Source: Candidatus Moraniibacteriota bacterium (GTDB taxonomy: Bacteria; Patescibacteriota; Minisyncoccia; Moranbacterales; UBA1568). From it: a stretch of DNA of 64,000 bases. This document shows, piece after piece, positions 1 through 64,000 of this stretch. The notes below the pieces were generated by a model, which was not told where the DNA came from, searched no databases, and was given only the letters and a program-made list of their open reading frames with translations. How positions within the stretch are numbered: position 1 is the stretch's first letter; each line of letters begins with the position of its first letter. The stretch covers positions 12,717 to 76,716 of the forward strand of contig JBATNG010000045.1 of assembly GCA_049290235.1 (NCBI GenBank). The letters run 5' to 3'. The position numbers were made by a program, and so were the translations under genes.

Positions 1-241
1 CGATTTCATCAAGGCGCACAAGGACTCGACCCTCTCGATCGTCGGGGGCTCGCTCGGATCTGAGGCGTTGTCTGTGGAAGCAGTGAAGGCACTGGCTAAA
101 TTGCCATCCAAGGATGAGCTCCGGGCAAAGCTTGTCGGGACACTCCAAGCGCCGATCGCTGGATTCGTCCGGACCCTCTCGGGTAATCTCACGGGATTGG
201 TCCGAGTGCTCGGTGCGGTGCGAGATGTCAAGGGTGCCTAA
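1..241 (+). CDS. rplJ: 50S ribosomal protein L10, C-terminal fragment (gene starts upstream of window)
   Basis: Translation from nt 2 gives ...[79 protein letters not shown] then TAA at 239-241. This is an L10 C-terminal region directly followed by rplL, as in the conserved rplJ-rplL operon. Confidence 0.8.
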
Positions 242-271
242 TCAATTTGTAATCACGTAATCAGTACGCAT

Positions 272-673
272 ATGTCAGAGGAAAAGAAGGAAGTCGTTGT
301 GCCGGAGAAGTTCGAGAAGCTCGTCGCTGAGATCGAGAAGATGAGCGTACTCGACCTGTCCGAGCTCGTGGGTGTACTCGAGGAAAAGTTCGGCGTGTCA
401 GCTGCTGCCCCGATGATGATGGGTGCCGCGCCAGCTGCCGCTGCTGAAGAAGTCGAAGAAAAGACAGATTTCGATGTCGAGCTCACCGCCGCGGGTCAGC
501 AGAAGATCAATGCCATCAAGGCCGTCCGTGAAGTGACCGGTCTCGGCTTGAAGGAAGCCAAGGATCTCGTCGACGCCGCTCCGAAGGTCATCAAGGAGAA
601 AGTCGCCAAGGCCGATGCCGAAGTGATGAAGAAGAAACTCGAGGAAGCCGGTGCGACCGTGACCCTTAAATAA
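272..673 (+). CDS. rplL: 50S ribosomal protein L7/L12
   Basis: 133 aa. N-terminal dimerisation region, Ala/Pro/Met-rich hinge ([17 protein letters not shown]), and the C-terminal [28 protein letters not shown]...[20 protein letters not shown] domain typical of L7/L12. Confidence 0.95.
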
Positions 674-699
674 TCTCGCTCTTCAAGAGGTTTCAAAAA

Positions 700-727
700 G
701 GCCCCATACAAAGGGGTCTTTTGCTTT
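700..727 (+). terminator. Rho-independent terminator after rplL
   Basis: Stem GGCCCC (700-705), loop ATACAAA, stem GGGGTC with one G-U pair (713-718), then TTTTGCTTT. Confidence 0.6.
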
Positions 728-934
728 GGATTGTTTTTGTGTTACTTCAATATTTACATCCCGTGACGGCCGTTACAAGAAGTAAATATATTGCGAGCGG
801 CGGTATTTGATGGGGAAAAATAAGACAATAAATGGAAAGCCGCATACCCGTGAATGATATTCCTTGTGGGTATGCGGCTTTTGTGCCCGGAGTCCGCCGA
901 AGGGGTCATCTCTCCTAGAAAGAACCAACCACTC

Positions 935-1282
935 TTAGCGTTGGTTTTGGAGAGCTCGTTCGGCTTCTGCCTTGAGTATCGTGACGGTCCTATGACGCCA
1001 CTTCTCATTGTCATCTGGGTGGAGGTCTTCAACTTGGAGAACATAACGGTCCTCGAAGACGTCGACCCTCGTAACCATCACGTTGTGGCCAGGGCCCGCA
1101 TCGCCGGAGTAGATTTCCCGGATTTCTCCATCGAGGATGGAGAAGGCCTTGAGGGCCTTGATTTCATCCGCCACCACGTAGGTGGTCTCCGTCTGGGTCG
1201 GGAGGGAAGAGGCTACCTCCTTTTTGCTGCAGGCGCTGGTCACCAGCATGACCAGCAACAGAGGAACGATAGTGCGCATCAT
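935..1282 (-). CDS. hypothetical lipoprotein
   Basis: Start taken at the internal Met pair of the 142-aa ORF, MMRTIVPLLLVMLVTSAC-SKKE. That is a lipoprotein signal with a lipobox Cys. The minus strand has GGAGGT 6 nt upstream of this ATG. No family recognised. Confidence 0.55.
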   Translation of the reverse strand: MMRTIVPLLLVMLVTSACSKKEVASSLPTQTETTYVVADEIKALKAFSILDGEIREIYSGDAGPGHNVMVTRVDVFEDRYVLQVEDLHPDDNEKWRHRTVTILKAEAERALQNQR

Positions 1283-1416
1283 GATGCTACCTCCGAAATG
1301 GCTGCAATGCCCTGTTAAAGAGCTTGTCAGTAGGAACCCCTTGCTGGCACAACATACTAGCATATTTTTCTCACAGAGTCAACTGTACGTAAGAAATTGC
1401 TTGAGGAGTCTTCGCT

Positions 1417-1445
1417 TTGACCAAATGGAGGGGAGGGCGTAGAAT
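1417..1445 (+). promoter_or_regulatory. sigma70-like promoter for the antiporter gene
   Basis: -35 TTGACC (1417-1422), 17-nt spacer, -10 TAGAAT (1440-1445). Confidence 0.5.
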
Positions 1446-1507
1446 GGAGCCGATAGAAACGATGGCTCAGAAGAGCCTCTTTTGTTTGTTTGCTAAAAAT
1501 AACGCCT

Positions 1508-3598
1508 ATGTCACTCGAAGTCGTGCTCGCGGTCGCCGTACTCATGCTCATCTGTATTGGCACGTATTTTGTCGCCGGCCGCTTGAAATTGCCGTATACA
1601 GTGCTGCTCGTCATCGTCGGCTCTATCCTGGTGCCACTCACGCATTTTGCATTCTTTCATTTCATCAAAAGTTTCGAACTGACTCCCGAGCTCCTCTTCT
1701 TTGTCTTTCTGCCGGTGCTCATCTTTGAGTCGGCCTACAACATGAACATGCGTGAGATGGCCGAAAATGTCCGATCGATCTCGTGGCTGTCAGTTGTGAG
1801 TCTTGTCGTTTCTGCCTTTTTCGTGGCGTTCGCGCTTTTCTGGGGACTCAAGCTTATCGGTTTCCCGGTGCCGTTCATGGCGACGCTCGTTTTCGGGGCG
1901 CTCATCTCGGCGACGGATCCGGTGGCGGTGCTCGCATTGTTCAAGGAATTCGGCGTGCCGCGCCGTCTCTCACTCATCTTTGAGGGGGAGAGCTTGTTCA
2001 ATGATGGTACTTCGCTTGCTCTCTTTCTCATCGTCCTTGATGTAGCGATGGCCGGGTTCTCGGGACTCGGGAGCATACTCGAGGGTGTATTCATGTTTAC
2101 GACGATGGTGCTTGGTGGTGGCATTTTCGGGCTCTTGATGGGGTTCGTATTTTCCAAGATCATCGGTAAAGTGCAGGATAATGAGCACGTTGAAATCACG
2201 CTCACCATGCTCGTGGCGCATCTCACCTTCATACTCTCCGAACTCATTTCGCATCATCTCGTCCTCTTCGGCCAAGAAATCAGATTTTCGTCGATTATCG
2301 CGACCGTGATGGCGTCGATGGTCATCGGCAACTATGGTCGGTTCAAGATTTCGCCGCGCGTCGAGGAATACATGGAGAAGTTCTGGGGGTACTTCGCCTT
2401 CGTGGCAAACTCGCTCGTTTTCATTCTGATGGGACTACTCTTTGCTGATCTTCCGATTCATTTTGATCAATTTATCGTGCCGATGCTCATGACGGTTGTG
2501 GTGGTGATGATTGGCCGAGGACTGTCCATTTATCCAGTCGTGGCTATGGTGAATCGACTGAAGAAAGAAGATCAGATTCCGATGTCGTGGCAGCATCTGC
2601 TCGCGTGGGGGAGTCTCCGCGGAGCGCTGGCGGTCACGATGGTGCTTCTCATCCCGGATACACTTACACTTCCAGGTTGGAATTATGACTTTACCGTGAA
2701 GGAATTCATCGCGGCCATCACGATTGGCTGTATCTACTTCACTCTCCTCATCAAAGCGACCTCGATCGGAGCGATGATCAAGAAGATGAAACTGTCGGAT
2801 CTGACATCTCTCGAGACCGTGGAGTACCATGAGTGCTCGGCCCTGGTCTATCAGGAGGCGCTCGAGAAGCTCGCCGATTTCCATGAGAAAGGATACGTGA
2901 AGAGCGATGTGTTTGCCCGACTCAAACAAGAATACACGGAGCGTTACGAGAAGTCGGTAGCGGCCTGTCAGTCGCTCTTTACGGCGACCCCGAGCGACAT
3001 GAACCGAGCACTGCAGATGTATGCTCTCGGCATGGAAAAGCGCTTTCTCCGCGAGCTCTACGTCTATCAGGAGATTTCCGAATCGGAATACAAGGAGATT
3101 TTGAACAAGATCGCGATTCAGACGTCGCGAGTTGAGGAGGGAAGGGAGCAAGTATCGCATCATGCGGAGCGCTTCCGTCAGGACTGGTTCGAGACACTTG
3201 TCATGTGGCTGCGGAAGAAGTTCCGTCCAAAACCAGTCAAACAGGAAATGCTCGAGGAATACCGTTACTATCGCGCCCAGGAAGTGGTGCTGGCCAAGGT
3301 GCTCCGGCGTCTAAAGTCACTCTCGGAACGCTTTCCAGGGCTCTACGGAGATGAGGCATCGACAACAGCCGTCATCGCACTGTATGAGGGACTCCGGGTG
3401 GATGCAGAAAAAAAGCGCGACGCCGTAGCAGCAAAAATTGGGACGGAGCTCGCGTATTTGAACGAGTCATTCGGTCGCTATGCGCTTTTTAAGACCGAAG
3501 AATGGATGCTCGAGGAACTCTTGGAAAATGCCATGCTTCCGCGCAAAGTGGGGAATATGCTCTATAATGAGCTGAAGGACGAAGCCTACTCGATTTAG
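1508..3598 (+). CDS. CPA1-family Na+/H+ (cation:proton) antiporter with a large C-terminal cytoplasmic domain
   Basis: The ORF track starts at TTG 1490; the first ATG is 1508 (MSLEVVLAVAVLM...). About 400 aa form a polytopic membrane domain with Na_H_exchanger-like segments (ATDPVAVLALFKEFGVP, FEGESLFNDGTSLALF). About 300 aa of mainly helical soluble C-terminal domain follow. Confidence 0.85.
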   Translation: MSLEVVLAVAVLMLICIGTYFVAGRLKLPYTVLLVIVGSILVPLTHFAFFHFIKSFELTPELLFFVFLPVLIFESAYNMNMREMAENVRSISWLSVVSLVVSAFFVAFALFWGLKLIGFPVPFMATLVFGALISATDPVAVLALFKEFGVPRRLSLIFEGESLFNDGTSLALFLIVLDVAMAGFSGLGSILEGVFMFTTMVLGGGIFGLLMGFVFSKIIGKVQDNEHVEITLTMLVAHLTFILSELISHHLVLFGQEIRFSSIIATVMASMVIGNYGRFKISPRVEEYMEKFWGYFAFVANSLVFILMGLLFADLPIHFDQFIVPMLMTVVVVMIGRGLSIYPVVAMVNRLKKEDQIPMSWQHLLAWGSLRGALAVTMVLLIPDTLTLPGWNYDFTVKEFIAAITIGCIYFTLLIKATSIGAMIKKMKLSDLTSLETVEYHECSALVYQEALEKLADFHEKGYVKSDVFARLKQEYTERYEKSVAACQSLFTATPSDMNRALQMYALGMEKRFLRELYVYQEISESEYKEILNKIAIQTSRVEEGREQVSHHAERFRQDWFETLVMWLRKKFRPKPVKQEMLEEYRYYRAQEVVLAKVLRRLKSLSERFPGLYGDEASTTAVIALYEGLRVDAEKKRDAVAAKIGTELAYLNESFGRYALFKTEEWMLEELLENAMLPRKVGNMLYNELKDEAYSI

Positions 3599-3615
3599 CT
3601 AAACGACAATACTCT

Positions 3616-4230
3616 ATGGATTTCTTCGGCATCGACATGGTGGAGGCAATCAAGACGATCGGGTATATTGGTCTCTTCGCGATTGTCTTCGCTGAGACAG
3701 GCCTTTTCCTCGGGTTCTTCTTCCCGGGTGACAGCTTGCTCTTCGTCGCGGGGGTGCTCGCGGCGCAGGGGTTCTTCTCGCTCCCGCTGCTCCTCGTGAT
3801 CCTGTTTGTCGCGGCGTTCACGGGGAACATGGTCGGTTACTGGTTCGGGGCTTTGGTCGGTCCGAAAATTTTCTCGCGCGAAGATTCGCTCTTGTTTCGG
3901 AAATCCCATATCCTGAAAGCACAGGCTTTCTATGAACGCTATGGCGGCAAGACCATCGTCTTGGCTCGTTTCATTCCGATCGTCCGAACCTTTGCCCCGA
4001 TCGTCGCTGGTGTCGGACGTATGCACTATGGCACATTCGCTTTTTTCAATTTCATCGGGGCACTTCTGTGGTCGGTGGGCTTGACGACTTTGGCCTACTA
4101 TCTCGGGAGCTTGATCGAGGATATCGATCGATTCCTCCTCCCGATTGTCATCCTGATCATATTCCTATCGGTCTTGCCTGGTGTGTTCGAATATTGGCGC
4201 GACCGACGTCAGGCTTTGCGTCAGTCATAG
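3616..4230 (+). CDS. DedA/SNARE-associated (VTT domain) family membrane protein
   Basis: 204 aa. GYIGLFAIVFAETGLFLGFFFPGDSLLFVAGVLAAQG and ERYGGKTIVLARFIPIVRTFAPIVAGVGRMHY match the DedA signature. Confidence 0.85.
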   Translation: MDFFGIDMVEAIKTIGYIGLFAIVFAETGLFLGFFFPGDSLLFVAGVLAAQGFFSLPLLLVILFVAAFTGNMVGYWFGALVGPKIFSREDSLLFRKSHILKAQAFYERYGGKTIVLARFIPIVRTFAPIVAGVGRMHYGTFAFFNFIGALLWSVGLTTLAYYLGSLIEDIDRFLLPIVILIIFLSVLPGVFEYWRDRRQALRQS

Positions 4231-4422
4231 ACCACAGTCGCTTCGAAAATAACCGACGAGAGAGGTCGGTCTGGATCATCATTCCTGGTGACACCGGCTC
4301 GGTGGTCTCTGACTGGTCGCAGTCGGAAAGTTCCTATGGGGAGAGGCTCTTAGGACTTCCATTATTTGGTAAATGCGCTAAACTATTGCCATCTACCACA
4401 GCTCAACGAAGGGGGTAGTAAA

Positions 4423-4677
4423 ATGGGTAAGGTTCTTTGTGCGCCTGCCACCAGCGTTGGCGGAGCGCGTTGGCGGTTTGCTATGGCTCTCCAAACAGAA
4501 CCGAAGTCTGACGCATTGCCGCCAGTCCTCACTCCGGCCGATGGGATTGTGGACCCATCAGAGATTGTCCGGGTCGGGGATGGCCTTATGTACGTGCCAC
4601 TTGGGGGCGGGGCCGGCTACTTCACGGAGCAGATACGTCTCCTCCTCCGCATCTCTTTCCGGATGTGGGGCGATTGA
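4423..4677 (+). CDS. small hypothetical protein (84 aa), uncertain
   Basis: ATG at 4423 preceded by AAGGGGG with 7-nt spacing. The ORF ends 24 nt before a strong terminator hairpin (4701-4737). No homology recognised. The region could instead be non-coding structured RNA. Confidence 0.3.
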   Translation: MGKVLCAPATSVGGARWRFAMALQTEPKSDALPPVLTPADGIVDPSEIVRVGDGLMYVPLGGGAGYFTEQIRLLLRISFRMWGD

Positions 4678-4700
4678 AGTTAGGCTCGTATCGAACGATA

Positions 4701-4737
4701 CGGCATCAGGTCAATTAGACTGATGCCGATTTCTTTT
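4701..4737 (+). terminator. Rho-independent terminator
   Basis: Stem CGGCATCAG (4701-4709), 10-nt loop, stem CTGATGCCG (4720-4728), then ATTTCTTTT. Confidence 0.65.
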
Positions 4738-4800
4738 ATCAATCGATACGTGGCGCGCCGTCATCTCTCACTCATACTCATGTTGCCAATACGAAGCAAC

Positions 4801-4829
4801 AAAAAACCGCCCCAGAGGGACGGAGTTTT
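4801..4829 (-). terminator. Rho-independent terminator for cspA (stem-loop usable in both directions)
   Basis: CCGCCCC (4807-4813), short loop, GGGACGG (4817-4823). On the minus strand it is followed by a TTTTTT run (plus-strand A6 at 4801-4806). On the plus strand it is followed by AGTTTT. Confidence 0.6.
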
Positions 4830-4847
4830 GCTCGGTGGGAGAACGCC

Positions 4848-5045
4848 TTAGGCGCGGGTCACATTGACCGCGGCCGGGCCCTTCTCGCCGTCGACGACCT
4901 CGAAGCTGACGACATCGCCAACCTTGAGCTCATCGAACGTCACGCCGGAGAGCTCCTTGGAGTGGAAGAACAGGTCCTTCACTTCGCCTTCGCGAGCGAT
5001 GAAACCGAATCCACGATCCGTGAGCGTCTTGATAGTACCAGTCAT
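4848..5045 (-). CDS. cspA: cold-shock protein (CspA family)
   Basis: 65 aa. MTGTIKTLTDRGFGFIAREGEVKDLFFHSKEL...FEVVDGEKGPAAVNV carries the RNP1/RNP2 motifs of the cold-shock domain. Confidence 0.95.
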   Translation of the reverse strand: MTGTIKTLTDRGFGFIAREGEVKDLFFHSKELSGVTFDELKVGDVVSFEVVDGEKGPAAVNVTRA

Positions 5046-5197
5046 AATGGTGCTGCTCTATGTTCAATTAGTCTAGAAAGCGGGAAACTCGACTATATTC
5101 CTCGACTTCTATGCGTCCATACTAACAGCTTTCTCTGGAAAAAGCAAGCCCCGTTTTGAGCTTGTCCATGCTATAGTAGGGGTACTAATGTATACTT

Positions 5198-5554
5198 ATG
5201 TCCAATCAATACCAGGGGAAATGCCATTGCGGGAAGGTCTCCTTCGAGGTTGAAACCGACCTTGCTTCGGTACTCGAGTGCAATTGTTCTCATTGCAGCA
5301 TGAAAGGTCTGCTCCTCGCCTTTGTTCCAGGCGCTCAGTTCCGATTACTCTCTGGGGCGGATGATTTGGTGGAGTATCGCTTCAACAAGAAAACACTGCA
5401 GCATCTCTTCTGCCGAGTCTGCGGCGTCCAACCATTTGCGCGAGGGAAAGACCCAAACGCAGGTACTGAGACGGTGGCTATCAATGTTCGGACACTCACG
5501 GATGTCGATCTTGCGAAGCTCACGCTGACACCATTTGATGGGAAGAGTTGGTAA
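5198..5554 (+). CDS. GFA-family (glutathione-dependent formaldehyde-activating enzyme / CENP-V-like) zinc-binding protein
   Basis: 118 aa with the characteristic Cys pattern CHCGKV...CNCSHC...CRVCG. Confidence 0.8.
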   Translation: MSNQYQGKCHCGKVSFEVETDLASVLECNCSHCSMKGLLLAFVPGAQFRLLSGADDLVEYRFNKKTLQHLFCRVCGVQPFARGKDPNAGTETVAINVRTLTDVDLAKLTLTPFDGKSW

Positions 5555-6182
5555 GAGGGAGAAGTTCGCGTATCTTGGCCTCGAGCTCGGTGGGTGTGTT
5601 GGCCGTCGGGACACCAGTCGCGATCAAGGCCGAGCGATCGTTCAAGCCCCAGGTGACGGCGATGATCTTTAGGCCGGCTTTTTGGCAGGCATCGATATCG
5701 CGTATCTCATCACCGATATATATGACAGCTGTCTTTTCGAGACCCTCTTTCGTGAGGGTTTTTTCGATCGTCTTTGCCTTGCCGAAGAGTGAGCTCTGAT
5801 ACACAAAATCGATAGTGAGGCCGAATTTCTCGATGAGCGCGAGGACTGTCCCGCGTTCGCTCGAAGAAATGATGCCGATCCGGTAGCCGAGGGCACGGAG
5901 AGCGATGAGGGTTTCATGGATACCAGGAAAGAGCTCGACCTCGGGGACGAGCAACCGATACTCCGCATGACCCCGCTTCAGAATCCTCGGGAGAAGCAAG
6001 ACGCGCCAGCCGAGACGCCGGAACATCACCTGTTTCAGATGGAGCTTGCGCAAGGCAGGTACTTCGTCCGGTCGGATCGGTGCGAACCCGAACTGCGCCG
6101 CCAGCGTATTGTAGATGCGGAGAAAAACCGGCTCAATATCCACCAGCGTGCCATCCAGGTCGAAGATGACGGTCTTGTTCAT
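5520..6182 (-). CDS. HAD-superfamily hydrolase (phosphoglycolate phosphatase-like)
   Basis: N-terminal motif I VIFDLDGTLVD. Later motifs IGIISSSER and AVIYIGDEIRDIDACQKAG. Its 3' end overlaps the GFA gene by 35 nt. Confidence 0.85.
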   Translation of the reverse strand: MNKTVIFDLDGTLVDIEPVFLRIYNTLAAQFGFAPIRPDEVPALRKLHLKQVMFRRLGWRVLLLPRILKRGHAEYRLLVPEVELFPGIHETLIALRALGYRIGIISSSERGTVLALIEKFGLTIDFVYQSSLFGKAKTIEKTLTKEGLEKTAVIYIGDEIRDIDACQKAGLKIIAVTWGLNDRSALIATGVPTANTPTELEAKIRELLPLTNSSHQMVSA

Positions 6183-6243
6183 ATATTTTCAGGATAGCAT
6201 GCCAGACGCGGAGAGACTGGAACCTTTCTTGAATGAAGTTTCT

Positions 6244-6747
6244 TTAGTGAAAGGCTAATGATTCTCCTCTTAGAAGAGAAAAGCCTTTCTCTATAGCTTG
6301 TATTTCTGGATCGTCGCCTTTTTTGTGTTCGGTAAAGACTTTTTGCAGCTCGTCTTCTGCAACCCATTCGAATTGAGAGTGATCTTCAGGATGGAGAGTG
6401 ACATTTTCTAGAGAATCGGCAAATGCTGCATAGTAGATAATTTCTACAGAGTGGGAGCCTTTTATTTCGTTGAGATAGGTAAAAGTAGCAAAGGGGTCTC
6501 CGATGGTTGCCCTCTTGCCGAACTCCTCCATAATCTCACGCTCAAGTCCCTTGACGATATCCTCACCGTAATCAATATGTCCGCCTGGAAGCTCATAGAC
6601 TCCGGGCAAGAATTTTTTGGTATCAGACCGTTTGGGGAGGAATACTTTTTCAATCCCATCAAAGTTGTGATGAATAAAGGCACAAGCCGTGATAACTTGC
6701 TGACCCCGGGCTGGTGTTTCGCTATCGTGTGAGATGTTTTCTACCAT
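6244..6747 (-). CDS. NUDIX hydrolase
   Basis: Nudix box GGHIDYGEDIVKGLEREIMEEFG. Confidence 0.9.
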   Translation of the reverse strand: MVENISHDSETPARGQQVITACAFIHHNFDGIEKVFLPKRSDTKKFLPGVYELPGGHIDYGEDIVKGLEREIMEEFGKRATIGDPFATFTYLNEIKGSHSVEIIYYAAFADSLENVTLHPEDHSQFEWVAEDELQKVFTEHKKGDDPEIQAIEKGFSLLRGESLAFH

Positions 6748-6786
6748 AGGATTGGATTTACTGAGGCTCTGGGACGATGTTGGAAC

Positions 6787-7419
6787 TTATTTGATCAGTT
6801 CGATGAGTAGCGGGAACTCGGTGTAGGGCTGATTGTATGTGGTTGATCCCATATGACCATCATGACGTATGATGAGCCTACCGCCGAGGTTATCTGCCAG
6901 TATCTTCCCCTGAGTAGCATCACAACCCCATGGATCATTATCGGAATTGATGAAGATAAACTCTTCCGCATGGGCTTTAATGACATCCCAGTTTGGCTCT
7001 TTTTCATTCTTACCTCCCGCGTCTTCCCTGAGTAGTTTGGCATGTCCTGAGACGAGGAGTGCTTTCTTAATCTTGATATCAATATTCTCAAGAATACTGA
7101 GGATCACTTGAGCGCCAGCAGAATGACCAATGAGTACGGTTTCCTCAGTGAACGTACCTCCAGAGAGAATGAAAGGAATCCATTCTTTGAGATTTGGGTG
7201 CTCATCATTGGGTAGCTGAGGAAGCCACACCTCGTATCCAAATTTTTCTAATTCATCTTTCAGATACGAAAACCAGAACGCATCCTTTTTTTTCCAGTAC
7301 CGTGGAGTATGATTGCATTTTTCATAAAATAATTTGCTGGGGAGGATGGGAATCTTACTCGCTTCGCTCTTTGAGAACCCCTCGGTTCTCAACACTCGCT
7401 GACTCGCTGCTCTCCGCAA
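6787..7419 (-). CDS. alpha/beta-fold serine hydrolase, YdeN/RBBP9-like (start uncertain)
   Basis: GHSAGA nucleophile-elbow motif. The conserved WYPWLKxELEKxGYEV-like segment is present as FWFSYLKDELEKFGYEVWLPQLP. The N-terminal 40 aa of the long ORF look unlike the family, so the true start may be downstream or frameshifted. Confidence 0.6.
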   Translation of the reverse strand: MRRAASQRVLRTEGFSKSEASKIPILPSKLFYEKCNHTPRYWKKKDAFWFSYLKDELEKFGYEVWLPQLPNDEHPNLKEWIPFILSGGTFTEETVLIGHSAGAQVILSILENIDIKIKKALLVSGHAKLLREDAGGKNEKEPNWDVIKAHAEEFIFINSDNDPWGCDATQGKILADNLGGRLIIRHDGHMGSTTYNQPYTEFPLLIELIK

Positions 7420-7591
7420 CAGGAAAACTTTCGTTTTCCCGACCCCCTTTCCCGTTCGATCCCATCCGTCCCATTATAAACAAAAACACCCGCAAGGGGT
7501 ATCTTTACTTACAAAAGCTGGGCTTATTGGACGTGTTCGGAACGGTTGACTGGAAGAAGATTGCTCAGGAAATGAAGGGTGTCGAACGCTT

Positions 7592-8227
7592 TTATTGTAT
7601 TACTTTCTTTAGATACTGTGCTAATTCCTCAGGTGAATGAAGTATTGCAGTGGCATTTGATTTTTTGAAGCGCTCTGACTCATGAAACCCCCACGTTACT
7701 GCTATCGTATGAATCCCTAGGCTTTTGACCTCCAGAATATCGCCCGTAGTATCTGTGACAAGATACATATCCTGTGGCTGGATGCCATTTTCTCGCATAA
7801 ACTTCTGAATTTTTTCTTCCTTATGCCCTTCTATCTCAGCACCTAATATTTCTCTAAAATAGGTTTCCATGTGCTCACGCTCAAGGAGTTGTTGAATCAC
7901 TGCAGTAAAGTTCGATGAAATGATAATGAGAGTAGCATCCTCGGCTATTTCAGTTACGCATTGTTTCATTCCTAAGAAAAAGTTGATATCTTTTTGATTT
8001 TCCAAATAGGCCTTAACAATGGCTTTCTGGAATATCTGCTTGCGTTCACCTCGAACACCAAAAGCCTCATAATTTTTCCATACGTTGCCTTCAGAAAGTT
8101 CCTTGAGCTGTTCGGCTGTTATAGGTGGCATCCCATGCTCTTGGTGTAAACGTTGGAGGATTCCCAGTATAAATGGAAACGAGTCAATGAATACTCCGTC
8201 AAAATCAAAGAGGATAACTTTTTTCAT
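7592..8227 (-). CDS. HAD-superfamily hydrolase
   Basis: Start taken at the internal Met giving MKKVILFDFDGVFIDS (motif I). C-terminal motif DMYLVTDTTGDILEVKSLG. Confidence 0.8.
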   Translation of the reverse strand: MKKVILFDFDGVFIDSFPFILGILQRLHQEHGMPPITAEQLKELSEGNVWKNYEAFGVRGERKQIFQKAIVKAYLENQKDINFFLGMKQCVTEIAEDATLIIISSNFTAVIQQLLEREHMETYFREILGAEIEGHKEEKIQKFMRENGIQPQDMYLVTDTTGDILEVKSLGIHTIAVTWGFHESERFKKSNATAILHSPEELAQYLKKVIQ

Positions 8228-8244
8228 ACATTCAAAACGATAGC

Positions 8245-8316
8245 TGGGGAGGATGGGATCGAACCATCGCATGGAGGCTTCAAAGGCCCCTGCCTTACCG
8301 CTTGGCTACTCCCCAA
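8245..8316 (-). tRNA. tRNA-Gln (anticodon UUG)
   Basis: The minus-strand sequence TGGGGAGTAGCCAAGCGGTAAGGCAGGGGCCTTTGAAGCCTCCATGCGATGGTTCGATCCCATCCTCCCCAG folds as a cloverleaf. It has a U1:A72 acceptor pair, D-loop AGCGGTAAG, anticodon loop CTTTGAA (TTG), T-arm GATGG-TTCGATC-CCATC and discriminator G. CCA is not encoded. The shape is close to E. coli tRNA-Gln. Confidence 0.9.
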
Positions 8317-8406
8317 TGAAATGCAGGCACGAGCGATTAGGGTGTAAGTATTAGAGAGAACAACTAATATGCTCTCTTTCTAGACCAAACCCCAGTTCTA
8401 TTGCCT

Positions 8407-10035
8407 CTAGGAACTCTCTTGAACGAGCTGGCCGCCGAGCATGTGGATCGCCTCGTCGATGATGGCGGGGCGTTCAGCTGAGGCGACAGGTGCCTCAGTC
8501 GCGGCATCTTTCTCCGTGGTGATGCTCCACGGCGTATGAAACCCCAAAATCGTAACAAAGGCCTGGTCGAGTGTCAATCGATTCGTCTTCTGTTCGAGTC
8601 GTTCCTTGTGAAAGGGATACTTCACTTGGAGCATGAGCTTCTCGTTTTTGATGATAGGTGTGGCGGTCGAGAGCGCGACGCCGAGGGAGGCATTGAGCCG
8701 GAGCGCATGCGTCATGATGGTCGGCCACTGACGGAGTGCGAGGCCGAGATCGACTGTAGCATCAGTCTCGGCCAGTTTTTCCTCGGCAGAGGACAGCACT
8801 GAGGTGGGGGTCAAAGCTGACTTCTTGGGTGCGGCGGGAGCAGCTAGAACGGACGGTGATCGCTCGGGAGTGACTACTTTCGGCTGGCTCACGGGCGCCG
8901 CCAGAGGCGTGACTTTCGGTGCAGCTGAAGCTATAACGGGCGGCTGTTCGCTTTGGATGAGCTTGACGAGTGCGATCTCGATCGGGAGTTCGGGGAGAGG
9001 GGAGACCTTGATGAGGCGATCCGCTTCCTGGAAACGCTCGAGGCACTCGACGATACGGCTGGAACCGAGGGTCGTGGCGAGTGTGAAGAGCTCGGCCTTT
9101 TCTTCTTTCGTGAAATCATCGATGAGTTTCTCCGCTGTTGCCCTATCGACGGATGCGAAGAGGAGCTTGCGGCAGTATTCAAGCAGCGACAGGGTGAATC
9201 CGGCGAGCTGGGCCCCCGTGTCTCTCAATTCTGCGACGGTCGCGAAGGCACGTGTCAGATCGCGCGTGGCGATAGCACTGATGAGCGCATGATTGGCAGC
9301 CAGGGTCGTCGTCCCGAGGAGGAGGGCGACGCGGGCCGCATCGATCGGGGACTCTTCGAGCGTCGCGATCTGAGTGAAGAGCACCTCGGCATCGCGCATA
9401 CCACCTTGGGCGGTGCGGGCGATCAAGGTGAGGGCGTCCTTTTCAACCTTAAGTTTTTCAGCCTTGGCAATTTTCTCGAGTTTCTGCACGATCATCTCCA
9501 CGGGGAAGCGTCGGAGATCGAGGCGGAGCGTGCGGGAGAGGATGGTCTCTGGGACTTTGGCGGCGTTGGTGGTGGCGAGGACAAAGACGACATGGTCCGG
9601 CGGTTCTTCAAGTGTCTTCAAGAGGGCATTCCAAGCACCGATGGAGAGCATGTGGGCCTCATCAATGATATAGACTTTGTGGCTCCCGAGGACGGGTGCA
9701 CTGGTGACGGTTTCGCGGAGTTCGCGGATATTGTCGACACCGGTATGTGAGGCGGCATCGATCTCGATGATGTCGAGCGATCGACCGTCAGTGAACGCGA
9801 GGCAATGCGGACACTCGCCGCAGGGCTCGAAACTGTTCCGATTCGAACAGTTGAGGGCCTTGGCGAAGAGGCGCGCCAAAGTCGTCTTGCCGGTGCCGCG
9901 CGGGCCAGTGAAGAGAAACGCATGGGCGAGCTTGTCGGTGAGGAGACTCTGGGTGAGGACGGTGACCGCGGTATCTTGGCCGATGACGTCTTTGAAACGG
10001 AGCGGGCGGTATTTACGGTAAAAGGTTTCGGACAT
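8407..10035 (-). CDS. dnaX: DNA polymerase III subunit gamma/tau
   Basis: 542 aa. RYRPLRFKDVIGQ...AFLFTGPRGTGKTTLARLFAKALNC...CGECPHC (Zn module)...YIIDEAHMLS...SRT(L) box motifs. Confidence 0.95.
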   Translation of the reverse strand: MSETFYRKYRPLRFKDVIGQDTAVTVLTQSLLTDKLAHAFLFTGPRGTGKTTLARLFAKALNCSNRNSFEPCGECPHCLAFTDGRSLDIIEIDAASHTGVDNIRELRETVTSAPVLGSHKVYIIDEAHMLSIGAWNALLKTLEEPPDHVVFVLATTNAAKVPETILSRTLRLDLRRFPVEMIVQKLEKIAKAEKLKVEKDALTLIARTAQGGMRDAEVLFTQIATLEESPIDAARVALLLGTTTLAANHALISAIATRDLTRAFATVAELRDTGAQLAGFTLSLLEYCRKLLFASVDRATAEKLIDDFTKEEKAELFTLATTLGSSRIVECLERFQEADRLIKVSPLPELPIEIALVKLIQSEQPPVIASAAPKVTPLAAPVSQPKVVTPERSPSVLAAPAAPKKSALTPTSVLSSAEEKLAETDATVDLGLALRQWPTIMTHALRLNASLGVALSTATPIIKNEKLMLQVKYPFHKERLEQKTNRLTLDQAFVTILGFHTPWSITTEKDAATEAPVASAERPAIIDEAIHMLGGQLVQESS

Positions 10036-10064
10036 AGTTCTTGGGTTTGTCAGCAGTGACTCTC

Positions 10065-10092
10065 ATTATACCTTTCCTGAGGGTGAAACAAA
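10065..10092 (-). promoter_or_regulatory. sigma70-like promoter for dnaX
   Basis: Minus strand: -35 TTTGTT (10087-10092), 16-nt spacer, -10 TATAAT (10065-10070), about 30 nt upstream of the dnaX ATG. Confidence 0.5.
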
Positions 10093-10111
10093 ACCCCGCT
10101 TTTGGGCGGGG
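10082..10111 (-). terminator. Rho-independent terminator downstream of gtrA
   Basis: Hairpin CCCCGC-TTTTGG-GCGGGG (10094-10111), followed on the minus strand by TTTTGTTTCACC. Confidence 0.6.
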
Positions 10112-10187
10112 AAAAAGTCAACGCCGGAACGCTAACTTTTTTAGGAGTGAACCCTTCGATACACTCAGGGTGATTTTCAAGAGAAAA

Positions 10188-10667
10188 TCATTTCTTGAAG
10201 ACGAAGAGCTTGTAACCGACGAAGTTCCAGACGAGCGATACGCCGGTGGCCATGAGCTTCGCGAAAAGCACCCACAGTCGTTCGCTCAGGCCGAAGAGGG
10301 GAATGACATTCCCGGTGATGAGCGTGAGGATGCCGCCGTTGATGCCGATACCGATGACACTGATGATGAGGAATTGGGAGAACTTGAACGGTTCCTGCTG
10401 AGTCTTGGTCTTGTCCTCAAAAGTCCAGTACTTGTTCATGAAATAGCTGTTGATCACAGCGACCGAAAAAGAAATTGCATTGAGGATGAAGAGCTCATAA
10501 CCGTGCGTAATCCCAGTCACGGTGACCAGCCCGTAGAGGACAGCAAAATCTATCCCGGTGTTGATGCCACCGACGATGACGAATTTCGAGAATTGCTTCA
10601 CGAGACGGATGATTCGATCCTTCGGCCAAACTGAAACCGTTTCCGCGGGTACGACAGGAACGTCCAT
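10188..10667 (-). CDS. GtrA-family membrane protein (polysaccharide synthesis / bactoprenol-linked sugar translocase family)
   Basis: 159 aa with 4 TM segments. RLVKQFSKFVIVGGINTGIDFAVLYGL and WNFVGYKLFVFKK match the GtrA-like pattern. Confidence 0.8.
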   Translation of the reverse strand: MDVPVVPAETVSVWPKDRIIRLVKQFSKFVIVGGINTGIDFAVLYGLVTVTGITHGYELFILNAISFSVAVINSYFMNKYWTFEDKTKTQQEPFKFSQFLIISVIGIGINGGILTLITGNVIPLFGLSERLWVLFAKLMATGVSLVWNFVGYKLFVFKK

Positions 10668-10688
10668 GATGAGAATTACGATTGTTGA

Positions 10689-11450
10689 TTAGCGGCCCTC
10701 AGCGATTTCTTTCTCGATGGCTTCCATATCCTTCACCCAGGCATCGAGCGGGGAGGGTTCAGTGCTCGGGGCAACGACAGGCGCAACAGGTGTTTCAATC
10801 ACAGGATCCGAAGCCGGGGCGGCGAGATCTTTTTTCCAGTCAGTATTAAGGTGACGCTTGCTCGCTGGTTTCACGACCGGGGCGGGAGCACCGAGGGCAC
10901 CTTTCTGGAGGATGTTCTCAATTGCGACCCAAGAGGATGTGAGATCGCGCGGCATCGTGACGGCGACTTCATCACCTGGTTCGGCGCGGAAGTAGGTGAT
11001 CGAAGCGAGGAGTACGCGGAATGGTTCACCCTCGACGACGATATGATAGTTGCCATTCTCGTCTTGACTGACGATACCCAACGCATGGCGCCGATCGATG
11101 GGCCCGATCTGTTTATAGATGAATGAGCCGTCTGGGGTGATGGTGAGCTTCAACATGTCACCTTCGACGAGCTTGGACTTGGATGCATAATTGGCCGGGA
11201 CCGGATACTGCTTGCCGTCGGTACCGAGCATTATTTGACCGTCGAATGTCCCCTCGATCACCGTCCCGAGAGCGTCATCGTCGGACTTCTTCGGGCGACC
11301 GGTCTTTTTCTTGCCTTCGATCTGGAGCAACATCGCCTTGGCACCCTGGATAGTGCGCTCGGCATTCAAAATCATATCCCGGAGAGCCTGGATTTTATTG
11401 CCTTGGTCCGGCGCAGATGATGAGTTCGGTTCAGTGGAAACGTCAACCAT
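10689..11450 (-). CDS. hypothetical protein
   Basis: 253-aa ORF with a Lys-rich segment (KKKTGRPKK) and a Pro/Ala/Val-rich C-terminus. No family recognised. Confidence 0.45.
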   Translation of the reverse strand: MVDVSTEPNSSSAPDQGNKIQALRDMILNAERTIQGAKAMLLQIEGKKKTGRPKKSDDDALGTVIEGTFDGQIMLGTDGKQYPVPANYASKSKLVEGDMLKLTITPDGSFIYKQIGPIDRRHALGIVSQDENGNYHIVVEGEPFRVLLASITYFRAEPGDEVAVTMPRDLTSSWVAIENILQKGALGAPAPVVKPASKRHLNTDWKKDLAAPASDPVIETPVAPVVAPSTEPSPLDAWVKDMEAIEKEIAEGR

Positions 11451-11590
11451 ACGTTTTATATTTTCTTTGTTTTTATCGGGAAACTTTCTACTTCGTTTTC
11501 CTGTCTAAAATTATACAAGACATATTTGTCAACTGCAAACAACTCTGAGTCTGGGAGTCGACTGGATTATTCAACAACTCAGCACCACCC

Positions 11591-11620
11591 TTGACAAAAT
11601 ATGGTAATATGCGTTAATAT
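11591..11620 (+). promoter_or_regulatory. promoter for the sigma-region-4/HARE-HTH gene
   Basis: -35 TTGACA (11591-11596), 18-nt spacer, -10 TAATAT (11615-11620). An overlapping extended -10-like TGGTAATAT (11602-11610) is also present. Confidence 0.5.
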
Positions 11621-11648
11621 GAGGCGTCTTCAAATCTGATAATTATCA

Positions 11649-12734
11649 ATGCTTTTTATGGCTGAAAGAAGGAAACCGATCGATCTCGTCCACCTGTCAA
11701 GCGCCCGCTCTGCCGAAGAGCTGTTGGGGATGCTGCTTTCGTCTTTTCCGGAGCGTTCGGGTGTCATCACTCGTCTGCGTTATGGGGTCACTGATGGCCA
11801 AGAAAAGACGCTAGAGGAAATCGGTACCGTGCACGGCATCACCCGCGAGCGAGTTCGCCAAATCGTCGATGTCATCATGAAGCGGATAAAGGAAATCATG
11901 GTCCGTGCCGATGATCATCGGCTGGTGAAGCAGGTGATCGAGACGGTCGCGGCTGCGGGCGGTATCATGCCGGTGCATGAACTGCTGAGTCGCCTCGGTG
12001 GCGGCAAGACTTCGGAAGAGAAAGCGCTCCTCTCGCTCCTCCCGACCTTCCCTGGACTTCAGATCGACAAGGAAACTGCCAAGCGCAAGTCGATTGTCAC
12101 GGTCAAAGGATTTTCGATGGACAAATGGGAAGCGTTGCATGCGATGGCGGTCAAATTGCTCCAGACGGCCGATGAAGTACAGTCGCCGGAGAATTTCTAT
12201 GCGCTGTATGTGAAACAGACCGGTGACACAGAGCTGACCAAAGACGTTTTCGAAGCGTTCATCGCGCCATCGGCAGAGATTGAGAAGAACGCCTTCGGTC
12301 GTTATGGTTTGAACCATTGGAGCGCTGTGCGTCCGCGCGGGACTCGTGAGCGTGCCCACCTCATCCTCCAGGTGATGAAAAAGCCGCTCCATTTCCGTGA
12401 GATTGCCCGGCTCATCGACGAGCATGGCCTGTACAAAGCCGGGAAGAAAACACATCCGCAAACAGTCCACAATGAACTCATCAAAGATCAGCGTTTTGTT
12501 TTGGTCGGTCGCGGGACCTATGCGCTTTCGGATTGGGGCTTCCAGCCAGGGACAGTCCGCGAAGTGCTCTCGTCTATCTTGAAGGAACATGCGGCACCGA
12601 TGACACGGGAAGAGCTGCTGAAGGCCGTCATGAAAGTCCGCCAGGTGAAACGTTCGACGGTCATCATCAACCTCAATAGCTTTTTCACGAAGGTCGGGAA
12701 GAACATCTATTCGCTTTCAGACAAACAACGCTGA
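11649..12734 (+). CDS. DNA-binding protein with N-terminal sigma-70 region-4-like HTH and C-terminal HARE-HTH-like domain
   Basis: The N-terminal roughly 90 aa contain RLRYGVTDGQEKTLEEIGTVHGITRERVRQI, a textbook sigma-70 region 4.2 helix-turn-helix. The C-terminus has KPLHFREIARLIDEHGLYKAGKKTHPQTVHNELIKDQRFVLVGRGTYALSDWG, matching the HARE-HTH pattern of RNA polymerase delta/RpoE-type proteins. Confidence 0.6.
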   Translation: MLFMAERRKPIDLVHLSSARSAEELLGMLLSSFPERSGVITRLRYGVTDGQEKTLEEIGTVHGITRERVRQIVDVIMKRIKEIMVRADDHRLVKQVIETVAAAGGIMPVHELLSRLGGGKTSEEKALLSLLPTFPGLQIDKETAKRKSIVTVKGFSMDKWEALHAMAVKLLQTADEVQSPENFYALYVKQTGDTELTKDVFEAFIAPSAEIEKNAFGRYGLNHWSAVRPRGTRERAHLILQVMKKPLHFREIARLIDEHGLYKAGKKTHPQTVHNELIKDQRFVLVGRGTYALSDWGFQPGTVREVLSSILKEHAAPMTREELLKAVMKVRQVKRSTVIINLNSFFTKVGKNIYSLSDKQR

Positions 12735-12889
12735 TTTGTTTGCGTCTGCGTCTGTCGGCTAGGTAATTTGTGCGAGGGGATAGGATTTTCTTTCGGACCG
12801 ATGTAGTTCGGACATTTTGCTCCCGAGTGAAAACTCTTTATACTATTGGGAGAGGAGACAGCGTTCTCCATAACGAGTGATATCCCGGC

Positions 12890-14167
12890 ATGGCCGAATT
12901 TTTTTACAACCTGTTCACGATCGCTTCCGTGGCGAGTGATGTGTGGTTCTATATCATCCCATTCGTCTTCTATCCGGTTTTCATGTTCCTCTGGATGGAC
13001 AGTCGGAATGATATATTTGGCAGCAAGATCGAGTGGGTGCTGCTCGAGATCATCGCGCCGAAATTGTTGGAGAAGAGTCCACACCCGATGGAGCTGATTT
13101 ATTCCGGGTTTGCTGGAGTGATCAAGACGTCATCCGCGTATGAGGAATTCATCCTGGGAGAATTACCGGTCACGTTTTCACTCGAACTCGTGAGTACTGA
13201 GGGGAAAGTACACATGTACATCCGGACGCAGAAAGCCTTCCGCAATCTCGTCGAAGCTCATTTTTACGCGCAGTACCCGGATGTCGAGATTGTCGAAGCG
13301 GAGGATTATGCGAAACAGGTGCCGCGGACGGTTCCCAACAAGGACTGGGATTTGTGGGGGACGGAGTTCAAACTCCTCAAGCCCGATCTCTATCCGATAC
13401 GGACCTATAAATTTTTCGAAGAATCGGTGACCGGGAAAATGCTCGACCCGATGGCGGGGTTGATTGAAACCATGGGCAAGCTCGGTCCGGGCCAGCATCT
13501 CTGGCTACAATTCCTCGCGACACCGGTGAAAGAAGACTGGGGGCCCAAGAAAGGTGCGTTGACCATCGAAGAATTTCTCGGTCATGAGGAAGTGGAGAGC
13601 CCGGGGATTTTCGCGCGTGTTTGGCATGACTTGGCGGATGTCTTTCATAATCTCTTCTCCGGCCTGATGGGGAGCGAGTTGACGTGGACCAGTCAGGAGG
13701 AAGCGGCCAAAGCCGAAGAGCAACCCGTCGAATTCCGGCTCACCCCCGGACAGAAGGATATCCTGAAAGCACTCGAGAGTAATATCGGAAAACCGATGTT
13801 CAAAATCAAGATGCGTCATATTTATCTCGGGAAGAAAGAACATTTTTCTAAAGCGACCGGCGTGTCGGCGTTCATCGGGGCGATCAAACAGTTCAATGAT
13901 CTCTCGATGAACAGTATGATCCCGGATGATATGACGAAGACCTATGCGAGCTATGTCATGGTCGAACCGCGCCTCCGGTATCGGCAGCGGCGGCTTTTCC
14001 GGCGGTACATCACACGCGATACTGATCCTCAGGAGAACCGTTTTATGTTTTCGTCTGAGGAAATGGCGACGATCTACCACCTCCCCGACATGCAGGTACT
14101 CGCTCCGTCGCTCTCTCGCGTGATGACGAAGCGAGGTGGCGCGCCGGGCAATTTACCGGTACAATGA
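12890..14167 (+). CDS. hypothetical membrane-anchored protein (partner of the downstream T4CP-like ATPase)
   Basis: 425 aa. Hydrophobic N-terminus (NLFTIASVASDVWFYIIPFVFYPVFMFLWM) predicts 1-2 TM helices. The remainder is soluble with no recognised domain. It is co-directional with, and 74 nt upstream of, the coupling-protein-like gene. Confidence 0.5.
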   Translation: MAEFFYNLFTIASVASDVWFYIIPFVFYPVFMFLWMDSRNDIFGSKIEWVLLEIIAPKLLEKSPHPMELIYSGFAGVIKTSSAYEEFILGELPVTFSLELVSTEGKVHMYIRTQKAFRNLVEAHFYAQYPDVEIVEAEDYAKQVPRTVPNKDWDLWGTEFKLLKPDLYPIRTYKFFEESVTGKMLDPMAGLIETMGKLGPGQHLWLQFLATPVKEDWGPKKGALTIEEFLGHEEVESPGIFARVWHDLADVFHNLFSGLMGSELTWTSQEEAAKAEEQPVEFRLTPGQKDILKALESNIGKPMFKIKMRHIYLGKKEHFSKATGVSAFIGAIKQFNDLSMNSMIPDDMTKTYASYVMVEPRLRYRQRRLFRRYITRDTDPQENRFMFSSEEMATIYHLPDMQVLAPSLSRVMTKRGGAPGNLPVQ

Positions 14168-14241
14168 TGAACACTCCAGTCGTCCTGCTCGGGAGGGTTT
14201 GCGGGTTATAAAGATCAACGCATCTTATTTATCAGAGAAAT

Positions 14242-16377
14242 ATGTCAGAGCTCGATACCAATCCGATCACCGTCTTTGCCAAGACTAATTTCCGAAATCA
14301 GGAGCGAGTTTTCGGAATCAAGGCGGATGATCGCCGTCGGCATATGTATATCCTGGGAAAGACGGGTATGGGCAAGACGAACTTGCTCGAGAATCTGGCT
14401 ATCCAGGATATCCAGCAGGGGCATGGAATCTGTTTCATCGATCCGCACGGTGATGTCGCTCTGAAACTCATCAAGGCGATCCCACCGGAACGTATCAACG
14501 ACGTGATTTATTTCGACCCGGCAGACCAGCATTTTCCGATTGCTTTTAATGTGCTCGAGCAGGTGGGTGCCGACCAGCGTTCAGTCGTCGCATCCGGCCT
14601 TGTCAGTGTTTTTAAGAAAATCTGGGCGGATTCGTGGGGTCCGCGACTTGAATATATCCTCCGCAATGCCATTCTTGCATTGCTCGAATATCCTGGTGCG
14701 ACACTGCTCGGCGTGATGCGCATCCTCGTCGATAAATCGTATCGTGAGCGTGTGATGGAAAAGGTGACGGATCCAGTCGTGAAACAATTCTGGACCGTCG
14801 AATTCGCTGGATGGAATGAGCGTGTGCTTCAAGAAGTCATCTCACCGATTCAGAACAAGGTCGGACAGTTCACGTCCAATAGTTTGATCAGAAATATCAT
14901 CGGACAGCCGACAAGTGCGTTTGACGTGCGGAAAATCATGGACGAGCGGAAGATCCTGATTATGAATCTCGCCAAGGGCAAGATCGGCGAGGACTCGACC
15001 GCACTCCTCGGTGCCATGATGGTCACGAAGATCCAGCAGGCCGCGATGAGCCGAGTCGATACTGTCGAAGAAGACCGGAAGGATTTTTATCTCTATATCG
15101 ACGAGTTTCAGAATTTCGCTACTCTTTCATTTGCGAATATCCTGTCGGAGGCGCGCAAGTACCGACTCTCTCTTATTCTCGCAAATCAGTACATCACCCA
15201 GTTCGAAGAAGAGATTCGTGATGCAATTTTTGGTAACGCTGGGACGATTATATCTTTTCGAGTCGGGGCCATGGATGCAGAGTTTCTCGAGAAGGAATTT
15301 GAGCCTGTGTTCATGTTGAATGATATGGTCAACCTGCCCAAATATCAGATTTATCTGAAGCTCATGATTGATGGGATTGCCGGGGATGCGTTTTCGGCGA
15401 CGACTTTACCGCCAATTCTCGTCGAAACAGAAGGTATCGATGAGAAAGTGATCGCAGTGACCCGCGAACGCTATGCATCCTCGCGAGAAGAAGTGGAGGA
15501 AAAGATCCGGCGTTGGACGGGCATGCTTACGGACGAAGAGAAACAAGCTCTCCGTGCCCCCGTGCCAGTTTCCTCAGCTCCGCGACCGTCGTCTGCCCGG
15601 CCGACTCAACGTACCGCCACAGTCGTTACCCGTCCAGCTGTCCGTGAACGGGTCCCGGCGCATGGGACCGAGAGTATTGTAAAGAGTCGTGACCGGGCGA
15701 CTGATGTCGCGACGCCGCAGCCTGTCACCCAGCCGATCGCGCCGCAGCCGATCAGAGTGAAAGAACCCCAATCTCCAGACGTGGTAACGAAACCAAAGGC
15801 GATCACTGAAGCCATCTCAACACCAACCGCTCCCTTGGTCACTGCTCAATTTGAAAAACCGTCCGTCAGTAAATCTCCAGCACCCGAGGTGGTACCGGTG
15901 GTGATGGCGCCATCTCCGAAGCCAGCGGTCGTACCAGCGATTGAGACGTTTGAAGCTGCAGAGGGAACGCTCGCAACCGAGGCGCCGGTCGAGATCCCTG
16001 AGAAAGTATTGTATCCCGCTGTTTGCGCGACCTGTAGCCTAGAGATCGAAGTCCCTTTTGTACCCGATGCTTCGCGTCCGACTTTTTGTAAGGATTGTCT
16101 GCGCGACTACCAGCGGGCTGTCGCACGGGAACGAAACCAGATAGCTGGGAAACCTGTGGTTGCTGGTGCTTCATCGGCTGAGCCGATACACGAGCAGCCC
16201 CGACGCACGACGGAACACCGTTCCTACGTCCCTGCCCAATATCCTCTGCGGCTTTCCCAGGCGCAATACATCGAACCCAAGAAATTCAAATCGCTCCGCC
16301 GTAAGCCCGATATCAATGTGAGCGCTGTGCGTGCGCTCATCGACGAGGCACGGCAGGGAAAAGACGAGGAGGCTTGA
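14242..16377 (+). CDS. type IV coupling protein-like ATPase (TrwB/TraD/VirD4 family P-loop NTPase) with Pro/Ala/Thr-rich linker and C-terminal zinc-ribbon
   Basis: Walker A ILGKTGMGKTNLL. ICFIDPHGD resembles the IVDPNGD motif of TrwB-type coupling proteins. Walker B with a TraG-D_C-like segment: YLYIDEFQNFATLSFANILSEARKYRLSLILANQYITQFEEEIRDAIFGNAGTIISFRVG. No N-terminal TM segments. The C-terminal 280 aa are low-complexity (P/A/T/V-rich), then CATCSLEIEVPFVPDASRPTFCKDCLRDYQ (CxxC...CxxC). Confidence 0.7.
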   Translation: MSELDTNPITVFAKTNFRNQERVFGIKADDRRRHMYILGKTGMGKTNLLENLAIQDIQQGHGICFIDPHGDVALKLIKAIPPERINDVIYFDPADQHFPIAFNVLEQVGADQRSVVASGLVSVFKKIWADSWGPRLEYILRNAILALLEYPGATLLGVMRILVDKSYRERVMEKVTDPVVKQFWTVEFAGWNERVLQEVISPIQNKVGQFTSNSLIRNIIGQPTSAFDVRKIMDERKILIMNLAKGKIGEDSTALLGAMMVTKIQQAAMSRVDTVEEDRKDFYLYIDEFQNFATLSFANILSEARKYRLSLILANQYITQFEEEIRDAIFGNAGTIISFRVGAMDAEFLEKEFEPVFMLNDMVNLPKYQIYLKLMIDGIAGDAFSATTLPPILVETEGIDEKVIAVTRERYASSREEVEEKIRRWTGMLTDEEKQALRAPVPVSSAPRPSSARPTQRTATVVTRPAVRERVPAHGTESIVKSRDRATDVATPQPVTQPIAPQPIRVKEPQSPDVVTKPKAITEAISTPTAPLVTAQFEKPSVSKSPAPEVVPVVMAPSPKPAVVPAIETFEAAEGTLATEAPVEIPEKVLYPAVCATCSLEIEVPFVPDASRPTFCKDCLRDYQRAVARERNQIAGKPVVAGASSAEPIHEQPRRTTEHRSYVPAQYPLRLSQAQYIEPKKFKSLRRKPDINVSAVRALIDEARQGKDEEA

Positions 16378-16551
16378 TTCCCTGAGAGCCGATTCAATTT
16401 CTCAACGCTAATAAAGGGCAGAAACAAGCGCTTGTCTCATAAAATATCCAGATTTTTGTTGAAAACATCTCAGGGCTCGTTGGGTTATCGTGATAGCCCA
16501 CCCTGCCCGAAATGCTACGCATACCGTTGCAGGCGGGCTCACTTTTCGATT

Positions 16552-16606
16552 TTTTCATCTCACAATCTGAATATTTTCTCGAGACATGAGATCTTGAACA
16601 GGCTCT
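16552..16606. repeat. intergenic repeat copy (half-copy of the MITE-like element at 54339-54526)
   Basis: 52/54 nt identical to the reverse complement of 54341-54394. It contains the 19-nt motif GAGATCTTGAACAGGCTCT, which also forms the terminal inverted repeats of the 54.3-kb element. Confidence 0.6.
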
Positions 16607-16682
16607 CTGATTCTGATAGTCTGATCAACCCCAGGATTTCGGCGTCTGTTTGATAACCCTTCTTGCCGGTAATTGGTATTCG

Positions 16683-17828
16683 ATGGATCACAAAGCGGAA
16701 AAGATCGCCGTCCTCGTCTCGGGCGGAGTGGATAGCTCTGTCACCCTCGCGCTCCTCAAGGCGGCGGGTTTTGATGTGACGGCGTTTTACATCAAGATCT
16801 GGCTCGAGGAGGAACTGGCTTTTCTGGGGGATTGCCCGTGGGAAGAAGACCTGGCGTATGTCCGCGCCGTGGCGGAAAAGCTCGGTGTGCCGCTTGAAAT
16901 TGTATCGCTCCAGAAAGAGTACTGGGAACGAGTGGTCGCCGTCGCGATCGACGAGGTGAAAGCTGGGCGGACGCCGAATCCTGATATGCTCTGTAATGCC
17001 CGGATCAAGTTCGGTGCTTTTTATGATGCGATTGGGGACGGGTACACTAAGGTTGCAACGGGGCATTATGCTCAGACGGATGCATCGGTCAATTTCGACA
17101 CGCAGTTTTCTCTCCCTGATCGTTTACGCTCGCGGTCGTTCAAAACTGTGCCGCTGGAATTGATGGCGCCACGATTTCTGAAACGCGCCATCGATCCAGT
17201 AAAAGATCAGACCTATTTTCTCTCTCAGCTGTCGAAGTCACAGCTGTCCCGGGCGCTGTTTCCGATCGGTCAATATACCAAGCCAGAGGTCCGGGCGCTC
17301 GCGGAGAAATTCGCCCTGCCGAATGCCAAGCGTCGTGACAGTCAGGGAATTTGCTTCCTCGGAAAAATTCCGTTCGATGAATTCCTTCGCCATCATCTCG
17401 GAATAAAAAAAGGCCCGCTCGTCGAGTTCGAGACGGGGAAGGTCTTGGGTGAGCACAGTGGGTTTTGGTACTTCACGATCGGACAGCGCGAGGGGATCGG
17501 ACTGTCGGGTGGACCCTGGTATGTCGTGGCCAAGGACACAGCAACGAATACTATTTTCATTTCTCATGCCGAACACCGTGAAGAACGGGCGCGGGCGAGT
17601 TTCACTGTAACTGATCTGAATTGGTTTGGTGAATTGCCAGAAGATGGCGCCGAGCTTTCGGTGAAGCCTCGTCATGGACCGAAAGAATACGAGTGCCAGG
17701 TACAGTGGCGAGACGCAAAGACGCTGGAAGTATTTCTCCAAAAAGAAACCGACACCGGGGTGGCGTCGGGGCAGTATGCGGTATTTTACCGTGGTGACTA
17801 TTGTTTGGGCGGGGGAGTGATCATTTGA
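16683..17828 (+). CDS. mnmA: tRNA-specific 2-thiouridylase MnmA
   Basis: PP-loop AVLVSGGVDSS. CNARIKFGAFYD (active-site Cys region). C-terminal QYAVFYRGDYCLGGGVI. The ORF track start is TTG 16650; the ATG at 16683 gives the canonical MDHKAEKIAVL N-terminus. Confidence 0.9.
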   Translation: MDHKAEKIAVLVSGGVDSSVTLALLKAAGFDVTAFYIKIWLEEELAFLGDCPWEEDLAYVRAVAEKLGVPLEIVSLQKEYWERVVAVAIDEVKAGRTPNPDMLCNARIKFGAFYDAIGDGYTKVATGHYAQTDASVNFDTQFSLPDRLRSRSFKTVPLELMAPRFLKRAIDPVKDQTYFLSQLSKSQLSRALFPIGQYTKPEVRALAEKFALPNAKRRDSQGICFLGKIPFDEFLRHHLGIKKGPLVEFETGKVLGEHSGFWYFTIGQREGIGLSGGPWYVVAKDTATNTIFISHAEHREERARASFTVTDLNWFGELPEDGAELSVKPRHGPKEYECQVQWRDAKTLEVFLQKETDTGVASGQYAVFYRGDYCLGGGVII

Positions 17829-18339
17829 TCAGGTTGAGGATGACCTGCCTCACCCGTTTGGATGCGGCGAGAAGGTCATTCTTCAGTCCAGTTTCGTCTT
17901 CTGAGGTCGAAATTACAGATGATGCGAGGAGGGTATCCTCATCTAGAAAAATGCAAAGCGATGAAAGAGAAAAAGAAAGCATTTCGGGCAAGGAATGTTG
18001 ATCGAACAGACGATGTCCCACGAAGACTGTTTCCCCAGACACGGATACGAGCAAAAGGTGTGGGTTTCGAGTCGGTGCATCGAAGCATCCATGAGTGATT
18101 TCGCTCACGCGTTGTATGATGGAATGGAATTCGGTTAGCGATAATCTTTTCATGACATCGCCAAACGCTACCGATATGGTAATGTGAGCAGGACTCTGGT
18201 CGAAGACTACAGGTAATAATGCCCTATCAGGGAGCGGGTTCGAACCTGAGTACATTGGCACGGCAAGTCTGCTGCACCATCTCTGTTCCCCACTGTCGTA
18301 TATGGGATGTACGGCTGTTTCAAGCTGAAGGTAGCGCAT
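17821..18339 (-). CDS. hypothetical protein, possibly degenerate 2H-phosphoesterase (LigT/ThpR-like)
   Basis: 172 aa. It contains PAHITISVAFG, resembling the first H-x-T-x motif of LigT/ThpR. The second motif is degenerate (NPHLLLVSV). It overlaps mnmA and mutY by a few nt on the opposite strand. Confidence 0.35.
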   Translation of the reverse strand: MRYLQLETAVHPIYDSGEQRWCSRLAVPMYSGSNPLPDRALLPVVFDQSPAHITISVAFGDVMKRLSLTEFHSIIQRVSEITHGCFDAPTRNPHLLLVSVSGETVFVGHRLFDQHSLPEMLSFSLSSLCIFLDEDTLLASSVISTSEDETGLKNDLLAASKRVRQVILNLIK

Positions 18340-19402
18340 GTCTTTCTCCTTGACTGCAGTTGATGGGAAGGTGCTGGGTCATTCATGCCTGGTTCGGCAT
18401 GAAGAAAAAGTCTACAATGACATGAACACTATGTCAATCCGGCGAGAGAAAATTGCATTCTTTGAGCGAGTACTGCTTGATTTCTTCCGGAAAGCTGGGC
18501 GGGAGCATTTGCCGTGGCGTCGCCCAAAGATCACCGCGTATGAAGTCTGGGTGTCGGAGATCATGCTCCAGCAGACGCAGGTGTCGCGCGTCATCGGCTA
18601 CTACACGCGTTTCCTTGAGCGCTTTCCGACCATTGAATCATTGGCGCAGACGAGTTGGGAAGAATTCCTCCCGTATTATGAGGGCCTGGGCTATTATGCC
18701 CGCGGCCGGAACATGCTTTCCGCGGCCAAAGAAGTCGTCGCTAAGCATCAAGGGAAATTCCCTCGGGATGTCGAAGTCTTGCGAGGACTTCCAGGTATCG
18801 GACCATATACGGCGGCGGCAATCATGAGCTTCGCGTATGGCGATCGGCATTTGGCTTGGGACACGAATCTGAAACGTGTCGTGGGGCGATTCTTTCTTGG
18901 AAATAGGAATGCGGTGATTGATACGGACTACTTTGAGTCAAAGTTTACCAGTTCGAGAAAATCGTTGAATGCGGCACTGATGGACTTTGGCAGCGCGCTC
19001 TGTGTTGCTCGACCAAAGTGTGAAGCATGTCCCTTGCGATCCCGTTGTCTCTACACTCGAGAAGGCGGAAAACAAGAGAAGAGAAAGATGGCAGGGAAAA
19101 TGTTACCCCGGCAGGATTGGGCAAGAGCGGAAGCGGTCGTCATCCTGCATGATAAACACCGGGTCTACTATTCCTCGAAGCGGACGGTATATGCGCCATT
19201 TGTCCTTTCAGCAGGTTACAATACGCGGGCCGACATCAAAGCCTTTTTCCTGAAGCATTATGGGTTGACTCTGGCTGTCCGGCCGCCGCATGCGAAACGC
19301 GTCGAGGGTCAGCAGCCGAAGATCTTCGTCCACGCTCAGATCTTGCTCGGTCAGCCGACTTTTCGCGCTTTCGCCGCCGCTGAAATCACGGGGAAACATT
19401 GA
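18338..19402 (+). CDS. mutY: A/G-specific adenine DNA glycosylase MutY
   Basis: HhH-GPD segment WEEFLPYYEGLGYYARGRNMLSAAKEV...LRGLPGIGPYTAAAIMSFAY. 4Fe-4S cluster loop CVARPKCEACPLRSRC. C-terminal NUDIX-like domain. The true start may be an internal Met (MNTMSIRREK, about 18425). Confidence 0.85.
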   Translation: MSFSLTAVDGKVLGHSCLVRHEEKVYNDMNTMSIRREKIAFFERVLLDFFRKAGREHLPWRRPKITAYEVWVSEIMLQQTQVSRVIGYYTRFLERFPTIESLAQTSWEEFLPYYEGLGYYARGRNMLSAAKEVVAKHQGKFPRDVEVLRGLPGIGPYTAAAIMSFAYGDRHLAWDTNLKRVVGRFFLGNRNAVIDTDYFESKFTSSRKSLNAALMDFGSALCVARPKCEACPLRSRCLYTREGGKQEKRKMAGKMLPRQDWARAEAVVILHDKHRVYYSSKRTVYAPFVLSAGYNTRADIKAFFLKHYGLTLAVRPPHAKRVEGQQPKIFVHAQILLGQPTFRAFAAAEITGKH

Positions 19403-19472
19403 ATCATCCGCACCAGTTTTCTTGGGCGCTATTCTCCGCTATACTGTGGGTGATAGGCGCAAAACGAAACGT

Positions 19473-20534
19473 ATGCAAGTCCGCCATCTCAATGTCTACT
19501 TTTTCTTTCTGATCATGCTCCTGGTGGGTGTGACGGTGTTTTTCATTTTTCAGCCATTCCTCACCGCGATCGTCGCCGCCGCGATCCTCTCAGTACTCTT
19601 TCGGCCGACGTACCAGGCACTCCTCCGGATATCGCCGGGACGACCAGGCAGCGCCTCATTCCTCACTTGTCTCTTGGTTGGGGTCATCATCGTCACGCCG
19701 GTACTTTCGGTGCTCTCGCTCGCGATCGCAGAGGCGAATCATCTCTACCATACGATCGCTGAGGAGCGTTCATTCATCTCGGTGGTAGAAGTCGGGGTGC
19801 AGTCGATCCAAGAGACGTCGCTGGGTCAGATCGTGTTCAAGGATTCCGCGTTCACGACCGAGAGCATCATGGAGGATATCCGGCAGTTTAGCCAAAATGC
19901 CCTGGGGTTGCTCCAGGCGGCCTATCAGAGCGTGACGCACTTTGTTTTCTGGGTCTTCGTGATGTTCTTCACCCTCTTTTATTTCCTCATCGATGGCGAT
20001 CGGGCCTTCCGTCGGCTGATCCAGCTGTCTCCGCTCAAGACCGAACATGAGACTCTGCTCGCGGCCAAGTTTATCTCCATCAGCCGGGCGACCCTGAAAG
20101 GGACCATGGTAGTCGGTGCGATTCAGGGGCTCCTCGGCGGTCTCGCATTTTGGATTGTCGGCGTGCCTTCACCCGCGATCTGGGGACTGCTCATGATTCT
20201 CCTCTCCATCATACCGCTCGTCGGTTCGGCTCTGGTCTGGCTACCGGCAGGCATCATCCTGCTCCTCTTGGGACAAGTCTGGCAAGGGGCCTTTATCCTC
20301 GTCGTGGGTTCGGGTGTCATTTCACTCATCGACAATATCCTCCGGCCGAAGCTTGTCGGCAAAGACACGCAGATGCACCCGCTGATGGTGTTCTTTGCGA
20401 CCTTGGGCGGTATTTCACTCTTTGGTTTGCCGGGTTTCATCATCGGACCGATTATCGTCTCGCTTTTCATGGCGCTCGGTGAGATTTACTCCATCGAATT
20501 CAAAAATCAGTTGGCGGAATACAACAACGACTAA
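19473..20534 (+). CDS. AI-2E family transporter (PerM/UPF0118)
   Basis: Start at ATG 19473 (MQVRHLNVYFFF...). The longer ORF from 19290 overlaps mutY and is Arg/Ser-rich junk. Eight predicted TM helices. Motif GLLMILLSIIPLVGSALVWLPAGIILLL...GPIIVSLF is typical of the family. Confidence 0.8.
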   Translation: MQVRHLNVYFFFLIMLLVGVTVFFIFQPFLTAIVAAAILSVLFRPTYQALLRISPGRPGSASFLTCLLVGVIIVTPVLSVLSLAIAEANHLYHTIAEERSFISVVEVGVQSIQETSLGQIVFKDSAFTTESIMEDIRQFSQNALGLLQAAYQSVTHFVFWVFVMFFTLFYFLIDGDRAFRRLIQLSPLKTEHETLLAAKFISISRATLKGTMVVGAIQGLLGGLAFWIVGVPSPAIWGLLMILLSIIPLVGSALVWLPAGIILLLLGQVWQGAFILVVGSGVISLIDNILRPKLVGKDTQMHPLMVFFATLGGISLFGLPGFIIGPIIVSLFMALGEIYSIEFKNQLAEYNND

Positions 20535-20537
20535 GTT

Positions 20538-21353
20538 ATGCCCACTGCGTGGCAGTCGTTCCCACTCTCGATTGATCCGGTCGCCTTGATGGTTGGCGGT
20601 CTGCCGGTGACCTGGTATGCGATATTTTATATTGCGGGGGTGTTTGTCGCCGCAGTCTATTTCGTGTGGCTCGCTCGTCGGGCAGGGTTGCTCGCCGATG
20701 CCGATGCGACGGTCGAAGTGATCGTCAGTGTCCTGTGGGGCGTGCTCATCGGCGCCCGACTCGGGTATATTGCATTTTATGGCGGGCCAGACTTTATCAG
20801 CGAGCCGTGGAGGATCATCTTGCCGTATGATTTCGACCAAGACCGGTGGGTCGGCATCCGGGGAATGAGTTTCCACGGCGGCCTCATTGGTGGCGCAGTG
20901 GGGCTCTTCATGTTCACTCGCGAGCGAAGGCGCGGATTCCTCCCGTTCTCGGATTCCCTCGTTCAGGCTGTGCCGTTGGCCATCATTTTCGGCCGAATCG
21001 GAAACTTCCTCAATCAGGAGATACTTGGGCGTTCGACCAGTCTGCCGTGGGGGATGTATTTCCCAGGCTCGGGGTCGCTGCTCCATCCCGTCGTACTCTA
21101 TGAGGCGGCAACCGAAGGGGTGATTTTGTTCCTGGTGCTGGCGGCCCTGAAGCCGCTCCAGATGGCGCCGGGGCGCATGACGGTGGTCTTTCTGTTCCTC
21201 TATGCGGGTATCCGTTACCTGATGGAATATTTCCGTGCCGTTCCACACACACTGGTCTTTGGTATATTCACGACCGGCCAAGCCCTTTCCGTGGCGTTGG
21301 CGCTCTCTGGAGCGGTCATCCTCCTGGCGACCCGGAAACGCGTGGTATACTGA
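20538..21353 (+). CDS. lgt: prolipoprotein diacylglyceryl transferase
   Basis: Lgt signature IIFGRIGNFLNQEILGRSTSLPWGMYF and the conserved HPVVLYEA region. A 342-aa antisense ORF over the same span is rejected. Confidence 0.9.
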   Translation: MPTAWQSFPLSIDPVALMVGGLPVTWYAIFYIAGVFVAAVYFVWLARRAGLLADADATVEVIVSVLWGVLIGARLGYIAFYGGPDFISEPWRIILPYDFDQDRWVGIRGMSFHGGLIGGAVGLFMFTRERRRGFLPFSDSLVQAVPLAIIFGRIGNFLNQEILGRSTSLPWGMYFPGSGSLLHPVVLYEAATEGVILFLVLAALKPLQMAPGRMTVVFLFLYAGIRYLMEYFRAVPHTLVFGIFTTGQALSVALALSGAVILLATRKRVVY

Positions 21354-21365
21354 AAACAACACTCT

Positions 21366-21743
21366 ATGGAAAAGAAACACGGCATCATGCTCGCGGTTGG
21401 TCTCGTCGTTATCGTTGGCGGTCTCATCTGGTGGGGGCTGCATGAAGACGGAACAAAAGCGTCACTCGATCAGTCCGTCACGACCTATTTTTATGGCGAG
21501 ACCTGTCCGCATTGTCTCGATGTTCAGAAATTCCTCGATGAGAATAAAGTCGCGGAAAAGTTCAGTTTCGTGAAGCGTGAAGTGTGGAGCAACCGGTCCA
21601 ATGCGGCGCTGATGCGCGAGGCGGCCGGCATCTGTGCCTTGAATAGCCAAGAGATCGCTGTGCCGTTTGTTTTTTCAGCCGGCCAGTGCCTGGTCGGGAC
21701 GCCCAAAGTCATCGAATTTTTCAAACAAAAAGCCGGTATCTGA
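21366..21743 (+). CDS. membrane-anchored thioredoxin-fold protein (CxxC)
   Basis: N-terminal TM helix MLAVGLVVIVGGLIWWGL, then YFYGETCPHCLDVQKFL, a CPHC redox motif in a glutaredoxin/thioredoxin-like context. Confidence 0.6.
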   Translation: MEKKHGIMLAVGLVVIVGGLIWWGLHEDGTKASLDQSVTTYFYGETCPHCLDVQKFLDENKVAEKFSFVKREVWSNRSNAALMREAAGICALNSQEIAVPFVFSAGQCLVGTPKVIEFFKQKAGI

Positions 21744-21978
21744 ACTCATGCGCGAAATCGTCCCGCCCAAAGCGAAGCCTATATCGCACGCCAAGATGCT
21801 CTTCGATGGCGTAGCGCATGGTCGCGAATACTGCTCACCGCGGCCGGGTTCGGCACCACGTCCACTTGTTTCACCGGCGATGATTCGGGCGAGGCGTCAA
21901 TTGGATGCGGTGTTGTTGAGAGAATCAACTGCTTCTCACAGCCGTTTTTTCGGGTTCCAGCGTCGGTGGAAGAAATGG

Positions 21979-22737
21979 ATGCTCTTTCGGCGGGTGTTCG
22001 TGATTTCGCGTCGCATCAGTCGTCGTGTCGGACGGCTATTGCCAGCGCCAGGGAATCTGTCGCCGAAAAAAGCGCTCTATGCCTCGCTCTTCGCGGGGGT
22101 GAGTTTCGGCATGGTGTCGATGTCGGTCATCCAGGATGTGAGCGGAGATGAAGCCAATGCGGGTTCGCCGGCACCGGTGGCGGCCGTGGCTGAGTCGGAT
22201 GAAACCTCGAAAATCGCCAAAGAACTCTCCGAAGAGAAGAAGAAGTATGATCCGAATGACGATCTCTTTCTCCAGTTCTTCAGCGAGGCTGAGAAGGAGG
22301 AATACCGCGATCAGATCCAGGAGCTCGTCAAAGGCTATCCGATCGAAGACATGCTGCCGTACATCCTCGAGAAAGACCGGATCGTGGCAGCTTTCCTCAT
22401 CGGTATCGGCAAGAAAGAGAGCAATTGGGGGAAACGGGTCCCGGTGCTCGATGGTCAGGACTGCTTCAATTACTGGGGCTATCGGGGGGTGCGGCGATTG
22501 ATGGGAACAGGTGGGCATACCTGTTTCAATAGCCGCAAAGACGCGGTCGATACGGTCGCACTTCGGATCGAGTCGCTCATCTACTCGTCCAAAATCGACA
22601 CCCCGGCCAAGATGATTATCTGGAAGTGCGGCTACAGCTGTGACGGCCACTCTCGAGAGAGCGTCCGGAAATGGATTGCCGACGTGGACATGTATTTCAA
22701 GGAGTTGAACCAAGCTGAGGGTGGTCCGATCGATTAG
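21979..22737 (+). CDS. secreted Cys-containing protein, paralog 1 (possible lysozyme-like/Rpf-like fold), start uncertain
   Basis: The C-terminal 150 aa align with the downstream paralog: KGYPIE.M.P.I.E.DR..A.LIGI.KKESNWGKRVP...DCFNYWGY.G...GH.CF...IWKCG.SC..HS.ESVRKWI.DVD.YF. The ATG at 21979 has GGTGGA 9 nt upstream and yields an Arg-rich n-region followed by the hydrophobic ALYASLFAGVSFGMVSMSVI. The ATG at 21748 is possible but gives Arg-rich junk. Confidence 0.55.
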   Translation: MLFRRVFVISRRISRRVGRLLPAPGNLSPKKALYASLFAGVSFGMVSMSVIQDVSGDEANAGSPAPVAAVAESDETSKIAKELSEEKKKYDPNDDLFLQFFSEAEKEEYRDQIQELVKGYPIEDMLPYILEKDRIVAAFLIGIGKKESNWGKRVPVLDGQDCFNYWGYRGVRRLMGTGGHTCFNSRKDAVDTVALRIESLIYSSKIDTPAKMIIWKCGYSCDGHSRESVRKWIADVDMYFKELNQAEGGPID

Positions 22738-22789
22738 CTCGGTCAAAATCCTGGAGTCTTGACTTACTGATTTTATATGTCGTAGTATC

Positions 22790-22816
22790 GACTGCCTTAG
22801 CGGGCAGTTTTATTGC
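22790..22816 (+). terminator. Rho-independent terminator after paralog 1
   Basis: ACTGCC-TTAGC-GGGCAGT followed by TTTTATTGCTTG. Confidence 0.5.
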
Positions 22817-22943
22817 TTGTATAAGCCAGAAAGTCGTATTTTTTTGGCAAAAAACCTTTGACCGAGCGAGCTGAAAATGCTATCCTCAGGTTTGTGTCCC
22901 AAGTGGGATTCGCCAGAAAAAGATGTATTCTTAACGTTTTTCT

Positions 22944-23699
22944 ATGCGTATTTTCCGGGGAGTTTCGGTCGTCTGGCAGCGCAAGAATCAAGGTCGAATA
23001 CTCCAACCTTGCCAGGCCCTCAGCCTCGTTGGTCTGTTGTTTCTTTCCTTTAGTCCGGTAGCAGTCGGGTCAAGTAATCCAGACACGGACGTGCAGCCGA
23101 ATTCCGCGAGTCGTCAGGTGAGTCTCTGTGATTGGCAGCGGGACTATGACTTCTTCACCGATACGGCGAAGACAGAGAAAGTCGAGTCGTCACCCTGCGA
23201 ACAAGTATTCCCTCAGTCGGCGGGATCCAGGAGTGCCGACTCGTCACAGGAGAAGACAGTGAGCCATGAAAAAAAAGCGTTCGAGGCCGAGCTCCGAGCC
23301 ATCGTCAAGGGCTACCCGATCGAAGTGATGGTCCCTGTGATTGCGGAGTATGATCGGGACATCGCGGGTCTCATCGTCGGTATCGCCAAGAAAGAGAGTA
23401 ATTGGGGCAAACGCGTCCCGCGGACATCCGGCGGGGACGACTGTTTCAATTATTGGGGGTACAAAGGGGCAGGCGCGCGCGGTGTCGCGATGGGGCATGG
23501 CTGTTTCGGCGAATCAGCGGAGGCGGTGCACGCGATCGGTGGTCGATTACAAGAGCTCACGCGACTTCGGCAGACGAGCGAACCAGCCAATTTGACCATC
23601 TGGAAATGTGGTTCGTCTTGCGCGAGTCATTCGCCTGAAAGCGTCCGGAAGTGGATCTCGGATGTCGACTTGTATTTCCGCGCCATCGCTCGGAAATGA
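22944..23699 (+). CDS. secreted Cys-containing protein, paralog 2
   Basis: 251 aa. Signal-peptide-like ILQPCQALSLVGLLFLSFSPVAVGSS. It shares the KGYPIEVMVPVIAEYDRDIAGLIVGIAKKESNWGKRVP...DCFNYWGYKG...GHGCF...IWKCGSSCASHSPESVRKWISDVDLYF core with paralog 1. Confidence 0.6.
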   Translation: MRIFRGVSVVWQRKNQGRILQPCQALSLVGLLFLSFSPVAVGSSNPDTDVQPNSASRQVSLCDWQRDYDFFTDTAKTEKVESSPCEQVFPQSAGSRSADSSQEKTVSHEKKAFEAELRAIVKGYPIEVMVPVIAEYDRDIAGLIVGIAKKESNWGKRVPRTSGGDDCFNYWGYKGAGARGVAMGHGCFGESAEAVHAIGGRLQELTRLRQTSEPANLTIWKCGSSCASHSPESVRKWISDVDLYFRAIARK

Positions 23700-23759
23700 C
23701 AGTGTCGAGTCCTGGGGCCGGATGAGGTTGAGGTGGCCGCGGTGACGATCGGGTAGGGT

Positions 23760-23797
23760 GCTCCACGGTTACATTGGTGGGGTGGTATACTAGAGAC
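23760..23797 (+). promoter_or_regulatory. extended -10 promoter (TGGTATACT) for the permease gene
   Basis: TGGTATACT at 23783-23791, about 20 nt upstream of the ATG at 23811. The same 9-mer recurs at 43146-43154 and 52177-52185. Confidence 0.5.
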
Positions 23798-23810
23798 AAA
23801 AGAAAATCCC

Positions 23811-24749
23811 ATGCACTGGCTTACTTTCGCGCTTGCGGGCTATTTTTTCAATGCGGTCACCGTTCTCTTCGATAAGTTTCTCCTGGCTGGCCGGATCAAG
23901 GAGCCGGTAGTGTATGCCTTTTTCGTTTCTATCCTGTCGCTCTTCGCGATTGTTCTCGTACCATTCGGTTTTCAACCGATCCCGTGGCAGACAGTGGTCG
24001 TGTTCGTGATCTCCGGTATGCTGTTCCTCTACGGCTTGGTGGCGTTTTATAATGCCGTGCAGCGCAGTGAAATCTCGCGTGTTGCACCGCTGGTCGGTAT
24101 CACGGTTTCCGTCATCGCGGGTGTCGCCTCGCTCGCGTTCGGTCCGGCGGCCTATGTCACGCTGTCTCCCGGCCACTTCTTCTCGCTGCTGCTGATCCTG
24201 GCTGGGGCTTTCCTCATCGCGTTTGACCTCCCCCTGAAGAAGAATGATGCGCTCATGAAGTCGACCCTCTTGGCCGGGGCACTCATGGCGCTCTCGCTCC
24301 TCTTCTTGAAGACCGGTTATCGGAATGCGGATTTCGTGAACGGCCTCCTCTGGTCGCGGCTGGGATTCATCATTGGTGGCTTCAGTCTCTTCATCATTCC
24401 CGACTATCGCCGCGTTATCCTGGAGAACACGCGTGGCCTCTCTTCATCCAATCGGCGCGACGTCTCAACCGGGATTCTCTTTGTCCTCAACAAGATCTTC
24501 GGCGGGATTGCGACTTTTTTCCTGACTTACGCGGCCTTCCTCGGGCCGGTGACCTTTATCCAGGCGTTGAACGGCGTCCAGTATGCCTTTGTGCTTGTCC
24601 TCGCGATCCCGCTCGCGTTCCGCTACCCGAAGGTCTTCGAGGAGAAGCTCTACTTCTGGGATTGGTTCCAAAAGGGGTTGGCCGTCATCCTTATCGCGCT
24701 TGGGATGTGGCTGGCCGTGACCCAGGGGGCCGATTTCCTCTTTCTCTAA
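23811..24749 (+). CDS. polytopic membrane protein, possible DMT/EamA-like permease
   Basis: 312 aa with about 10 TM helices in two halves. No sharp motif, so the family assignment is tentative. Confidence 0.45.
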   Translation: MHWLTFALAGYFFNAVTVLFDKFLLAGRIKEPVVYAFFVSILSLFAIVLVPFGFQPIPWQTVVVFVISGMLFLYGLVAFYNAVQRSEISRVAPLVGITVSVIAGVASLAFGPAAYVTLSPGHFFSLLLILAGAFLIAFDLPLKKNDALMKSTLLAGALMALSLLFLKTGYRNADFVNGLLWSRLGFIIGGFSLFIIPDYRRVILENTRGLSSSNRRDVSTGILFVLNKIFGGIATFFLTYAAFLGPVTFIQALNGVQYAFVLVLAIPLAFRYPKVFEEKLYFWDWFQKGLAVILIALGMWLAVTQGADFLFL

Positions 24750-24753
24750 ACGA

Positions 24754-25812
24754 ATGGATAGTGAAATGAAAAATCTACCTCCAGCCCCCATTCGTTCACT
24801 GTGGCGCGGCGTGATCAAAGTGATCGGGTACACGCTCCTCGGATGTATTCTCCTGGTCGTGCTTCTCTTTGGGTACTTCAATCTGCCCGGACCGGCGCCG
24901 CGCGAAGACATCCATCTTGGCATGACTTTTTCATCGCGCTATGCGACTGATCTGGGTTTGGATTGGCACGAAACCTATCTTGCCCTCCTCAATGACATCG
25001 GGGTGAAGAAACTTCGGCTGCCAGTCTATTGGGATCTCACCGAGAAAGAAAAAGGGGTATATGATTTTACTGATCTCGACTGGCAGTTAGCTGAAGCCAA
25101 AAAAAATGGTGTCACTGTGATCCTGACGGTGGGTATCAAAGTACCCCGCTGGCCGGAGTGTCATATCCCACCGTGGGCTCGGGACGATACGGCACTGCGC
25201 CAGGCGGGGATACTCCGTTTCATCCGCGAGACTATCGCTCGATACCGGGACGATCCGACCGTCGTGAAGTGGCAGGTTGAGAACGAGCCATTTCTCAGTT
25301 TCGGCGTCTGTCCTGCTTTTGATGTTTCCTTTCTCGAGCAAGAAGTCGCGCTCGTGAAGACGCTGGACCGAACGCGACCGGTACTCCTGACCGATAGCGG
25401 CGAGTTGTCCGTCTGGTTCGGGGCCGCGAGCCGTGGCGATGAATTCGGTACGACACTGTACCGGGATATTTACAGCAAACATGCCGGCGGTTATTTCACG
25501 TATCCGGTCGGGCCCAATTTCTTCTGTGCCAAAGAATTGCTCGTCCGACTGCTCACCGATCAAAAACATTTTTCAGTCATCGAACTCCAGGCTGAGCCGT
25601 GGGCGAGCGGCTGGGTCGCCAATGTGCCGCTCGAGGAACAGTTCATCACGATGAATGAAAAGCGTCTCGAGGACAATGTCACCTATGCGAGGCGCGTCGG
25701 ATTCGAGGATATCTACCTCTGGGGCGGCGAGTGGTGGTATTGGCTGAAAACCAAGAAAGAGTATCCAGCTGTTTGGGAGAAGGGGAGAGAGTTATTCCAG
25801 CGGTATCCGTAA
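24754..25812 (+). CDS. membrane-anchored glycoside hydrolase (clan GH-A TIM-barrel, cellulase/mannanase-like)
   Basis: N-terminal TM helix, then a TIM-barrel-like domain with KWQVENEP (the NEP acid/base motif of clan GH-A) and a later ELQAEPW region consistent with a nucleophile Glu. Confidence 0.5.
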   Translation: MDSEMKNLPPAPIRSLWRGVIKVIGYTLLGCILLVVLLFGYFNLPGPAPREDIHLGMTFSSRYATDLGLDWHETYLALLNDIGVKKLRLPVYWDLTEKEKGVYDFTDLDWQLAEAKKNGVTVILTVGIKVPRWPECHIPPWARDDTALRQAGILRFIRETIARYRDDPTVVKWQVENEPFLSFGVCPAFDVSFLEQEVALVKTLDRTRPVLLTDSGELSVWFGAASRGDEFGTTLYRDIYSKHAGGYFTYPVGPNFFCAKELLVRLLTDQKHFSVIELQAEPWASGWVANVPLEEQFITMNEKRLEDNVTYARRVGFEDIYLWGGEWWYWLKTKKEYPAVWEKGRELFQRYP

Positions 25813-25818
25813 CCATGC

Positions 25819-26328
25819 ATGATCCTCATCCTCGACAATCTCCGGAGTGCGTACAATGTCGGGGCCCTGTTCCGGTCGGCGGATGGCGTGGGTGTGACGC
25901 ATGTCTATCTGGTCGGGATTACGCCTGTCCCACCCAAGAAGGGGCAGCTCTTTCTCTCTGCGGCCGAGAAAGCATTGCAAAAGACGGCGCTCGGTGCCGA
26001 GTCGGTCATACCGTGGTCGAGCGTGAAATCCCTCGCCCGTCTCATCGCTCGGCTCAAACGTGACGGGTATGAGATCATCGCACTCGAGGAAGGATCGGCC
26101 AGAGCGAGTCTCGACTATCGGGCTTGGCGTCCCAAGCGCGGGTATGAGCCGGCCTTGATCGTCGGCAATGAAGTCACCGGTCTGGATGAGAAAGCACTCG
26201 CGTGTGCGGACACCCTCCTCCATCTGCCGATGCGGGGGATGAAACATTCGCTCAATGTGTCCGTGGCGGGTAGTATTGCTATGTACCACCTCTCGGCTAC
26301 AATGGAAATGAGAGTCTCTCGTGACTAG
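25819..26328 (+). CDS. SpoU/TrmH-family RNA 2'-O-methyltransferase
   Basis: LDNLRSAYNVGALFRSADGVGV...LIVGNEVTGL...HLPMRGMKHSLNVSVAGSIAMY are SPOUT motifs I-III. Confidence 0.85.
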   Translation: MILILDNLRSAYNVGALFRSADGVGVTHVYLVGITPVPPKKGQLFLSAAEKALQKTALGAESVIPWSSVKSLARLIARLKRDGYEIIALEEGSARASLDYRAWRPKRGYEPALIVGNEVTGLDEKALACADTLLHLPMRGMKHSLNVSVAGSIAMYHLSATMEMRVSRD

Positions 26329-26405
26329 GGGATAGTAGCTAGTGACTAGTTACTAGTGTTTAAGAAACGCGCTTACTCTAGTCACTCTTTCTGCTCAAGT
26401 CACTC
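26320..26405. promoter_or_regulatory. cluster of GTGACTAG/CTAGTCAC repeats (putative operator) upstream of the HAD-IB gene
   Basis: GTGACTAG or its reverse complement CTAGTCAC occurs at 26321-26328, 26342-26349, 26378-26385 and 26397-26404, plus the near-palindrome CTAGTTACTAG at 26346-26356. Confidence 0.4.
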
Positions 26406-26420
26406 ATAACTTCTGGAATA

Positions 26421-27155
26421 ATGAAAAAAGAAAACAAACCGAAGAAAATCGCCATCTTTGATATCGATGGCACGATTTTCCGGAAGAACCTCCACTTCGA
26501 ACTCATCAACGAACTCGCGTGGTTGAAGGTTTTTCCGAATTCGGTCCGGCATGAGTTGACCGAGGTGTACAGTCATTGGCTCGAGCATTCCGGTACGTAC
26601 GAAGAGTACCGCAAGGCCATCGTCCGCATCTATGCCGAGCATATCGCTGGAGTGTCGGAGGCGTCCGTCCGTGAGGCGGCGCACATCGTCGTGCCGTTCC
26701 ATGCCAAGCGGACCTATCTCTTCTCGGAGGCGTTGCTCAAGGATCTCCGCGCCAAGAACTATCACCTGCTCGCGATTTCCGGTTCGCCCATCGAGATCGT
26801 CGAGGAGTACAATGAACACTACCTCCACTTCGATCGAGTCTTCGGGAGCATCTACTCGCTGGATGCTGACAGAATATACACGGGCGTGGCGGAGTTTGAG
26901 CCGTCGCGGAACAAGGGTGAAGTGCTTCAACAGTATGCCTATGAGCACGGACTCTCACTGGAGGATTCCTACGGTGTCGGGGATACCGAAAGCGACGCGA
27001 GCTTTCTCCGGATGGTGACGCATCCGATCGCCTTCAATCCCAATCAGAACCTGAAAGCGATGGCCGACACCGAGGGCTGGCGCATCGTCATCGAGAAGAA
27101 AGATGTGATCTATGAGATAGGCTCAAAATCCGAAGCTCGAAACCAGAAATTCTAA
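26421..27155 (+). CDS. HAD-IB family hydrolase (phosphoserine phosphatase-like)
   Basis: IAIFDIDGTIF (motif I), AISGSPIEIVEEY, GVGDTESDASFL (motif IV). Confidence 0.8.
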   Translation: MKKENKPKKIAIFDIDGTIFRKNLHFELINELAWLKVFPNSVRHELTEVYSHWLEHSGTYEEYRKAIVRIYAEHIAGVSEASVREAAHIVVPFHAKRTYLFSEALLKDLRAKNYHLLAISGSPIEIVEEYNEHYLHFDRVFGSIYSLDADRIYTGVAEFEPSRNKGEVLQQYAYEHGLSLEDSYGVGDTESDASFLRMVTHPIAFNPNQNLKAMADTEGWRIVIEKKDVIYEIGSKSEARNQKF

Positions 27156-27187
27156 ACGGATACGCGCTACAACTGCTAGATATCCCT

Positions 27188-27550
27188 ATGGACAGCACAG
27201 AGAAAAAATATGATTTGGAAGAGCGAACACTGGCCTTCGCGCGCCGAGTCAATGCCTATGTAAACGGACTGCCGCGCACTATCTCGAATATCGAAAATGG
27301 GAAGCAGCTTGTCCGTTCGGCTGGTTCTGTGGGAGCTAATTACATCGAGGCGAACGAAGGATTGAGTCGCAAAGATTTCCTGATGAGAGTAAAAATTTCA
27401 AAAAAAGAAGCGAAGGAGAGTTTGTATTGGATGGAACTTAGCCAACCCAAGAAAGAACGGGAGACCGAAAAAGAAGCACTGATTCTGGAATGTACAGAAC
27501 TCATGAAAATCCTCGGTGCTATTATTAAGAAAGTTCATCCCGGAGGATAA
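27188..27550 (+). CDS. four-helix-bundle protein (TIGR02436; 23S rRNA intervening-sequence protein family)
   Basis: 120 aa. RVNAYVNGLPRTISNIENGKQLVRSAGSVGANYIEANEGLSRKDFLMRVKISKKEAKESLYWMEL is the hallmark of this family. Confidence 0.85.
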   Translation: MDSTEKKYDLEERTLAFARRVNAYVNGLPRTISNIENGKQLVRSAGSVGANYIEANEGLSRKDFLMRVKISKKEAKESLYWMELSQPKKERETEKEALILECTELMKILGAIIKKVHPGG

Positions 27551-27719
27551 GTATTTGTTTAGAGTTTCGGATTTCTTATTTTAGTTTTCATTACCCTATG
27601 GCCTTCAATCTCAATAGTTCGCTCGATAATTTCCTGAAGAAGACGCTTTGGCTGTGGTTGCCGTTTTACGCGTTCCAAGCGCTCCTGAAAGAATTCGGCG
27701 CAGAGCTTAGGGGGAGAAA

Positions 27720-28148
27720 ATGAGCGCGACGTTGAGTATGAGCGAACCCGTATCCGCCAGAGACATCCAGTGCCGACGCTGGCTCCTCATCCTGTGGTGT
27801 GCCGTCATTTTCGCGTTTTCCCAGATGCCGGGGAGTGGACGAGCGATCGAACCGACGGCGTGGTATATCGTCGAGCGCAAATCGGCCCATGTCTTCGAGT
27901 ACGCCATCCTCGCTCTCCTCAGCTTCCGCTTCTTCGCGGCAGTTTACTCACGTGAAGCGTTCATCCGGATCGCCGCGCTCGTCATTGCGTTCGGTCTTGC
28001 CTATGGTGCACTCGATGAACTGCACCAGGCCTTCATATTCGGCCGGGGGGCACGGCTCACCGATGTCGCGATCGATGGTCTCGGTATCGTCTTTGCCCTA
28101 GCTATTATCTATTGGTTGCGAAGCGGCAGAACAACGACGAGATATTAG
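27720..28148 (+). CDS. VanZ-family membrane protein
   Basis: GGGGGAG 4 nt before the ATG. Four TM helices. ALDELHQAFIFGRGARLTDVAIDGLG matches VanZ-like. Confidence 0.7.
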   Translation: MSATLSMSEPVSARDIQCRRWLLILWCAVIFAFSQMPGSGRAIEPTAWYIVERKSAHVFEYAILALLSFRFFAAVYSREAFIRIAALVIAFGLAYGALDELHQAFIFGRGARLTDVAIDGLGIVFALAIIYWLRSGRTTTRY

Positions 28149-28172
28149 TCATATGGTCCCTCACTATCGATT

Positions 28173-29747
28173 ATGAACTACGAATTGCTGCAACAACTGA
28201 AGCAGTGGCGCGACGAGCAGGCACGGATCGAAGGTGTTGAGGCGTATCGCGTCATGAATAATGCGACGCTCGAAGCGCTCATCGCCCGGATGCCTGCGAC
28301 TCCAGCAGAACTCCTCGAGGTGAAGGGGATCAAGGAAGCCAAGAGCCGGCGCTATGGGAAAGCGCTTCTCGGTATGCTGGCTTCATTTGGTGAGGGGACT
28401 ACCGAAGGTGATGAGGTGAGTATTCCTTTTGGGAAAGAAGTGAGCACCTCGAATCAAGCACCAGGAGAAAAAGAGTCCGAAGCAAGCCATGGCCCGGAGG
28501 AGCCCCTCACCGTTTCACAATTTCTCGATAGCTTGAACGTTGAACTCTCGGGCATGGCGGCGCGGCTGCGGGGAGAAGTTTCGGAATTCAATATCTGGAA
28601 TAACTCTTTTGTTTTCTTCTCGCTGAAAGACAGTCAGGATGGCAGTGTCCTGAAATGCGGTATGCCGTATGGACGGTATCAAGTTTGTGGCGTCGATGTG
28701 AAGATCGGGGATGAAGTCGTCGTCGAGGGTTTTCCGAAGATGTACAAACCCCGCGGCGAGCTTTCGCTTCAGGTTGGTGTGATCGAGTATGCGGGCGAGG
28801 GTGAACTAAAGAAGGCCTATGATGCGCTGTACCAGAAGCTAGAACGTGCCGGTGTCTTTGCGCCGGAACGCAAACGTCTCATCCCGCCTTTTGCTGAGCG
28901 GGTCGCGCTCATCACGTCTGGCGAAGGTGCAGCGATCGGAGACTTCACAATGAATCTCGCTCGGACCGGCCTGCACGTGGATTTCTATCCGACCCTCGTC
29001 GAAGGAAAGAAAGCTGTCTTTGAAATAATTCAGGCGATTCGGTACTTCAATCGGACGCCCGAGCGATATGATGTCCTCGTGCTCACTCGGGGCGGGGGGA
29101 GCTTGGAGAGTCTCGCGGCTTTCAATACCGAAGCGCTCGTGAATGAGATCGTGGCATCGCGGATACCGGTGCTGGCCGGTATCGGTCATGAACGCGATGT
29201 CTCGCTCGCGGCGCTGGCGGCTGACGCGATGGTCTCGACGCCGACAGCTACAGCCCGGTACCTGGCGCTCTCGTGGGACGAAGCGCGTGCCAGTCTGGAC
29301 AAGCACACGGCCGTTTTGGAGCGGCTCATCCAGGAATGCCAGCGGGCATTCGAGGCGCGCATCCGGGATGCCGAGGAAGCCATCCGTCTCGCTTTGGGGA
29401 CGATCACTGAACGGACGGCGCGTGCTCACGGTGCGTTCCGGGAAGCCGTCGCGCTGTTTCCGGAATACTGTCGCAGCACTCGGACGCAACTCGCGACGGC
29501 ACCGGTGCTTTGGTGGACGCATATCGAGGCGGCCCTGGTACGACTCGCGGATCGGCTCGCGGCTGGAGAGGAACGGCTGCACCAGTCTGACCCGGTCCGT
29601 GTGCTCCAGCTCGGCTACGCCCTGGTCCGGAAATCCGGCCGGCTCATCCGCGGAACTGCTGGTCTTGCGATCGGTGAGCGGCTCGATATACAACTCGGCC
29701 GCGGCAGTATAGAATCAGAGATAACCGGCATAACGAAACCAGTATGA
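28173..29747 (+). CDS. xseA: exodeoxyribonuclease VII large subunit with N-terminal HRDC domain
   Basis: Residues 1-75 (LLQQLKQWRDEQARIEGVEAYRVMNNATLEALIARMPATPAELLEVKGIKEAKSRRYG) form an HRDC helical bundle. The rest matches XseA: an OB-fold (EVSEFNIWNNSFVFFSLKD...KCGMPYGRY), then ALITSGEGAAIGDF...VLVLTRGGGSLESLAAFNTEALV...AGIGHERDVSLAALAADAMVSTPTATA. Confidence 0.85.
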   Translation: MNYELLQQLKQWRDEQARIEGVEAYRVMNNATLEALIARMPATPAELLEVKGIKEAKSRRYGKALLGMLASFGEGTTEGDEVSIPFGKEVSTSNQAPGEKESEASHGPEEPLTVSQFLDSLNVELSGMAARLRGEVSEFNIWNNSFVFFSLKDSQDGSVLKCGMPYGRYQVCGVDVKIGDEVVVEGFPKMYKPRGELSLQVGVIEYAGEGELKKAYDALYQKLERAGVFAPERKRLIPPFAERVALITSGEGAAIGDFTMNLARTGLHVDFYPTLVEGKKAVFEIIQAIRYFNRTPERYDVLVLTRGGGSLESLAAFNTEALVNEIVASRIPVLAGIGHERDVSLAALAADAMVSTPTATARYLALSWDEARASLDKHTAVLERLIQECQRAFEARIRDAEEAIRLALGTITERTARAHGAFREAVALFPEYCRSTRTQLATAPVLWWTHIEAALVRLADRLAAGEERLHQSDPVRVLQLGYALVRKSGRLIRGTAGLAIGERLDIQLGRGSIESEITGITKPV

Positions 29748-29956
29748 CTCCCAAGAAAGAATCGCTCGGCGATACATTGAAGAAACTAGAGTCGATCACG
29801 GGGTGGTTCGAGGACCAGGAAGAGATCGACGTGGAGAAGGCGCTGGAAAAGGTGAAGGAGGGCGTTGCGCTCATCAAGGCGAGCAAGGCGCGGTTGCGCG
29901 AAGTCGAAAATGAATTCGAGATCGTGAAGAAGGAGCTCGGTGGCGAATCACTCTGA
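29744..29956 (+). CDS. xseB: exodeoxyribonuclease VII small subunit
   Basis: 70 aa overlapping the xseA stop by 4 nt. LKKLESITGWFEDQEEIDVEKALEKVKEGVALIKASKARLREVENEFEIV is XseB-like. Confidence 0.85.
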   Translation: MTPKKESLGDTLKKLESITGWFEDQEEIDVEKALEKVKEGVALIKASKARLREVENEFEIVKKELGGESL

Positions 29957-29989
29957 TATACTAGATACATCGAGTCTTACAATAGTCCT

Positions 29990-30301
29990 ATGTTCGAAAC
30001 TCCGCCAACACCAGAGGGAGAAATCCAAGAAGCTACGGTTATTGAGGCATTGCGGAACAGCCAGGACCTCGTGAATTGTGAGCCGTATCATCGCTGGCGG
30101 AGCCAAGAAGAGAACAGGATTGATGCCTTGGGGAACTCTATGGAAGAAAATGTGCGATTTATCCTAAAAGATGCCCGCCTGAGAAGACAAGCTGGTCTGG
30201 AGGATATGGCCCAGTTGGCTTTTGGAGAAGCGGTAGAATTATTGGAGGGCCTCGGCGATTCGACCATGGTGGAGCAGGTGACCAAGGAGATGCAGGGGTA
30301 A
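29990..30301 (+). CDS. hypothetical protein
   Basis: 103-aa acidic ORF with no recognised family and a weak RBS. Confidence 0.4.
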   Translation: MFETPPTPEGEIQEATVIEALRNSQDLVNCEPYHRWRSQEENRIDALGNSMEENVRFILKDARLRRQAGLEDMAQLAFGEAVELLEGLGDSTMVEQVTKEMQG

Positions 30302-30329
30302 GGAAGGAAAAATACTCAAACACAAACAC

Positions 30330-32033
30330 ATGCATCGGTTTACGGGAGATATCTCTATCGTTTTGGGCGGGGCGGCCGGGCAGGGAATTCAGACGGTCGA
30401 AACGCTCTTGGTTCAGGTGCTCAAGAAGGAGGGCTATCATGTTTTCGCATCCAAAGAGTACATGTCGCGGATCCGTGGTGGGAGTAATTCGACCGAAATC
30501 CGACTGACGTCGAAGAAACGGCGGGCGTATGTCGACCGCATCGACCTCCTCTTCGCCCTCGACAAGAATGTCGTGCCGCATCTCGCACATCGGATCACAG
30601 AGAAGACGGTCATCATCGGTGAGAAGGAAAAGGTCTGCGAGACGGAGTGTCAGGTCGTAGACGTCCCTTTCACGCGGTTTGCCAATGAACTCGGACACCC
30701 GATCTATACGAGTACCGTCGCCGTCGGGGTCGTTCTCGGTATGCTCCGAGCTGACGAGAGTGTGTTCCATGAATATCTGCGTGGACATTTCGCTCGGAAG
30801 GGTGAAGAAGTCGTTGCGAAGAATATCGAAGCGGCGAAGAAAGGCTATCTCCATGGCACACACATTTCTTTTGTCGAAGGGGTGGAGCTATCTGTACCCC
30901 GGGCCGATAATCCTGATGACGGATTGCTCTTGGACGGGATGGAGAGCGTGGGCCTGGGGACGCTCGCTGCGGGATGCAATTATATCAGCTCGTATCCCAT
31001 GTCACCGGGGACCGGACTGCTCACCTTCCTTGCCGCACACAATAAAGACTTCGGTATCGTCGTCGATCAGGCGGAGGATGAGATCGCGGCGATCAACCAG
31101 GGCTTGGGTGCTTGGTATGCCGGCGCGCGTGCGGTCGTGACGACGTCGGGTGGCGGATTTGCGCTCATGTGCGAGGGAGTGAGTTTGGCTGGGATGATAG
31201 AGACACCGATCGTCATCCATGTCGGCCAGCGGCCTGGCCCCGCGACGGGACTGCCGACTCGGACCGAACAGGCTGATCTGAACCTCGTGCTCTATGCGGG
31301 TCACGGGGAATTTCCCCGTGTGATCTTTGCACCGGGGACGCCCGAGGAAGCGTATCATGCGATGTCACAGGCGTTTTATATTGCAGACAAGTACCAAGTA
31401 CCTGCCTTCGTCTTGACAGATCAGTTTTTCCTCGACTCGGTCACGACCGTCGACGACGGTGATCTGAAAGCGGTTCCAAATCAGGCGTATATCGTCGAAA
31501 CAGACGCAGAGTATGAACGCTATGCCGTCACCAAGGATGGCGTATCACCACGAGGTATCCCAGGCTACGGCAAAGGACTCGTCGGAGTGGATAGCGATGA
31601 ACACGATACGGCGGGACATATCACGGAAAGTCACCTGGTCCGACTCGAACAGCAGGGGAAGCGGCTCCGGAAAGGGGTAGCCCTCGCCAAGGAAGCGCTT
31701 CCGCCTGTGGCCTCAGCCGCCAAATTGAAGAAAGCGAAGACCGTCATAGTTACCTGGGGGTCAAACCACGGTGTCGTCGAGGAGGCGCTCGATAAACTCG
31801 ATGATCCAACGCTCGCGCAGATCCATTTCCCTCAGGTGTACCCTTTGCCAGCTGCCGGGAAGAAACTCCTTACCAAGATTAAACACATTGTCGTGATCGA
31901 GAACAATGCCGCCGGGCAATTCGCCGATCTTCTCGAGCGTGAGTATAGCATCACCGTCACGGAGCGAATTCTGAAATATGATGGCAACCCATTTTCGGTG
32001 GAAGAACTCGTCAAACGACTCTCAAAGCTATGA
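30330..32033 (+). CDS. korA: 2-oxoacid:ferredoxin oxidoreductase, fused gamma-alpha subunit
   Basis: N-terminal gamma-like domain [13 protein letters not shown], then the alpha-subunit core ([47 protein letters not shown]). Its end is translationally coupled to the beta subunit. Confidence 0.9.
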
Positions 32034-32887
32034 TCGACAAGAAACTCTACGATATGCCGCATGGGACCGACATGGCCTGGTGTCCGGGCTGTGGCAATTT
32101 CCCGATCCTGAATATCATGAAGGGTGTGCTCGCTGAGATGGATATCTCGCCGACGGACGTAGTCATTTGTTCTGGTATCGGTCAGGCAGCCAAGACGCCA
32201 CATTATCTCCGAGTCCACTACTTCAATGGTCTCCATGGCCGGGCGCTGCCGCCGGCGATCGCGATCAAGATAGCGAATCCTAGGCTTACGGTCATTGCTG
32301 AGAGTGGTGACGGAGACACCTATGGCGAAGGCGGCAATCACTTCCTGCATACGATCCGGCGCAATCCCGATATCACGAACATTGTCCACAACAATATGGT
32401 CTATGGCCTGACCAAGGGCCAAGCGTCACCGACGTCTGAAAAGGGGATGACGACCCCGGTTCAAACAGACGGTGTCATTCTCGAACCCTTCAATCCGATG
32501 GCGATTGCGATCTCAGCGGGAGCGACGTTTGTCGCCCGTGCTTTCTCGGGCGATATCCCGCAAGCCAAAGAGATCGTGAAAGCCGCGATCGAGCACCAGG
32601 GTTATGCGCTCATCGACGTCTTCCAGCCCTGTGTCGTCTTCAACAAACAGAACACGTTCCAGTGGTTCAAGGAACACACCTATTATCTCGGAGACGAGCA
32701 TGACCGGAGCGACAAGGCCAAGGCGCTCGGCATCGCGCTTGATACGAAGCGCCTCGCGCTCGGCATCATCTATCAGGAGACCGGACGGCCGAGCTATGAA
32801 CAAATCGTCCGCGAAGGCGATGAGCCACTGTATACACGGAAGCTGAATGAAAAAAATCTTGAAACATTACTCGAAACGTATCGATAG
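32030..32887 (+). CDS. korB: 2-oxoacid:ferredoxin oxidoreductase beta subunit (TPP-binding)
   Basis: [31 protein letters not shown] and [19 protein letters not shown] are TPP-binding motifs. Confidence 0.9.
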
Positions 32888-33007
32888 CGGCCGCTCCCTC
32901 GCTAAGGATCGCACCGGGGTGGAGTATTGACTCAGGGCTTGTCTTGGGGTAGTTTGGACTGTTGGTATTCTTGCCAACGTTTGTTGCTCATTACGAGGAG
33001 ATATCCG

Positions 33008-33457
33008 ATGGATACGGCAGAGATTGCCCGAAACAACCACACGTTCTACTACGTGGTCGTAGGTCAGCACTTGCTTGAGGGGGAATTCGCCAGAGCCTTT
33101 CTCAGAAGCTTTCATGAGCCAGTCCTGTACGGTATCGAGGAGCAAGAATATTCTGGCTATATTCATATCGACTGTACTGGCATCGCGGAGAGTAACTCGG
33201 TCGAGATGCTCAGGGAAGCTGTCAGTGAAGGCCGCTTTCTCAGCGGGGTAGCGATGCGGATCCCACGATCCATCATCGGCCCGATGAATACTGATGCCAC
33301 GGTGATTCGTGACGGCTGGCAGTTCTCGTTCCGGATCACAAAGTACGAGCGAGACAGTGAGCACAGCTTTGAGCCGATCGAAGACCCGTCGTCCTTGCCA
33401 GCGGGTGAAAGACTTGGTCGATACGTCGAGCTGACAATCACGCAGGTGCCAACATAA
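33008..33457 (+). CDS. hypothetical protein
   Basis: ATG at 33008 is preceded by GAGGAG at optimal spacing (MDTAEIARNN...). The longer ORF from 32927 lacks an RBS. No family recognised. Confidence 0.5.
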   Translation: MDTAEIARNNHTFYYVVVGQHLLEGEFARAFLRSFHEPVLYGIEEQEYSGYIHIDCTGIAESNSVEMLREAVSEGRFLSGVAMRIPRSIIGPMNTDATVIRDGWQFSFRITKYERDSEHSFEPIEDPSSLPAGERLGRYVELTITQVPT

Positions 33458-33466
33458 ACTATGAAG

Positions 33467-33507
33467 CCCACCGCAGGAATCCTCCTCCCGGTGGGTTCTT
33501 GCTTTCT
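33467..33507 (+). terminator. Rho-independent terminator (between convergent genes)
   Basis: CCCACCG (33467-33473), 15-nt loop, CGGTGGG (33489-33495), then TTCTTGCTTTCT. Confidence 0.55.
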
Positions 33508-33513
33508 ATACAG

Positions 33514-33849
33514 TTAATCCAGCCCCAGCTGGATCTTGGCTTCGGGCGTCATTTTCTCGATGGTCCAGGGTGGATCGAAGGTGAGACTGGTCTCGACGTC
33601 CTCGATGCCATCGACTTCCATGACGCGGTCCTCGATTTCTTTCTGGATTTGGCCGAAGAGGGGACAGCCCATAGTGGTCAAAGTCATCGTAATCGTGCAT
33701 TTCCTGTCGGTGTCGACTGCGACGCCATAAATCAAGCCCAGCTCGACGATCGAGATACCGAGCTCAGGGTCGAGGACGAGGTGGAGCTTTTCGCGGACCA
33801 ATTCCTCGATCGATTTTTTCGCACTCGGCTTTGGCATGGCTCTGGTCAT
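33514..33849 (-). CDS. sufT: Fe-S cluster assembly protein SufT (DUF59/MIP18 family)
   Basis: 111 aa. LHLVLDPELGISIVELGLIY...TMTLTTMGCPL...TFDPPWT. Confidence 0.8.
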   Translation of the reverse strand: MTRAMPKPSAKKSIEELVREKLHLVLDPELGISIVELGLIYGVAVDTDRKCTITMTLTTMGCPLFGQIQKEIEDRVMEVDGIEDVETSLTFDPPWTIEKMTPEAKIQLGLD

Positions 33850-33891
33850 ATAAAATTGTCATTCCTCGGCAAGCTCGGAATGACAGAAGGG

Positions 33892-34161
33892 CTATTCCGG
33901 GAAAATTTGCTTGCCGGTAGCGTCCTTGATGCGGATGGCGCCGACGGGACAGCCACGCGCGGCGTTCAGTATAGTCTCCTGATCATCGGTGTCAGCGGTG
34001 GAGAGGATGGCGGCTTTACCACTGTCATCGAGCGCAAATGAATTCGGAGCCATAGCGGTACAGGGGGCAGCGCCGATACAGATGGCGGTATCAACTTCGA
34101 CCGTCCAACCATTCTGAAGGGTGACGGGACCCGCGGGCTTACTTTCATCTTTCCATGCCAT
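33892..34161 (-). CDS. small 4Fe-4S ferredoxin
   Basis: 89 aa. CIGAAPCTAMAP...CPVGAI (Cx4-5C...CP single-cluster ferredoxin pattern). Confidence 0.75.
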   Translation of the reverse strand: MAWKDESKPAGPVTLQNGWTVEVDTAICIGAAPCTAMAPNSFALDDSGKAAILSTADTDDQETILNAARGCPVGAIRIKDATGKQIFPE

Positions 34162-34201
34162 ATGTTGAGAATAAAGAATTACGAATTATGAATTATGAAT
34201 T
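34162..34201. repeat. AT-rich heptamer repeat tract (GAATTAT-like, about 4 copies) between ferredoxin and sufU
   Basis: GAATTACGAATTATGAATTATGAATTTT, running into the sufU stop codon. Confidence 0.6.
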
Positions 34202-34582
34202 TTAGATTTCCGAACTATCTGATGCTTGGTTCAGCGCTCGCTGGAGTGTCTCGAGCGAGAGGAGTCCGCATTTCAACCGTGCGGGTGAGAGACTGACACC
34301 GAGGAGATCGAGCACCGTCTTCGGCTCCAGGGCCAAGGTCTCATCCACTCGCTTCCCTTTCACGTGTTCGGTCAAAAGGGAGGCCGAAGCCTGGGAAATC
34401 GCGCAGCCGGAACCGGTAAATCTCACCTCAGAAATAGTACCATGCCTGACATTTAAGTCCATATGGAGCGAGTCGCCACAGGTCGGGTTCAAGGCATCAG
34501 CCCGGTGGGTTGCCGCTTCAAGCAGTCCGTAATTCCGGGGGTTGCGGTAATGATCGAGGATGAGATCGTGATAGAGGCTCAT
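34202..34582 (-). CDS. sufU: SufU/IscU-like Fe-S cluster scaffold (zinc-dependent sulfurtransferase)
   Basis: 126 aa. DHYRNPRNYG...NPTCGDSLHMDL...FTGSGCAISQASASLL. Confidence 0.85.
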   Translation of the reverse strand: MSLYHDLILDHYRNPRNYGLLEAATHRADALNPTCGDSLHMDLNVRHGTISEVRFTGSGCAISQASASLLTEHVKGKRVDETLALEPKTVLDLLGVSLSPARLKCGLLSLETLQRALNQASDSSEI

Positions 34583-34693
34583 AAGAAATTTTCAGTTTTC
34601 AATTTCTAATTTTCATTGAATTTTCAAGTCTTCAATTTTGAAATTGATTCATTAAAAATTGATTGGAAATTGAGAACTGGAAATTGAAAATTA
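34583..34693. repeat. AT-rich repeat island inside the suf operon (sufS-sufU spacer)
   Basis: 110 nt at about 25% GC in a 55% GC genome, built from reiterated TTTTCAAT/ATTGAAAA and GAAATTGA units. Confidence 0.6.
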
Positions 34694-35917
34694 TCACTTG
34701 AATAGGAGGGATATTTTTTTCAATGTTTCGATAAGCTTATCAACATCGTTGGTATCATTATAAATCGAAAAGCTTATTCGGGTCGTAGCCGAGAGACGCA
34801 GTGCCCGGTGGAGTGGAGAGGCACAGTGTTCACCGGCTCGGACACAGATTTTTTCCTCGCCGAGGAGATGGGCCAAGTCATGCGGGTGGAGGCCATCGAA
34901 GGTGAAGGAAATGATCCCGGCCCGCTTCTCAGCATCCAGAATGCCCAAGATATGGATGGTACCACCGAAGGTTTCCAAGAGTTTCTCGATGGTGTATCGG
35001 GTGAGACTCTTTTCATGCTCGTGGATAGCTTTCACATCGAGTAATTCGACATAGTCGATCGCTGCCGCGAGACCGATCGCACCAGCGATGTTCGGTGTGC
35101 CGCCCTCGAGATTTTCTGGGACGGGCTTGTATTCGGTGATTGGACTGCAGGCATCGAGCACGGTGCCGCCGCCGACATTCATCGGGGTGAGTATCTCGAG
35201 TGATTGCTTTTTCCCCGCGAGGACACCGATACCGGTCGGTCCGAAGAGTTTGTGACCCGAGAAAACGACGAAGTCTGTATCCCAGGCCTGGATATCGATC
35301 GGGATATGTCCGGCCGCCTGGCAGGCATCGATGAGGGTGCGGGTGTGGGGATTCTTCCTCCGGATACTTTGGATGATTGTCTCGACCGGATTGATGATGC
35401 CGAAGACATTGGAAACAGCCGAGAGAGCCACGACAGCCGTCTGTTCATCGATGAGGGAAACGAGGTGATCAAGGTCGATTTGGCCGTCAGCCTTGAAACG
35501 GGTGACTCGGAATTCAGCGCCGGTTCGTAGCGCGAGTTCTTTCCAGGGGAGGTAATTCGAGTGATGTTCGAGCGCGGTGACGACGATATTGTTTTCCTCT
35601 GTGATCCTCGACTCGAGGCCAAGTGCGACGAGATTGATGGCGTGCGTGGCATTGGCGGTGAAGATGACAGTCTCTGCACTCTCTGCATGGACGAAACGAG
35701 CGACGGTTTTCCGAGCCGCATCCAGTGCCGTAGTCGCCCCTTCGGCCAGCGGATAGAGTCCGCGGGCAACATTGGCCGAGTACTCGAAATAGTAACCATT
35801 CATCGCGTCAATGACGACTTTCGGTTTGAGTGCGGTGGCGGCACTATCGAGATAGACGAGCTCGGGATCTGACTCGAAGATCGGGAAGTCCTGGCGGATT
35901 GTTTTTGGATCAAGCAT
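34694..35917 (-). CDS. sufS: cysteine desulfurase SufS
   Basis: 407 aa. YLDSAATALKP..., PLP-Lys region FSGHKLFGPTGIGVLAG, active-site Cys loop RAGEHCASP. Confidence 0.9.
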   Translation of the reverse strand: MLDPKTIRQDFPIFESDPELVYLDSAATALKPKVVIDAMNGYYFEYSANVARGLYPLAEGATTALDAARKTVARFVHAESAETVIFTANATHAINLVALGLESRITEENNIVVTALEHHSNYLPWKELALRTGAEFRVTRFKADGQIDLDHLVSLIDEQTAVVALSAVSNVFGIINPVETIIQSIRRKNPHTRTLIDACQAAGHIPIDIQAWDTDFVVFSGHKLFGPTGIGVLAGKKQSLEILTPMNVGGGTVLDACSPITEYKPVPENLEGGTPNIAGAIGLAAAIDYVELLDVKAIHEHEKSLTRYTIEKLLETFGGTIHILGILDAEKRAGIISFTFDGLHPHDLAHLLGEEKICVRAGEHCASPLHRALRLSATTRISFSIYNDTNDVDKLIETLKKISLLFK

Positions 35918-35937
35918 ATATAACTTCCGTTATTCTC

Positions 35938-36543
35938 TTATTCGCGCGAATTAGAGAATCCAAATGAGAGCAGTTTTTCTTGAGCAAGTGTGGTTTCAAT
36001 ACCGAGTTTTTCCATTTGTTCGAGGGCTTCTTGGAAAAATCCATGAATGAGCAGACCGTGAGCCGACTGTCTCGAAAGACCTCGGGACTGAGCGAAGAAA
36101 AGAGCTTCCTCGCTCAGCGGGGCGGTCGTGGCGGCGTGATGACAGCGAACATCATGAGCGAGGATCTCGAGTGTCGGTCGCGCGGCGGCCCGGGCGTCGG
36201 CGGAGAGGAGGAGGGCGCGACTTTCCTGCGAGGCATCTGATCGGTGGGCAGCCGTGTCGATCAGGATAGCGCCATCATAAGCGAACGAGGACGATCCGGC
36301 GAGTGCAGCCTTCACGAGCACTGATGAGACGGTATCCGGAGCGAGGTGCTTTTGAGTGAGTGTGAGCGATTGTTTCAGGTTACCCTTTCCTGAATAAAGA
36401 GCGAAGACATGAGCGGTCGCGCCTGACCCAGCGAGCTCGATGGTAATGTCGCCCGTACGATTCAAAATGAAGAAGACCATCTGCTCGTTTTTTCCGAGTG
36501 TGTAAGTGTCTTGTGTTTCATGAGAAATGTCTCGGTATTGCAT
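35938..36543 (-). CDS. sufD: Fe-S cluster assembly protein SufD (short form)
   Basis: 201 aa with a SufB/SufD beta-helix C-terminal domain (HRSDASQESRALLLSADARAAARPTLEILAHDVRCHHAATTAPLSEEALFFAQSRGL). Confidence 0.75.
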   Translation of the reverse strand: MQYRDISHETQDTYTLGKNEQMVFFILNRTGDITIELAGSGATAHVFALYSGKGNLKQSLTLTQKHLAPDTVSSVLVKAALAGSSSFAYDGAILIDTAAHRSDASQESRALLLSADARAAARPTLEILAHDVRCHHAATTAPLSEEALFFAQSRGLSRQSAHGLLIHGFFQEALEQMEKLGIETTLAQEKLLSFGFSNSRE

Positions 36544-36544
36544 A

Positions 36545-37954
36545 TTAGCCGATTGAGCCTTTCATCTCTAAATTAATCAATCGGTTCAATTCGATCGAAT
36601 ATTCGAGGGGGATTTCCTTCACCACTGGATCGATGAAACCGTTGACGAGGAGCCCCTCAGCATCGCTCTGGGTGATACCGCGCGACATGAGATAGAAGAG
36701 CTTTTCCTCACCGATACGCTCGACCGTTGCCTCGTGTTCGACCGCGGCAGTCTCTTCGTTGATTCGCATCGTGGGGTACGTATCCGAGCGCGAGTGTTCA
36801 TCGAGGAGGAGCGCATCGCAGACGACAGATGCCCTGGCATTGGTCGCGCCTTGGGCGATGTGGACCAGGCCGCGGTACGAGGTACGGCCGCCGTCTTTGG
36901 AGATGGACTTGGAGACGACACGCGAAGTGGTGTCGGGCGCGAGGTGGACCATTTTCGCTCCCGCATCCTGGTGTTGGCCAGCACCGGCATAGGCGATGGA
37001 GAGCACCTCGCCCCGGGCGCCGCGGCCAGCGAGGTACACGGCCGGGTATTTCATCGTGACGCCACTACCAATATTGCAGTCGATCCACTCCATGACGGCA
37101 TTCTCTTCGGCCCGAGCCCGTTTGGTCACGAGGTTGTAAATGTTCTTCGACCAGTTCTGAACGGTCGTGTAGCGAACCCGAGCATTTTTTTTCACGAAGA
37201 TTTCTACGACTGCCGAGTGGAGCGAGCTCGACCGGTAGATCGGCGCGGTGCAGCCTTCGATGTAGTGGACCGAGCTGCCTTCCTCGGCGATGATGAGAGT
37301 GCGCTCGAATTGGCCAAACGATTCGGCATTGATGCGGAAATAGGCCTGGAGCGGCAGATCAACTTTGACACCTTTTGGGACATAGACAAAGGAGCCACCC
37401 GACCAGACCGCCGAATTGAGGGCGGCAAATTTGTTATCGTTGGGTGGGATGAGTTTACCCAAATACTCCTTCACAATTTTCGGATATTTTTTCACGGCGG
37501 TATCCATGTCACAGAAAATGACGCCGAGCTTAGTCAGTTCTTTGTGGACACTTTCATAGACGACTTCGGACTCGTACTGGGCGGAGACACCGGCGAGGAA
37601 ATTCTTCTCTGCTTCGGGCACGCCGATTTTGTCATACGTATCCTTGATCTCTTTCGGCAGGTCTTCCCAAGTTTGCGACTGCTGGTCGACCGCTTTCAGG
37701 TAATACGTGATGGCGTCAAAGTCGATACCCGAGAGATCAGCACCCCAGTCAGGCATCGGCTTAGCCAGGAAAGTCTGATAGCTCTTGAGTCGGAAGTCGC
37801 GCATCCATTTTCCTTCGCCTTTGACACCGGAAATCTCGCTGACCGTCGCAGCATCGAGGCCTAGGCTCGTCTTGTGGACGGAGCGCTCGGGCATGGAGAA
37901 ACCGAACTGGTAATCTCCGAGGTCGATATTTTTTTGGCTCGTTTTCTTGGACAT
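36545..37954 (-). CDS. sufB: Fe-S cluster assembly protein SufB
   Basis: Start at ATG 37954 (MSKKTSQKNIDLGDYQFGF). SufB motifs throughout (GLVHIAQGATNARASVVCDALLLDEHSRSDTYPTMRINEETAAVEHEATV). A 376-aa antisense ORF over the same span is rejected. Confidence 0.9.
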   Translation of the reverse strand: MSKKTSQKNIDLGDYQFGFSMPERSVHKTSLGLDAATVSEISGVKGEGKWMRDFRLKSYQTFLAKPMPDWGADLSGIDFDAITYYLKAVDQQSQTWEDLPKEIKDTYDKIGVPEAEKNFLAGVSAQYESEVVYESVHKELTKLGVIFCDMDTAVKKYPKIVKEYLGKLIPPNDNKFAALNSAVWSGGSFVYVPKGVKVDLPLQAYFRINAESFGQFERTLIIAEEGSSVHYIEGCTAPIYRSSSLHSAVVEIFVKKNARVRYTTVQNWSKNIYNLVTKRARAEENAVMEWIDCNIGSGVTMKYPAVYLAGRGARGEVLSIAYAGAGQHQDAGAKMVHLAPDTTSRVVSKSISKDGGRTSYRGLVHIAQGATNARASVVCDALLLDEHSRSDTYPTMRINEETAAVEHEATVERIGEEKLFYLMSRGITQSDAEGLLVNGFIDPVVKEIPLEYSIELNRLINLEMKGSIG

Positions 37955-38119
37955 TTCGTTCGATCGTTGATTTTCTTTCTTCAAACCTGTGAGGAATACC
38001 TCAGCGGTCTTCAAAAAGAAAACGCACGATCTGCTTATGAGGATAAGTCCGGCCATCTCTCCTCGTTCCTGTGAAGCGGACTTCAGCGGAACTCGCAATA
38101 ATGGCCGTTATAAATTGGT

Positions 38120-38857
38120 TTAGGAGAGATTTTCGAAACCCTTTTCTTCGATCTGTTTCGCGAGTGCGCTACGGCCGGTCTTTATGAGTCGGCCATCACG
38201 CAGTACCAGGACTTCATCGGGAGCGATCGTCTTCAGGAGCCGGGTCGAGTGCGTGATGAAAACACGCGTCGTTTCTTTGGGGAAATGTCGGTTCAGAAAT
38301 TTCGTGATCGTTTTCAGAGCATCGACATCGACACCGGTATCGAGCTCATCGAAAATGGCGAAGCGGGGAGCGAGGAGGACCGCCTGGAGGGCTTCGAGCT
38401 TTTTCTTCTCACCGCCCGAGAATCCAGCATTGAGTGAACGCTTCAAAAGCTCATCCTTGATATGGAGTTCCTGGGCATACTCGGCGACGAGCTGGTGGAG
38501 CTCCACCGGTTCGATCCGCTTCTCGAGCGCGAGTCGCAGCAACTCGAAGACGGTCACCCCGGCGAGTTCCATTGGCGTCTGAAAGGAGAGGAAGACACCG
38601 AGCCGGGCGCGTTCATCGGGGGAGAGATTCTTCAGGTTCTTCTTGCCAGTCGGGCGAGCGGGCTTGCCGACAAGCAACTTGGCATTCCGGGAAATAAGAT
38701 ACTTCGGGTGTCCCATGATAGCGCTGGCTAGAGTCGATTTGCCGGAGCCGTTCGGGCCCATGAGCGCATACGTCTTGCCCGCTTTGAAATCGAAAGAGAA
38801 ATCATGGAGGATCTTCTTGTCCTCGACGGAGACGGAGAGATTTTGGATGGTGAGCAT
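38120..38857 (-). CDS. sufC: Fe-S cluster assembly ATPase SufC
   Basis: Start at ATG 38857 (MLTIQNLSVSVEDKKILHDFSF). Walker A GPNGSGKSTL, ABC signature LSGGEKKKLE, Walker B FAIFDELDTGVD. The longer upstream extension is Arg/Ser-rich junk. Confidence 0.9.
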   Translation of the reverse strand: MLTIQNLSVSVEDKKILHDFSFDFKAGKTYALMGPNGSGKSTLASAIMGHPKYLISRNAKLLVGKPARPTGKKNLKNLSPDERARLGVFLSFQTPMELAGVTVFELLRLALEKRIEPVELHQLVAEYAQELHIKDELLKRSLNAGFSGGEKKKLEALQAVLLAPRFAIFDELDTGVDVDALKTITKFLNRHFPKETTRVFITHSTRLLKTIAPDEVLVLRDGRLIKTGRSALAKQIEEKGFENLS

Positions 38858-38861
38858 AGCG

Positions 38862-39266
38862 TTAGCGAGTGGTATGAGACAAATGTTCGAGTGAAATACC
38901 CGAGAGCGTTTCCTCGATCTTTTCTTCGAGCGTGCGCCAGACTTGATTGGTCTGGCAGTGGCTGACCTGGAGGCAGGGGAGAGAGCCTTTGATCGGCGGA
39001 GTGAACATCTCAATCGGACCATCAAGGACGCGGAGGATGTCCCAGACGTTTGTCGCCCGAGCGGATCGAGCGAGCAGATAGCCGCCGGCGACACCTTTGG
39101 TTGCCTCGACGATGCCGGCCTTCCGGAGCGCCTGGAGGATTTTCTCGAGGTAGTCTTCGGGGAGATGCTCGGACTCTGCCAGGGCGTGGATAGAGAGCGG
39201 CCGACCAGCCTGCACCAAGGCGATCGCGGCTCGGAGGCCGTAGTAAGCCTTTTTTGATACTTTCAT
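38862..39266 (-). CDS. Rrf2-family transcriptional regulator (IscR/SufR-like), first gene of the suf operon
   Basis: MKVSKKAYYGLRAAIALV...HTH...GIVEATKGVAGGYLLAR is the Rrf2 signature. Cys residues are present in the C-terminal part (CLQVSHCQ). Confidence 0.85.
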   Translation of the reverse strand: MKVSKKAYYGLRAAIALVQAGRPLSIHALAESEHLPEDYLEKILQALRKAGIVEATKGVAGGYLLARSARATNVWDILRVLDGPIEMFTPPIKGSLPCLQVSHCQTNQVWRTLEEKIEETLSGISLEHLSHTTR

Positions 39267-39327
39267 CCCGTTAGAAAAACACGAGTTATAGAGGGTATTT
39301 CGTGAAAACGAACCCGTTTCTAACGGG
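39267..39327 (-). promoter_or_regulatory. structured 5'-UTR element of the suf operon: perfect 11-bp inverted repeat abutting the rrf2 start codon
   Basis: CCCGTTAGAAA (39267-39277) and TTTCTAACGGG (39317-39327) are separated by 39 nt. On the mRNA the stem ends at the AUG. Confidence 0.5.
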
Positions 39328-39353
39328 ATTCATAATGCGGACTAATTAGGTCC

Positions 39354-39382
39354 ACTATAGGGAGCGGGCGACCTCTTGTCAA
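39354..39382 (-). promoter_or_regulatory. sigma70-like promoter of the suf operon
   Basis: Minus strand: -35 TTGACA (39377-39382), 17-nt spacer, -10 TATAGT (39354-39359). The predicted TSS leaves an 80-nt leader that contains the inverted repeat. Confidence 0.6.
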
Positions 39383-39527
39383 GGGTACTCGCAGCATCGG
39401 GTATTGACAGAAACTGGATTGGTGCGATAGTGGAGGCAGTTTTTTCGTAGCGTCTGTTTCTGGGTCTGGACTGGTGATCGATGGCAGCGGCCATCGGTTT
39501 TCTTCGATTGTTTCTCAGGAGAACAAG

Positions 39528-39839
39528 ATGAAAGTCGCGCACGGGAATAAGGTGTTGGACGAGAAGCAACTCCGCAAGTTCGCAGAGGATGTTGGCCCGG
39601 AATGGCTGGGGGACTTCCTAGTGGGTTTGTCCGAGGAAGTGGACTCGGACGTAGTTGTCGGCCTTGAACTCAATCATAAGGGGAAGGTCGTGACAAACGA
39701 ATCTATCCGACGACTCAAGCCATGGGCCGACGGGTACCATTACGGAGAGGCGCTTATCCGCTGGAGTAATATCTTGAGATGTCCTTCGGCGGAGGCAGCA
39801 CTTGACCGGATGTTGGACGAGATCGACAAGATCAAGTGA
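39528..39839 (+). CDS. hypothetical protein
   Basis: ATG at 39528 preceded by AGGAGAA (MKVAHGNKVLDEKQLRKF...). 103 aa with no family recognised. A terminator follows. Confidence 0.5.
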   Translation: MKVAHGNKVLDEKQLRKFAEDVGPEWLGDFLVGLSEEVDSDVVVGLELNHKGKVVTNESIRRLKPWADGYHYGEALIRWSNILRCPSAEAALDRMLDEIDKIK

Positions 39840-39862
39840 GTAGGGGAATCATCCCGAACATT

Positions 39863-39900
39863 GGGGGACGTGAACGTACGTTCCCCTTTAATTTTGTCTT
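39863..39900 (+). terminator. Rho-independent terminator
   Basis: GGGGGACGT ... ACGTTCCCC stem with one bulge, then TTTAATTTTGTCTT. Confidence 0.55.
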
Positions 39901-39942
39901 GGTTTGCGGTCGGACTGATGGGGGTGCTAAGCTGGCCACGTT

Positions 39943-40956
39943 ATGGAAAAATTTTTTTGGCAGACAATGCCGCGGCCATTTTTCGCCTTGGCCCCGCTCG
40001 CCAATGTGACGGACGCGGTCTTTCGGCAGCATATCATCCGGCACAGTCGGCCCGATGTGTTGTGGACGGAATTCGTCTCGGCCGACGGGTTGTGTCATCC
40101 CAAGGGTCGCGAAGCGCTGTTACGAGATTTACGGTTTGATGAGAATGAGCGGCCCATCGTCGCGCAACTCTTTACCGCGCACCCTGAAAAGATGTTTGAG
40201 GCGGCCAAGCTTATCGCCACGCTTGGGTTTGATGGGCTCGATATCAATATGGGTTGTCCGGACAAAAACGTGATGAAGCAGGGTGCCGGAGCCATGTGTA
40301 TGCAGGACCCGAAGCTGGCGCAGCAACTCATCATCGCCGCTCGGGAAGGGTGTGCCGCTAGCGGGACGGCGCTCCCGATCTCGGTCAAGACCCGGCTTGG
40401 GTTCAATGATGATGTGCTCGAAGAGTGGCTCCCGGTGTTGCTCGAAGCGAAGCCAGCACTCATCACGGTCCATGCGCGGACGAAAAAAGAGCTATCCCAA
40501 GTGCCGGCGCGTTGGGAACGAGTGAAACGGGCGGTGGAAATCGCGGCGGGAAGCGGGACGCTTATCGTGGGGAATGGCGATGTCCACGATCTCACCGAGG
40601 CGCGGGCCAAGGCCAGGGAGACGGGGTGCGATGGCGTGATGCTCGGTCGGGCGATATTCGGTAACCCCTGGCTCTTTGATGAGGCCAAGGAAGTAACGGT
40701 CGGGGAGAAAGTACGCTCCGCCCTCGAACACACGCGGCTCTTTGTCGACGTGTGGGGCGAGACGAAGAGTTTCGAGCTCATGAAGAAACACTATCAGGCG
40801 TATATCAACCATTTCCCGCTCGCCAAAGAATTGCGGGTCGCACTCATGGAGTGTCACAGCGTCGGCGAGGTAGAGGCGGTGATCGCGGTGTTCCTCCGAG
40901 AGCATCCTGATATCGCGAGTGAAACAATAGACAGTCCTCATTCCGTTCAACGGTAA
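39943..40956 (+). CDS. dus: tRNA-dihydrouridine synthase
   Basis: LAPLANVTDAVFR, DGLDINMGCPDKNVMKQGAGAM (catalytic Cys) and ITVHARTKKE are the Dus TIM-barrel motifs. Confidence 0.9.
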   Translation: MEKFFWQTMPRPFFALAPLANVTDAVFRQHIIRHSRPDVLWTEFVSADGLCHPKGREALLRDLRFDENERPIVAQLFTAHPEKMFEAAKLIATLGFDGLDINMGCPDKNVMKQGAGAMCMQDPKLAQQLIIAAREGCAASGTALPISVKTRLGFNDDVLEEWLPVLLEAKPALITVHARTKKELSQVPARWERVKRAVEIAAGSGTLIVGNGDVHDLTEARAKARETGCDGVMLGRAIFGNPWLFDEAKEVTVGEKVRSALEHTRLFVDVWGETKSFELMKKHYQAYINHFPLAKELRVALMECHSVGEVEAVIAVFLREHPDIASETIDSPHSVQR

Positions 40957-40989
40957 AGAAATGCCCCTGGTGCATTGCGCACTCAGGGG
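40950..40989 (-). terminator. Rho-independent terminator downstream of pyrC
   Basis: CCCCTG (40964-40969), 14-nt loop, CAGGGG (40984-40989). The minus strand is followed by ATTTCTTTACC. Confidence 0.5.
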
Positions 40990-41015
40990 ACTTGGCCTCG
41001 GTCGCGTGGGACCGG

Positions 41016-42068
41016 TTAGGCAGCGAGCTGCCAGGGGATGATCTCGCCGGCTCGGAAGGGAACAACGACGCTGTCGCCGAAGGGGAGCGAGTCAGGCACT
41101 TGCCACGGTTCACGGCGGAGCGTGACCGTATCGATATTCCTCGGCAGGCCGTAGAATCTCGCGCCGTAGATGCTGGCGAAGCCTTCCAGTTTATCGAGCG
41201 CGTTGGCTTGTTCGAAGGCTTCGGCATAGAGCTCGATGGCCGCGTGAGCCGTGTAGCAGCCAGCACAGCCACAAGCTGCTTCCTTGGTTCCCACCGCATG
41301 CGGCGCGGAGTCGGTACCGAGGAAGAACTTCGGATTGCCCGAAGTCGCGGCGCGAAGGAGTGCCCGGCGGTGTTCTTCTCGCTTGAGGACCGGCAGGCAG
41401 TAGTGATGCGGCCGCACCCCGCCAGCAAAGATGGCGTTGCGATTCAGCAGCAGGTGGTGCGCCGTGATGGTCGCGGCGATGTTCGGACCAGCGTCGGTTA
41501 CGAACTGCGCTGCCTCGCTTGTCGTGATGTGTTCGAAGACAATACGCAGACCTGGGAAGCGCTTGAGGAGCGGTGCCAGTACACGATCAATGAACACGTT
41601 TTCCCGGTCGAAGATATCGACTGTGGGATCGGTGACTTCACCGTGCACACAGAGCACCATATCTTCACGTTCCATTGCCCGGAGCACCGGATAGATGTTT
41701 TTGATATCCGTGACTCCATTCTCGCTATTGGTAGTCGCACCAGCAGGGTAGAGCTTACAGGCAACGATACCCGCTGCCAATGCTGGTCGGATGATGCTCG
41801 CCGGCGTCCGATCGGTTAGATAGAGCGTCATGAGCGGATTGAAGGTGCTGCCGTTGGGGAGCGCTGAGATGATGCGTCTCCCGTATGCGAGCGCCTGTTC
41901 GACGGTCGTGACCGGCGGCCTCAGGTTGGGCATGATGATAGCCCGACCGAAGCGGCGCGCCGTATCCGGCAGCACTGCGGCCAAGGCGAGGCCGTCGCGG
42001 AGGTGCAGGTGCCAATCATCGGGCCGGGTGATGGTGAGAGTCGTTGGATCGTAGACTTTCATTGCCAT
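41016..42068 (-). CDS. pyrC: dihydroorotase (homodimeric class II type)
   Basis: [12 protein letters not shown] at the N-terminus, plus the conserved FLGTDSAPH metal-binding motif. Confidence 0.9.
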
Positions 42069-42105
42069 GGTGATACTCCTTTCGGGTGGTGGGATGTTGC
42101 GGGGT

Positions 42106-43002
42106 TCAGATGAGGTTGGCGTACCCAGTCAGGATATGACCGAATACGTGCGGGTCTTCGGTGAAGAAATAGGCGGTGCCTACTTGTCCGCCGATGGCGC
42201 CCATCTTGAGACGGTCGTAGAGATGTTGACCTTCCGAGATGGCACCCACTGAGATGATCGGGTGATGAGGCAGTAGAGTGTGGAATTCCCTGAGCTCTTG
42301 TTCAGCGTACGGGCGGAGTTCAGTACCACCCATGCCGCCGACATTGATTACCTGATCATCAGATCTGAACGAGATGGCTGGTTTGCCATCCTCACGGATG
42401 AGACTGGTACTCGGTTTCGTGTTCGTGGTGAGGAGTGTCACTACCCAGGGTTTCAGAACAGAAGCGACCTCTCGGCGCAGCTCGTGCTTTTCTGCAAAGA
42501 GAGTGAGTTTCATGTGGACATCAATGATCCTGTAGCCTACAACGGCGAAGATGTCTTTCAGTTCGCGTTCGAGGCCACGAGGATCGTGGGAGATGATCTT
42601 CTTCTGTCGCCCTTGTACCCACACGTTCGGACAGCCACCGTTGAAGGTGATGAAGTCAACGCGAGCTTCGACGCAGAGTTGGCAGAGCTTTTCGGTGTCG
42701 CCCTGATCGATCGCCGCAATGTTTACGCCGAGTTTCTTGCCGTGAGCATGAGCAATTTCGATCATCTCAGGCAGAACACGTCGGTAATACTGTGCGCCAC
42801 CATTGTTCATTCCTAGCGCATTCACCGAGGTACCGTCAGTTCGTAGCCAGAGGATGTCGCCGACATTACCGGGGCGATCTTCCCATGTGATCGAGCCAAC
42901 TTCAATGTGAGTCACGTCAGTCCTGGTCGCGAGCTTTTTGACGTCTTCCAGGGTCTTGCAAGTACCTCCGGCGTTGCCGAAGAAGAATGGTTGAGGATCC
43001 AT
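42106..43002 (-). CDS. pyrD: dihydroorotate dehydrogenase (class 1-like)
   Basis: Start at internal Met ([17 protein letters not shown]). FNGGCPNV matches [14 protein letters not shown]...ISVGAISEG follow. The upstream ORF extension lacks similarity. Confidence 0.8.
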
Positions 43003-43124
43003 CAGGTGCTCCTTCCTTATGTGTTCAGTTGTCAAAGAGGGTATATCCTCAGCGTCGAGGATTGGCGGCATTGTATCAGCTCGGGAGAGGGTGTCAATTG
43101 TGCGCGCAGGGGGCAGATGGCGCG

Positions 43125-43154
43125 TTGAATCGACGGACAGTCCTATGGTATACT
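43125..43154 (+). promoter_or_regulatory. promoter with extended -10 (TGGTATACT) for the small-peptide/ftsB-like/ppiC transcription unit
   Basis: -35 TTGAAT (43125-43130), 18-nt spacer, TGGTATACT (43146-43154), then AGGAA 7 nt before ATG 43171. Confidence 0.55.
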
Positions 43155-43170
43155 GTCTCAGGAATAACCT

Positions 43171-43281
43171 ATGAGTTTCAAAGCGCGGCACAAGAAGATT
43201 TATTTTGCCTGGGTCATCATTTCGGCCCTCGTCGCCTTGTCCATGGTGCTGTTCCTGGTGGCGCCGTTTTTTCTCTACTAG
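43171..43281 (+). CDS. small hydrophobic peptide (36 aa), putative
   Basis: MSFKARHKKIYFAWVIISALVALSMVLFLVAPFFLY: a basic N-terminus plus one TM helix. It has a good SD and promoter and ends 2 nt before the ftsB-like start. It is below the 60-aa cutoff of the ORF track. Confidence 0.45.
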   Translation: MSFKARHKKIYFAWVIISALVALSMVLFLVAPFFLY

Positions 43282-43283
43282 CT

Positions 43284-43679
43284 ATGAGCTGGCGCTCGCC
43301 GTGGGTCCGCCTGGGGATTAGCGTGATGCTCGGGATCACGGCCTGGGCCGGCTGGGCCAGTTTCCAGCAGTATGAGCGCAGCGTCCGAATCCAGCAGGAG
43401 ATCGATGTCTTGAAACGCGAGGCGGAGCGCGTCGCGCGGGAGAATGAAACCCTGTCGCAAAAGATCCAGTACTTCGCATCGCCTGATTTCAAGGAAGAAG
43501 AAGCGAAAGAGAAGCTCGGACTCAGGCGGCAAGAGGAACAGGTGATCGCGATCGATGGCGATGTGCGACTCGTCCCAGAACCAGAGCTCCAAGCCGCGGG
43601 CACGATCGAACGAGTGGGGTGGCAGACACCCAACTACCGGAAGTGGTGGAATCGTTTCTTCAATCACAGCGCGCAATAA
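43284..43679 (+). CDS. septum formation initiator (FtsB/DivIC-like) protein
   Basis: N-terminal TM helix (RLGISVMLGITAWAGWASF), then the coiled coil QQEIDVLKREAERVARENETLSQKIQYFASPDFKEEEAKEKLGL characteristic of FtsB/DivIC. Confidence 0.7.
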   Translation: MSWRSPWVRLGISVMLGITAWAGWASFQQYERSVRIQQEIDVLKREAERVARENETLSQKIQYFASPDFKEEEAKEKLGLRRQEEQVIAIDGDVRLVPEPELQAAGTIERVGWQTPNYRKWWNRFFNHSAQ

Positions 43680-43691
43680 AAACCAATCCCT

Positions 43692-44747
43692 ATGGCCGAA
43701 GTCGAACTGCCGATCAAACCGTTCAAGCCCCAATGGCCGAAAATCGTGCTCGCGGTGTTTGTACTGGCGGTGGTGCTCGCGATCGGTGTCCTGGTTTTGG
43801 TCTACAAAAAGCCGGAAAGCGCAATCGGAGCGATGCTGGCGAACCGCTTCCCTTTCCCATTGGTCCTGATCGGCCAGGGCGTGGCGGTGACGACCGAGGG
43901 GCTGGCTGAAAACCGCGAGGCGCTTCGGAATTTCTATGAATCGCAGGATTTCGCCGGTCTCGGGATGCGGGTTGATTTCACGACCGACGATGGCAAGAAA
44001 CGGTTGAAGATCCGCGAGAAGGATCTGATCAATAAAATGCTCGAGGACAAGGCGATCGAACTCCTCGCTGGGAGACGGGGCATCGCAGTGACCAGCGATC
44101 AAGTCGCCAGTGAGACGACCGTGAAGATGAAAGAACTCGGCACGACGGACAAAGTCGAGGAGACGCTCGCTCGGCTGTATGGCTGGACCATCGCTGATTT
44201 CCAAACTCAGGTCGTCCGTCCGGCGATGTATGAAGCGGCGCTTTTCCAGACGTACCAGTCTGAAGTCGATCAAACCGCGGCCAAGGACAAAATAGAGGCA
44301 GCAGAAAAGGCTCTCAAGACAAAGAAGCCGTTTGATGAGGTCGCGCGGAGTTTCTCACAAGGTGAGACGAGGGCCGCCGGCGGTGACCTTGGCTGGTTCC
44401 GGCTCGAGGATCTCGCCCCAGAGCTCCGGAGCCCGGTCGACAATGCCCAGCTCAAGATCCCGACGGACATCGTCGAGAGTCCGCTCGGCTATCATATCCT
44501 GCTCGTGGAGGACACGAAGCTCGAAGATGATGTACGCCGCTATCATATCCGGCAGATCTTCACGCGCAAGCTGAGTTTCGCTGATTGGCTCGCAGGAGAG
44601 TTACGCCAGTTGCCCGTGAGTGTCATTTCCGATGACTATGAGTGGCAACGTGATGCGGCGCGGATCGAATTCCGCTCGGCCGAGATGCGGGCCTTTGAAG
44701 TAAAACTGCGCGAGAATGCCAAGAGCGATCCTTCGCTTATTTTCTAA
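43692..44747 (+). CDS. membrane-anchored parvulin-type peptidyl-prolyl isomerase (PpiC/SurA-like)
   Basis: N-terminal TM helix. Parvulin domain GGDLGWFRLEDLAPELRSPV...PTDIVESPLGYHILLVED. The 331-aa antisense ORF 43278-44273 is rejected. Confidence 0.8.
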   Translation: MAEVELPIKPFKPQWPKIVLAVFVLAVVLAIGVLVLVYKKPESAIGAMLANRFPFPLVLIGQGVAVTTEGLAENREALRNFYESQDFAGLGMRVDFTTDDGKKRLKIREKDLINKMLEDKAIELLAGRRGIAVTSDQVASETTVKMKELGTTDKVEETLARLYGWTIADFQTQVVRPAMYEAALFQTYQSEVDQTAAKDKIEAAEKALKTKKPFDEVARSFSQGETRAAGGDLGWFRLEDLAPELRSPVDNAQLKIPTDIVESPLGYHILLVEDTKLEDDVRRYHIRQIFTRKLSFADWLAGELRQLPVSVISDDYEWQRDAARIEFRSAEMRAFEVKLRENAKSDPSLIF

Positions 44748-44765
44748 TCATTCATCATCAACCCT

Positions 44766-46049
44766 ATGTCTGATGAACAGCGCGATTTTTCTGTCCCTGC
44801 GGGGGCGTCCGAGGAACGGATCGCTCGACCGGTGACGCGGCGAGAGCAAACGCCGTGGCTGCGGATACTGCTACTTTCATTTGTCTTCGGACTGACCGGT
44901 GGGATGCTCTCGCGTCCCGATGCGCTCGTGAGTCTCGTGAAATACTTCCGTTCCGAAGGGCCATCCAAGACGGTCAGTCAGGTACCGTCGCTCGAATCCG
45001 TGCCACTCGAGGACCGAGCAATCGTCGGAGTCGTGGAGCGCGGGTCGCCAGCGGTGGTGAGCATTGTCATCACCAAGGATGTGCCGAAGGTGCGAAACTC
45101 TTTCCGCTCTCCATTTGGCCTCCCGTTTTTCAGTAATCCCTCCGACCCAGCGGATGATGGCAGCGGAGCCTCTACCAAACAGACGGTCGGGAACGGATCG
45201 GGTTTTCTCGTGAGTTCGGATGGCTATATCGTCACGAACAAGCATGTCGTCTCGGATGCGAAGGCGGAGTACACGGTCATCACGAGCGACAAGAAGGAAT
45301 ACCCGGCGACGGTCCTCGCGCTCGATCCCGTGAATGATGTTGCGGTGATCAAGGTGAACGGCGATGCGTTCCCGGCCCTCTTACTCGGTGATTCGGATAC
45401 GATCCGGGTGGGACAGACAGCGATCGCGATCGGCAATCCGCTGGGGGAATTTGCGAACTCGGTCTCGCGCGGTATCATTTCCGGTCTCAAGCGGCAAGTC
45501 ACGGCTGGTGTGACATTCGGCCAAGAGGAAGTCCTCCGCGATATCATCCAGACGGACGCAGCCATCAATCCGGGGAATTCCGGCGGTCCACTCCTCAACC
45601 TCGCGGGCGAAGTGATCGGCGTCAATGTCGCGGTCGCGCAGGGGGCGGAGAATATCGGTTTCGCGATTCCCGTGAACCAAATCAAGCGGGCCGTGGACGA
45701 GGTGAAGCGGACGGGGAAGATCGCCGTTCCGTATCTGGGGGTACGCTACATCCTCCTGGATGAGGGGATCGCGAAGGCGGCTGGTCTGCCGGTCACGTAT
45801 GGTGCGCTGATCCAGCGGGGACAGACGATCACGGATCTCGCTGTCGTCCCGGGATCGCCGGCGGACAAGGCTGGCCTCCTAGAGAATGACATCATCCTCG
45901 AAATCGATGGGAAGAAGATCGACAGCGAGCATCCGCTCGCGAATATCATCGGCAGCCATCAGGTTGGTGACACAGTGGAACTGAAGATTCTCCATCAAGG
46001 CGATGAGGAAACCCGATCCGTCAAGTTAGAGGAGCGAAAGATCCAGTAA
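44766..46049 (+). CDS. htrA: HtrA/DegP-family serine protease with PDZ domain
   Basis: Catalytic triad in context: IVTNKHVV (His), NDVAVIKV (Asp), INPGNSGGPLLN (Ser). C-terminal PDZ domain (GALIQRGQTITDLAVVPGSPADKAGLLENDIILEIDGKKI). Confidence 0.9.
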   Translation: MSDEQRDFSVPAGASEERIARPVTRREQTPWLRILLLSFVFGLTGGMLSRPDALVSLVKYFRSEGPSKTVSQVPSLESVPLEDRAIVGVVERGSPAVVSIVITKDVPKVRNSFRSPFGLPFFSNPSDPADDGSGASTKQTVGNGSGFLVSSDGYIVTNKHVVSDAKAEYTVITSDKKEYPATVLALDPVNDVAVIKVNGDAFPALLLGDSDTIRVGQTAIAIGNPLGEFANSVSRGIISGLKRQVTAGVTFGQEEVLRDIIQTDAAINPGNSGGPLLNLAGEVIGVNVAVAQGAENIGFAIPVNQIKRAVDEVKRTGKIAVPYLGVRYILLDEGIAKAAGLPVTYGALIQRGQTITDLAVVPGSPADKAGLLENDIILEIDGKKIDSEHPLANIIGSHQVGDTVELKILHQGDEETRSVKLEERKIQ

Positions 46050-46070
46050 CCCGAAGTATCCATCCCGTCT

Positions 46071-46826
46071 ATGATTTTCCACTTCACGGTATTTGGGTTT
46101 TCACTCGTTTTTTTCGGCATGCTCACGTATCTCGTGCGCGATCCGATTATCCCGTCTTGGCCGTGGTACAGCCTCTCACTCTTGGTGTTCGTGATGCTGT
46201 CCATGGCGGCCTCGCGGAAACTTACCGGCAAGTGGTACCCGGCCTTCTTGCCGGGCGTGGTAGCGTTCAGTACGCTCCTTCTCATTTCACTTATCGACGT
46301 GGCCTTCGAACAGCAGGTATTCATCTGGGTGGCGACGATTCTGTTTTATGCTTCGCTCCTCGGCATTTATCGGTTGAAGCTCATCCCGACGGATGAGACT
46401 GCTCGAGCACTGCTCAAGACGGCGGCCTTGGCCAGTCTCTTCTTCACCTATGCGGCGGCGTACGGCCTGTATCTCAATTATGACGTGCCCTTGACGCTCC
46501 TCATGCTCGTCTTTTTTCTGGCGGCATCGATCGTCGCATTCCAGACCCTGTATTGGGCGGGTCGGGACGATAGCCGTGAGGTGTTGTTGACGTCGCTTGC
46601 TCTCGGAACCGTGATGGGGGAACTCATCTGGGCGATCCATTTTTGGCCTTTCGGCTACCTCACCATCGGTTCCGCGATGCTGATATTTTTCTTCTTGCTC
46701 TGGCGCCTCATCCTGGACCTCTTGCGAGAGGGTTTAGTCTGGAGGCGACTCTTGGGCCAAGGGGTCATCCTCGTACTCCTCCTCATACTGCTCTTGGTCA
46801 CATCACCTTGGCGGATGCAGGCCTGA
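46071..46826 (+). CDS. hypothetical integral membrane protein
   Basis: 251 aa with about 7 TM helices. No family recognised. It sits between the two HtrA paralogs. Confidence 0.5.
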   Translation: MIFHFTVFGFSLVFFGMLTYLVRDPIIPSWPWYSLSLLVFVMLSMAASRKLTGKWYPAFLPGVVAFSTLLLISLIDVAFEQQVFIWVATILFYASLLGIYRLKLIPTDETARALLKTAALASLFFTYAAAYGLYLNYDVPLTLLMLVFFLAASIVAFQTLYWAGRDDSREVLLTSLALGTVMGELIWAIHFWPFGYLTIGSAMLIFFFLLWRLILDLLREGLVWRRLLGQGVILVLLLILLLVTSPWRMQA

Positions 46827-46827
46827 G

Positions 46828-48045
46828 ATGCTGCATTGCCGAAAGAGGAGAAGCGTGCTACAATCTCGTCGATTCACTATGGTTACCCCTCCTCAATTCT
46901 GGCGGTTTCTCCGCTTGGCCGGTCTCTTCGTCCTCCTCGTCCTCGTGGCGGGTGTGTCCGGGGCGTTCTTGTATTCTGCGATTGCTCCGAGACTTTCGAC
47001 GTGGTCGTGGACGGCCGGCATCCGGTGGCCCGGTTTGTCTGACACAGCACCTACGATTATCGAGCGGACCGAACAGGTTGTGCTCTCCCAGGAGGAAGGT
47101 CTTGAACGGTTCATCGGTGCTCCGCGGGCTTCGATCGTCAGTATTGTCTCGGTTTCGGTTGAGCCGATGGCGCGGACACTCGCGGGCACTCCGGCTCGTG
47201 AGATGTCGGGAGTCTTGGTCACCAATGACGGACTGGTGGCGACCTATTCGGCCCAGGCACCACTCTCTGAAAATCGACGGTTCACCGTGTTCTTCGCTGA
47301 TGGGAACGTCTCGGGAGCGCAGTTTGTCGCGTACGATCCAGTGGTCCATGTCGCCTATTTTCGAACCGAGCGCGCTGATACACCGGCGCTGGCCTTCACC
47401 AATTCTTCGGATACCCGACCGGGCCGACGCTTCATGGTATTGGCCGGGACCGAGGACCCGGATGAAGGACGACTGACAACTGGCTATATCGGCGAGCGAG
47501 CGCGGACGTTCAATCTGTCGGCGAAGACAGTCAGTTCAGCCGATGAGTGGGAAGGAGTGTTCCTCCCGGATCGGCCGATCGACCCTGGATTTATCGGCGG
47601 AGCGGCGGTGGCGATGAACGGCGAATTGATCGGGCTCATCGGTACGCTCACAGTGGATGCGACTGAACGAGCGTTCATCCTCCCGGCGAATGCACTTCGA
47701 CAGTCGCTTGGACGCGTGATTGGTGGCGGGTTGCCGGCGCGAGCCAATATCGGAGCGTATTATGTCTCGCTCACCAAGGAGACGGCGCTCTCGCTTCGGA
47801 TTTCACGAGACCAGGGCGCCCTCATCTACACCCCATCGGAGCGGTCCGGCCTGGCTGTCCTCTCGGGGTCAGCGGCCGAGCGCGCGGGGCTACGCTATGG
47901 CGATATCGTCACCGCTGTGAATGGACAGGCCATCACACTTGATCGGCCATTTTCGGTGGCACTCTATGAGGCGGCGACGGATGCCGATGCCTCTCTGACC
48001 GTACTCCGGAGCGGCAATGAAGTGACTCTCACGCTGTCTCGTTAA
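46828..48045 (+). CDS. HtrA-like pseudoprotease (trypsin-fold + PDZ, catalytic triad lost)
   Basis: It aligns with the upstream HtrA, but His becomes Ser/Ala (LVATYSAQ), Asp becomes His (VVHVAYF) and Ser becomes Ile (IDPGFIGGAAVAMNGELIGLIG versus INPGNSGGPLLNLAGEVIGV). It has an N-terminal TM anchor and keeps a PDZ-like C-terminus (GLRYGDIVTAVNGQAI). Confidence 0.65.
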   Translation: MLHCRKRRSVLQSRRFTMVTPPQFWRFLRLAGLFVLLVLVAGVSGAFLYSAIAPRLSTWSWTAGIRWPGLSDTAPTIIERTEQVVLSQEEGLERFIGAPRASIVSIVSVSVEPMARTLAGTPAREMSGVLVTNDGLVATYSAQAPLSENRRFTVFFADGNVSGAQFVAYDPVVHVAYFRTERADTPALAFTNSSDTRPGRRFMVLAGTEDPDEGRLTTGYIGERARTFNLSAKTVSSADEWEGVFLPDRPIDPGFIGGAAVAMNGELIGLIGTLTVDATERAFILPANALRQSLGRVIGGGLPARANIGAYYVSLTKETALSLRISRDQGALIYTPSERSGLAVLSGSAAERAGLRYGDIVTAVNGQAITLDRPFSVALYEAATDADASLTVLRSGNEVTLTLSR

Positions 48046-48068
48046 CCCTTGTTTCGGACATTTCTTTA

Positions 48069-48090
48069 AGGCTTGAAAAGGCCTTTTTTC
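48069..48090 (+). terminator. terminator-like hairpin before the proS promoter
   Basis: AAGGC-TTGAAAAG-GCCTT followed by TTTTTTCTTT. Confidence 0.45.
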
Positions 48091-48119
48091 TTTGACATGG
48101 CCGTGGGCATTCCGTACAA
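48091..48119 (+). promoter_or_regulatory. sigma70 promoter for proS
   Basis: -35 TTGACA (48091-48096), 17-nt spacer, -10 TACAAT (48114-48119). Confidence 0.65.
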
Positions 48120-48143
48120 TGAAGGAAATTATATCCTCTGCCT

Positions 48144-49406
48144 ATGCGCCAATCGGCCCTCTTCACGAGAACATCCAAAACCGCCCCAGCGGACGAGGTG
48201 AGCCGCAACGCCTCGCTCCTCATCCAGGCGGGCTACATCTACAAGGTGATGGCGGGCGTGTACGCGTATACACCGCTGGGTTTTCGAGTACTTGAAAATA
48301 TCAAGCGCATCGTCCGGGAAGAGATGGACGCGATCGGTGGACAGGAGCTGATCATGACCAATCTGCAGCACAAGGACACCTGGGAGGCGACGGGCCGATG
48401 GAGTGAGGAGGCAGTGGATGTCTGGTTCAAGACCAAATTGCAGGACGGTACGGAGCTCGGGCTCGCCTGGAGCCACGAAGAGGCCATCATGGAGATGATG
48501 CGGCAGTTTATCCAAAGCTATCGTGACTTGCCGGTCAGTGTGTATCAGTTTCAGACCAAACTTCGGAATGAGCTGCGCGCCAAGAGTGGAATCATGCGCG
48601 GTCGCGAGTTTGTGATGAAAGACATGTACTCGCTCCATGCGACCGAGGCGGATATGGATCAGTACTACGAAAAAGTGATTGAAGCGTACAAGAAAGTCTA
48701 CCAGCGGCTCGGTATCGGCGATGAGACGTATGTCACATTTGCGAGTGGCGGCGCTTTCACAAAGTTTAGCCATGAATTCCAGACTATTTGCGAGGCGGGC
48801 GAGGACACGTTGTATGTGAATGCCGACCGGACCGTGGCGGTCAATGAAGAGGTGCTCGATGACGCATCCCGAGAAATTGGTGTCGACAAGGCATCGTTGT
48901 TGCCGATGAAGAGCGCAGAGACTGGAAATATCTTCAAGTTCGGTACCGAAAAGAGTGACCAGATGCATGTGACCTACAAGGATGCCGAGGGGAAGCCACG
49001 ACCGCTCTACCTGGCTTCATACGGCATCGGTATCACGCGAGTGATGGGTGTCATCGTTGAAAAGTTCGCTGATGCGAATGGGTTGGTCTGGCCGAAATCC
49101 GTTGCTCCGTCCCAGGTCCATCTCCTCTCGCTCGGGGCGGATGAGAAAGCCGCTGAAATCTATGAAGCGCTCACTCAAAGTGGTATCGAGGTGCTGTATG
49201 ACGATCGGGATATGCGGGCGGGTGAGAAATTCGCCGAAGCCGACCTGCTCGGCATCCCGTACCGGGTGGTTATCGGGAAGCGTTCCATCGAGAGCGGTGA
49301 AGCAGAATTGAAAAGCCGCACGGATGAGACCATTGAAACCGTGCCATTTGACCAGTTATCCGCTGTCATCCATCAACATTATGCCGACCAAAAATCCGGG
49401 GAATAA
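48144..49406 (+). CDS. proS: proline--tRNA ligase (short form without editing insertion)
   Basis: Class II motifs: motif 1 region RVLENIKRIVREEMDAIGGQEL, motif 2 FQFQTKLRNELRAKSGIMRGREFVMKDMYS, motif 3 GIGITR. C-terminal anticodon-binding domain. Confidence 0.9.
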   Translation: MRQSALFTRTSKTAPADEVSRNASLLIQAGYIYKVMAGVYAYTPLGFRVLENIKRIVREEMDAIGGQELIMTNLQHKDTWEATGRWSEEAVDVWFKTKLQDGTELGLAWSHEEAIMEMMRQFIQSYRDLPVSVYQFQTKLRNELRAKSGIMRGREFVMKDMYSLHATEADMDQYYEKVIEAYKKVYQRLGIGDETYVTFASGGAFTKFSHEFQTICEAGEDTLYVNADRTVAVNEEVLDDASREIGVDKASLLPMKSAETGNIFKFGTEKSDQMHVTYKDAEGKPRPLYLASYGIGITRVMGVIVEKFADANGLVWPKSVAPSQVHLLSLGADEKAAEIYEALTQSGIEVLYDDRDMRAGEKFAEADLLGIPYRVVIGKRSIESGEAELKSRTDETIETVPFDQLSAVIHQHYADQKSGE

Positions 49407-50109
49407 ACCGTCTTCGACCAAGGAGCTTATCATCATCTCACTCGGAGGATCACTCCTCGTCCCCGAATCGATTGATGATGTCTTTGTGGCAAGTTTCAAA
49501 AAGTTCATCGTGAGCCATATCAAGAAAGGCTATCGGTTTATCCTCGTGACGGGAGGTGGCAAGACGGCGCGTAACTATATCGAATCGGCGGCGACGGTAA
49601 CCAAAATCAATGATGAAGACAAAGACTGGCTCGGCATCCATGCGACGCGGATGAACGCTCATCTCGTCCGGACGATTTTCCGAGAGTATGCCCATCCGCG
49701 GATCAACACGAACCCGCACGATCTCGAGGATTTCTACCGGGCCTCGGAGCCGATCCTGGTGGCGGCTGGGTGGCGGCCGGGATTTTCGACGGACTTTGAC
49801 GCTGTGGTCCTCGGCAAATACCTCGGGGTGAAGCGCATCATCAATCTCTCCAACATCGAGCGAGTGTACGACAAAGACCCACGTACCCATAGTGATGCTC
49901 GATCGTTCGACTCGTTGCATTGGAAGGAATTCCGGAAAATTGTCGGCTCGAAATGGAATCCAGGCATGAATGTCCCGTTCGACCCGATCGCGTCGGCCAT
50001 GGCGGAGAAGGAGGAAATGGAAGTTGCGATTATGAACGGTGGCGACCTCGATAATGTCACGCGCTATATTGCTGGGAAGAAATTTGTCGGCACGCTCATT
50101 AAGGATTAG
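49381..50109 (+). CDS. pyrH: UMP kinase (archaeal-type amino-acid-kinase fold)
   Basis: Start at ATG 49381 (MPTKNPGNKPSSTKELIIISLGGSLL), overlapping the proS end by 26 nt. FILVTGGGKTARNYIESA and GIHATRMNAHLV match archaeal-type UMPK. Confidence 0.65.
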   Translation: MPTKNPGNKPSSTKELIIISLGGSLLVPESIDDVFVASFKKFIVSHIKKGYRFILVTGGGKTARNYIESAATVTKINDEDKDWLGIHATRMNAHLVRTIFREYAHPRINTNPHDLEDFYRASEPILVAAGWRPGFSTDFDAVVLGKYLGVKRIINLSNIERVYDKDPRTHSDARSFDSLHWKEFRKIVGSKWNPGMNVPFDPIASAMAEKEEMEVAIMNGGDLDNVTRYIAGKKFVGTLIKD

Positions 50110-50114
50110 AGACT

Positions 50115-50621
50115 ATGTTCGCGCGTATCTTTGGCGAGCTTGGGAAAGACGATAGCGCTCTCGCGGGCGGGAAAGGGGCGTCCTTGGGGGACTTGGTGGA
50201 AGTGGATGCGGATCGAGGAGTGGTGCGGGTGATTGAGCGAGCTAAGGAACAAACGATGCATGTGAGCGGGAAGGAACCGATTTTCACTCAGACTGGGAAA
50301 GTACTCAGGGGCAGTAGACAGGCGAAGACACTCGGGTTTCCGACCGCCAATATCCCTTACGAACGGGAGGATATCGCGGGCACCTATGCTGGACAAGTAA
50401 CGGTACATGGGGCAGTCTATAAAGCGGCTGTGTATGCCGACCCCAAGCGGGGACTGCTCGAGGCTCATCTCTTCGGGTTCTCGGGTGATCTGTATGGCGA
50501 AGAAATTCGCATCACCCTCCTGGCGAAAGTCGCGGAAGCTGCTGAATTCACACCGGAAACTGATGCCCGAGAATTCATTATTCAGGTTGTGCAGAAAGTG
50601 AAGGATTATTTTCAGATCTAG
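50115..50621 (+). CDS. riboflavin kinase (stand-alone RibF C-terminal domain)
   Basis: GKVLRGSRQAKTLGFPTANI...GTYAG...VYKAAVY...LEAHLFGFSGDLYGEEIRITL are flavokinase motifs. There is a 47-aa N-terminal extension of unknown function. No adenylyltransferase domain in this ORF. Confidence 0.8.
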   Translation: MFARIFGELGKDDSALAGGKGASLGDLVEVDADRGVVRVIERAKEQTMHVSGKEPIFTQTGKVLRGSRQAKTLGFPTANIPYEREDIAGTYAGQVTVHGAVYKAAVYADPKRGLLEAHLFGFSGDLYGEEIRITLLAKVAEAAEFTPETDAREFIIQVVQKVKDYFQI

Positions 50622-50634
50622 AGACCCATTTTTT

Positions 50635-51228
50635 ATGTTCACTGGCATCATCGAAGCAGTAAAACCCGTGCTCTCGGTTCAGGACAAAGACGGCTCTCGT
50701 CACGTCCGGATCGGGAAGCCGAGGAATTGGAAACTTCGGAAAGGGCAGAGCGTCTCGATCGATGGAGTTTGTACGACGGTAGTGAGTCAGAGCCCGGTCG
50801 CTTTCAATGTCGAGTATATGCCGGAAACATTGTCCAAGACGACTATGCAGTTTGTCGAGCGCGGAACGGAGCTCAATCTGGAGCGGTCTGTGACGCTGCG
50901 ATCACCCTTGGATGGCCATCTCATTCAGGGGCACGTCGATAGTTCGAGTGAGGTCGTATCAATTGTGAAAGTCCATGGGAAACATGAAGTGACCGTGAAC
51001 ATTCCGCCGGCATTGAAACCGTATATCGCTTCACACGGTGCGATTACCGTCAATGGTGTCAGCCTCACTGTGGCGCGTAAAACGGAGCGGACGTTTACAG
51101 TGGCGCTCATTCCATATACTCTGCGGCATTCGAACCTGCAATTATTGGAAGAGGGGAGTGTGGTGAATCTCGAGGTGGATCTCTTGGCCCGCTATGTGGT
51201 GAACGCCCTCGGAAAGAGTAATCATTGA
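50635..51228 (+). CDS. ribE: riboflavin synthase (alpha subunit)
   Basis: Two lumazine-binding repeats: MFTGIIE...SIDGVCTTVV and LIQGHVDSSSEVV...ITVNGVSLTVA. Confidence 0.9.
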   Translation: MFTGIIEAVKPVLSVQDKDGSRHVRIGKPRNWKLRKGQSVSIDGVCTTVVSQSPVAFNVEYMPETLSKTTMQFVERGTELNLERSVTLRSPLDGHLIQGHVDSSSEVVSIVKVHGKHEVTVNIPPALKPYIASHGAITVNGVSLTVARKTERTFTVALIPYTLRHSNLQLLEEGSVVNLEVDLLARYVVNALGKSNH

Positions 51229-51240
51229 CGAATCAATCCT

Positions 51241-51702
51241 ATGCAAAGGAAACGCAGTGTCAGTCGCACCAACAGGAGGGATGCCTCGCGGCTCAGAGTC
51301 GGAATTGTTGTCTCGCCTTACTATGAGGCAATCGCAAAAAAGCTCCTTCGGGGTGCATTGGCGGAGCTCGGAGAGTGGAGGGTGGAGAAGAAGAATATCT
51401 TTGTGATGCAAGTTTCGGGAAGCTTCGAAATCCCTTATGGTTGTGTCTCACTGATGAAGCAGCATCGGCCGGATGTAATTGTCACGCTTGGTTGTGTTGT
51501 GAAGGGTGAGACCAACCATGACCAGATCATCGCTCAGGCAGTGGCCCAAGGGCTCGTCGACCTGACGATCAAGTATGAGATCCCGATTACGCTCGGCGTG
51601 TTGACGGTCAACACACTCGAACAGGCGAAAGCCCGATCGACACCGGGGAATAACAAGGGTCGGGAAGCGACGGCGGCCGCGCTTGAAGCAGCACTCCTCT
51701 AG
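51241..51702 (+). CDS. ribH: 6,7-dimethyl-8-ribityllumazine synthase
   Basis: RVGIVVSPYYEAIAKKLL...VSGSFEIPYG...VVTLGCVVKGETNHDQIIAQ. Confidence 0.9.
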   Translation: MQRKRSVSRTNRRDASRLRVGIVVSPYYEAIAKKLLRGALAELGEWRVEKKNIFVMQVSGSFEIPYGCVSLMKQHRPDVIVTLGCVVKGETNHDQIIAQAVAQGLVDLTIKYEIPITLGVLTVNTLEQAKARSTPGNNKGREATAAALEAALL

Positions 51703-51704
51703 CT

Positions 51705-52151
51705 CTATCGGGAGATCCTCTTCTTTTCATCGGACTTGTGTAGCAGACTAGACTTGAATCTCTTCGGTTGATGGGGACTGAGGAATTGGAAGGGCTGTTT
51801 GATTTGAGTGAGGCTTTCGGCCATCCGCTCCTGGTCATAGCCAAGGAAGACTATGTCTGGTGAGTGGTCTCGGAGGACGCGCCACTTTCCGATAGTTCGA
51901 TCGCTCGGGACGATGTGGGCATGATCCAGGAAACCTCGAATGGCATTCATCCGGACGCGGGTACCGTGCCGGGGAGCATGTCCCTTGAGCTTCCGGACGA
52001 TACTTGTCCGAGCGACTACCACAACGAGCTTCTCGCAGGATTGAGCCGCTTCGAGAAGGAAATTCTGATGTCCGGGATGGAGTCCATCAAAGACACCGAA
52101 GACCATACCGAGTTTACAGGGGCGGGATTTTTGGGGCATAGTGTTTCTCAT
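51705..52151 (-). CDS. cytidylyltransferase-like nucleotidyltransferase, probable FMN adenylyltransferase (RibF N-terminal domain homolog)
   Basis: MVFGVFDGLHPGHQNFL carries the GxFDGxHxGH motif of FAD synthetase. DIVFLGYDQ follows. The start may be Met-16 (52106). Confidence 0.6.
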   Translation of the reverse strand: MRNTMPQKSRPCKLGMVFGVFDGLHPGHQNFLLEAAQSCEKLVVVVARTSIVRKLKGHAPRHGTRVRMNAIRGFLDHAHIVPSDRTIGKWRVLRDHSPDIVFLGYDQERMAESLTQIKQPFQFLSPHQPKRFKSSLLHKSDEKKRISR

Positions 52152-52166
52152 TCCGGATTATTCTAA

Positions 52167-52185
52167 TATACCAGAATGGTATACT
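52167..52185 (+). promoter_or_regulatory. perfect palindrome TATACCAGAATGGTATA overlapping an extended -10 (TGGTATACT) in the divergent ribF-like/ispH intergenic region
   Basis: TATACCA-GAA-TGGTATA (52167-52183) is a 7-bp-arm inverted repeat. TGGTATACT (52177-52185) is the same extended -10 9-mer seen at 23783 and 43146. Confidence 0.5.
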
Positions 52186-52266
52186 GTAGTTTGAGGCAGA
52201 GAGTATTGTTGATCCTCGCTTTTGTCAATGAGTAATGAAATCCTGACATTAGGATAGTGAATCTCT

Positions 52267-53229
52267 ATGAATTCTATCAAGAAAGTCCTCATTGCACAGC
52301 CGCACGGGTTTTGTGCGGGGGTCGCTCGAGCGGTGAAGGCGGTGGAGGATACGCTGGCGATATTCGGTGCGCCGGTGTATGTGAAGCATGAGATCGTCCA
52401 CAACAAGCATGTGGTCGATGCGATCACGAAGCAAGGCGCGATCACGGTCGAAACACTCGAGGAAGTGCCGGAGGGTTCGGTGGTCATCTTCTCCGCCCAC
52501 GGTTCGCCGCGCGCTCATTATGAGGTAGCCCGAGAGCGCCAGCTCCATCTCATCGATGCGACCTGTCCGCTGGTGACCAAAGTTCACCTCGAAGTGTTGC
52601 GTTTCATCAAGGAAGGCTATGGGGTCGTGTACATCGGCCACCGCGGTCATATCGAGGGTGTCGGGGTGCTCGGTGAAGCGCCAGGTGTCAGTATTCCGGT
52701 GGTTGAGACGGTCGCAGATGCTGAAGCTTTGACGCTCCCTGAAAGTGAAAAGATGGTCTATCTCACGCAGACGACCCTCTCTATCGATGAGACCCAAGAC
52801 GTCATCGCGGCACTCCGAAAGAAATATCCCCAGATCGTCGCTCCGCCGCTTGAAGATATCTGCTATGCGACAACCAATCGCCAGGAGGCAGCCAAAGCAC
52901 TCGCAAAGACCGTCCCCGTCGTGATCGTCGTCGGATCGGTGACCTCGTCCAACTCCAATCGTTTACGCGAGACGGCCGAGCAAGCCGGTGCCCGGGCCTA
53001 CCTGGTTGATGATGCGAGCGACCTTGAAGCCGCGTGGTTTGATGGCGTTTCAATAGTTGGCGTGACTGGTGGGGCGAGTGCACCCGAGGATCGGATCCAG
53101 ACTGTGATCGACTACTTCACCGGACAAGGGGCGGTCGCCGAACGATTCTCGGTGAAGGAAGAAAAGATGTTCTTCGCGGAACCGGTGGAACTCATGCAGA
53201 TCCGTCGAGAGAGAGCAGCGAAGGTATGA
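52267..53229 (+). CDS. ispH: 4-hydroxy-3-methylbut-2-enyl diphosphate reductase
   Basis: PHGFCAGVARAV, SAHGSP, DATCPLVTKVH, TNRQEAAKALA and GSVTSSNSNRL track E. coli IspH throughout, including the three cluster-ligating Cys. Confidence 0.9.
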   Translation: MNSIKKVLIAQPHGFCAGVARAVKAVEDTLAIFGAPVYVKHEIVHNKHVVDAITKQGAITVETLEEVPEGSVVIFSAHGSPRAHYEVARERQLHLIDATCPLVTKVHLEVLRFIKEGYGVVYIGHRGHIEGVGVLGEAPGVSIPVVETVADAEALTLPESEKMVYLTQTTLSIDETQDVIAALRKKYPQIVAPPLEDICYATTNRQEAAKALAKTVPVVIVVGSVTSSNSNRLRETAEQAGARAYLVDDASDLEAAWFDGVSIVGVTGGASAPEDRIQTVIDYFTGQGAVAERFSVKEEKMFFAEPVELMQIRRERAAKV

Positions 53230-54341
53230 AACTGGCTATTCAAGCGAGCGATCTCGACCATGCCCGGATCGATGGGACCCGGGTCTATGTCCGTGAATTA
53301 CTCAGGCGTTTTGGTACTTTTTCGCCAGAAACAGAGTATGACATCTACCATCGGGGGACCTTCAATCCTTTGCTTGCCCCACCAGATCTCCTCAATTACC
53401 ACGTCAAAACGCTCCCGTTTCCGTACGCCTGGATGCAGACGCGATTCGCGTGGGAGATGTTCCGGTCCCGACCCGATCGGTTGTTTCTGCCGATTCAGGC
53501 GGCTCCAGTGATCTTGCCTCGTGGCTTGACGGTGACAGCGACCATTCACGACCTCGCTTTCCGGCGTTTTCCCGAAACCTTCCCACCGAGCCATCTCCGC
53601 AAACTGAACTTCATGCTCGACACGGTTGTGAGGCAGGCAGATCGGCTGATCGCGGTCTCTGAGTCTACGAAACGTGACTTGCTCGAGTTCTTTCCAACGC
53701 TCGATGCTAGCAAAGTTCAGGTGATTCACCACGGCTTCGATCGCGAGTTTTTCGGTCAGCAGCTTTCAGCTGAGACACTTTCTGCCATCCTCACAACCTA
53801 CCAGCTACAACCTACCAGCTATCTCCTGTATGTCGGAGCCCTGCAGCCACGCAAGAACCTCGTTCGCCTCATCCAGGCTTTTGAGCAGGCGAAAAAAACC
53901 TGCCCGGAGATGCAACTTGTGCTCGCTGGTGAACCGGCCTGGCTTTCCGAAAGTATTCTTGCGGCGAGAGCAGCGAGCCCTTTCAAAGACGATATCATCT
54001 TGACGGGACGTGTTTCGTTTGAGAATCTGCGCGCGCTCTACCAGGGTGCACGTCTCTTCGCTTTCCCGTCACTCTATGAGGGATTCGGTCTCCCGCTCCT
54101 TGAAGCTTTCGCGTCTGGCGTGCCGGTATTGACTGCCGATAATTCCAGCCTGCGCGAAGTAGCGGGTGACGGTGCGCTCTATGTCGATGCTAGGAATGAG
54201 GCTGATATCGCCGAAAAACTCAGCCAGTTGTGGAGTGATGTAGAGCTCCGTGATGCGCTCCGGGTGAAAGCGAATGCTGAACTTGCTCGATTTTCTTGGG
54301 ATCGGACCGCATGTGCGACACTTGATGTGATTCTCCGTTAG
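53226..54341 (+). CDS. GT4-family glycosyltransferase
   Basis: LLYVGALQPRKNLVRLIQAF...LVLAGEP...LFAFPSLYEGFGLPLLEAFASGVPVLTADNSSLREVAGD is the GT4/Glycos_transf_1 E-x7-E region. Confidence 0.8.
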   Translation: MKLAIQASDLDHARIDGTRVYVRELLRRFGTFSPETEYDIYHRGTFNPLLAPPDLLNYHVKTLPFPYAWMQTRFAWEMFRSRPDRLFLPIQAAPVILPRGLTVTATIHDLAFRRFPETFPPSHLRKLNFMLDTVVRQADRLIAVSESTKRDLLEFFPTLDASKVQVIHHGFDREFFGQQLSAETLSAILTTYQLQPTSYLLYVGALQPRKNLVRLIQAFEQAKKTCPEMQLVLAGEPAWLSESILAARAASPFKDDIILTGRVSFENLRALYQGARLFAFPSLYEGFGLPLLEAFASGVPVLTADNSSLREVAGDGALYVDARNEADIAEKLSQLWSDVELRDALRVKANAELARFSWDRTACATLDVILR

Positions 54342-54526
54342 AGCCTGTTCAAGATCTCATGTCTCGAGAAAATATTCAGATTACGAGATGAAAACCTTGA
54401 GAAGTGAGGAGGACTATCGAGATAATCCGACGAGCTTTGAGAGGTTTTCAGCCGAAAGCTGGTTATTTTATGAGACAAGCGGTCGGTTTCTGCTTTTTTT
54501 CCGCGTTGAGATATTGAACAGGCTCT
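54339..54526. repeat. MITE-like element with 19-bp terminal inverted repeats exactly filling a convergent intergenic gap
   Basis: Left end TAGAGCCTGTTCAAGATCTC (54339-54358). Right end GAGATATTGAACAGGCTCT (54508-54526), the reverse complement with one mismatch. The ends overlap the stop codons of both flanking genes. The left internal 35 nt plus the IR recur inverted at 16552-16606. A T7 run sits at 54494-54500. Confidence 0.55.
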
Positions 54527-54942
54527 TAGTGGTCAGCCGGGGAGGATTTGAAGAATAGCCACACTGCGAGTCCGTAGCCGGCGACGATAATCGGGATACT
54601 CCACCAGGGGAACCGGTAGTGAGCCAATGTGATGACACTCAGTCCGACGAGCCCTGCACCGACAAGCAATATGCGAGGATATGGCTGTTCGGTTTGTTCG
54701 TGCGATGGCTCGAGGAAGCGGCTGAGCCAGACCAAGAGACTGGTACCGAGGAGGAGCAAGAGCGCACATTTGACGAGTGACAAACGGGCGGTGACGAAGG
54801 TGGGGAGGACAACTTCAATCGCGTACAGTCCGGCAAAGGCGATCCAGCCGACGAAGACGGCATCGAAGAGGAGATTGGCGGCGATGGCGAGATGACCATC
54901 AGTCGCGTAGGTCTCGAGAGATTTTTTGAATGAGAGAGTCAT
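54526..54942 (-). CDS. hypothetical membrane protein
   Basis: 138 aa with 4 TM helices. No family recognised. Confidence 0.5.
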   Translation of the reverse strand: MTLSFKKSLETYATDGHLAIAANLLFDAVFVGWIAFAGLYAIEVVLPTFVTARLSLVKCALLLLLGTSLLVWLSRFLEPSHEQTEQPYPRILLVGAGLVGLSVITLAHYRFPWWSIPIIVAGYGLAVWLFFKSSPADH

Positions 54943-54947
54943 AGGGA

Positions 54948-56102
54948 TTAGGGTGTGACGAATCCAAAACGCGCGAGGATACGCTGTTTTATTTTAGAGA
55001 GGAGGGTGGTGAAGTTGTCAGCATTGAGGCGGGTTTCAAAACTGAGAGTCAGGGTTGCGATATCGATATCGGTGTCGTGGTCCGAAAGGGTGATGGTATA
55101 GTCCGATCCAACGACTCCATCAAGGCTGTCGAGCGAGGCAGTGCAGTCGAGCGCACGCGGGAGGAGACCAGCAGTCGCGTCGCAGCGGGCGGTCAATCGA
55201 CTGCCGGATTCACTGACGAGGATCGGGTGAGTCCGTGCCGTGAGGAAATCATGGTAGGGGCCAGGACTGACAGGTAGACGATGACCTCCTTCGATGAGGG
55301 AGAGAGTCTTGGAGTCTTGATCTTCGAAGAGTGTACCATCGGGATGAACAGCACCCATGAGGAAGATGCGGCCGCGTTTGTAAATTCCCAAATCTTCTTC
55401 GTTTACCGGGAGCACGTCTTCGAAATGGTAACCCAACGCGAGGAAAATCTCAGCGCTGCCGATCGGACGGATTTCTGTCTCGCTCGTGACGATATAGACA
55501 CCATCGGCGAACGAGAGGAGCGACCCAAGTCGGAACCCGAGAAAGTCCGAAGCGATAGTGAAGCCGTCTCGCCAAGCAATTGATTCTTCGCGGGCGGCAG
55601 CAGCAGGATAGCGGGAGAGGAAAGCCGCGTCGCTGATATAGGGATGCAGCTGGCCGTCTCTCAGCGCGTAGTATGTCCCAGCGATACGGTAGAGTTCTGC
55701 GGCGGGGAAATCCGTGAGGGTCGCTCCGACAGGGAAGAGGTAGGCACGATAGCCTTTCTGGATGGTTGCTTCGATGTGGTTGGGTGTCTCGGATTGTTTC
55801 TCGAGATCGACGCTGAGTGCGAGATGCGAGAAATCACCGAGCGGGCTGGTGTTGGCGACGAGTTGACCGCCGGTTTCGAGCTTGCCATTCGTTCGTGGTG
55901 TACCGGTTTCGGCGCGCGGGTCGAAGATCTGATTGCGGCTGGATTTCGGATTCCGGAAGTCAAAGCTGGTTGTCATCGTCGGAAATAGGAAGGTATAGGC
56001 GAGTGCGATACCGGCGAGCGCGAAACCGACCGCGAGTGTGATGCGGAGTTTGATGTAGAGCGGCCGGAGGGGTTCGGGAATGGGGGCGAAGGGCGGTTGC
56101 AT
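54948..56102 (-). CDS. hypothetical membrane-anchored protein
   Basis: 384 aa. N-terminal TM helix (LRITLAVGFALAGIALAYTFLF), then a large soluble domain with no recognised family. Co-oriented with the GT-C-like gene. Confidence 0.5.
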   Translation of the reverse strand: MQPPFAPIPEPLRPLYIKLRITLAVGFALAGIALAYTFLFPTMTTSFDFRNPKSSRNQIFDPRAETGTPRTNGKLETGGQLVANTSPLGDFSHLALSVDLEKQSETPNHIEATIQKGYRAYLFPVGATLTDFPAAELYRIAGTYYALRDGQLHPYISDAAFLSRYPAAAAREESIAWRDGFTIASDFLGFRLGSLLSFADGVYIVTSETEIRPIGSAEIFLALGYHFEDVLPVNEEDLGIYKRGRIFLMGAVHPDGTLFEDQDSKTLSLIEGGHRLPVSPGPYHDFLTARTHPILVSESGSRLTARCDATAGLLPRALDCTASLDSLDGVVGSDYTITLSDHDTDIDIATLTLSFETRLNADNFTTLLSKIKQRILARFGFVTP

Positions 56103-56111
56103 AAAGGGGGA

Positions 56112-57851
56112 TCAGTCAGTTATCTCAAAGAGGATGGCGTCTCGCGTGACGGTCTGTCTGATGGGCCGGGCGAAAGGTCTCGGGGCGGTGAGTGTCGGCC
56201 AGACGAACGAGAGTACTTCGACGGGGAGTAGGCGGTCTCCGAAGGTGGCAGCGAATTGACCGACGGTGTCCTCGGTCGTCAACAGATAGACGCGGTCAAA
56301 GGCGTTCCGATCGAGTCGGGCATAATCTTCGGGATTGAAGAAATAGGCTGCGGATTTCCCATCGAGGCTCATGAGCGGTCCGGCGATCATCGCAAAGGGG
56401 TCACCGGAGGATTCACGATCGATGAGGATGAGATCACGGGCGGTGAATTGGTCACCGAAGTTTTCCGCCTGAGCGCGGAGGGTCTGGTACTCGATCACTG
56501 AGAGGGCCTGGTAGGCTGGCCAGCACTGGAGGACAAAGAGCAAGCCGAAGCCGATGAGGGCGATAGTGTGTTTCCGAGGAGTGTGGATTCTCTCGATCAT
56601 CGACTGCCACAATACAATGGTCGCGAGCAAGAAAAGTGGGAAGAGCGTAAAGACATAGCGGCGCAAGAGCCACGGGTGATCGTCGGAGATATGACCATCG
56701 AAGAGATAGACGAAGGTCGGGAGTGCGAGCAGCACCGGGATGAGAAGTGCGAAACGGCGTCGCATGATACCGAAGGCAAGCGATGCCAAGCCGAGAATGA
56801 AGACAGGAAACAGCCCGTAGGAAATGAGGATCGGTCCGAGTCGTGGCTCTCCGCTCCCTGTGCCGGCGATGCCGAGGGTGTGCCAATATTTTAGGGCCGC
56901 TTTGCCGATCATGGTGTAGAACGGCAGATTCATGAAAAGATCGCGGAGGAAGAGAAAGCCGAGGAAGAGGAGGACGGGGATGGCCCAGACCTTGGGGAGG
57001 GCGAAGAGGTGGGCGCGCAGTTTGGGATGCCAGAGGATAAACCCGAGCGCGAGCGGCGCGATGACGAAGCCCTCGATGCGCGTCAGGGCGAGGAGAAACC
57101 CGGTGATGAGAAGACAAGGGAGGACTCGTCGATCATCTTCGCGCGCGAGGCGGATGAGTGCGACCGTGAGCGTGAGAAAGAGGAGGAGCGCGAGATTTTC
57201 CGTCAGCGTCATCTGGGTGAGCCAGACCGTGAAGAAGGATGTCGAGAAGAGAGCTGTCCCAAAGAGCGCGGTGTGGCGGGTCACGAAGAGGGAGCCGAGA
57301 TCGAAGAATGTCCAACTGGAGAGAATGAAGAGCAGCGCGTTGGCGATAAGGAGACCGGTCGGGCCGAACCACTGCACAAAGAGCGCGAGGTATGAGATGT
57401 AGCCGAGTGGGAATTGAGTGATGAGTGCCCCGCTTTCGGTGTAGGAGAAGCCGGGGAAGTTGAGTGCGCGACCAGGACCATAGATGGCAAAGAAAGCGTC
57501 AGAGACAGGTGTCCGGAAGGCGAGCTCATGACCGTGCGCGAGTTCCCAGGCGGCGAGAGCGATTGATCCTTGATCGCGGCCGGTGAAGACAGTTGGCTCG
57601 GTTCGAAGGGCGATGAGTAGGGCGAAGAGCACCAGCGCACCGATGAGACCGAGTCGTGCCCAGTCACATTCCTGATACAGCACGAATAATGCCAGACCAA
57701 AACCGCCCAAGAGCAGTCCACCAGCCACCCAGGTCAGTGCCGGATAGAACCAGCCGAACAGCGCGAGCGCGAGCGCGAGGATGAGGGCGAGGACGAAACC
57801 AGAGAGGGCGATGAGCCAAGGCGAGCGGGTCCAGAGACGGGATGGATTCAT
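56112..57851 (-). CDS. large polytopic membrane protein, putative GT-C-fold glycosyltransferase (ArnT/PMT-like)
   Basis: 579 aa with about 12 TM helices in the N-terminal two-thirds and a soluble C-terminal domain. The topology suggests dolichyl/undecaprenyl-phosphate-sugar-dependent transferases. Assignment by architecture only. Confidence 0.4.
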   Translation of the reverse strand: MNPSRLWTRSPWLIALSGFVLALILALALALFGWFYPALTWVAGGLLLGGFGLALFVLYQECDWARLGLIGALVLFALLIALRTEPTVFTGRDQGSIALAAWELAHGHELAFRTPVSDAFFAIYGPGRALNFPGFSYTESGALITQFPLGYISYLALFVQWFGPTGLLIANALLFILSSWTFFDLGSLFVTRHTALFGTALFSTSFFTVWLTQMTLTENLALLLFLTLTVALIRLAREDDRRVLPCLLITGFLLALTRIEGFVIAPLALGFILWHPKLRAHLFALPKVWAIPVLLFLGFLFLRDLFMNLPFYTMIGKAALKYWHTLGIAGTGSGEPRLGPILISYGLFPVFILGLASLAFGIMRRRFALLIPVLLALPTFVYLFDGHISDDHPWLLRRYVFTLFPLFLLATIVLWQSMIERIHTPRKHTIALIGFGLLFVLQCWPAYQALSVIEYQTLRAQAENFGDQFTARDLILIDRESSGDPFAMIAGPLMSLDGKSAAYFFNPEDYARLDRNAFDRVYLLTTEDTVGQFAATFGDRLLPVEVLSFVWPTLTAPRPFARPIRQTVTRDAILFEITD

Positions 57852-57957
57852 AGTGGCTCTATTATACGCAAAAACGGGTCGCGCTTCAATTTACGAAAGG
57901 ATGTCGAAACGGTACAATAGGAGCAGCCTCTACAGCTCAACACACAAAGCGTCTAGC

Positions 57958-60411
57958 ATGAACTTCTTTCTCTGGTACTATACCATCGGCATTCTCTCGA
58001 TTTCGCGGATCGCGGGCAATTATATCCGATACGTCTTGCACCGCTTCAATATCGTCGGTTTGTTTCGTACACTCATCTCGCCCTGGAAACGTGACATCAG
58101 TTTCCATACCTGGCGAGGATTGCACCCGATCCTCTTCGCACAGGCACTGGTGAACAATATCATCACTCGACTTCTCGGGGCCATCGTCCGCTCCGTCGTC
58201 CTCATGTCTGGTTTCGGAGCGATCGCCCTCATGGCGGTACTGGTCATCTTGTTGTCGCTCTTCGCCGCGGTCGCCCCGCTCGTCCTCATCGGCGGAAGTG
58301 TCATCATCGGGGCGGTCTTTGGGACCATCGCCGGCATGGCTGCTTTCGTCATGGCTATCATTTTGACGATCGTCGCAGTCTTGACTTGGCATGAGTACGA
58401 GCGCGGCCGTATCGACTACGCCCTCTTGCCCGAGCATGCACCGTGGCGTGACCGGGCTCTGATGCGCCTCGGGCTGTCGCCGAAATCTGTCACTGCTGAA
58501 ACGATCGGCGTTCCCGAAAAACGGGCTGCTTTCCTGACGGAGAAGCGAATCGCACCCGAGCACTTCGACCGCGCCTGGGCCATCGAAGGTGCAGTCTACG
58601 CCGCGAAGGACCGGCTCAGCCGGTTTTGGGAGTGGGAACAGCTTCGTCGGGACCCGAGAATCGGGAAGTATTGGGCTTATGCCTACACGCCGCGTCTCGA
58701 TCACTACATCATGGATCTCTCAGAACATGATTTCAGTAATTATGCGCGGCAGGAATTGATCGGGCGCGAATCAGTGATGGAGATGCTCACGCTCACCTTG
58801 TCGCGGCCAAATGACAATAGCGCGCTCCTCATCGGGGACCCCGGTATCGGCAAACGCTCGATCGTCCATGCCTTCGCCCGCTGCATCCGCGAAAACCGTT
58901 TCACTGATACGGTCATCGATGAGGCCCGCGTCGCCATCTTTGACCTGGGCCAAGTCATCTCGGACGCTCGATCGCAGGGGATCGATCCCAAAGGGCTCCT
59001 GCGTGACCTCTTGAATGGCACGGTCTATGCCGGTAATGTTGTCTTGGTTATCGAAAACATCAATCTGTTCCTCGATCCCGAAAGCGATATGGCGGTCGGG
59101 GATGTACTGAATGATTATCTGTCACTGCCAACGTGTCGCATCATCGGACTCATGACCGGAGAGGCTTATCACACGCTCGGTCAGCGACAGATTCCCGCGC
59201 TCAAGTACTTTGAGGCCATTCAAGTGCCCGAGCCGACGAAAGACGAAGTCATCGCTATCCTCGTTGATACATTCAAACCGCTCGAGCGGAATCGCCCGGT
59301 CTTCACGATTCAGGCCCTGCACGCGATCATCGACGGCGCTGAGCGCTACAATTGGGAGATGCCATTTCCGGAGCGAGCCGTCGATCTCGCACAGGAAGTC
59401 CTCATTTATTGGGAGAAGCACCCCGATCTCGCCTTCATCGAACGGACGGTCGTCGAGGATTTCCTCGAAGCGAAGTCCGGGATACCGATGGGCGAAGCGA
59501 ACGAAGAGGAACGGCAGAAACTGCTCCATCTCGAAGCACTCCTCCATGAACGCGTCATCGGTCAAGCGGAGGCAATTAAACAAATGTCCGAGGCCTTTCG
59601 CAAGGCGCGCACAGGACTGGGGAATGACAAGAAACCGATCGGCTCTTTTCTCTTCCTCGGTCCCACCGGTGTGGGCAAGACGGAGACGGCCAAAGCCCTC
59701 GCGGCGGTCTATTTCGGTGACGAAGACCGGATGGTGCGGCTTGATATGAGTGAATTCCAGACGCCGCAGTCGATCGACGAGCTCATCGGCTCGGCTGAGA
59801 TGAATGTCCAGGGACGCATGACGTCCCTCATCAAAGAACGACCGTACTCCATATTGCTCCTCGACGAACTTGAAAAGGCGTATCCGCGGGCACTTGATCT
59901 TTTCTTGCAGATTCTCGATGAAGGCTATGTGACCGATGGCTTCGGCCACAAGGTGAACTTCCGGAACACGATCGTCATCGCGACGTCCAATGCCGGCGCC
60001 GATCTCATCCATGTCGCGACGAATGCTGGCCGCTCGATGGTCGATATCAAAGACGAGCTGATGGATGCGATTATTGCCAAAGGCACTTTCCGTCCGGAAT
60101 TCCTCAATCGTTTCGATGGTGTCATCTTGTTCAATTCCCTGACGTCCGAGGAAATGGAACAAGTTACGGCCTTGAAACTGCAGGCCTTTGCCGACAAGCT
60201 GTACAAGGAGAAGAAAGTGAAACTTACCTTTACGCCCGAAGCGGTGCGCACGGTCGTGGCAAAGGGCTATGAACGCGAATATGGCGCCCGCTCTATCAAT
60301 CGATATATCGCCGACGTCGTGGAAGACACCATCGTGAAACGTCTCCTCGAAGGCACGCTCGCGGAAGGGACCGAAGTGACATTTACTGAGCACGATCTGG
60401 GAGAAGAGTAG
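57958..60411 (+). CDS. membrane-anchored Hsp100/Clp-like AAA+ ATPase with degenerate first nucleotide-binding domain
   Basis: Start at ATG 57958 (MNFFLWYYTIGILS), downstream of a TACAAT -10 at 57914. About 230 aa of N-terminal domain with 3-4 TM helices. D1 is ClpB-like but has GDPGIGKRS (GKT becomes GKR) and VLVIENIN (Walker B DE becomes EN). D2 is canonical: FLGPTGVGKTETAKALA, ILLLDELEKAYPRALDLFLQILDEGYVTD, sensor IVIATSNAG. No obvious ClpP-docking loop. Confidence 0.7.
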   Translation: MNFFLWYYTIGILSISRIAGNYIRYVLHRFNIVGLFRTLISPWKRDISFHTWRGLHPILFAQALVNNIITRLLGAIVRSVVLMSGFGAIALMAVLVILLSLFAAVAPLVLIGGSVIIGAVFGTIAGMAAFVMAIILTIVAVLTWHEYERGRIDYALLPEHAPWRDRALMRLGLSPKSVTAETIGVPEKRAAFLTEKRIAPEHFDRAWAIEGAVYAAKDRLSRFWEWEQLRRDPRIGKYWAYAYTPRLDHYIMDLSEHDFSNYARQELIGRESVMEMLTLTLSRPNDNSALLIGDPGIGKRSIVHAFARCIRENRFTDTVIDEARVAIFDLGQVISDARSQGIDPKGLLRDLLNGTVYAGNVVLVIENINLFLDPESDMAVGDVLNDYLSLPTCRIIGLMTGEAYHTLGQRQIPALKYFEAIQVPEPTKDEVIAILVDTFKPLERNRPVFTIQALHAIIDGAERYNWEMPFPERAVDLAQEVLIYWEKHPDLAFIERTVVEDFLEAKSGIPMGEANEEERQKLLHLEALLHERVIGQAEAIKQMSEAFRKARTGLGNDKKPIGSFLFLGPTGVGKTETAKALAAVYFGDEDRMVRLDMSEFQTPQSIDELIGSAEMNVQGRMTSLIKERPYSILLLDELEKAYPRALDLFLQILDEGYVTDGFGHKVNFRNTIVIATSNAGADLIHVATNAGRSMVDIKDELMDAIIAKGTFRPEFLNRFDGVILFNSLTSEEMEQVTALKLQAFADKLYKEKKVKLTFTPEAVRTVVAKGYEREYGARSINRYIADVVEDTIVKRLLEGTLAEGTEVTFTEHDLGEE

Positions 60412-60466
60412 GCACGAAATCTCTTCTTTTCCCTCAGCAATATCCCTAGAGTATACTAAAGGGGCT

Positions 60467-61684
60467 ATGACTGAAACGCTTGGGGGGAAAAAGCTGAAAG
60501 TGCTCATGATCGCGCCGACTCCGTTCTTTTCGGATCGGGGGACGCATATTCGCATTTTGGAGGAAGCGCTGGCTTTGACTCGGCGTGGCTATGTGGTCAC
60601 GATCGCGACGTACCATATCGGTCAGGATTTGCACGAGCCACTCGCGGCCCAGGTGGAAGTCCGCCGGATCCGCCGACTGCTGTTTTGGTACAAGAAGCTT
60701 GAAGCGGGGCCGGACTGGCAGAAGCTCATCCTCGACCTCATGCTCATCCGGAAAGTGTTCTTCCTCGCGCGGACGACACGGCCCGATATCCTTCATGGGC
60801 ACCTGCATGAGGGCGTGCTCATCGGTTGGATCGTGCAGCGTGCACTGTTTTGGCGCAAGATGTTGCTCGTCGGGGATTTCCACGGCAGTCTGACCAAAGA
60901 AATGGTTTCGCATGCTTACCTGCAGACGGGTTTGCTTCGTCGGCTCTTCGAGTGGGTAGAGCAAGTTGTCGATAATCTGGGCGATATGGCGGTGACGAGC
61001 TCATGGCGGAATACCCGCGAAATCGCAGTCATCCGCAAGAAGAATGCACCGATCACCGTGCCCGACGGGGTCGGCACTGATCAGACAGATACCCTGGACT
61101 TCCCGCGAGCCGCGCTTCGCCGCAAGTATGGCATCGCTGAGGAAGCACTCGTGGTCACATATACCGGTGCTCTGGTCGCCAACAAAGGTGTCCGCCACTT
61201 CGTGATCGCGATCCCGCTGATTCTCGCTGGTGACCCGCGGGCACATGTCGTAGTGGCAGGTTTCCCTTGGAATGAAGTCGCGCCGTATTTCGAGGGAAAA
61301 AGTTGGATGGACCGGGTGACGTCGATTACGCCCTTGCCGTATTTTTCGCTGCGGGAAATCCTCGCGATGAGCGATGTCGGGATCGATCCCAAAGAAGAGG
61401 GTGTCGGCCAGGCGAGCGGAAAAATGCTGCAGTATATGGGGGCGGGACTACCGGTCGTGTGTTTTGATACCGAGAACAACCGTGAATACCTCTCGGATGG
61501 TGGCGAGTACGCACATCAAATCTCTGGTGCCGGACTCTCTGAAGCCGTGTTGCGACTGCTCCGTGATCCCGAACTTCGCAAGAGGAAAGGTGCCGCCAAC
61601 CGAGTCCGGGCACGCGAAAAATTCTCCTGGGACCGGACCGGAGAAATCTTGGATGAGGTGTATCAGAAAGCGCTCTCGATATGA
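60467..61684 (+). CDS. GT4-family glycosyltransferase
   Basis: AAAGGGG 4 nt before the ATG. KVLMIAPTPFFSDRGTHIRILEEALAL, later VTYTGALVANKGVRHFV...GFPW and GIDPKEEGVGQASGKMLQYMGAGLPVVC. Confidence 0.75.
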   Translation: MTETLGGKKLKVLMIAPTPFFSDRGTHIRILEEALALTRRGYVVTIATYHIGQDLHEPLAAQVEVRRIRRLLFWYKKLEAGPDWQKLILDLMLIRKVFFLARTTRPDILHGHLHEGVLIGWIVQRALFWRKMLLVGDFHGSLTKEMVSHAYLQTGLLRRLFEWVEQVVDNLGDMAVTSSWRNTREIAVIRKKNAPITVPDGVGTDQTDTLDFPRAALRRKYGIAEEALVVTYTGALVANKGVRHFVIAIPLILAGDPRAHVVVAGFPWNEVAPYFEGKSWMDRVTSITPLPYFSLREILAMSDVGIDPKEEGVGQASGKMLQYMGAGLPVVCFDTENNREYLSDGGEYAHQISGAGLSEAVLRLLRDPELRKRKGAANRVRAREKFSWDRTGEILDEVYQKALSI

Positions 61685-62880
61685 AAACCTGGCTCATCAA
61701 AATCGGGAAGGCCTGGAGTGTGATCCGGCGCGACGGATTAGTTCGGGGTGGGCGGCGGGTGCTGGAGGCATTCACGGCGCTCTTTGCTCATGTCGAGCCA
61801 GGCGATATCCTGTTCATCTCGGGCGGAGTGGGGGACAGTGCGCGCTATCGGACGCAGCATGTTGCCGAAGAACTTCGGCTACATGGTTTCCGGGCATCGG
61901 TCACCGTGCAGGATAACCCACGGCTCGTGTCGTACGCGGACCAGTTCCAGGTATTCGTCCTGCACCGCGTCCTCATGACTGTGGCAATCGCCCGGCTCAT
62001 AGCTCGGCTGAAAGAAGTTGGGAAGACAATTATTTTCGAGACCGATGATCTCGTGTACGATCCGGAGTTTCTCGTGCATATGGATTACTGGCATCAGATG
62101 AATGTGCTCGAGCGCAAGCTCTACGAGCACGGTGTCGGCGGCGAGATCCTGGCTGATCCATATGTGACGACAGCGACGACGACAACCGGCTTCCTCGCTG
62201 ACAAACTTCGAGAGAAAGGGAAGTCGGTCTATCTCGTGCCGAACCGACTGTCGCAGCAAGATGTGTTGTGGGCGGATGAAGCTTTGAAGAAGAATCACGA
62301 ATCACGAATCACGAATCACGAAGGAGAAAAAATTGTTCGTATGGGTTATCTCTCCGGCACGCCGAGTCACAACAAAGACTTTGCGACTATCACGCCCGCT
62401 CTCATCACGCTGTTTGAGAAGTATCCCGAGATGCGATTGGTGCTCGCAGGGCCGCTGGATACCGAAGACCGGCTCCAAGTGTATGCTGAGCGGATCGAGT
62501 GTCTGCCGTTTGTGCCACGGGCCAGACTCTTTGCCAACATTGCAACACTTGACATTAATCTCGCACCGCTTGAAATCGACAATCCGTTCTGTGAATCGAA
62601 ATCCGAATTGAAATTCTTTGAAGCAGGGATCGTCTCGGTGCCGACCGTGGCGGCTGCGACACGCACCTATTGTGAAGCGATCACCGACGGAACCGATGGC
62701 TTCGTCGCGGCGAACACAGATGAATGGGTAGCAAAGATCGGTCGACTCATCGCCGAGCCTGAGCTCCGCGCTCGGATCGGCCACGCCGCGCGCGAGACGG
62801 CCCTCGCACAGTATACCAACGCGAATGCCAAGAACGAGGCGTACTATGAGTTTCTGCGTTCCGTTATGAAACACGACTGA
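61681..62880 (+). CDS. glycosyltransferase (GT4-like C-terminal domain) containing an in-frame heptanucleotide repeat
   Basis: The C-terminal half (MGYLSGTPSHNKDF...RLVLAGP...FFEAGIVSVPTVAAATRTYCEAITDGTDGFVA) resembles the GT-B donor-binding domain. The AATCACG x4 repeat at 62293-62320 encodes NHESRITNHE. Confidence 0.65.
   Translation: MKTWLIKIGKAWSVIRRDGLVRGGRRVLEAFTALFAHVEPGDILFISGGVGDSARYRTQHVAEELRLHGFRASVTVQDNPRLVSYADQFQVFVLHRVLMTVAIARLIARLKEVGKTIIFETDDLVYDPEFLVHMDYWHQMNVLERKLYEHGVGGEILADPYVTTATTTTGFLADKLREKGKSVYLVPNRLSQQDVLWADEALKKNHESRITNHEGEKIVRMGYLSGTPSHNKDFATITPALITLFEKYPEMRLVLAGPLDTEDRLQVYAERIECLPFVPRARLFANIATLDINLAPLEIDNPFCESKSELKFFEAGIVSVPTVAAATRTYCEAITDGTDGFVAANTDEWVAKIGRLIAEPELRARIGHAARETALAQYTNANAKNEAYYEFLRSVMKHD
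62293..62320 (+). repeat. tandem heptanucleotide repeat (AATCACG)x4 inside the glycosyltransferase CDS
   Basis: Four perfect head-to-tail copies, 28 nt. The unit length is not a multiple of 3. Confidence 0.9.
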
Positions 62881-62882
62881 AT

Positions 62883-63674
62883 ATGGCCAAACGCATTTTC
62901 CCGGAAAGTCAGCTCGCTCACCACTACCTCGACGGACTGTCCGGACTAGAGATCGGTGCGTCGGCGCATAATCCGTTCGGTCTCACGACGCAGAATGTCG
63001 ACATCGCGGATGAGTTCAATCGGAGTACCTACAAGAAGCGTGAGCTCGACATTTCGGGTGAGGTGGCGCCGATCGACATCATCGCGCCGGGGGACACATT
63101 GCCCGTACCGGATGCTTCGGTAGATTTCGTCATCTCGTCGCATGTCCTCGAGCATTTTGCGGATCCGATTGCCGCGCTGCTTGAGTGGTACCGCGTCGTC
63201 CGATCGGGTGGGTATGTCTATCTGATCGTGCCGCACCGGGAGCGCACGTTTGATCGCGTCAAACCGGCGACGACTTTTACCAATCTCCGAGCCCGGCATG
63301 CTGGGACCGAAGCCGTCACGCCGGACCCCGAAACTGGGCACTGCAGTTACTGGGTGACCGAGGACGTTATCGAGTTGGTGCGCGGCATCGGACTGGATTG
63401 GGCACTGGTTGATTTCCAGGACACGGATGATAAGATAGGGAACGGCTTTGCGGTCGTCCTTCGCAAGGGGGCACTCACAGTCGAGGAGCGCGAGCGTATC
63501 GACGCCAAGTGGGCGGCGCACCTCGCGAAGCGCCAAGTGTTTACTGAGTCGTTCTTCCGACCAGGATCGCCGGTAGGGCGGGCGGCGGAGCTCGTGGGCA
63601 ATGCGTACCGTGAAATCATTCGCAGTGGACCAGCAGGACTCTTTCGACGGATCAAGGAATTTATCCATAAATAA
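62883..63674 (+). CDS. class I SAM-dependent methyltransferase
   Basis: LDGLSGLEIGAS (motif I-like), VDFVISSHVLEHFADP, LRVVRSGGYVYLIVP (Methyltransf_11/23-like). Confidence 0.75.
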   Translation: MAKRIFPESQLAHHYLDGLSGLEIGASAHNPFGLTTQNVDIADEFNRSTYKKRELDISGEVAPIDIIAPGDTLPVPDASVDFVISSHVLEHFADPIAALLEWYRVVRSGGYVYLIVPHRERTFDRVKPATTFTNLRARHAGTEAVTPDPETGHCSYWVTEDVIELVRGIGLDWALVDFQDTDDKIGNGFAVVLRKGALTVEERERIDAKWAAHLAKRQVFTESFFRPGSPVGRAAELVGNAYREIIRSGPAGLFRRIKEFIHK

Positions 63675-63715
63675 TCATGATGAGTATGGCAGGGAAAAGG
63701 ACTGCGAAGAAGGTG

Positions 63716-64000
63716 ATGAAGAAGAATCTCAAAGTCCTCATCACAGGTGGTGCTGGTTTCATTGGATCGGCGACCGCCAAGGCACTCATGGACCGTGGTG
63801 ATACAGCAATCCTCATCGACAATTTCAACGACTACTATGATCCGCGGATCAAGGAGGCCCGGATCAAGAAGTTTCTGAAGGACTACAAGGGCTATTTTAA
63901 ACTGTATCGTGGCGATATCTGCGACCGGGCATTCCTGGAAAAGCTCTTCAAAAAAGAGCGGCCGGACAAAGTCATCCACCTCGCAGCGATGGCGGGAGTG
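63716..64000 (+). CDS. NAD-dependent epimerase/dehydratase (UDP-sugar 4-epimerase-like), N-terminal fragment running off the window
   Basis: MKKNLKVLITGGAGFIGSATAKALMDRGD...YYDPRIKEAR...KVIHLAAMAGV is a Rossmann GxxGxxG N-terminus of SDR-extended epimerases. GAAGGTG lies upstream. An in-frame ATG also exists at 63677. Confidence 0.8.
   Translation, partial: MKKNLKVLITGGAGFIGSATAKALMDRGDTAILIDNFNDYYDPRIKEARIKKFLKDYKGYFKLYRGDICDRAFLEKLFKKERPDKVIHLAAMAGV

Follow-up and report, generated by a model that had tools for sequence, protein, structure and literature searches.

A putative two-piece, membrane-tethered VirB4/VirD4-kind ATPase widely conserved in Patescibacteria

The question raised by this locus is what a soluble ATPase resembling type IV coupling proteins does on a bacterial chromosome where no channel partner for such a motor is encoded nearby. 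The 64,000-nucleotide stretch analyzed here (the window), from a Candidatus Moranbacteria (Patescibacteria) chromosome, contains three co-directional genes: P1 (361 aa; 11649..12734), P2 (425 aa; 12890..14167) and P3 (711 aa; 14242..16377). These genes, like all features described below, are on the forward strand. They are separated by spacers of 155 nt (P1-P2) and 74 nt (P2-P3), exactly as positioned in a first-pass annotation of this DNA, and are flanked by housekeeping genes. The three ORFs are not chance readings, since all three have many homologues and their order is conserved. A promoter-like site (TTGACA, an 18-nt spacer and TAATAT; 11591..11620) lies ~30 nt 5' of P1 and has 10 of 12 matches in a consensus scan; it is weak evidence for a promoter, since such sites are no more frequent in the region than expected from shuffled sequence.

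No relaxase, VirB4, VirB11 or pilus gene is present among the 33 ORFs scanned in the window (the long ORFs at 1.5–29.7 kb plus, past 30 kb, ten among the longest, a set that covers small pilin-like ORFs only in part), in agreement with the first-pass annotation, and no VirB3, VirB6 or VirB8 gene is found near P2-P3. The three genes do not form a conjugative element. In the best explanation, to which we assign a probability of roughly 0.6, P2 and P3 are two halves of one membrane-tethered ring ATPase of the VirB4/VirD4 kind (FtsK-HerA superfamily), constituting a vertically inherited and near-universal module of Patescibacteria.

P3 appears to be a catalytically intact, coupling-protein-like NTPase. 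Its ATPase region (residues 29–434; nt 14326–15543) contains a Walker A motif, GKTGMGKT (residues 39–46; nt 14356–14379), and a Walker B motif (residues 283–288; nt 15088–15105) within a segment that reads YLYIDEFQNF (residues 283–292), together with FIDPHGD (residues 65–71) and LILANQ (residues 311–316) motifs read directly from the sequence. In the predicted model the two Walker motifs are separated by an all-helical insert (residues 113–234), a feature shared with TrwB-type coupling proteins. The ATPase region is connected by a Pro/Ala/Ser-rich linker to a CxxC-x17-CxxC treble-clef zinc finger (residues 590–621; nt 16009–16104; zf_Tbcl_2, 1.7e-9), followed by a conserved basic tail, PKKFK...VRALI (residues 679–700; nt 16276–16341). 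The zinc finger, a feature absent from the first-pass annotation, is kept in 62 of the 83 sequences compared below. The peak 19-residue hydropathy of P3 is 1.53, and no transmembrane-like segment is present, as had been claimed.

Several comparisons place P3 with the type IV coupling proteins, as proposed earlier, and not with FtsK or HerA. Its Pfam matches are TrwB_AAD_bind (residues 29–323; 8e-9) and TraG-D_C (residues 282–349; 1.5e-6), the latter a segment common to coupling proteins, while the HerA family DUF87 covers the P-loop only (residues 32–71). Both coupling-protein families are matched in all 20 family members scanned and T4SS-DNA_transf in five; in these 20 members DUF87, again at the P-loop only, is the sole FtsK or HerA family with a match at E 1e-3 or better. 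No solved protein other than TrwB and DotL is matched significantly by sequence or profile, HerA scoring E 0.2 or worse. The top ten Foldseek matches of the P3 model are all DotL, TrwB or Cagβ, with HerA at rank 31, although the model is poor (pLDDT 55) and both this ranking and the helical insert are only indicative. An hhalign comparison with F-plasmid TraD extends from Walker A through the region after Walker B (259 columns), whereas that with F TraC (VirB4) covers the P-loop alone. The best sequence, profile and fold matches of the P-loop core are thus found among coupling proteins (TrwB of R388, VirD4, TraD, DotL/IcmO and Cagβ). Unlike them, P3 lacks an N-terminal transmembrane domain, has a zinc finger in its C-terminal part and is paired with a VirB4-N-domain-like partner (P2). 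Its gene is unlinked to relaxase or mating-pair genes, lies on the chromosome, is inherited vertically and shows very strong conservation.

FtsK/SpoIIIE and HerA belong to the same ATPase superfamily as P3. A membrane-tethered member of this superfamily might act as a chromosome-segregation or partition motor replacing FtsK, a role that the first-pass annotation had raised and with which a DivIC/FtsB-like gene downstream of the module in 23 loci would be consistent. However, neither P3 nor its relatives have an FtsK_SpoIIIE Pfam match, and this role is very unlikely because Southlakia retains a canonical, essential FtsK (four transmembrane segments, alpha, motor and gamma domains), while its coupling-protein-like gene is not essential. 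An anti-phage defence function of the MADS or HerA type is suggested by a match of P3 to the PADLOC model mad8 (E 2.2e-19), by its weak matches to HerA and DndH models, and by a match of the P1 sigma region 4 to MzaA. The mad HMMs, however, derive from HHpred alignments against solved structures, and mad8 may simply represent P-loop proteins in general; the adjacent genes include no methyltransferase or nuclease, nor any other component of MADS, MZA or Dnd. Defence islands are usually patchy in distribution, whereas this module is near-universal, vertically inherited and fixed in position, and we regard defence as the least probable of the alternatives considered.

P2 had been described as a protein with an N-terminal membrane anchor and no recognizable domain. 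The anchor is present as a single hydrophobic stretch (residues 8–36; nt 12911–12997). The second part of the description no longer stands: P2 itself has no match in local copies of Pfam or NCBIfam, but precomputed annotation assigns its homologues to PF26449 (DUF8128), a domain with a name but no assigned function. The cytoplasmic body of P2 is predicted to fold like the N-terminal domain of VirB4, as TrwK/VirB4 chains occupy ranks 1–6 in an independent Foldseek search (the tools do not give the range aligned within TrwK). This resemblance is at the level of fold only; profile comparisons of DUF8128 with F TraC and pGO1 TrsD detected no similarity, and its profile has no match among solved sequences. 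A KRGGAPGNLP peptide (residues 414–423; nt 14129–14158) lies in the C-terminal part of P2.

The P2-P3 pair would therefore follow the two-part plan of VirB4 (TrwK of R388), in which a membrane-associated N-terminal domain precedes the ring ATPase, and a natural division of this kind is seen in pGO1, where VirB4 is split into TrsD and TrsE and the gene for the N-terminal portion immediately precedes that for the ATPase. In contrast to VirB4, P3 resembles VirD4, only its P-loop aligning with TraC and TrsE, and the VirB3, VirB6 and VirB8 genes of VirB4 systems are missing nearby. The pair would combine a VirB4-like front half with a VirD4-like motor.

Homologues of P2 and P3 occur in the same order as single polypeptides in phages. 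In phrog_5156 (824 positions; function unknown), P2 matches positions 78–359 and P3 positions 408–817. Residues 7–321 of Bacillus phage G gp156 (825 aa) correspond to DUF8128 (hhalign probability 98.3%, E 1.7e-14) and residues ~373–755 to the ATPase (tblastn, 29% identity, E 5e-42), and SPO1 gp27.4 (906 aa) displays the same order more weakly (probability 75.6%, E 2.4e-5). A phmmer search with concatenated P2 and P3 gave a single alignment crossing the junction in both gp156 and gp27.4. Because single phage proteins match P2 and P3 from end to end across this junction, the two are best regarded as a two-piece ATPase; together with the predicted VirB4 N-domain-like fold, this collinearity strongly supports the earlier suggestion that P2 is a split-off anchor of the ATPase. 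The phage proteins differ from P2 and P3 in being fused and phage-borne, with no P1 counterpart identified. The DUF8128 part of gp156 begins past the position of the membrane anchor; gp156 has one strongly hydrophobic segment, internal and near residue 183, and gp27.4 has none.

We propose that P3 docks onto the cytoplasmic domain of P2 and is thereby held at the membrane, much as the motor is held by the N-terminal domain inside a single VirB4 chain, possibly aided by the tethered C-terminal peptide of P2 (...G.(A/P)P.NLP). P3 would assemble as a hexamer and use NTP hydrolysis to move a polymer, for which DNA, alone or in complex with protein, is the most likely candidate; the helical insert, zinc finger and basic tail of P3 could bind substrate or partners. 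The role of the module is probably membrane-tethered nucleic-acid translocation.

Gene order was compared in 83 sequences (82 related loci and the window). In 69 of them the gene immediately preceding the ATPase encodes DUF8128 (median gap, 9 nt), and in 64 P1 precedes this pair, so that the three-gene order holds across many classes of Patescibacteria. The commonest other flanking gene family occurs in at most 34 of the 83 sequences. Relative to the window, the ATPase has a median identity of 63%, compared with 35% for DUF8128 and 33% for P1, and the ATPase is 60–88% identical across classes. In 12 loci of one clade, the ATPase is present with no DUF8128 within 7 kb, and a different small single-pass membrane protein is found directly upstream in 11 of these. 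The fused homologues in phage G and SPO1-like phages, a PHROG family spanning both halves and three matches in a viral contig collection might indicate a domesticated or resident remnant of a phage or mobile element. This origin is extremely unlikely given the housekeeping flanks, the lack of integrase or phage genes among the window ORFs scanned, the absence of tblastn matches to DUF8128 in plasmid or phage collections, the very strong conservation of the ATPase, an ATPase tree in which loci of like taxonomic label group together, and the presence of VirD4-like homologues in 96% of the genomes of the phylum. The ATPase parts of the phage proteins are only 23–29% identical. P2-P3 are best described as a near-universal, vertically inherited chromosomal module.

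The first-pass annotation recognized no described system in this architecture. For P2 this is superseded by DUF8128, and for the ATPase by a VirD4-like family already in print: Quiñonero-Coronel et al. 2025 (PMC12102498) report homologues in 2,918 of 3,035 Patescibacteria genomes. The supplement of Wang et al. 2023 (PMC10633639) lists Southlakia SEML1_0293 (921 aa), whose coupling-protein domain begins near residue 400, directly downstream of SEML1_0294 (Sigma70_r4 and HARE-HTH), the counterpart of P1. The ATPases of both studies share the family and Pfam matches of P3 and are encoded away from virB4. SEML1_0293 carries ~370 extra N-terminal residues and is probably a fused P2-P3 form. The accessible portions of the text and supplements of PMC12102498 and PMC10633639 contain no description of a DUF8128 partner, a VirB4-like fold, a fusion or a three-gene unit. 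What appears new here is the collinearity of P2 and P3 with the single-chain phage proteins gp156, gp27.4 and phrog_5156.

A further possibility is that P2-P3 are the missing coupling ATPase of a patescibacterial type IV secretion (T4SS) or pilus system encoded elsewhere in the genome. The architecture would be that of the two-piece motor, differing only in partner and pathway: the VirB4-like domain of P2 would dock the motor on a VirB3/VirB4/VirB6 complex, and DNA or effector substrates would be fed to the channel. In its favour, the Southlakia T4SS cluster has no recognizable coupling protein (PMC10633639), and of the 3,035 genomes 2,417 are reported to have VirB4 and 2,918 VirD4-like homologues (PMC12102498). 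P3 is coupling-protein-like, the VirB4-like N-domain of P2 could make VirB4-type contacts, and the fused gp156 of phage G adjoins gp155, a VirB4/TraG-P-loop-like ATPase. Pilus biogenesis in the Agrobacterium T4SS does not require VirD4; therefore, a non-essential coupling protein and an essential pilus-forming T4SS are not contradictory. However, no T4SS genes are seen among the window ORFs scanned or in the conserved neighbourhood, and 63% ATPase identity across classes is unusually high compared with typical coupling proteins. In PMC12102498, VirB4 is reported in fewer genomes than the VirD4-like homologues, only 148 of 5,713 VirD4-like genes are near virB4, the remainder lying apart from it, and the phylum has almost no relaxases (109 homologues, 103 genomes). 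On balance, we consider a T4SS-coupling role possible but rather unlikely, and retain the two-piece motor as the preferred reading.

P1 contains a sigma-70 region 4 helix-turn-helix (HTH) (residues 30–82; nt 11736–11894; Pfam Sigma70_r4, E 8.5e-10), a middle region, a HARE-HTH (residues 234–296; nt 12348–12536; Pfam, E 7e-15) and a C-terminal winged-helix-like part, in accord with the fusion of a region 4.2 HTH to a HARE-HTH described earlier. Both domains are kept in a 61-sequence alignment. Among solved structures P1 comes closest to SigA region 4 (E 2.7e-12), and the HARE-HTH scores 38.9 bits against the RNA polymerase delta (RpoE) family TIGR04567, just under its 42-bit cut-off. P1 cannot be a sigma factor because sigma regions 1–3 are missing, and it differs from both sigma factors and RpoE in its additional winged-helix-like domains.

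These similarities to primary sigma factors and the delta subunit would also suit an essential RNA-polymerase-associated or promoter-binding factor that is functionally unrelated to the motor and merely shares an old operon or neighbourhood with it, a reading that we hold to be tenable but do not favour. Consistent with it, the Southlakia counterpart of P1 is essential beside a non-essential ATPase, the P1-P2 spacer is longer than that between P2 and P3 (median 93.5 versus 9 nt), and P1 is missing beside the pair in some loci (e.g. L066 and L080). In the window this spacer contains a weak terminator-like hairpin (12792..12812; a 7-pair stem with three GC pairs in a consensus scan, not above the shuffled expectation), and P1 and P2-P3 may be partly separate transcription units. 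On the other hand, the genes around P2-P3 are otherwise variable, whereas P1 adjoins the pair in 64 of the 83 sequences, and persistent gene adjacency usually reflects co-regulation or interaction. The same adjacency is found in Saccharimonadia (SEML1_0294 and SEML1_0293), which we take to be a deep split within Patescibacteria. P1 may act with the module as a regulator or as a partner that binds DNA or RNA polymerase, and probably has a separate essential role as well. In Southlakia, SEML1_0294 was scored essential and the ATPase SEML1_0293 non-essential (PMC10633639), and therefore P1 must do more than serve the motor.

The module consists of three co-directional genes, located exactly at the positions proposed in the first-pass annotation. 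P1 (11649–12734, + strand, 361 aa) contains sigma-70 region 4 and HARE-HTH domains, P2 (12890–14167, +, 425 aa) is a membrane protein, and P3 (14242–16377, +, 711 aa) is a soluble, coupling-protein-like ATPase. The P1-P2 and P2-P3 spacers are 155 nt and 74 nt, respectively. The same annotation had described P1 as a fusion of the two helix-turn-helix domains, P3 as lacking a membrane segment of its own, and the module as unaccompanied by relaxase, VirB4 or VirB11 genes. All three descriptions hold. Both P1 domains are matched in Pfam (sigma-70 region 4 at residues 30–82, E 8.5e-10; HARE-HTH at residues 234–296, E 7e-15), P3 has no transmembrane segment (highest hydropathy 1.53), and the window ORFs scanned include no gene for a relaxase, VirB4, VirB11, an integrase or a phage protein. 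The nearest homologues of P2 and P3 among the matches listed all come from metagenome-assembled Candidatus Moranbacteria/Moraniibacteriota, and the window is thus chromosomal DNA of Patescibacteria (CPR). The remaining genes serve ordinary housekeeping functions and include dnaX, a GtrA-like gene, mnmA, an HhH-GPD glycosylase gene, lgt, xseA, SUF genes, and genes for HtrA-like proteases, a class II tRNA synthetase, a Clp-type ATPase and glycosyltransferases, together with one tRNA-Gln gene.

P3 retains intact Walker A (GKTGMGKT, residues 39–46) and Walker B (YLYIDE, residues 283–288) motifs, and the Walker A motif is present in 83/83 of the sequences compared (82 related Patescibacteria loci and the window). 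Pfam places TrwB_AAD_bind at residues 29–323 and TraG-D_C at residues 282–349. Both families were found in 20/20 family members scanned, and T4SS-DNA_transf in 5/20. The HerA family DUF87 is matched in P3 at the P-loop only (residues 32–71) and HerA_C at E 0.057; in the 20 members, no FtsK or HerA family was found at E 1e-3, except for DUF87 at the P-loop. Searches against solved structures, with the single sequence and with a profile, gave DotL and TrwB as the only significant relatives, while solved HerA was not significant (0.2 or worse, E 0.2–0.66). The best long NCBIfam match (residues 28–342) is the VirD4-like CD1115 family, to which TrsK of pGO1 belongs. The hhalign alignment of the P3 family with F TraD spans 259 columns, from Walker A to past Walker B, whereas alignments with VirB4 proteins are confined to the P-loop (65 columns for F TraC and 40 for pGO1 TrsE), and P3 lacks the VirB4-type C-terminal ATPase domain.

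The structural model of P3, built from a shallow alignment, is poor (pLDDT 55), and the fold search based on it is only supportive. A run of helices lies between the Walker motifs at residues 113–234 (block pLDDT 54–86), a region covered by the TrwB_AAD_bind alignment; TrwB has an all-alpha domain at the same place. The ten top Foldseek matches of this model are DotL, TrwB and Cagβ, with HerA at rank 31 and no VirB4 in the top 50. P3 is a relative of the coupling proteins rather than of FtsK or HerA. Type IV coupling proteins (VirD4/TrwB/TraD) carry an N-terminal transmembrane domain in the same chain and are linked to relaxase or mating-pair-formation genes, whereas P3 has no such domain, 72/83 of its homologues lack a hydrophobic segment, and no such linkage was found among the window ORFs scanned or the neighbors in the 83 sequences. 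FtsK/SpoIIIE proteins combine the FtsK_SpoIIIE motor with alpha and gamma domains, which have no Pfam match in P3 or its 20 relatives. HerA has a HAS barrel, HerA_C and a NurA partner; P3 lacks these features, and no NurA-like neighbor was found. Beyond the motor, P3 has a Pro/Ala/Ser-rich linker, followed by a treble-clef zinc finger (CxxC-x17-CxxC, residues 590–621, E 1.7e-9) and a conserved basic tail.

P3 also scores against the PADLOC mad8 model of the MADS defense system at E 2.2e-19, a stronger match than the one with Pfam TrwB_AAD_bind. The other MADS-type genes (methyltransferase, kinase, specificity subunit) were not found adjoining P3. MADS/Mad8 was dropped as a system assignment, and a defense system is disfavored.

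P2 has a single hydrophobic stretch (residues 8–36). In its family, basic residues are enriched after this anchor and not before it (median 2 vs 0), which favors a cytoplasmic location for the body of the protein. The local Pfam and NCBIfam copies gave no match for P2 (that Pfam copy lacks PF26449), but precomputed PF26449 (DUF8128) assignments are present on 120/120 P2 homologues among the matches listed, and the syntenic gene in two related loci (L001 and L002) carries the same label. P2 thus belongs to DUF8128, a large family in which 1,628 clusters at 50% identity reach E 1e-3. An AlphaFold2 model of P2 from 40 homologues is of moderate confidence (pLDDT 70.7, pTM 0.68). Foldseek matches of this model are led by TrwK/VirB4 chains (ranks 1–6, E 2.7e-4 to 1.9e-3), with ESX-3 chains next. 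The aligned range was not printed, and we infer that the match must be to the non-ATPase N-terminal domain of VirB4. P2 is accordingly modeled as containing a VirB4-type N-terminal domain. The DUF8128 profile found no match among sequences of solved structures, even at E 10. With hhalign, DUF8128 aligned with neither F TraC nor pGO1 TrsD, and the link between P2 and VirB4 is therefore one of fold comparison only. VirB4 is encoded with VirB3, VirB6 and VirB8, whereas neither the window nor the conserved neighborhood of P2-P3 yielded any of these. There is a precedent for the split, as TrsD and TrsE of pGO1 have the N-terminal portion of VirB4 as its own gene.

To define the conservation of the module, one genome per species was scanned with the ATPase alignment. 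This yielded at least 590 loci, of which the best 80 were kept; with two further loci and the window, 83 sequences were subjected to ORF calling and profile searches. By label, the best 80 loci derive from Moran-, Buchanan-, Uhr-, Kerfeld-, Falkow-, Komeili-, Nealson- and Doudnabacteria and other Patescibacteria, and their ATPases are 60–88% identical to P3. A DUF8128 gene lies immediately 5' of the ATPase gene in 69/83 sequences (median gap 9 nt), and a P1 gene lies 5' of DUF8128 in 64/83 (median gap 93.5 nt). The next most common neighbor family, a PPIase, occurs in 34 loci, and a DivIC-like gene is found on the 3' side in 23; by these counts, the three genes are the only conserved unit. Relative to the window, the ATPase has a median identity of 63%, DUF8128 of 35% and P1 of 33%, and the motor is under far stronger constraint than its partners. 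The grouping of the ATPase with coupling proteins rather than FtsK/HerA, and the conservation of gene order, had both been set beforehand as tests of the first-pass interpretation, a coupling-protein-like ATPase with a possibly split-off membrane anchor. Solved relatives, the 20/20 Pfam result, hhalign and Foldseek agree on the former and the adjacency counts bear out the latter, so that this interpretation is supported and can be sharpened.

There are exceptions to the three-gene order. In 12 loci, which form one clade of the ATPase tree, the ATPase gene follows nrdR-nrdD-nrdG. In 11 of these 12 (L036, L038, L044, L046, L047, L048, L054, L059, L062, L071 and L081; e.g. L054:6639–6986), a different, conserved small protein of 81–124 aa with one transmembrane segment takes the place of DUF8128 directly 5' of the ATPase and may be an alternative membrane tether. 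Two other loci (L066 and L080) have the order secDF, DUF8128, ATPase, without P1. A 253-aa ORF without a Pfam match lies upstream of P1 in the window, in divergent orientation (10689–11450, –), and its position is kept in nine sequences, the window and eight of the closest Moranbacteria loci.

The two proteins are joined in a single chain in phages. The 824 positions of the phage family phrog_5156 are matched by P2 at 78–359 (E 3e-9) and by P3 at 408–817 (E 4e-62); both halves are homologous to and collinear with P2-P3, which differs in being split into two genes. In gp156 of Bacillus phage G (L088:2885–5359, 825 aa), annotated only as "ATP-binding/permase; MsbA-like", residues ∼373–755 match P3 (29% identity, E 5e-42) and residues 7–321 align with the DUF8128 profile over 315 columns (hhalign probability 98.3%, E 1.7e-14). 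The gene follows gp155, which encodes a VirB4/TraG-P-loop-like ATPase. A weaker case is gp27.4 of SPO1 (L089:1747–4464, 906 aa; ATPase E 4e-16; DUF8128 probability 75.6%, E 2.4e-5), whose gene is separated by ∼2 kb from gene 27 and the sigma factor gene 28 and runs on the opposite strand. Both proteins are fusions of a DUF8128-like region and a coupling-protein-like ATPase. When P2 and P3 are concatenated, a single alignment with gp156 (query 370–826, target 279–761) crosses the junction of the P2 C-terminus and the P3 N-terminus, and the same is seen with gp27.4. Single-chain homologues of this kind are classic fusion evidence for P2 and P3 acting together as a unit. The unit has the VirB4 ground plan, an N-terminal domain plus a ring ATPase, with a VirD4-like motor.

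The phage relatives were detected with the PHROG profile and with the ATPase half only. That the module is a phage remnant is disfavored, given that the ORFs scanned contain no integrase or phage gene and that tblastn with DUF8128 gave no match in plasmid and phage collections. A collection of viral contigs gave three matches, of which two are distant ATPases without DUF8128. ATPase relatives with 25–31% identity are found at L085:5506–7281, L085:8153–9574 and L086:4208–5461 (two IMG/VR viral contigs), with DUF8128 not detected nearby.

No fused protein was found among the 150 best DUF8128 cluster representatives, whose long C-terminal extensions are disordered linkers ending in an NLP motif. 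This C-terminal peptide, approximately [KR][KR]G.(A/P)P.NLP[IVF], lies within the last 14 residues in 56/65 DUF8128 sequences (14129–14158 in the window), often after a long disordered linker, and is sometimes duplicated. Some of the linkers contain a repeated FDYD.D.FE.RFA motif. The ATPases also end in short, conserved motifs that follow disordered linkers, PKKFK...VRALI in Moranbacteria (16276–16341 in the window) and ...PGE.I.F in many other lineages. The C-terminal peptides of DUF8128 and the ATPase look like tethered docking peptides.

The third protein, P1, retains both domains across 61 homologues from related loci, and among solved structures it is closest to region 4 of primary sigma factors (E 2.7e-12). 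A sigma-70 family sigma factor is expected to have regions 2 and 4, whereas only region 4 was matched in P1 by Pfam and NCBIfam, with regions 1–3 absent, and sigma-factor NCBIfam models all scored far under their cut-offs. P1 is therefore not a sigma factor; it probably binds DNA or RNA polymerase. Its counterpart in Southlakia, SEML1_0294 (Sigma70_r4 + HARE-HTH, 1,050 nt), is listed as essential in the supplement of Wang et al. 2023 (PMC10633639). Directly 3' on the same strand, after a 155-nt gap, the same data place SEML1_0293 (NZ_CP124550, 278936–281701), a 921-aa ATPase with TrwB_AAD_bind at residues 402–719 and a P-loop domain starting at residue 361. With an N-terminal extension of ∼370 residues, which corresponds in size to DUF8128, SEML1_0293 is probably a fused form. 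It was scored non-essential, and its transposon reads, on our reading of the unlabeled columns, drop from 5,817 via 2,940 to 1,372 while its neighbors stay level. Since the P1 counterpart is essential and the adjoining ATPase is not, P1 must have an essential role beyond the motor.

The wider distribution of the motor can be judged from Quiñonero-Coronel et al. 2025 (PMC12102498), which counts 5,713 VirD4-like homologues in 2,918/3,035 Patescibacteria genomes (∼96%), only 148 of the 5,713 near virB4. VirB4 itself is reported in 2,417 genomes, and Patescibacteria have almost no relaxases; the published status of the VirD4-like homologues goes no further than possibly "exapted for other functions". 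The available text and supplements of PMC12102498 and PMC10633639 describe neither the DUF8128 partner and its fold nor the fusions and the three-gene unit. The main open alternative is that P2-P3 serves the patescibacterial T4SS as its detached coupling ATPase. The T4SS cluster of Southlakia is reported as essential and without a recognizable coupling protein (PMC10633639), and a non-essential coupling protein would be compatible with this alternative, which fits poorly with the wider distribution of the gene and the absence of virB4 linkage. A role as an FtsK substitute was rejected, as Southlakia keeps a canonical, essential FtsK according to the same source. It is a matter of speculation whether P2-P3 substitutes for ComFA in DNA uptake: the Southlakia supplement names no ComFA, only a ComF-family (ComFC-like) protein, but the Tn-seq read profiles of comEC and SEML1_0293 recorded there differ.

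The module is a split, chimeric VirB4/VirD4-type ATPase, core to the whole phylum. The architecture of the P2-P3 machine is well supported; its assembly, substrate and pathway are what we infer. P2 would be anchored in the membrane, its VirB4-like domain lying in the cytoplasm, and would hold P3, which would form a hexameric NTPase ring. The ring would move a polymer, for which DNA or nucleoprotein is the best guess in view of P3's coupling-protein ancestry and zinc finger, its DNA-binding partner P1 and a phage context in which DNA is handled. We give a probability of roughly one in five to the full reading, in which P2-P3 and the fused phage relatives form a previously unrecognized third VirB4/VirD4 lineage, a living intermediate with a VirB4-type N-domain and a VirD4-type motor. 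In Patescibacteria, it would have become a core machine independent of the T4SS, tethered to the membrane and translocating DNA or nucleoprotein in concert with the essential sigma-region-4/HARE-HTH protein. This machine might take part in acquiring or handling DNA where epibiont and host meet.

A large fraction of uncultured bacteria belongs to the Patescibacteria and, to our knowledge, no role has been described for most genes conserved among them. The occurrence of VirD4-like homologues in ∼96% of genomes, together with ∼63% ATPase identity across classes, suggests a core motor. With the partner of VirB4-like fold, the single-chain phage equivalent and the essential P1-type gene that travels with them, an orphan annotation becomes a molecular model that can be tested. 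For the evolution of T4SS ATPases, the chimeric plan is relevant to the divergence of VirB4 and VirD4. It also offers a first structural lead on SPO1 gp27.4 and phage G gp156, unexplained genes in phages that are well studied. Genetics is feasible in Southlakia epibionticum, where existing Tn-seq data cover both counterparts.

Elsewhere in the window, at 21667–25812 (+), four successive ORFs encode proteins of 356, 251, 312 and 352 aa. Only the fourth has a Pfam match, a weak one to Glyco_hydro_42 that stays under the family cut-off. The G+C content falls to 0.45 at 6001–8000, compared to 0.52–0.60 in the rest of the window. This segment carries NUDIX, serine hydrolase and HAD genes, ends near the tRNA-Gln gene (8243–8315), and could be an acquired island. 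A highly hydrophobic, multi-pass membrane protein of 579 aa, without a Pfam match at E 1e-4, is encoded at 56112–57851 (–), a stretch that has unusually high GC skew (0.23) and AT skew (0.24) and adjoins glycosyltransferase genes.

Follow-up and report, generated by a model that had tools for sequence, protein, structure and literature searches.

geneA and geneB form a conserved tandem pair whose C-terminal domains are predicted to adopt a lysozyme fold nearest to that of the GH73 N-acetylglucosaminidases, of which they would be very distant homologues. We put a probability of about 0.6 on the reading that both proteins are divergent, Cys-rich, GH73-like wall glycosidases, stabilised by disulfides, that remodel or split the cell's own wall. 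In candidate phyla radiation bacteria, genomes are tiny, the envelope is poorly understood and little is known about division and cell separation. For one lineage of this radiation, geneA and geneB are testable autolysin candidates: a conserved pair of 'hypothetical' proteins receives here a fold-level assignment, as candidate GH73-like wall glycosidases with a candidate catalytic residue. The practical impact is modest, a lysozyme-like wall enzyme being a well-known broad function.

Within the window, the whole 64,000-nt stretch of a Candidatus Moraniibacteriota contig that was analysed, the two genes are neighbouring ORFs on the plus strand ending at positions 22737 and 23699, as the first-pass annotation had described in reporting two adjacent genes. 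geneA spans 21748-22737 (329 aa plus stop) and encodes a predicted bitopic membrane protein with a GH73-like domain. It had been annotated from 21979; however, that ATG is the internal Met78, and the true start is the ATG at 21748, the stop codon of the upstream gene ending 4 nt earlier. The start is placed there because geneA orthologues in two other contigs align from the Met at 21748, the gene calls for geneA in those contigs give proteins of 323-329 aa, and a 329-aa protein at NCBI (P0269, annotated as 'hypothetical protein', Candidatus Moraniibacteriota) is identical. geneB spans 22944-23699 (251 aa plus stop), and its orthologues share the same initial Met.

A spacer of 206 nt (22738-22943) separates the two genes. 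On the plus strand it contains a hairpin resembling a terminator (22790-22809) and a site resembling a promoter (22858-22886), both called solely by consensus scans, and geneB may be transcribed separately from geneA. The spacer measures 64-355 nt in 61 of the 65 tandem loci. A riboswitch or other RNA element was sought in the spacer and upstream, and Rfam returned no match at E<=1 across 21200-24000. The c-di-AMP riboswitches, which control some wall hydrolases, are an example of the type of RNA sought.

The N-terminal part of geneA (residues 1-108; 21748-22071) is basic, with 25 K/R against 5 D/E, and is predicted to be cytoplasmic. It contains a long helix (residues 43-97 in the AlphaFold2 model, with block-mean pLDDT values of 74-96 over residues 61-100) and a W..FRRV..RR..R motif that is kept in orthologues. 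It is followed by a lone transmembrane helix, ALYASLFAGVSFGMVSMSVI, at residues 109-128 (22072-22131), where the Kyte-Doolittle 19-residue window exceeds 1.5 and AlphaFold2 draws a helix over residues 106-131; this segment is likewise kept in orthologues. An acidic linker lies between the transmembrane helix and the C-terminal domain. By the positive-inside rule, the basic N-terminal tail makes geneA a predicted N-in, C-out bitopic membrane protein.

At the N-terminus of geneB, a basic n-region leads into a hydrophobic segment (about residues 23-44), and the two together (residues 1-44; 22944-23075) would act as a signal peptide or else as a signal anchor. The hydropathy windows span residues 19-44, and the 18 residues before them contain 5 K/R and 0 D/E. 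The earlier description of two signal-peptide proteins fits geneB, with its N-terminal signal or anchor, but not for geneA, with its cytoplasmic tail and single transmembrane helix. The extracytoplasmic location claimed for the domains is predicted from topology for both proteins. Further along, residues 62-85 of geneB (23127-23198) carry a motif specific to B-type sequences, C-x-W-Q-x-D...FF...P-C, which is absent from geneA. It supplies two additional Cys residues, C62 and C85, which 90% or more of the B-type sequences in the family alignment share, so the exported part of geneB has six Cys and not four. We also considered the pair as lipoproteins, substrates of Lgt, since lgt lies two genes upstream. 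This reading was dropped because a direct reading of the two sequences found no lipobox (L-[ASTVI]-[GAS]-C) in either protein; C23 of geneB precedes the hydrophobic segment, and neither protein has a Cys following on from its hydrophobic segment.

The shared C-terminal domain occupies residues 182-325 of geneA (22291-22722) and residues 109-248 of geneB (23268-23687). The first-pass annotation had estimated about 50% identity between the two, and an alignment gave 50% over 140 residues (E 4e-51). The motifs that it quoted (KKESNWGKRVP, DCFNYWGY, GHxCF and WKCGxSCxxHSxESVRKWIxDVDxYF) were found in both proteins, except that the one it also wrote as ESxxNW is actually E-S-N-W-G. The Glu of this motif is the candidate general acid, Glu224 in geneA (codon at 22417-22419) and Glu151 in geneB (23394-23396). 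The four Cys of the domain are residues 239, 259, 294 and 298 in geneA and 167, 187, 222 and 226 in geneB.

Searched against 1.84 billion proteins, a profile built from 33 family members retrieved 298 representatives (clustered at 50% identity), of which 152 served to score conservation. In geneB numbering, the positions invariant among the 152 are E151, S152, G155, P159, N169, W171 and G172, together with C187, W220, K221, C222, G223, C226 and W237, while C167 is present in 151. The four Cys that had been called conserved are therefore found in 151-152 of the 152 representatives. Other positions vary, including His185 (H in 92, Y in 58), His229 (H in 121, D in 19, others in the rest) and Asp166 (D in 124, E in 10, others in the rest). 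As only 298 representatives were found, the family profile does not reach the large GH73 family. Wherever a source names the proteins, the name is 'hypothetical', and no precomputed Pfam domain is recorded for any of them. The literature on GH73 or on peptidoglycan hydrolases in Patescibacteria contained no mention of the geneA/geneB family that we could find. Searches for the domain in PHROGs gave no match and a phmmer search of PDB sequences retrieved nothing; a profile search of the PDB returned only spurious rows for sigma factors and VP35 (E>=0.1).

The assignment of the domain comes from predicted structures and from more sensitive profile comparisons. AlphaFold2 models were built for geneB with 33 sequences (block-mean pLDDT mostly 65-96 in the domain region) and for geneA with 84 sequences (mean pLDDT 72.8). 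Confidence is moderate at the hairpin and at the CxxxC loop, with block means of 57-59, and falls below 50 at residues 247-255 of geneA. The predicted models contain a lysozyme-like fold, in which a helical lobe with a central helix and a beta-hairpin lobe form a groove. Two fold-comparison values were obtained per structure: 6.9 and 8.6 for LytB, 6.9 and 7.2 for FlgJ, 6.6 and 6.7 for AtlA, and 8.2 and 8.4 for the lytic transglycosylase 7lam. A Foldseek search of the PDB with the full-length geneA model gave nothing significant, the best lysozyme and transglycosylase rows having E values of 7-10.

At the sequence level, NCBIfam FlgJ muramidase models matched 30 of the 33 family members around KKESNWG...NYWGYK, with a best E value of 7.8e-6. 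These matches were below threshold: geneB scored 14-15 bits against cut-offs of 193-606 bits. With Pfam PF01832, one of the 33 members was matched (E 0.29). In profile-profile comparisons with hhalign, the family aligned with E. coli FlgJ alone at 81% probability (E 1.2e-5), and the full-length family alignment with an 11-sequence GH73 profile at 66% probability over 58 columns. A domain-only profile of 154 sequences aligned with the same GH73 profile at 95% probability (E 3.6e-8, 117 columns); the target, E. coli FlgJ plus ten phage GH73 domains, had been picked after the first hints emerged. The real profile scored 52, against 16 or less for each of 30 column-shuffled controls. hhalign places E151 of geneB and E224 of geneA on the GH73 general-acid Glu (that of ESGWG), NYWGYK on NLFGIK and CFGSPEEAV on FRxYxSxxES. 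The convergence of fold, sub-threshold HMM matches and profile-profile alignment makes GH73 the nearest family.

GH73 (Pfam PF01832), whose enzymes hydrolyse the GlcNAc-beta-1,4-MurNAc bond of peptidoglycan, is thus the closest known system, with FlgJ, AtlA, LytB, Auto, Acp and the glucosaminidase domain of the phage endolysin Ecd09610 (PDB 8yxk) as examples. The family shares with these enzymes an invariant Glu that ends the central helix in an E-S-x-W-G context, followed by an N-x-[FW]-G-x-K strand and an F-x-S-x-x-E-A/S helix. An extracytoplasmic location and a likely peptidoglycan substrate would also be common to both, being predicted here. The lysozyme-like fold with a conserved catalytic Glu that the first-pass annotation had proposed is what the models give, and all 152 representatives keep the candidate catalytic Glu of KKESNWG. 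None of the outcomes that it had named as contrary to its proposal (no lysozyme-like fold, no conserved acidic residue, a match to a known non-enzymatic family) occurred.

That annotation had also compared the pair with Rpf and with lytic transglycosylases. This likeness stands at the level of the superfamily, GH73 being nearer by fold, by HMM matches and by profile-profile alignment. The Rpf domain is small, secreted and lysozyme-like, with a catalytic Glu and one disulfide; we found no match to its Pfam model (Transglycosylas) and no Rpf structure among the nearest folds. Lytic transglycosylase activity is a rival reading. In these enzymes a lone Glu acts first as acid and then as base, and attack by the C6-OH of MurNAc yields 1,6-anhydroMurNAc, so that a second carboxylate is unneeded. 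Such chemistry would suit a domain with a single invariant acidic residue followed by Ser, like the E-S motif of family 1, and with the hairpin Glu of GH73 deleted. Nevertheless, the best fold matches and the sole sequence-level links are to GH73, and the ES-x-WG ... N-x-[FW]-G-x-K context is GH73-like. Neither geneA nor geneB matches any Pfam family, the SLT domain included. Family-1 transglycosylases also carry GLMQ and AYNAG-type motifs, which are not visible on direct reading of the pair. In comparison with the family-1 enzymes and goose-type lysozymes (Slt70, MltE, Cj0843c; GH23), then, the pair lacks sequence matches to SLT models, has a post-Glu motif pattern of the GH73 type and is predicted to have a hairpin stapled by Cys. 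We regard membership of the lytic transglycosylases as unlikely.

Although GH73 is the nearest family, two of its defining features fail. GH73 strictly conserves a general-acid Glu where the central helix ends (StFlgJ E184, AtlA E212), and in clusters 1 and 2 a second catalytic Glu is located on an extended beta-hairpin (StFlgJ E223, AtlA E246) (PMC4752226, PMC9108991). Only some GH73 enzymes keep this hairpin Glu (PMC9108991), and substrate assistance is possible in these enzymes (PMC4752226, PMC9108991). In the geneA/geneB family the hairpin is missing about 16 residues, the second Glu among them, hhalign placing the deletion exactly at that position, and no acidic residue between 167 and 188 (geneB numbering) is invariant. 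YATD, the GH73 signature motif (PMC9108991), is also absent; the segment aligned with it reads G-[S/Y/F]-S-C-x-x-H-S-P. At the position of its Tyr, geneB has Ser and the geneA of the window has Tyr, and the 65 A-type orthologues have F (30), Y (21) or S (14). None of the proteins reaches the threshold of a curated GH73 model in Pfam or NCBIfam. For these reasons we file the domain as GH73-like and not as a GH73 member. The family shows a GH73-type site that has diverged down to its general-acid Glu, with no hairpin Glu, no YATD and four invariant Cys, and in this it bears on the unsettled mechanism of GH73.

With the hairpin Glu and YATD missing, the chemistry may differ from that of GH73, or the proteins may only bind peptidoglycan. 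It has to be weighed, in particular, whether the pair are inactive peptidoglycan-binding or regulatory modules, or whether a Cys4 metal or redox-switch site is their real functional centre. The loss of the second catalytic Glu and of the signature motif speaks for an inactive module, but a Glu and an ES-x-WG context invariant in 152 diverse representatives are unexpected for a pseudoenzyme. Four invariant Cys suit a metal as well as disulfides; yet the potential His ligands of a Cys/His site vary, and the CPHC oxidoreductase encoded next to geneA (see below) suits disulfide formation. We hold this explanation, in either form, to be quite unlikely.

If the pair are active glycosidases, as we favour, the glycan strand would occupy the groove that the helical lobe forms with the short beta-hairpin (DCFNYWGY...GHxCF), and the invariant Glu (E224 in geneA, E151 in geneB) would, by homology, protonate the beta-1,4 glycosidic oxygen of the peptidoglycan strand. 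As the shortened hairpin offers no second Glu, other catalytic help would be needed. This could come from substrate assistance, from a less conserved Asp (D238 in geneA, D166 in geneB) or from a route like that of the lytic transglycosylases.

The four invariant Cys residues are a further difference from GH73, and we know of no characterised GH73 enzyme that carries them. The gene immediately upstream of geneA (21366-21743, plus strand) encodes a 125-aa protein with a thioredoxin/glutaredoxin fold, predicted to be membrane-anchored by an N-terminal hydrophobic helix (residues 3-27). Its match to Pfam Glutaredoxin (E 3.3e-4) falls just short of the cut-off. It contains a CPHC motif (Cys codons at 21504-21506 and 21513-21515), which we take to be the active-site motif of DsbA-type disulfide oxidases; among 45 orthologues, the motif reads CPHC in 42 and CSHC in 3. 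This gene lies immediately 5' of geneA in 44 of the 62 tandem loci that have enough upstream DNA (phmmer E<=1e-3). The extracytoplasmic Cys counts are even, four in geneA and six in geneB. Because of this neighbour and these even counts, disulfides are preferred over free thiols, and two disulfides among the four invariant Cys are most likely, as the first-pass annotation had suggested from the Cys pattern. We infer that these would stiffen the hairpin and the loop that replaces YATD, and that the membrane-anchored CPHC oxidoreductase would install them in both proteins. The four Cys may instead form a Cys4 metal site. A Cys2His2 site is less likely and a Cys/His metal site is not required, since neither His185 nor His229 is invariant.

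The family is small, unannotated and lineage-restricted, almost every labelled member belonging to Moranbacteria. When 185,579 species, each represented by one genome, were scanned, 348 stretches that encode a relative were identified. Among the best 80 of these, the record titles name Moranbacteria or Moraniibacteriota in 36 cases, the Patescibacteria group in 4, 'uncultured Bdellovibrionales' MAGs in 35 and other labels in 5. The Bdellovibrionales label is probably a labelling artefact, because many of these MAGs have the same synteny. No relatives were found among the viral contigs of IMG/VR or the phage genomes of INPHARED, and a phage or mobile origin is thus unsupported.

geneA is followed by geneB on the same strand in 65 of 83 loci; most of the other 18 are cut by contig ends, and in a few genomes B lies apart from A. 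The pair is part of a conserved block of 11 genes, which runs from a MutY-like protein, an AI-2E transporter, Lgt and the glutaredoxin-like protein through A and B to a 312-aa membrane protein, a GH-like TIM-barrel protein, SpoU, HAD and VanZ. Each paralogue is separately conserved across the lineage, which indicates that geneA and geneB are ancient paralogues and not recent duplicates. The comparison of dN/dS between the two that the first-pass annotation had proposed was run and proved uninformative, as synonymous sites are saturated (pS 0.73). Orthologues were compared instead. The geneA domain is 94-99% identical in amino acids among its closest orthologues, with saturated synonymous sites, and dN/dS is about 0.01-0.02 for the close pairs where it could be computed. 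For the geneB domain, orthologues are 79-88% identical and dN/dS is about 0.04-0.11. Purifying selection on the pair is strong and unusually tight for a wall hydrolase. Such tightness in the geneA domain, beyond that of usual wall hydrolases, may mean many interaction constraints and in that respect would also fit a binding or regulatory module.

Context and selection bear on whose wall is the target, the cell's own or that of a partner, both of which the first-pass annotation had allowed. Many members of the candidate phyla radiation, to which this organism belongs, are regarded as living attached to other cells, and with both domains predicted to be extracellular, the pair could be secreted or surface weapons with which an episymbiotic or parasitic cell breaches the wall of a host or competitor. 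However, geneA is membrane-anchored with a cytoplasmic tail, and there is no adjoining immunity-like or secretion-system gene, the neighbours being Lgt, the AI-2E transporter, SpoU, HAD and similar proteins. The syntenic position is fixed lineage-wide under very strong purifying selection, whereas antagonistic effectors are typically variable and mobile. We consider use as weapons very unlikely; nothing supports attack on a partner, and synteny, like the membrane anchor, points to the cell's own wall. Given the anchor of geneA and a conserved neighbourhood of housekeeping and envelope genes, a housekeeping role in remodelling or splitting the own wall is most likely, judging from this genomic context. 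geneA would cut at the membrane and geneB further out, during growth and division.

A bolder version of the own-wall reading, which we find unlikely, would make the family a separate branch of the lysozyme superfamily confined to this lineage, perhaps ranking as a CAZy family of its own or as a deep subfamily within GH73. The catalytic hairpin, normally mobile, would be short and disulfide-locked, and a single carboxylate would act either aided by the substrate or by chemistry like that of the lytic transglycosylases. Membrane-tethered A, whose cytoplasmic helix is conserved, and exported B would then be an obligate two-part autolysin and the core glycan cutter for division in Moranbacteria, and redox gating by the CPHC oxidoreductase might apply.

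The differences fixed between A-type and B-type sequences cluster in the hairpin loop at 174-183, which reads R-G-[VI]-R-[RK]-[ML]-M-G in A and K-G-A-G-x-R-G in B. As this loop is a wall of the predicted substrate groove, geneA and geneB may differ in substrate or partner.

The domain with a predicted GH73-like lysozyme fold in geneA (22291-22722), which encodes a 329-aa bitopic membrane protein, is 94-99% identical in amino acid sequence to its orthologues at loci L001 and L015-L022 in other genomes, while the proportion of synonymous differences reaches 0.64-0.89, indicating saturated synonymous sites. Such tight constraint goes far beyond what we would expect of an enzyme that cleaves peptidoglycan.

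GeneA belongs to a same-strand block of 11 genes (18338-28148, + strand) that is syntenic in many Moranbacteria MAGs (loci L001, L003 and L015-L094). The genes are ordered MutY-like, AI-2E, Lgt, Grx-like, geneA, geneB (the secreted or N-terminally anchored paralogue of geneA), a 312-aa membrane protein, GH-like, SpoU, HAD and VanZ; in the window copy, a gene of the 23S-rRNA-IVP family (27188-27550) lies between HAD and VanZ. Among the 80 best genome loci, 35 belong to MAGs titled 'uncultured Bdellovibrionales' (L015-L017, L019, L023 and others). Synteny of the Moranbacteria type is seen in many of these MAGs, whose geneB proteins are 41-69% identical to that of the window. The taxon label on these TPA assemblies is probably wrong.

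The Grx-like gene (21366-21743, + strand) encodes a 125-aa membrane-anchored protein of thioredoxin/glutaredoxin fold with a CPHC motif of the DsbA type. Only 4 nt separate its stop codon from the geneA start, and its place directly 5' of geneA is kept across the lineage. This protein is a candidate extracytoplasmic disulfide oxidoreductase of a candidate-phyla-radiation genome.

GeneA and geneB are separated by a 206-nt spacer that contains a terminator-like hairpin (22790-22809, + strand) followed by a promoter-like site bearing a TG extension (22858-22886, + strand). Both are consensus matches only; they suggest that geneB may have its own promoter. In nearly all loci having downstream DNA, geneB is followed by the gene for the 312-aa protein (23811-24749, + strand), which looks like a multi-pass membrane protein and matched no Pfam or NCBIfam model. 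Also conserved 3' of geneB is the GH-like gene (24754-25812, + strand), whose 352-aa product has a hydrophobic N-terminal segment and matches beta-galactosidase models only weakly and partially (GH42, E 1.4e-6; GH35, E 2.3e-7). This product may be a TIM-barrel glycosidase anchored in the membrane.

Elsewhere in the window, a 425-aa ORF (12890-14167, + strand) with no match in Pfam or NCBIfam adjoins a gene (14242-16377, + strand) whose product is a TrwB/TraG-like homologue of VirD4-type coupling proteins and contains a treble-clef zinc finger. A PPIC-type rotamase gene (43692-44747) lies upstream of two closely spaced genes for HtrA-like trypsin-PDZ proteases (44766-46049 and 46828-48045, + strand), and the three look like a further envelope protein-quality-control cluster.

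Follow-up and report, generated by a model that had tools for sequence, protein, structure and literature searches.

A catalytically dead HtrA homologue linked to a DUF5656 membrane protein in Moranbacteria

The dead HtrA gene and its neighbours

We analysed a stretch of 64,000 nucleotides (the window) from a Candidatus Moraniibacteriota bacterium. It contains a string of closely spaced genes on the forward strand, which ends with a gene for an HtrA homologue that has lost its catalytic triad, termed dead HtrA in the following. The string and its flanks comprise:

43125..43154 (+): promoter-like site ahead of the DivIC-PpiC-HtrA-DUF5656-dead HtrA string (consensus match only)
43284..43679 (+): DivIC/FtsB-like septum protein (Pfam; start uncertain)
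43692..44747 (+): membrane-anchored PpiC-type (PrsA/SurA-like) peptidyl-prolyl isomerase (Pfam, hydropathy, NCBIfam)
44766..46049 (+): intact membrane-anchored HtrA with TNKHV, D191 and GNSGGP (Pfam, alignment)
46071..46826 (+): polytopic DUF5656 (PF18900) membrane protein, 9 modelled helices, predicted N-in/C-out (Pfam, model, positive-inside rule)
46879..48045 (+): catalytically dead HtrA-like gene (388-aa form, which fits the orthologue length)
46915..46971 (+): N-terminal TM anchor of the dead HtrA, residues 13-31 of the 388-aa form (hydropathy; helix 5-39 in the AF2 model)
47206..47637 (+): degenerate trypsin-like (S1C) domain (Pfam Trypsin_2, residues 127-270 of the 405-aa ORF; HtrA fold)
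47725..48042 (+): PDZ domain of the dead HtrA (Pfam PDZ_2 and PDZ_6; family conservation)
48068..48095 (+): terminator-like hairpin and T-run, 23 nt past the stop of the dead gene (sequence pattern)

The gaps within the gene string measure 12-52 nt. At its 5' end, the ORF of the DivIC/FtsB-like protein extends back to 42987, where it runs into the divergent DHODH gene. At its 3' end, the terminator-like site is followed by a second promoter-like site (48092-48120, 11/12 match) ahead of ProRS. The operon contains no anti-sigma or sigma genes. A ClpB-like gene at 57781-60411 of the window was considered as well; it is not the canonical ClpB that lies between HtrA and DUF5656 in relatives. The earlier note on this DNA had placed the dead HtrA in a cluster with PpiC, FtsB-like and intact HtrA neighbours, all of which were recovered, but the protein that it described as having seven TM segments is the DUF5656 protein, modelled with nine helices.

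The ORF of the dead HtrA is present as read (46828..48045, forward strand, 405 aa). Its candidate starts are ATG 46828, GTG 46855 and ATG 46879, and the true start is probably GTG 46855 or ATG 46879, which corresponds to a protein of 388-396 aa. A Shine-Dalgarno-like AGAGGAG at 46845-46851 precedes GTG 46855, and the 388-aa form agrees with the orthologue lengths of 385-390 aa. The protein is membrane-anchored, as the earlier note had proposed, and has one hydrophobic helix. Since Arg residues precede this single helix, the N-terminus is predicted to face the inside and the domains the outside.

Pfam detects Trypsin_2 (E 3e-10, 41 bits, compared to 128 bits for the neighbouring HtrA) as well as PDZ_2 and PDZ_6, so that a trypsin-like fold is followed by one PDZ domain, as in active HtrAs. 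BLASTP aligns the protein with the HtrA at 44766-46049 (26% identity over 274 aa, E 2e-21). Moreover, its AF2 model (pLDDT 83.7) adopts the HtrA fold, with DegP, M. tuberculosis HtrA and MucD as top Foldseek matches (E 1e-20 to 1e-23), and the profile of the dead family matches DegP at E 4e-35. The original assignment as an HtrA homologue with trypsin fold and PDZ domain is thus borne out by Pfam, structure model and Foldseek. Against TIGR02037 the dead HtrA scores 85 bits with a cut-off of 416 bits, but this is a multi-PDZ model for which the active neighbour, with 303 bits, falls short as well. All equivalog cut-offs are likewise missed by the dead HtrA.

Loss of the catalytic triad and shift of constraint

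The positions that correspond to the catalytic residues of active HtrAs, and the block that is best conserved among dead HtrAs, are listed below (405-aa numbering for the triad):

47251..47256 (+): catalytic His position, Ala142/Gln143 (alignments)
47347..47349 (+): catalytic Asp position, His174 (alignments; Asn in 78/94 orthologues)
47503..47562 (+): block with the highest conservation among dead HtrAs, RTFNLSAKTVSSADEWEGVF, in the position of HtrA sensor loop L3 (invariant: N229, E242)
47593..47595 (+): catalytic Ser position, Ile256 in GFIGGA (Val/Ile/Leu in most orthologues)

The equivalent of the His is Ala142 by MAFFT and Gln143 by BLASTP, neither of which places a His there, and GFIGGA aligns with the GNSGGP of the active paralogue. 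An independent profile alignment to DegP-like PDB chains gives the same register. Of the substitutions first reported, those of Asp by His174 and of Ser by Ile256 therefore stand, as does the loss of all three residues; the His position, given as Ser/Ala in the earlier note, reads Ala142/Gln143. Two alternatives had been named at the outset. One was that re-alignment might bring a His/Asp/Ser triad into register, but BLASTP, two MAFFT alignments and HMM-to-PDB comparison all put non-catalytic residues at the three positions. The other, sequencing error, is ruled out by an identical partial protein in NCBI (P0001) and by orthologues that all lack the triad.

Triad loss is conserved across the family. 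Among 94 orthologues of the dead HtrA, none has a His at the catalytic position, Asp is kept in two, and Ser occupies the nucleophile position in 13 but never together with His. When full-length representative clusters are compared, the dead class is triad-defective throughout (41/41), whereas the canonical class keeps H/D/S in 70 of 72. The G-N-S-G-G-P loop, near-invariant in 46 active paralogues, is replaced by a weakly conserved loop with the consensus F-x-G-G-P. A search for alternative catalytic residues revealed no invariant His, Cys or Lys anywhere in the dead family; its invariant Ser, Asp and Thr are structural residues common to active HtrAs. From these alignments we infer that the dead HtrA is no longer able to cleave peptide bonds.

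It seems very improbable that the protein is an enzyme using non-canonical residues, or else the product of a decaying pseudogene. The Ser retained in 13 orthologues and the His at the Asp position of the window protein could speak for an enzyme, but such a His occurs in only 8 of the 94 orthologues, and the absence of any family-invariant His, Cys or Lys argues against it. The dead protein also evolves faster than its active paralogue (median identity 38% vs 57%), as decay would have it. However, 14 close pairs of dead HtrAs show dN/dS values of 0.03-0.11, similar to those of the active HtrA and of DUF5656, and the ORF is intact and full-length in 80/80 related loci, which rules out a decaying pseudogene. 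Since dN/dS values in this range indicate purifying selection, the gene is functional. A functional pseudoprotease combines triad loss conserved among orthologues with purifying selection on an intact ORF, and both are found here.

In the dead HtrA constraint has left the catalytic loops and now falls on the L3-loop block, the PDZ domain and a TEQVV motif in the N-terminal part. The L3-loop block RTFNLSGKTVASSEKWEGVF is family-specific and under constraint. The carboxylate-binding loop of the PDZ domain is retained as NIGAYY, a hydrophobic-Gly-hydrophobic arrangement in which the Gly and the second Tyr are family-invariant. The long LA loop, in contrast to active HtrAs, is absent, and the N-terminal region has diverged.

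Linkage to DUF5656 and to the active paralogue

The gene directly upstream of the dead HtrA matches PF18900 with 36.7 bits (gathering threshold 23.3), and 41 of 42 homologues match DUF5656 as well. Of 73 related loci, 72 carry a DUF5656 gene immediately upstream of the dead HtrA and in the same orientation, the median distance between the two being about 70 nt. This adjacency survives rearrangement of every other neighbour and persists beside dead-HtrA members that are only 25-27% identical; moreover, a search started from distant DUF5656 genes leads to the same pairing with an HtrA-like gene. Because the pairing is still seen at 25% identity, it is unlikely to be a synteny relic of one shallow clade. 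It is not absolute, since at least one locus (L094) carries a true DUF5656 without an HtrA-like neighbour and another (L072) a dead HtrA without adjacent DUF5656. A metagenome scan for DUF5656 loci outside Moranbacteria confirmed at least two, which show that DUF5656 can stand without an HtrA neighbour. No DUF5656-HtrA fusion of the Rosetta-stone type is found among the about 215 homologue clusters listed.

Linkage to DUF5656 extends beyond the dead proteins. In other lineages, HtrAs with partial triads, P0200 (E/D/S) and P0166 (S/E/S), and others with intact triads, P0165 and P0202 (both H/D/S), are encoded directly downstream of DUF5656. Since such triad-intact and partly degenerate relatives are DUF5656-linked as well, the dead HtrA did not arise recently as an inactivated copy of its neighbour. 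It is a member of a distinct, DUF5656-associated HtrA subfamily in which catalysis has been lost, completely so in Moranbacteria. The recurrent neighbours in Moranbacteria are DivIC, a PrsA-like PPIase, HtrA and ClpB, and in other lineages Wzz/GNVR-like and GT4 genes.

These data bear on the proposal, made in the earlier note, that the dead HtrA acts as a chaperone or regulator of its active paralogue. In such a scenario it would act mainly through mixed oligomers, or by allosteric activation or restraint, in the manner of MamO and MamE. Dead and active HtrA genes do share one apparent operon, and 42 of 60 related loci have an active-type HtrA upstream of the dead HtrA at a distance of no more than 5.5 kb. 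Active/inactive HtrA pairs have evolved repeatedly, as in MamO/MamE and MamE1/E2 (PMC4794232), and the degenerate protease domain of DEG7 serves oligomerisation (PMC3194040). However, the dead HtrA is clearly less tightly linked to the active HtrA than to DUF5656 (72/73), ClpB intervenes between active HtrA and DUF5656, and thus between the two HtrAs, in many related genomes, and DUF5656 linkage defines the subfamily also in cases in which the linked HtrA is an active one. Moreover, divergence of the dead HtrA follows that of DUF5656 (r = 0.73), whereas its correlation with the active HtrA is low (r = 0.27) and vanishes once DUF5656 is accounted for (partial r = -0.14), which is a weak argument against MamO-like activation. 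The missing LA loop and the diverged N-terminal region point in the same direction. A role as regulator or chaperone of the active paralogue is thus not specifically supported, and we regard it as unlikely.

Less likely still is that the dead HtrA assists exported proteins on its own, as a protease-independent chaperone or holdase, with DUF5656 adjacency as mere conserved synteny. It would fit the retained PDZ domain and overall cleft architecture, and an operon that also encodes a PrsA-like PPIase and HtrA, joined by ClpB in relatives. The comparators for such a function are DegP S210A and an engineered inactive B. subtilis HtrA; the latter was engineered to improve bacterial fitness and enzyme yield (PMC10715036). 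The near-universal adjacency to DUF5656, however, with its short gaps and its persistence down to 25% identity, is hard to explain without functional coupling.

For DUF5656 itself, neither a solved structure resembling the model nor a recognisable family relative was found, and the literature searched contains no paper that mentions the family. That it is linked to HtrA-like genes seems not to have been described before. In 180 of 185 sequences the DUF5656 C-tail consists of exactly 4 residues after a near-invariant Trp, with V, A, I, G or L at position 0 and I, M, P or L at position -2; the C-terminal peptide of the DUF5656 partner reads TSPWRMQA. This rule fails in distant DUF5656 proteins, one of which ends with WYPVISRN (L081) and another with WMPNIY (L082). 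Mutual-information covariation between the tail and dead-HtrA columns is dominated by phylogeny, and its top columns lie outside the PDZ domain.

A proposed envelope module and its relation to known HtrAs

Taken together, we think that the dead HtrA is probably a functional pseudoprotease, membrane-anchored and extracytoplasmic, which is kept as a dedicated partner of the DUF5656 protein encoded immediately upstream. Within a DUF5656 module it would most likely be the extracytoplasmic subunit that binds but does not catalyse (an adaptor, a holdase or a sensor). DUF5656 and the dead HtrA would form a membrane complex, to which the latter supplies binding and not cutting. The ligands of its PDZ domain and inert substrate cleft may be C-terminal peptides or exported polypeptides in the unfolded state, and the conserved L3 surface may be the site of contact with DUF5656. 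The operon DivIC-PpiC-HtrA-[ClpB]-DUF5656-dead HtrA would thus serve envelope quality control, in which the dead HtrA would have the part of adaptor, holdase or sensor and proteolysis would be left to the canonical HtrA. More speculatively, the PDZ domain might dock on the fixed-length, hydrophobic C-tail of DUF5656 (W-x-x-x-V/A/I), which is predicted to lie outside.

In a bolder version of this proposal, which we put forward only tentatively, the two proteins would make up an envelope machine of CPR/Patescibacteria that has so far gone unrecognised. In this machine, the novel-fold, nine-helix DUF5656 would use a trimeric HtrA/PDZ ectodomain as an extracellular receptor or gate, possibly with the PDZ domain docked on the DUF5656 C-tail. 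If so, the repeated triad loss, complete in Moranbacteria, would imply that the HtrA module is essential for its binding or scaffolding function and not for proteolysis, and the recurrent neighbours would place the machine in the biogenesis of surface proteins or surface glycans, or in their quality control.

Public pipelines annotate dead-HtrA proteins as "S1C family serine protease", a functional label that is almost certainly wrong across Moranbacteria and that inflates CPR protease inventories. The literature searched contains no relevant paper on HtrA in CPR. Since CPR genomes are tiny and the dead enzyme is under strong selection, it should have a non-catalytic role of some importance at the cell surface, the interface used by CPR bacteria, which are likely episymbionts. 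The tight pairing also provides a first functional handle on DUF5656, a membrane family without known fold or function.

The dead HtrA has the same fold and the same order of TM anchor, protease and PDZ domain as the canonical HtrAs, both the membrane-anchored ones of monoderm bacteria with a single PDZ domain (M. tuberculosis HtrA/PepD, B. subtilis HtrA/HtrB) and DegP/DegQ/DegS of E. coli. It shares with canonical HtrAs the PDZ carboxylate-binding loop and an envelope quality-control context, but differs from them in lacking His/Asp/Ser and GNSGGP, in its short LA loop and in the invariant, family-specific L3 motif. With regard to DegS-type PDZ-gated sensors, the dead HtrA retains the motif of the carboxylate-binding loop (NIGAYY), by which it may bind C-terminal peptides, but it lacks the catalytic residues with which such a sensor would cut an anti-sigma factor at site 1. 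Proteolytic inactivity is also predicted for several plant Deg/HtrA members, namely AtDeg16, the second AtDeg7 domain and several Degs of rice, moss and Chlamydomonas (PMC3473262, PMC3194040). These too are HtrA homologues with mutated triads, but they are eukaryotic, organellar and soluble, lack a dedicated membrane partner gene, and represent mostly scattered individual losses, whereas the dead HtrA forms a lineage-wide orthologous family.

By analogy, the closest precedent for the dead HtrA is the MamO/MamE pair. MamO and inactive MamE paralogues likewise have a trypsin/HtrA fold with a degenerate triad conserved across the clade, are encoded near an active HtrA and tied to a polytopic membrane module, and have lost catalysis repeatedly in evolution. 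The membrane domain of MamO is TauE-like. The membrane partner of the dead HtrA, in contrast, is the product of a separate gene, DUF5656, and a MamO-like link of the latter to TauE was rejected since no Pfam similarity was seen even at E <= 10 across 42 members. MamO, which carries its membrane domain in the same polypeptide, binds metal through a di-His motif and promotes MamE-dependent proteolysis (PMC4794232). The dead HtrA has no conserved His pair and does not match the NCBIfam MamO model at E <= 1e-3; compared to MamO it keeps its PDZ domain, and its conserved novelty is the L3-loop block. Finally, the series from intact through partial to lost triads within one DUF5656-linked subfamily offers a natural experiment in the change from protease to pseudoenzyme, which is comparable to that of MamE/MamO but covers far greater sequence diversity.

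The triad-less HtrA homologue and its orthologues

The earlier note had described a catalytically dead HtrA paralogue encoded close to an intact one. The reading frame in question is a genuine ORF, and belongs to the following string:

44766-46049 (+), intact (active) HtrA
46071-46826 (+), polytopic membrane protein of the DUF5656 family (PF18900)
46828-48045 (+), HtrA homologue with substituted triad (dead HtrA), numbered here over 405 aa

Pfam detects in the dead HtrA a weak Trypsin_2 domain (41 bits, versus 128 bits for the active HtrA) and a PDZ domain, and BLASTP aligns the two paralogues over 274 residues at 26% identity (E 2e-21). An AF2 model built from 38 orthologues is confident (pLDDT 83.7) and has the HtrA fold, its top PDB matches being DegP, M. 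tuberculosis HtrA, MucD and DegQ (E 1e-20 to 1e-23). The claimed trypsin-fold and PDZ architecture is thus borne out, as is membrane anchoring: Arg residues precede a single hydrophobic helix, which makes it an N-in anchor and the domains extracytoplasmic. Since the orthologues are 385-390 aa long and their alignment begins at Met18 of the ORF, translation probably starts at ATG 46879 or at GTG 46855, the latter with an AGAGGAG box 4-10 nt upstream. A promoter-like site (TTGCCG-17-TACAAT, 46836-46864 (+), upstream TG, 9/12 matches) lies within the opening codons of the long ORF, shortly ahead of ATG 46879, and going by its consensus match could be an internal promoter of the gene. A partial protein identical to the dead HtrA is present in a Candidatus Moraniibacteriota MAG.

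His160, Asp191 and Ser272 of the active HtrA correspond to Ala142/Gln143, His174 and Ile256 of the dead HtrA, so that all three catalytic positions are replaced, as had been claimed. Non-catalytic residues occupy them in every alignment made, namely BLASTP, a 113-sequence MAFFT alignment, a second one with 150 representatives, small curated alignments and an HMM-to-PDB alignment against DegP-like chains. A word-indexed search defined a dead family of 95 proteins (227-761 bits), the next matches being canonical HtrAs at 66 bits or less. Among the 94 family members aligned, the His column holds no His (Asn, Glu, Thr, Asp and others instead), the Asp column has Asn in 78, His in 8 and Asp in 2, and the Ser column has mostly Val, Ile or Leu, with Ser in 13 but in no case together with His; the canonical matches in this alignment keep H/D/S in 17-18 of 19. 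None of these 94 orthologues retains the triad, which they would be expected to do if the substitutions were sequencing errors. Searching the 50%-identity representatives exhaustively yielded 10,524 matches; among the best 150 of them, all 41 full-length dead-class sequences are triad-defective and 70 of 72 canonical ones retain H/D/S. Finally, scanning a single genome of each species gave 161 matching stretches, and each of the 80 loci kept, almost all from Moranbacteria, has an intact triad-less ORF. Triad loss is therefore conserved across related genomes.

NG86 dN/dS values for 14 close orthologue pairs of the dead HtrA (0.03-0.11) are similar to those of the active HtrA (0.015-0.17) and of DUF5656 (0.02-0.09, besides an outlier of 0.84 from one pair with a dS of only 0.04). 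Judged by median identity to the window proteins, the dead HtrA (38%) evolves faster than the active paralogue (57%), at a rate near those of DUF5656 (41%) and PpiC (43%). We aligned 81 dead and 46 active paralogues from the same genomes. Near-invariant among the active paralogues are TNKHV, D.A and QTDAAINPGNSGGP, and a long LA loop (PFG.PFF) is conserved as well, whereas the segments of the dead family that correspond to TNKHV, D.A, QTDAAINPGNSGGP and the LA loop have degenerated or become shorter. Conservation in the dead family is instead highest in an N-terminal motif immediately outside the membrane (T-x-I-x-K-T-E-Q-V-V), in GVLxTNDGLVxTY, in a block corresponding to sensor loop L3 (RTFNLSGKTV-AS-SEKWEGVF; the active HtrAs have one residue fewer here) and in the PDZ elements LGxYY, DRGALIY and GSPAExAGLRxGDII. 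The dead family has no invariant His, Cys or Lys, which makes an alternative catalytic centre unlikely. We thus consider it highly improbable that the protein has residual enzymatic activity, which this lack of invariant residues contradicts, or is a pseudogene, which the dN/dS values contradict.

Association with DUF5656

The gene order in the window is DivIC-like, PpiC, HtrA, DUF5656 and dead HtrA, all on the forward strand with gaps of 12-52 nt, confirming the clustering reported in the earlier note. A terminator-like hairpin lies 23 nt past the dead HtrA gene, followed by a promoter-like site (11/12) ahead of ProRS. In 72 of 73 related loci DUF5656 immediately precedes dead HtrA and is encoded on the same strand (median gap about 70 nt); the sole exception (L072) is rearranged, and an aspartyl/asparaginyl-tRNA-synthetase-like gene occupies the upstream position. 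Of 60 loci, 42 have an active-type HtrA no more than 5.5 kb upstream, and of 74, 38 have ProRS within 400 nt downstream. The pairing is kept for the homologues P0146, P0151 and P0133, whose identity to the window protein is just 25-27%, and was also recovered in a search starting from distant DUF5656 genes. Across 34 distant genomes divergence of dead HtrA correlates with that of DUF5656 (r = 0.73) and PpiC (r = 0.62), but hardly with that of active HtrA (r = 0.27, and a partial r of -0.14 with DUF5656 controlled for); because phylogeny confounds these values, they point only weakly, in the same direction as synteny, to DUF5656.

Linkage and rate data together lead us to favour DUF5656 as the primary partner. 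The earlier suggestion that the dead HtrA regulates its active paralogue is well precedented by MamO/MamE, whose pairing of active with inactive copies arose more than once in evolution (PMC4794232), but is unlikely here. A stand-alone holdase would be compatible with the domain architecture; it leaves the DUF5656 adjacency unexplained, and we regard it as quite improbable. The reading we consider reasonably probable is that the dead HtrA is a functional pseudoprotease, which would provide a DUF5656 module with its binding subunit outside the cytoplasm, as part of an operon for envelope quality control.

DUF5656 has a predicted N-in/C-out topology (positive-inside rule), which places the conserved motifs YGxYLNFxVPL, E184..W187..FWPFGYLT and W247 on the outside face and YRLxxxPxDxTARA on the cytoplasmic face. 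In 180 of 185 sequences the protein ends exactly four residues past a near-invariant Trp, with V, A, I, G or L at position 0 and I, M, P or L at position -2; two distant members break the length rule, and tails differ in non-Moranbacteria clades (WTY, WIAH, WGV). This fixed tail resembles a PDZ ligand, which motivates the hypothesis that the PDZ domain of the dead HtrA docks on it. The signal in a mutual-information analysis of tail and dead HtrA was dominated by phylogeny.

Triad loss is graded among HtrA-like proteins encoded directly downstream of DUF5656 on non-Moranbacteria contigs: P0200 (Glu/Asp/Ser) and P0166 (Ser/Glu/Ser) are defective, and P0202 (TNKH, DPLLD, SHSGSP) and P0165 (KHV, DLAF, NFGNSGGP) are intact. 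P0163 is intact too, and the truncated ORF upstream of it ends in a DUF5656-like tail. Such loci carry Wzz/GNVR-like and GT4 glycosyltransferase genes after the HtrA-like gene and a gene for a 49-53 aa DUF5679 protein before DUF5656, an arrangement that hints at a link to surface polysaccharide assembly. The DUF5679 genes are these:

DUF5679 genes preceding DUF5656 in non-Moranbacteria loci
L086, 271-429
L089, 3052-3207
L091, 1554-1715
L095, 1894-2043

Among the 30 representatives closest to the P0202-like group 26 are triad-defective. These representatives share an N-terminal L-x-P-Y-L linker and a short LA loop with the Moranbacteria dead HtrAs, and are without their L3 block. On the most economical reading the ancestral module would have consisted of DUF5656 and an active anchored HtrA; catalysis would later have become dispensable in many lineages and been lost totally in Moranbacteria, which retain a separate canonical HtrA. 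At least one true DUF5656 gene has no HtrA-like gene nearby (L094, 2437-3210, 51.6 bits, between YebC-RuvC and an XerC/D-like integrase); it follows that DUF5656 functions in its own right, with the HtrA-like protein as an accessory. The L094 protein and another from a different lineage (L093, 833-1684), likewise without HtrA-like neighbour, end in ...TSWGV.

Other features of the loci, window and database records

A ClpB of 870-880 aa often lies between active HtrA and DUF5656 in related loci. In many Moranbacteria it is canonical (870-881 aa; L001, 2502-5147; L085, 3364-5979), which puts a cytoplasmic disaggregase into a quality-control operon that is extracytoplasmic in all other respects; the window has no ClpB at this position. 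Some Moranbacteria loci (L082) have a ferredoxin-like (Fer4) gene of 59-60 aa after PpiC. Elsewhere the window contains:

57781-60411 (+), 876-aa Clp/Hsp100-like AAA+ protein
54948-56102 (-), adjoining ORF of 384 aa
56112-57851 (-), adjoining ORF of 579 aa
6001-8000, GC of 0.448 versus about 0.53-0.58 elsewhere
8243-8315 (-), tRNA-Gln, the only tRNA gene
41016-43191 (-), 50115-52151 and 52267-53229, biosynthetic set
34694-39094, SufB/D, cysteine desulfurase and SufC-like ABC ATPase

The 876-aa protein is distinct from the canonical ClpB that related loci encode. Its N-terminal part contains hydrophobic segments (residues about 60-200), and it has a degenerate first AAA+ module (Walker A GDPGIGKRS, 25% identity to ClpB D1) and only its second module well conserved (40% identity; Pfam AAA_2, ClpB_D2-small), with no match to Clp_N or AAA_lid_9; possibly this is a Clp-like ATPase that is anchored in the membrane and whose D1 ring is dead. 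Neither adjoining ORF has a Pfam match at E <= 1e-5. The low-GC stretch, beside the tRNA gene, could be an inserted or foreign segment. The biosynthetic set is notable for a CPR genome and comprises an amidohydrolase (dihydroorotase-like), dihydroorotate dehydrogenase, riboflavin kinase, riboflavin synthase (lumazine-binding domain), lumazine synthase, a cytidylyltransferase-like gene and IspH/LytB. Many Moranbacteria-like MAG contigs are deposited as 'uncultured Bdellovibrionales bacterium', and others as Undibacterium or Fimivivens; the genes on these contigs make taxonomic mislabelling or mis-binning probable.

Comparison with known HtrA-family pseudoproteases

That a pseudoprotease exists is in itself unsurprising, and its mechanism is one that we infer. 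What appears to be new is that CPR bacteria have a dead HtrA that is lineage-wide and under strong selection, that its coupling to DUF5656 is near-obligate, and that triad loss forms a graded series inside the DUF5656-linked subfamily. The finding is useful for annotation and provides a first functional context for DUF5656. Known HtrA-family pseudoproteases include MamO and inactive MamE copies (PMC4794232), plant Deg proteins with mutated triads (PMC3473262) and the degenerate domain of DEG7 (PMC3194040). Because it has neither the catalytic features that define S1C peptidases nor the features specific to MamO, the dead HtrA is, judged by its sequence, a homologue rather than a functional member of either.
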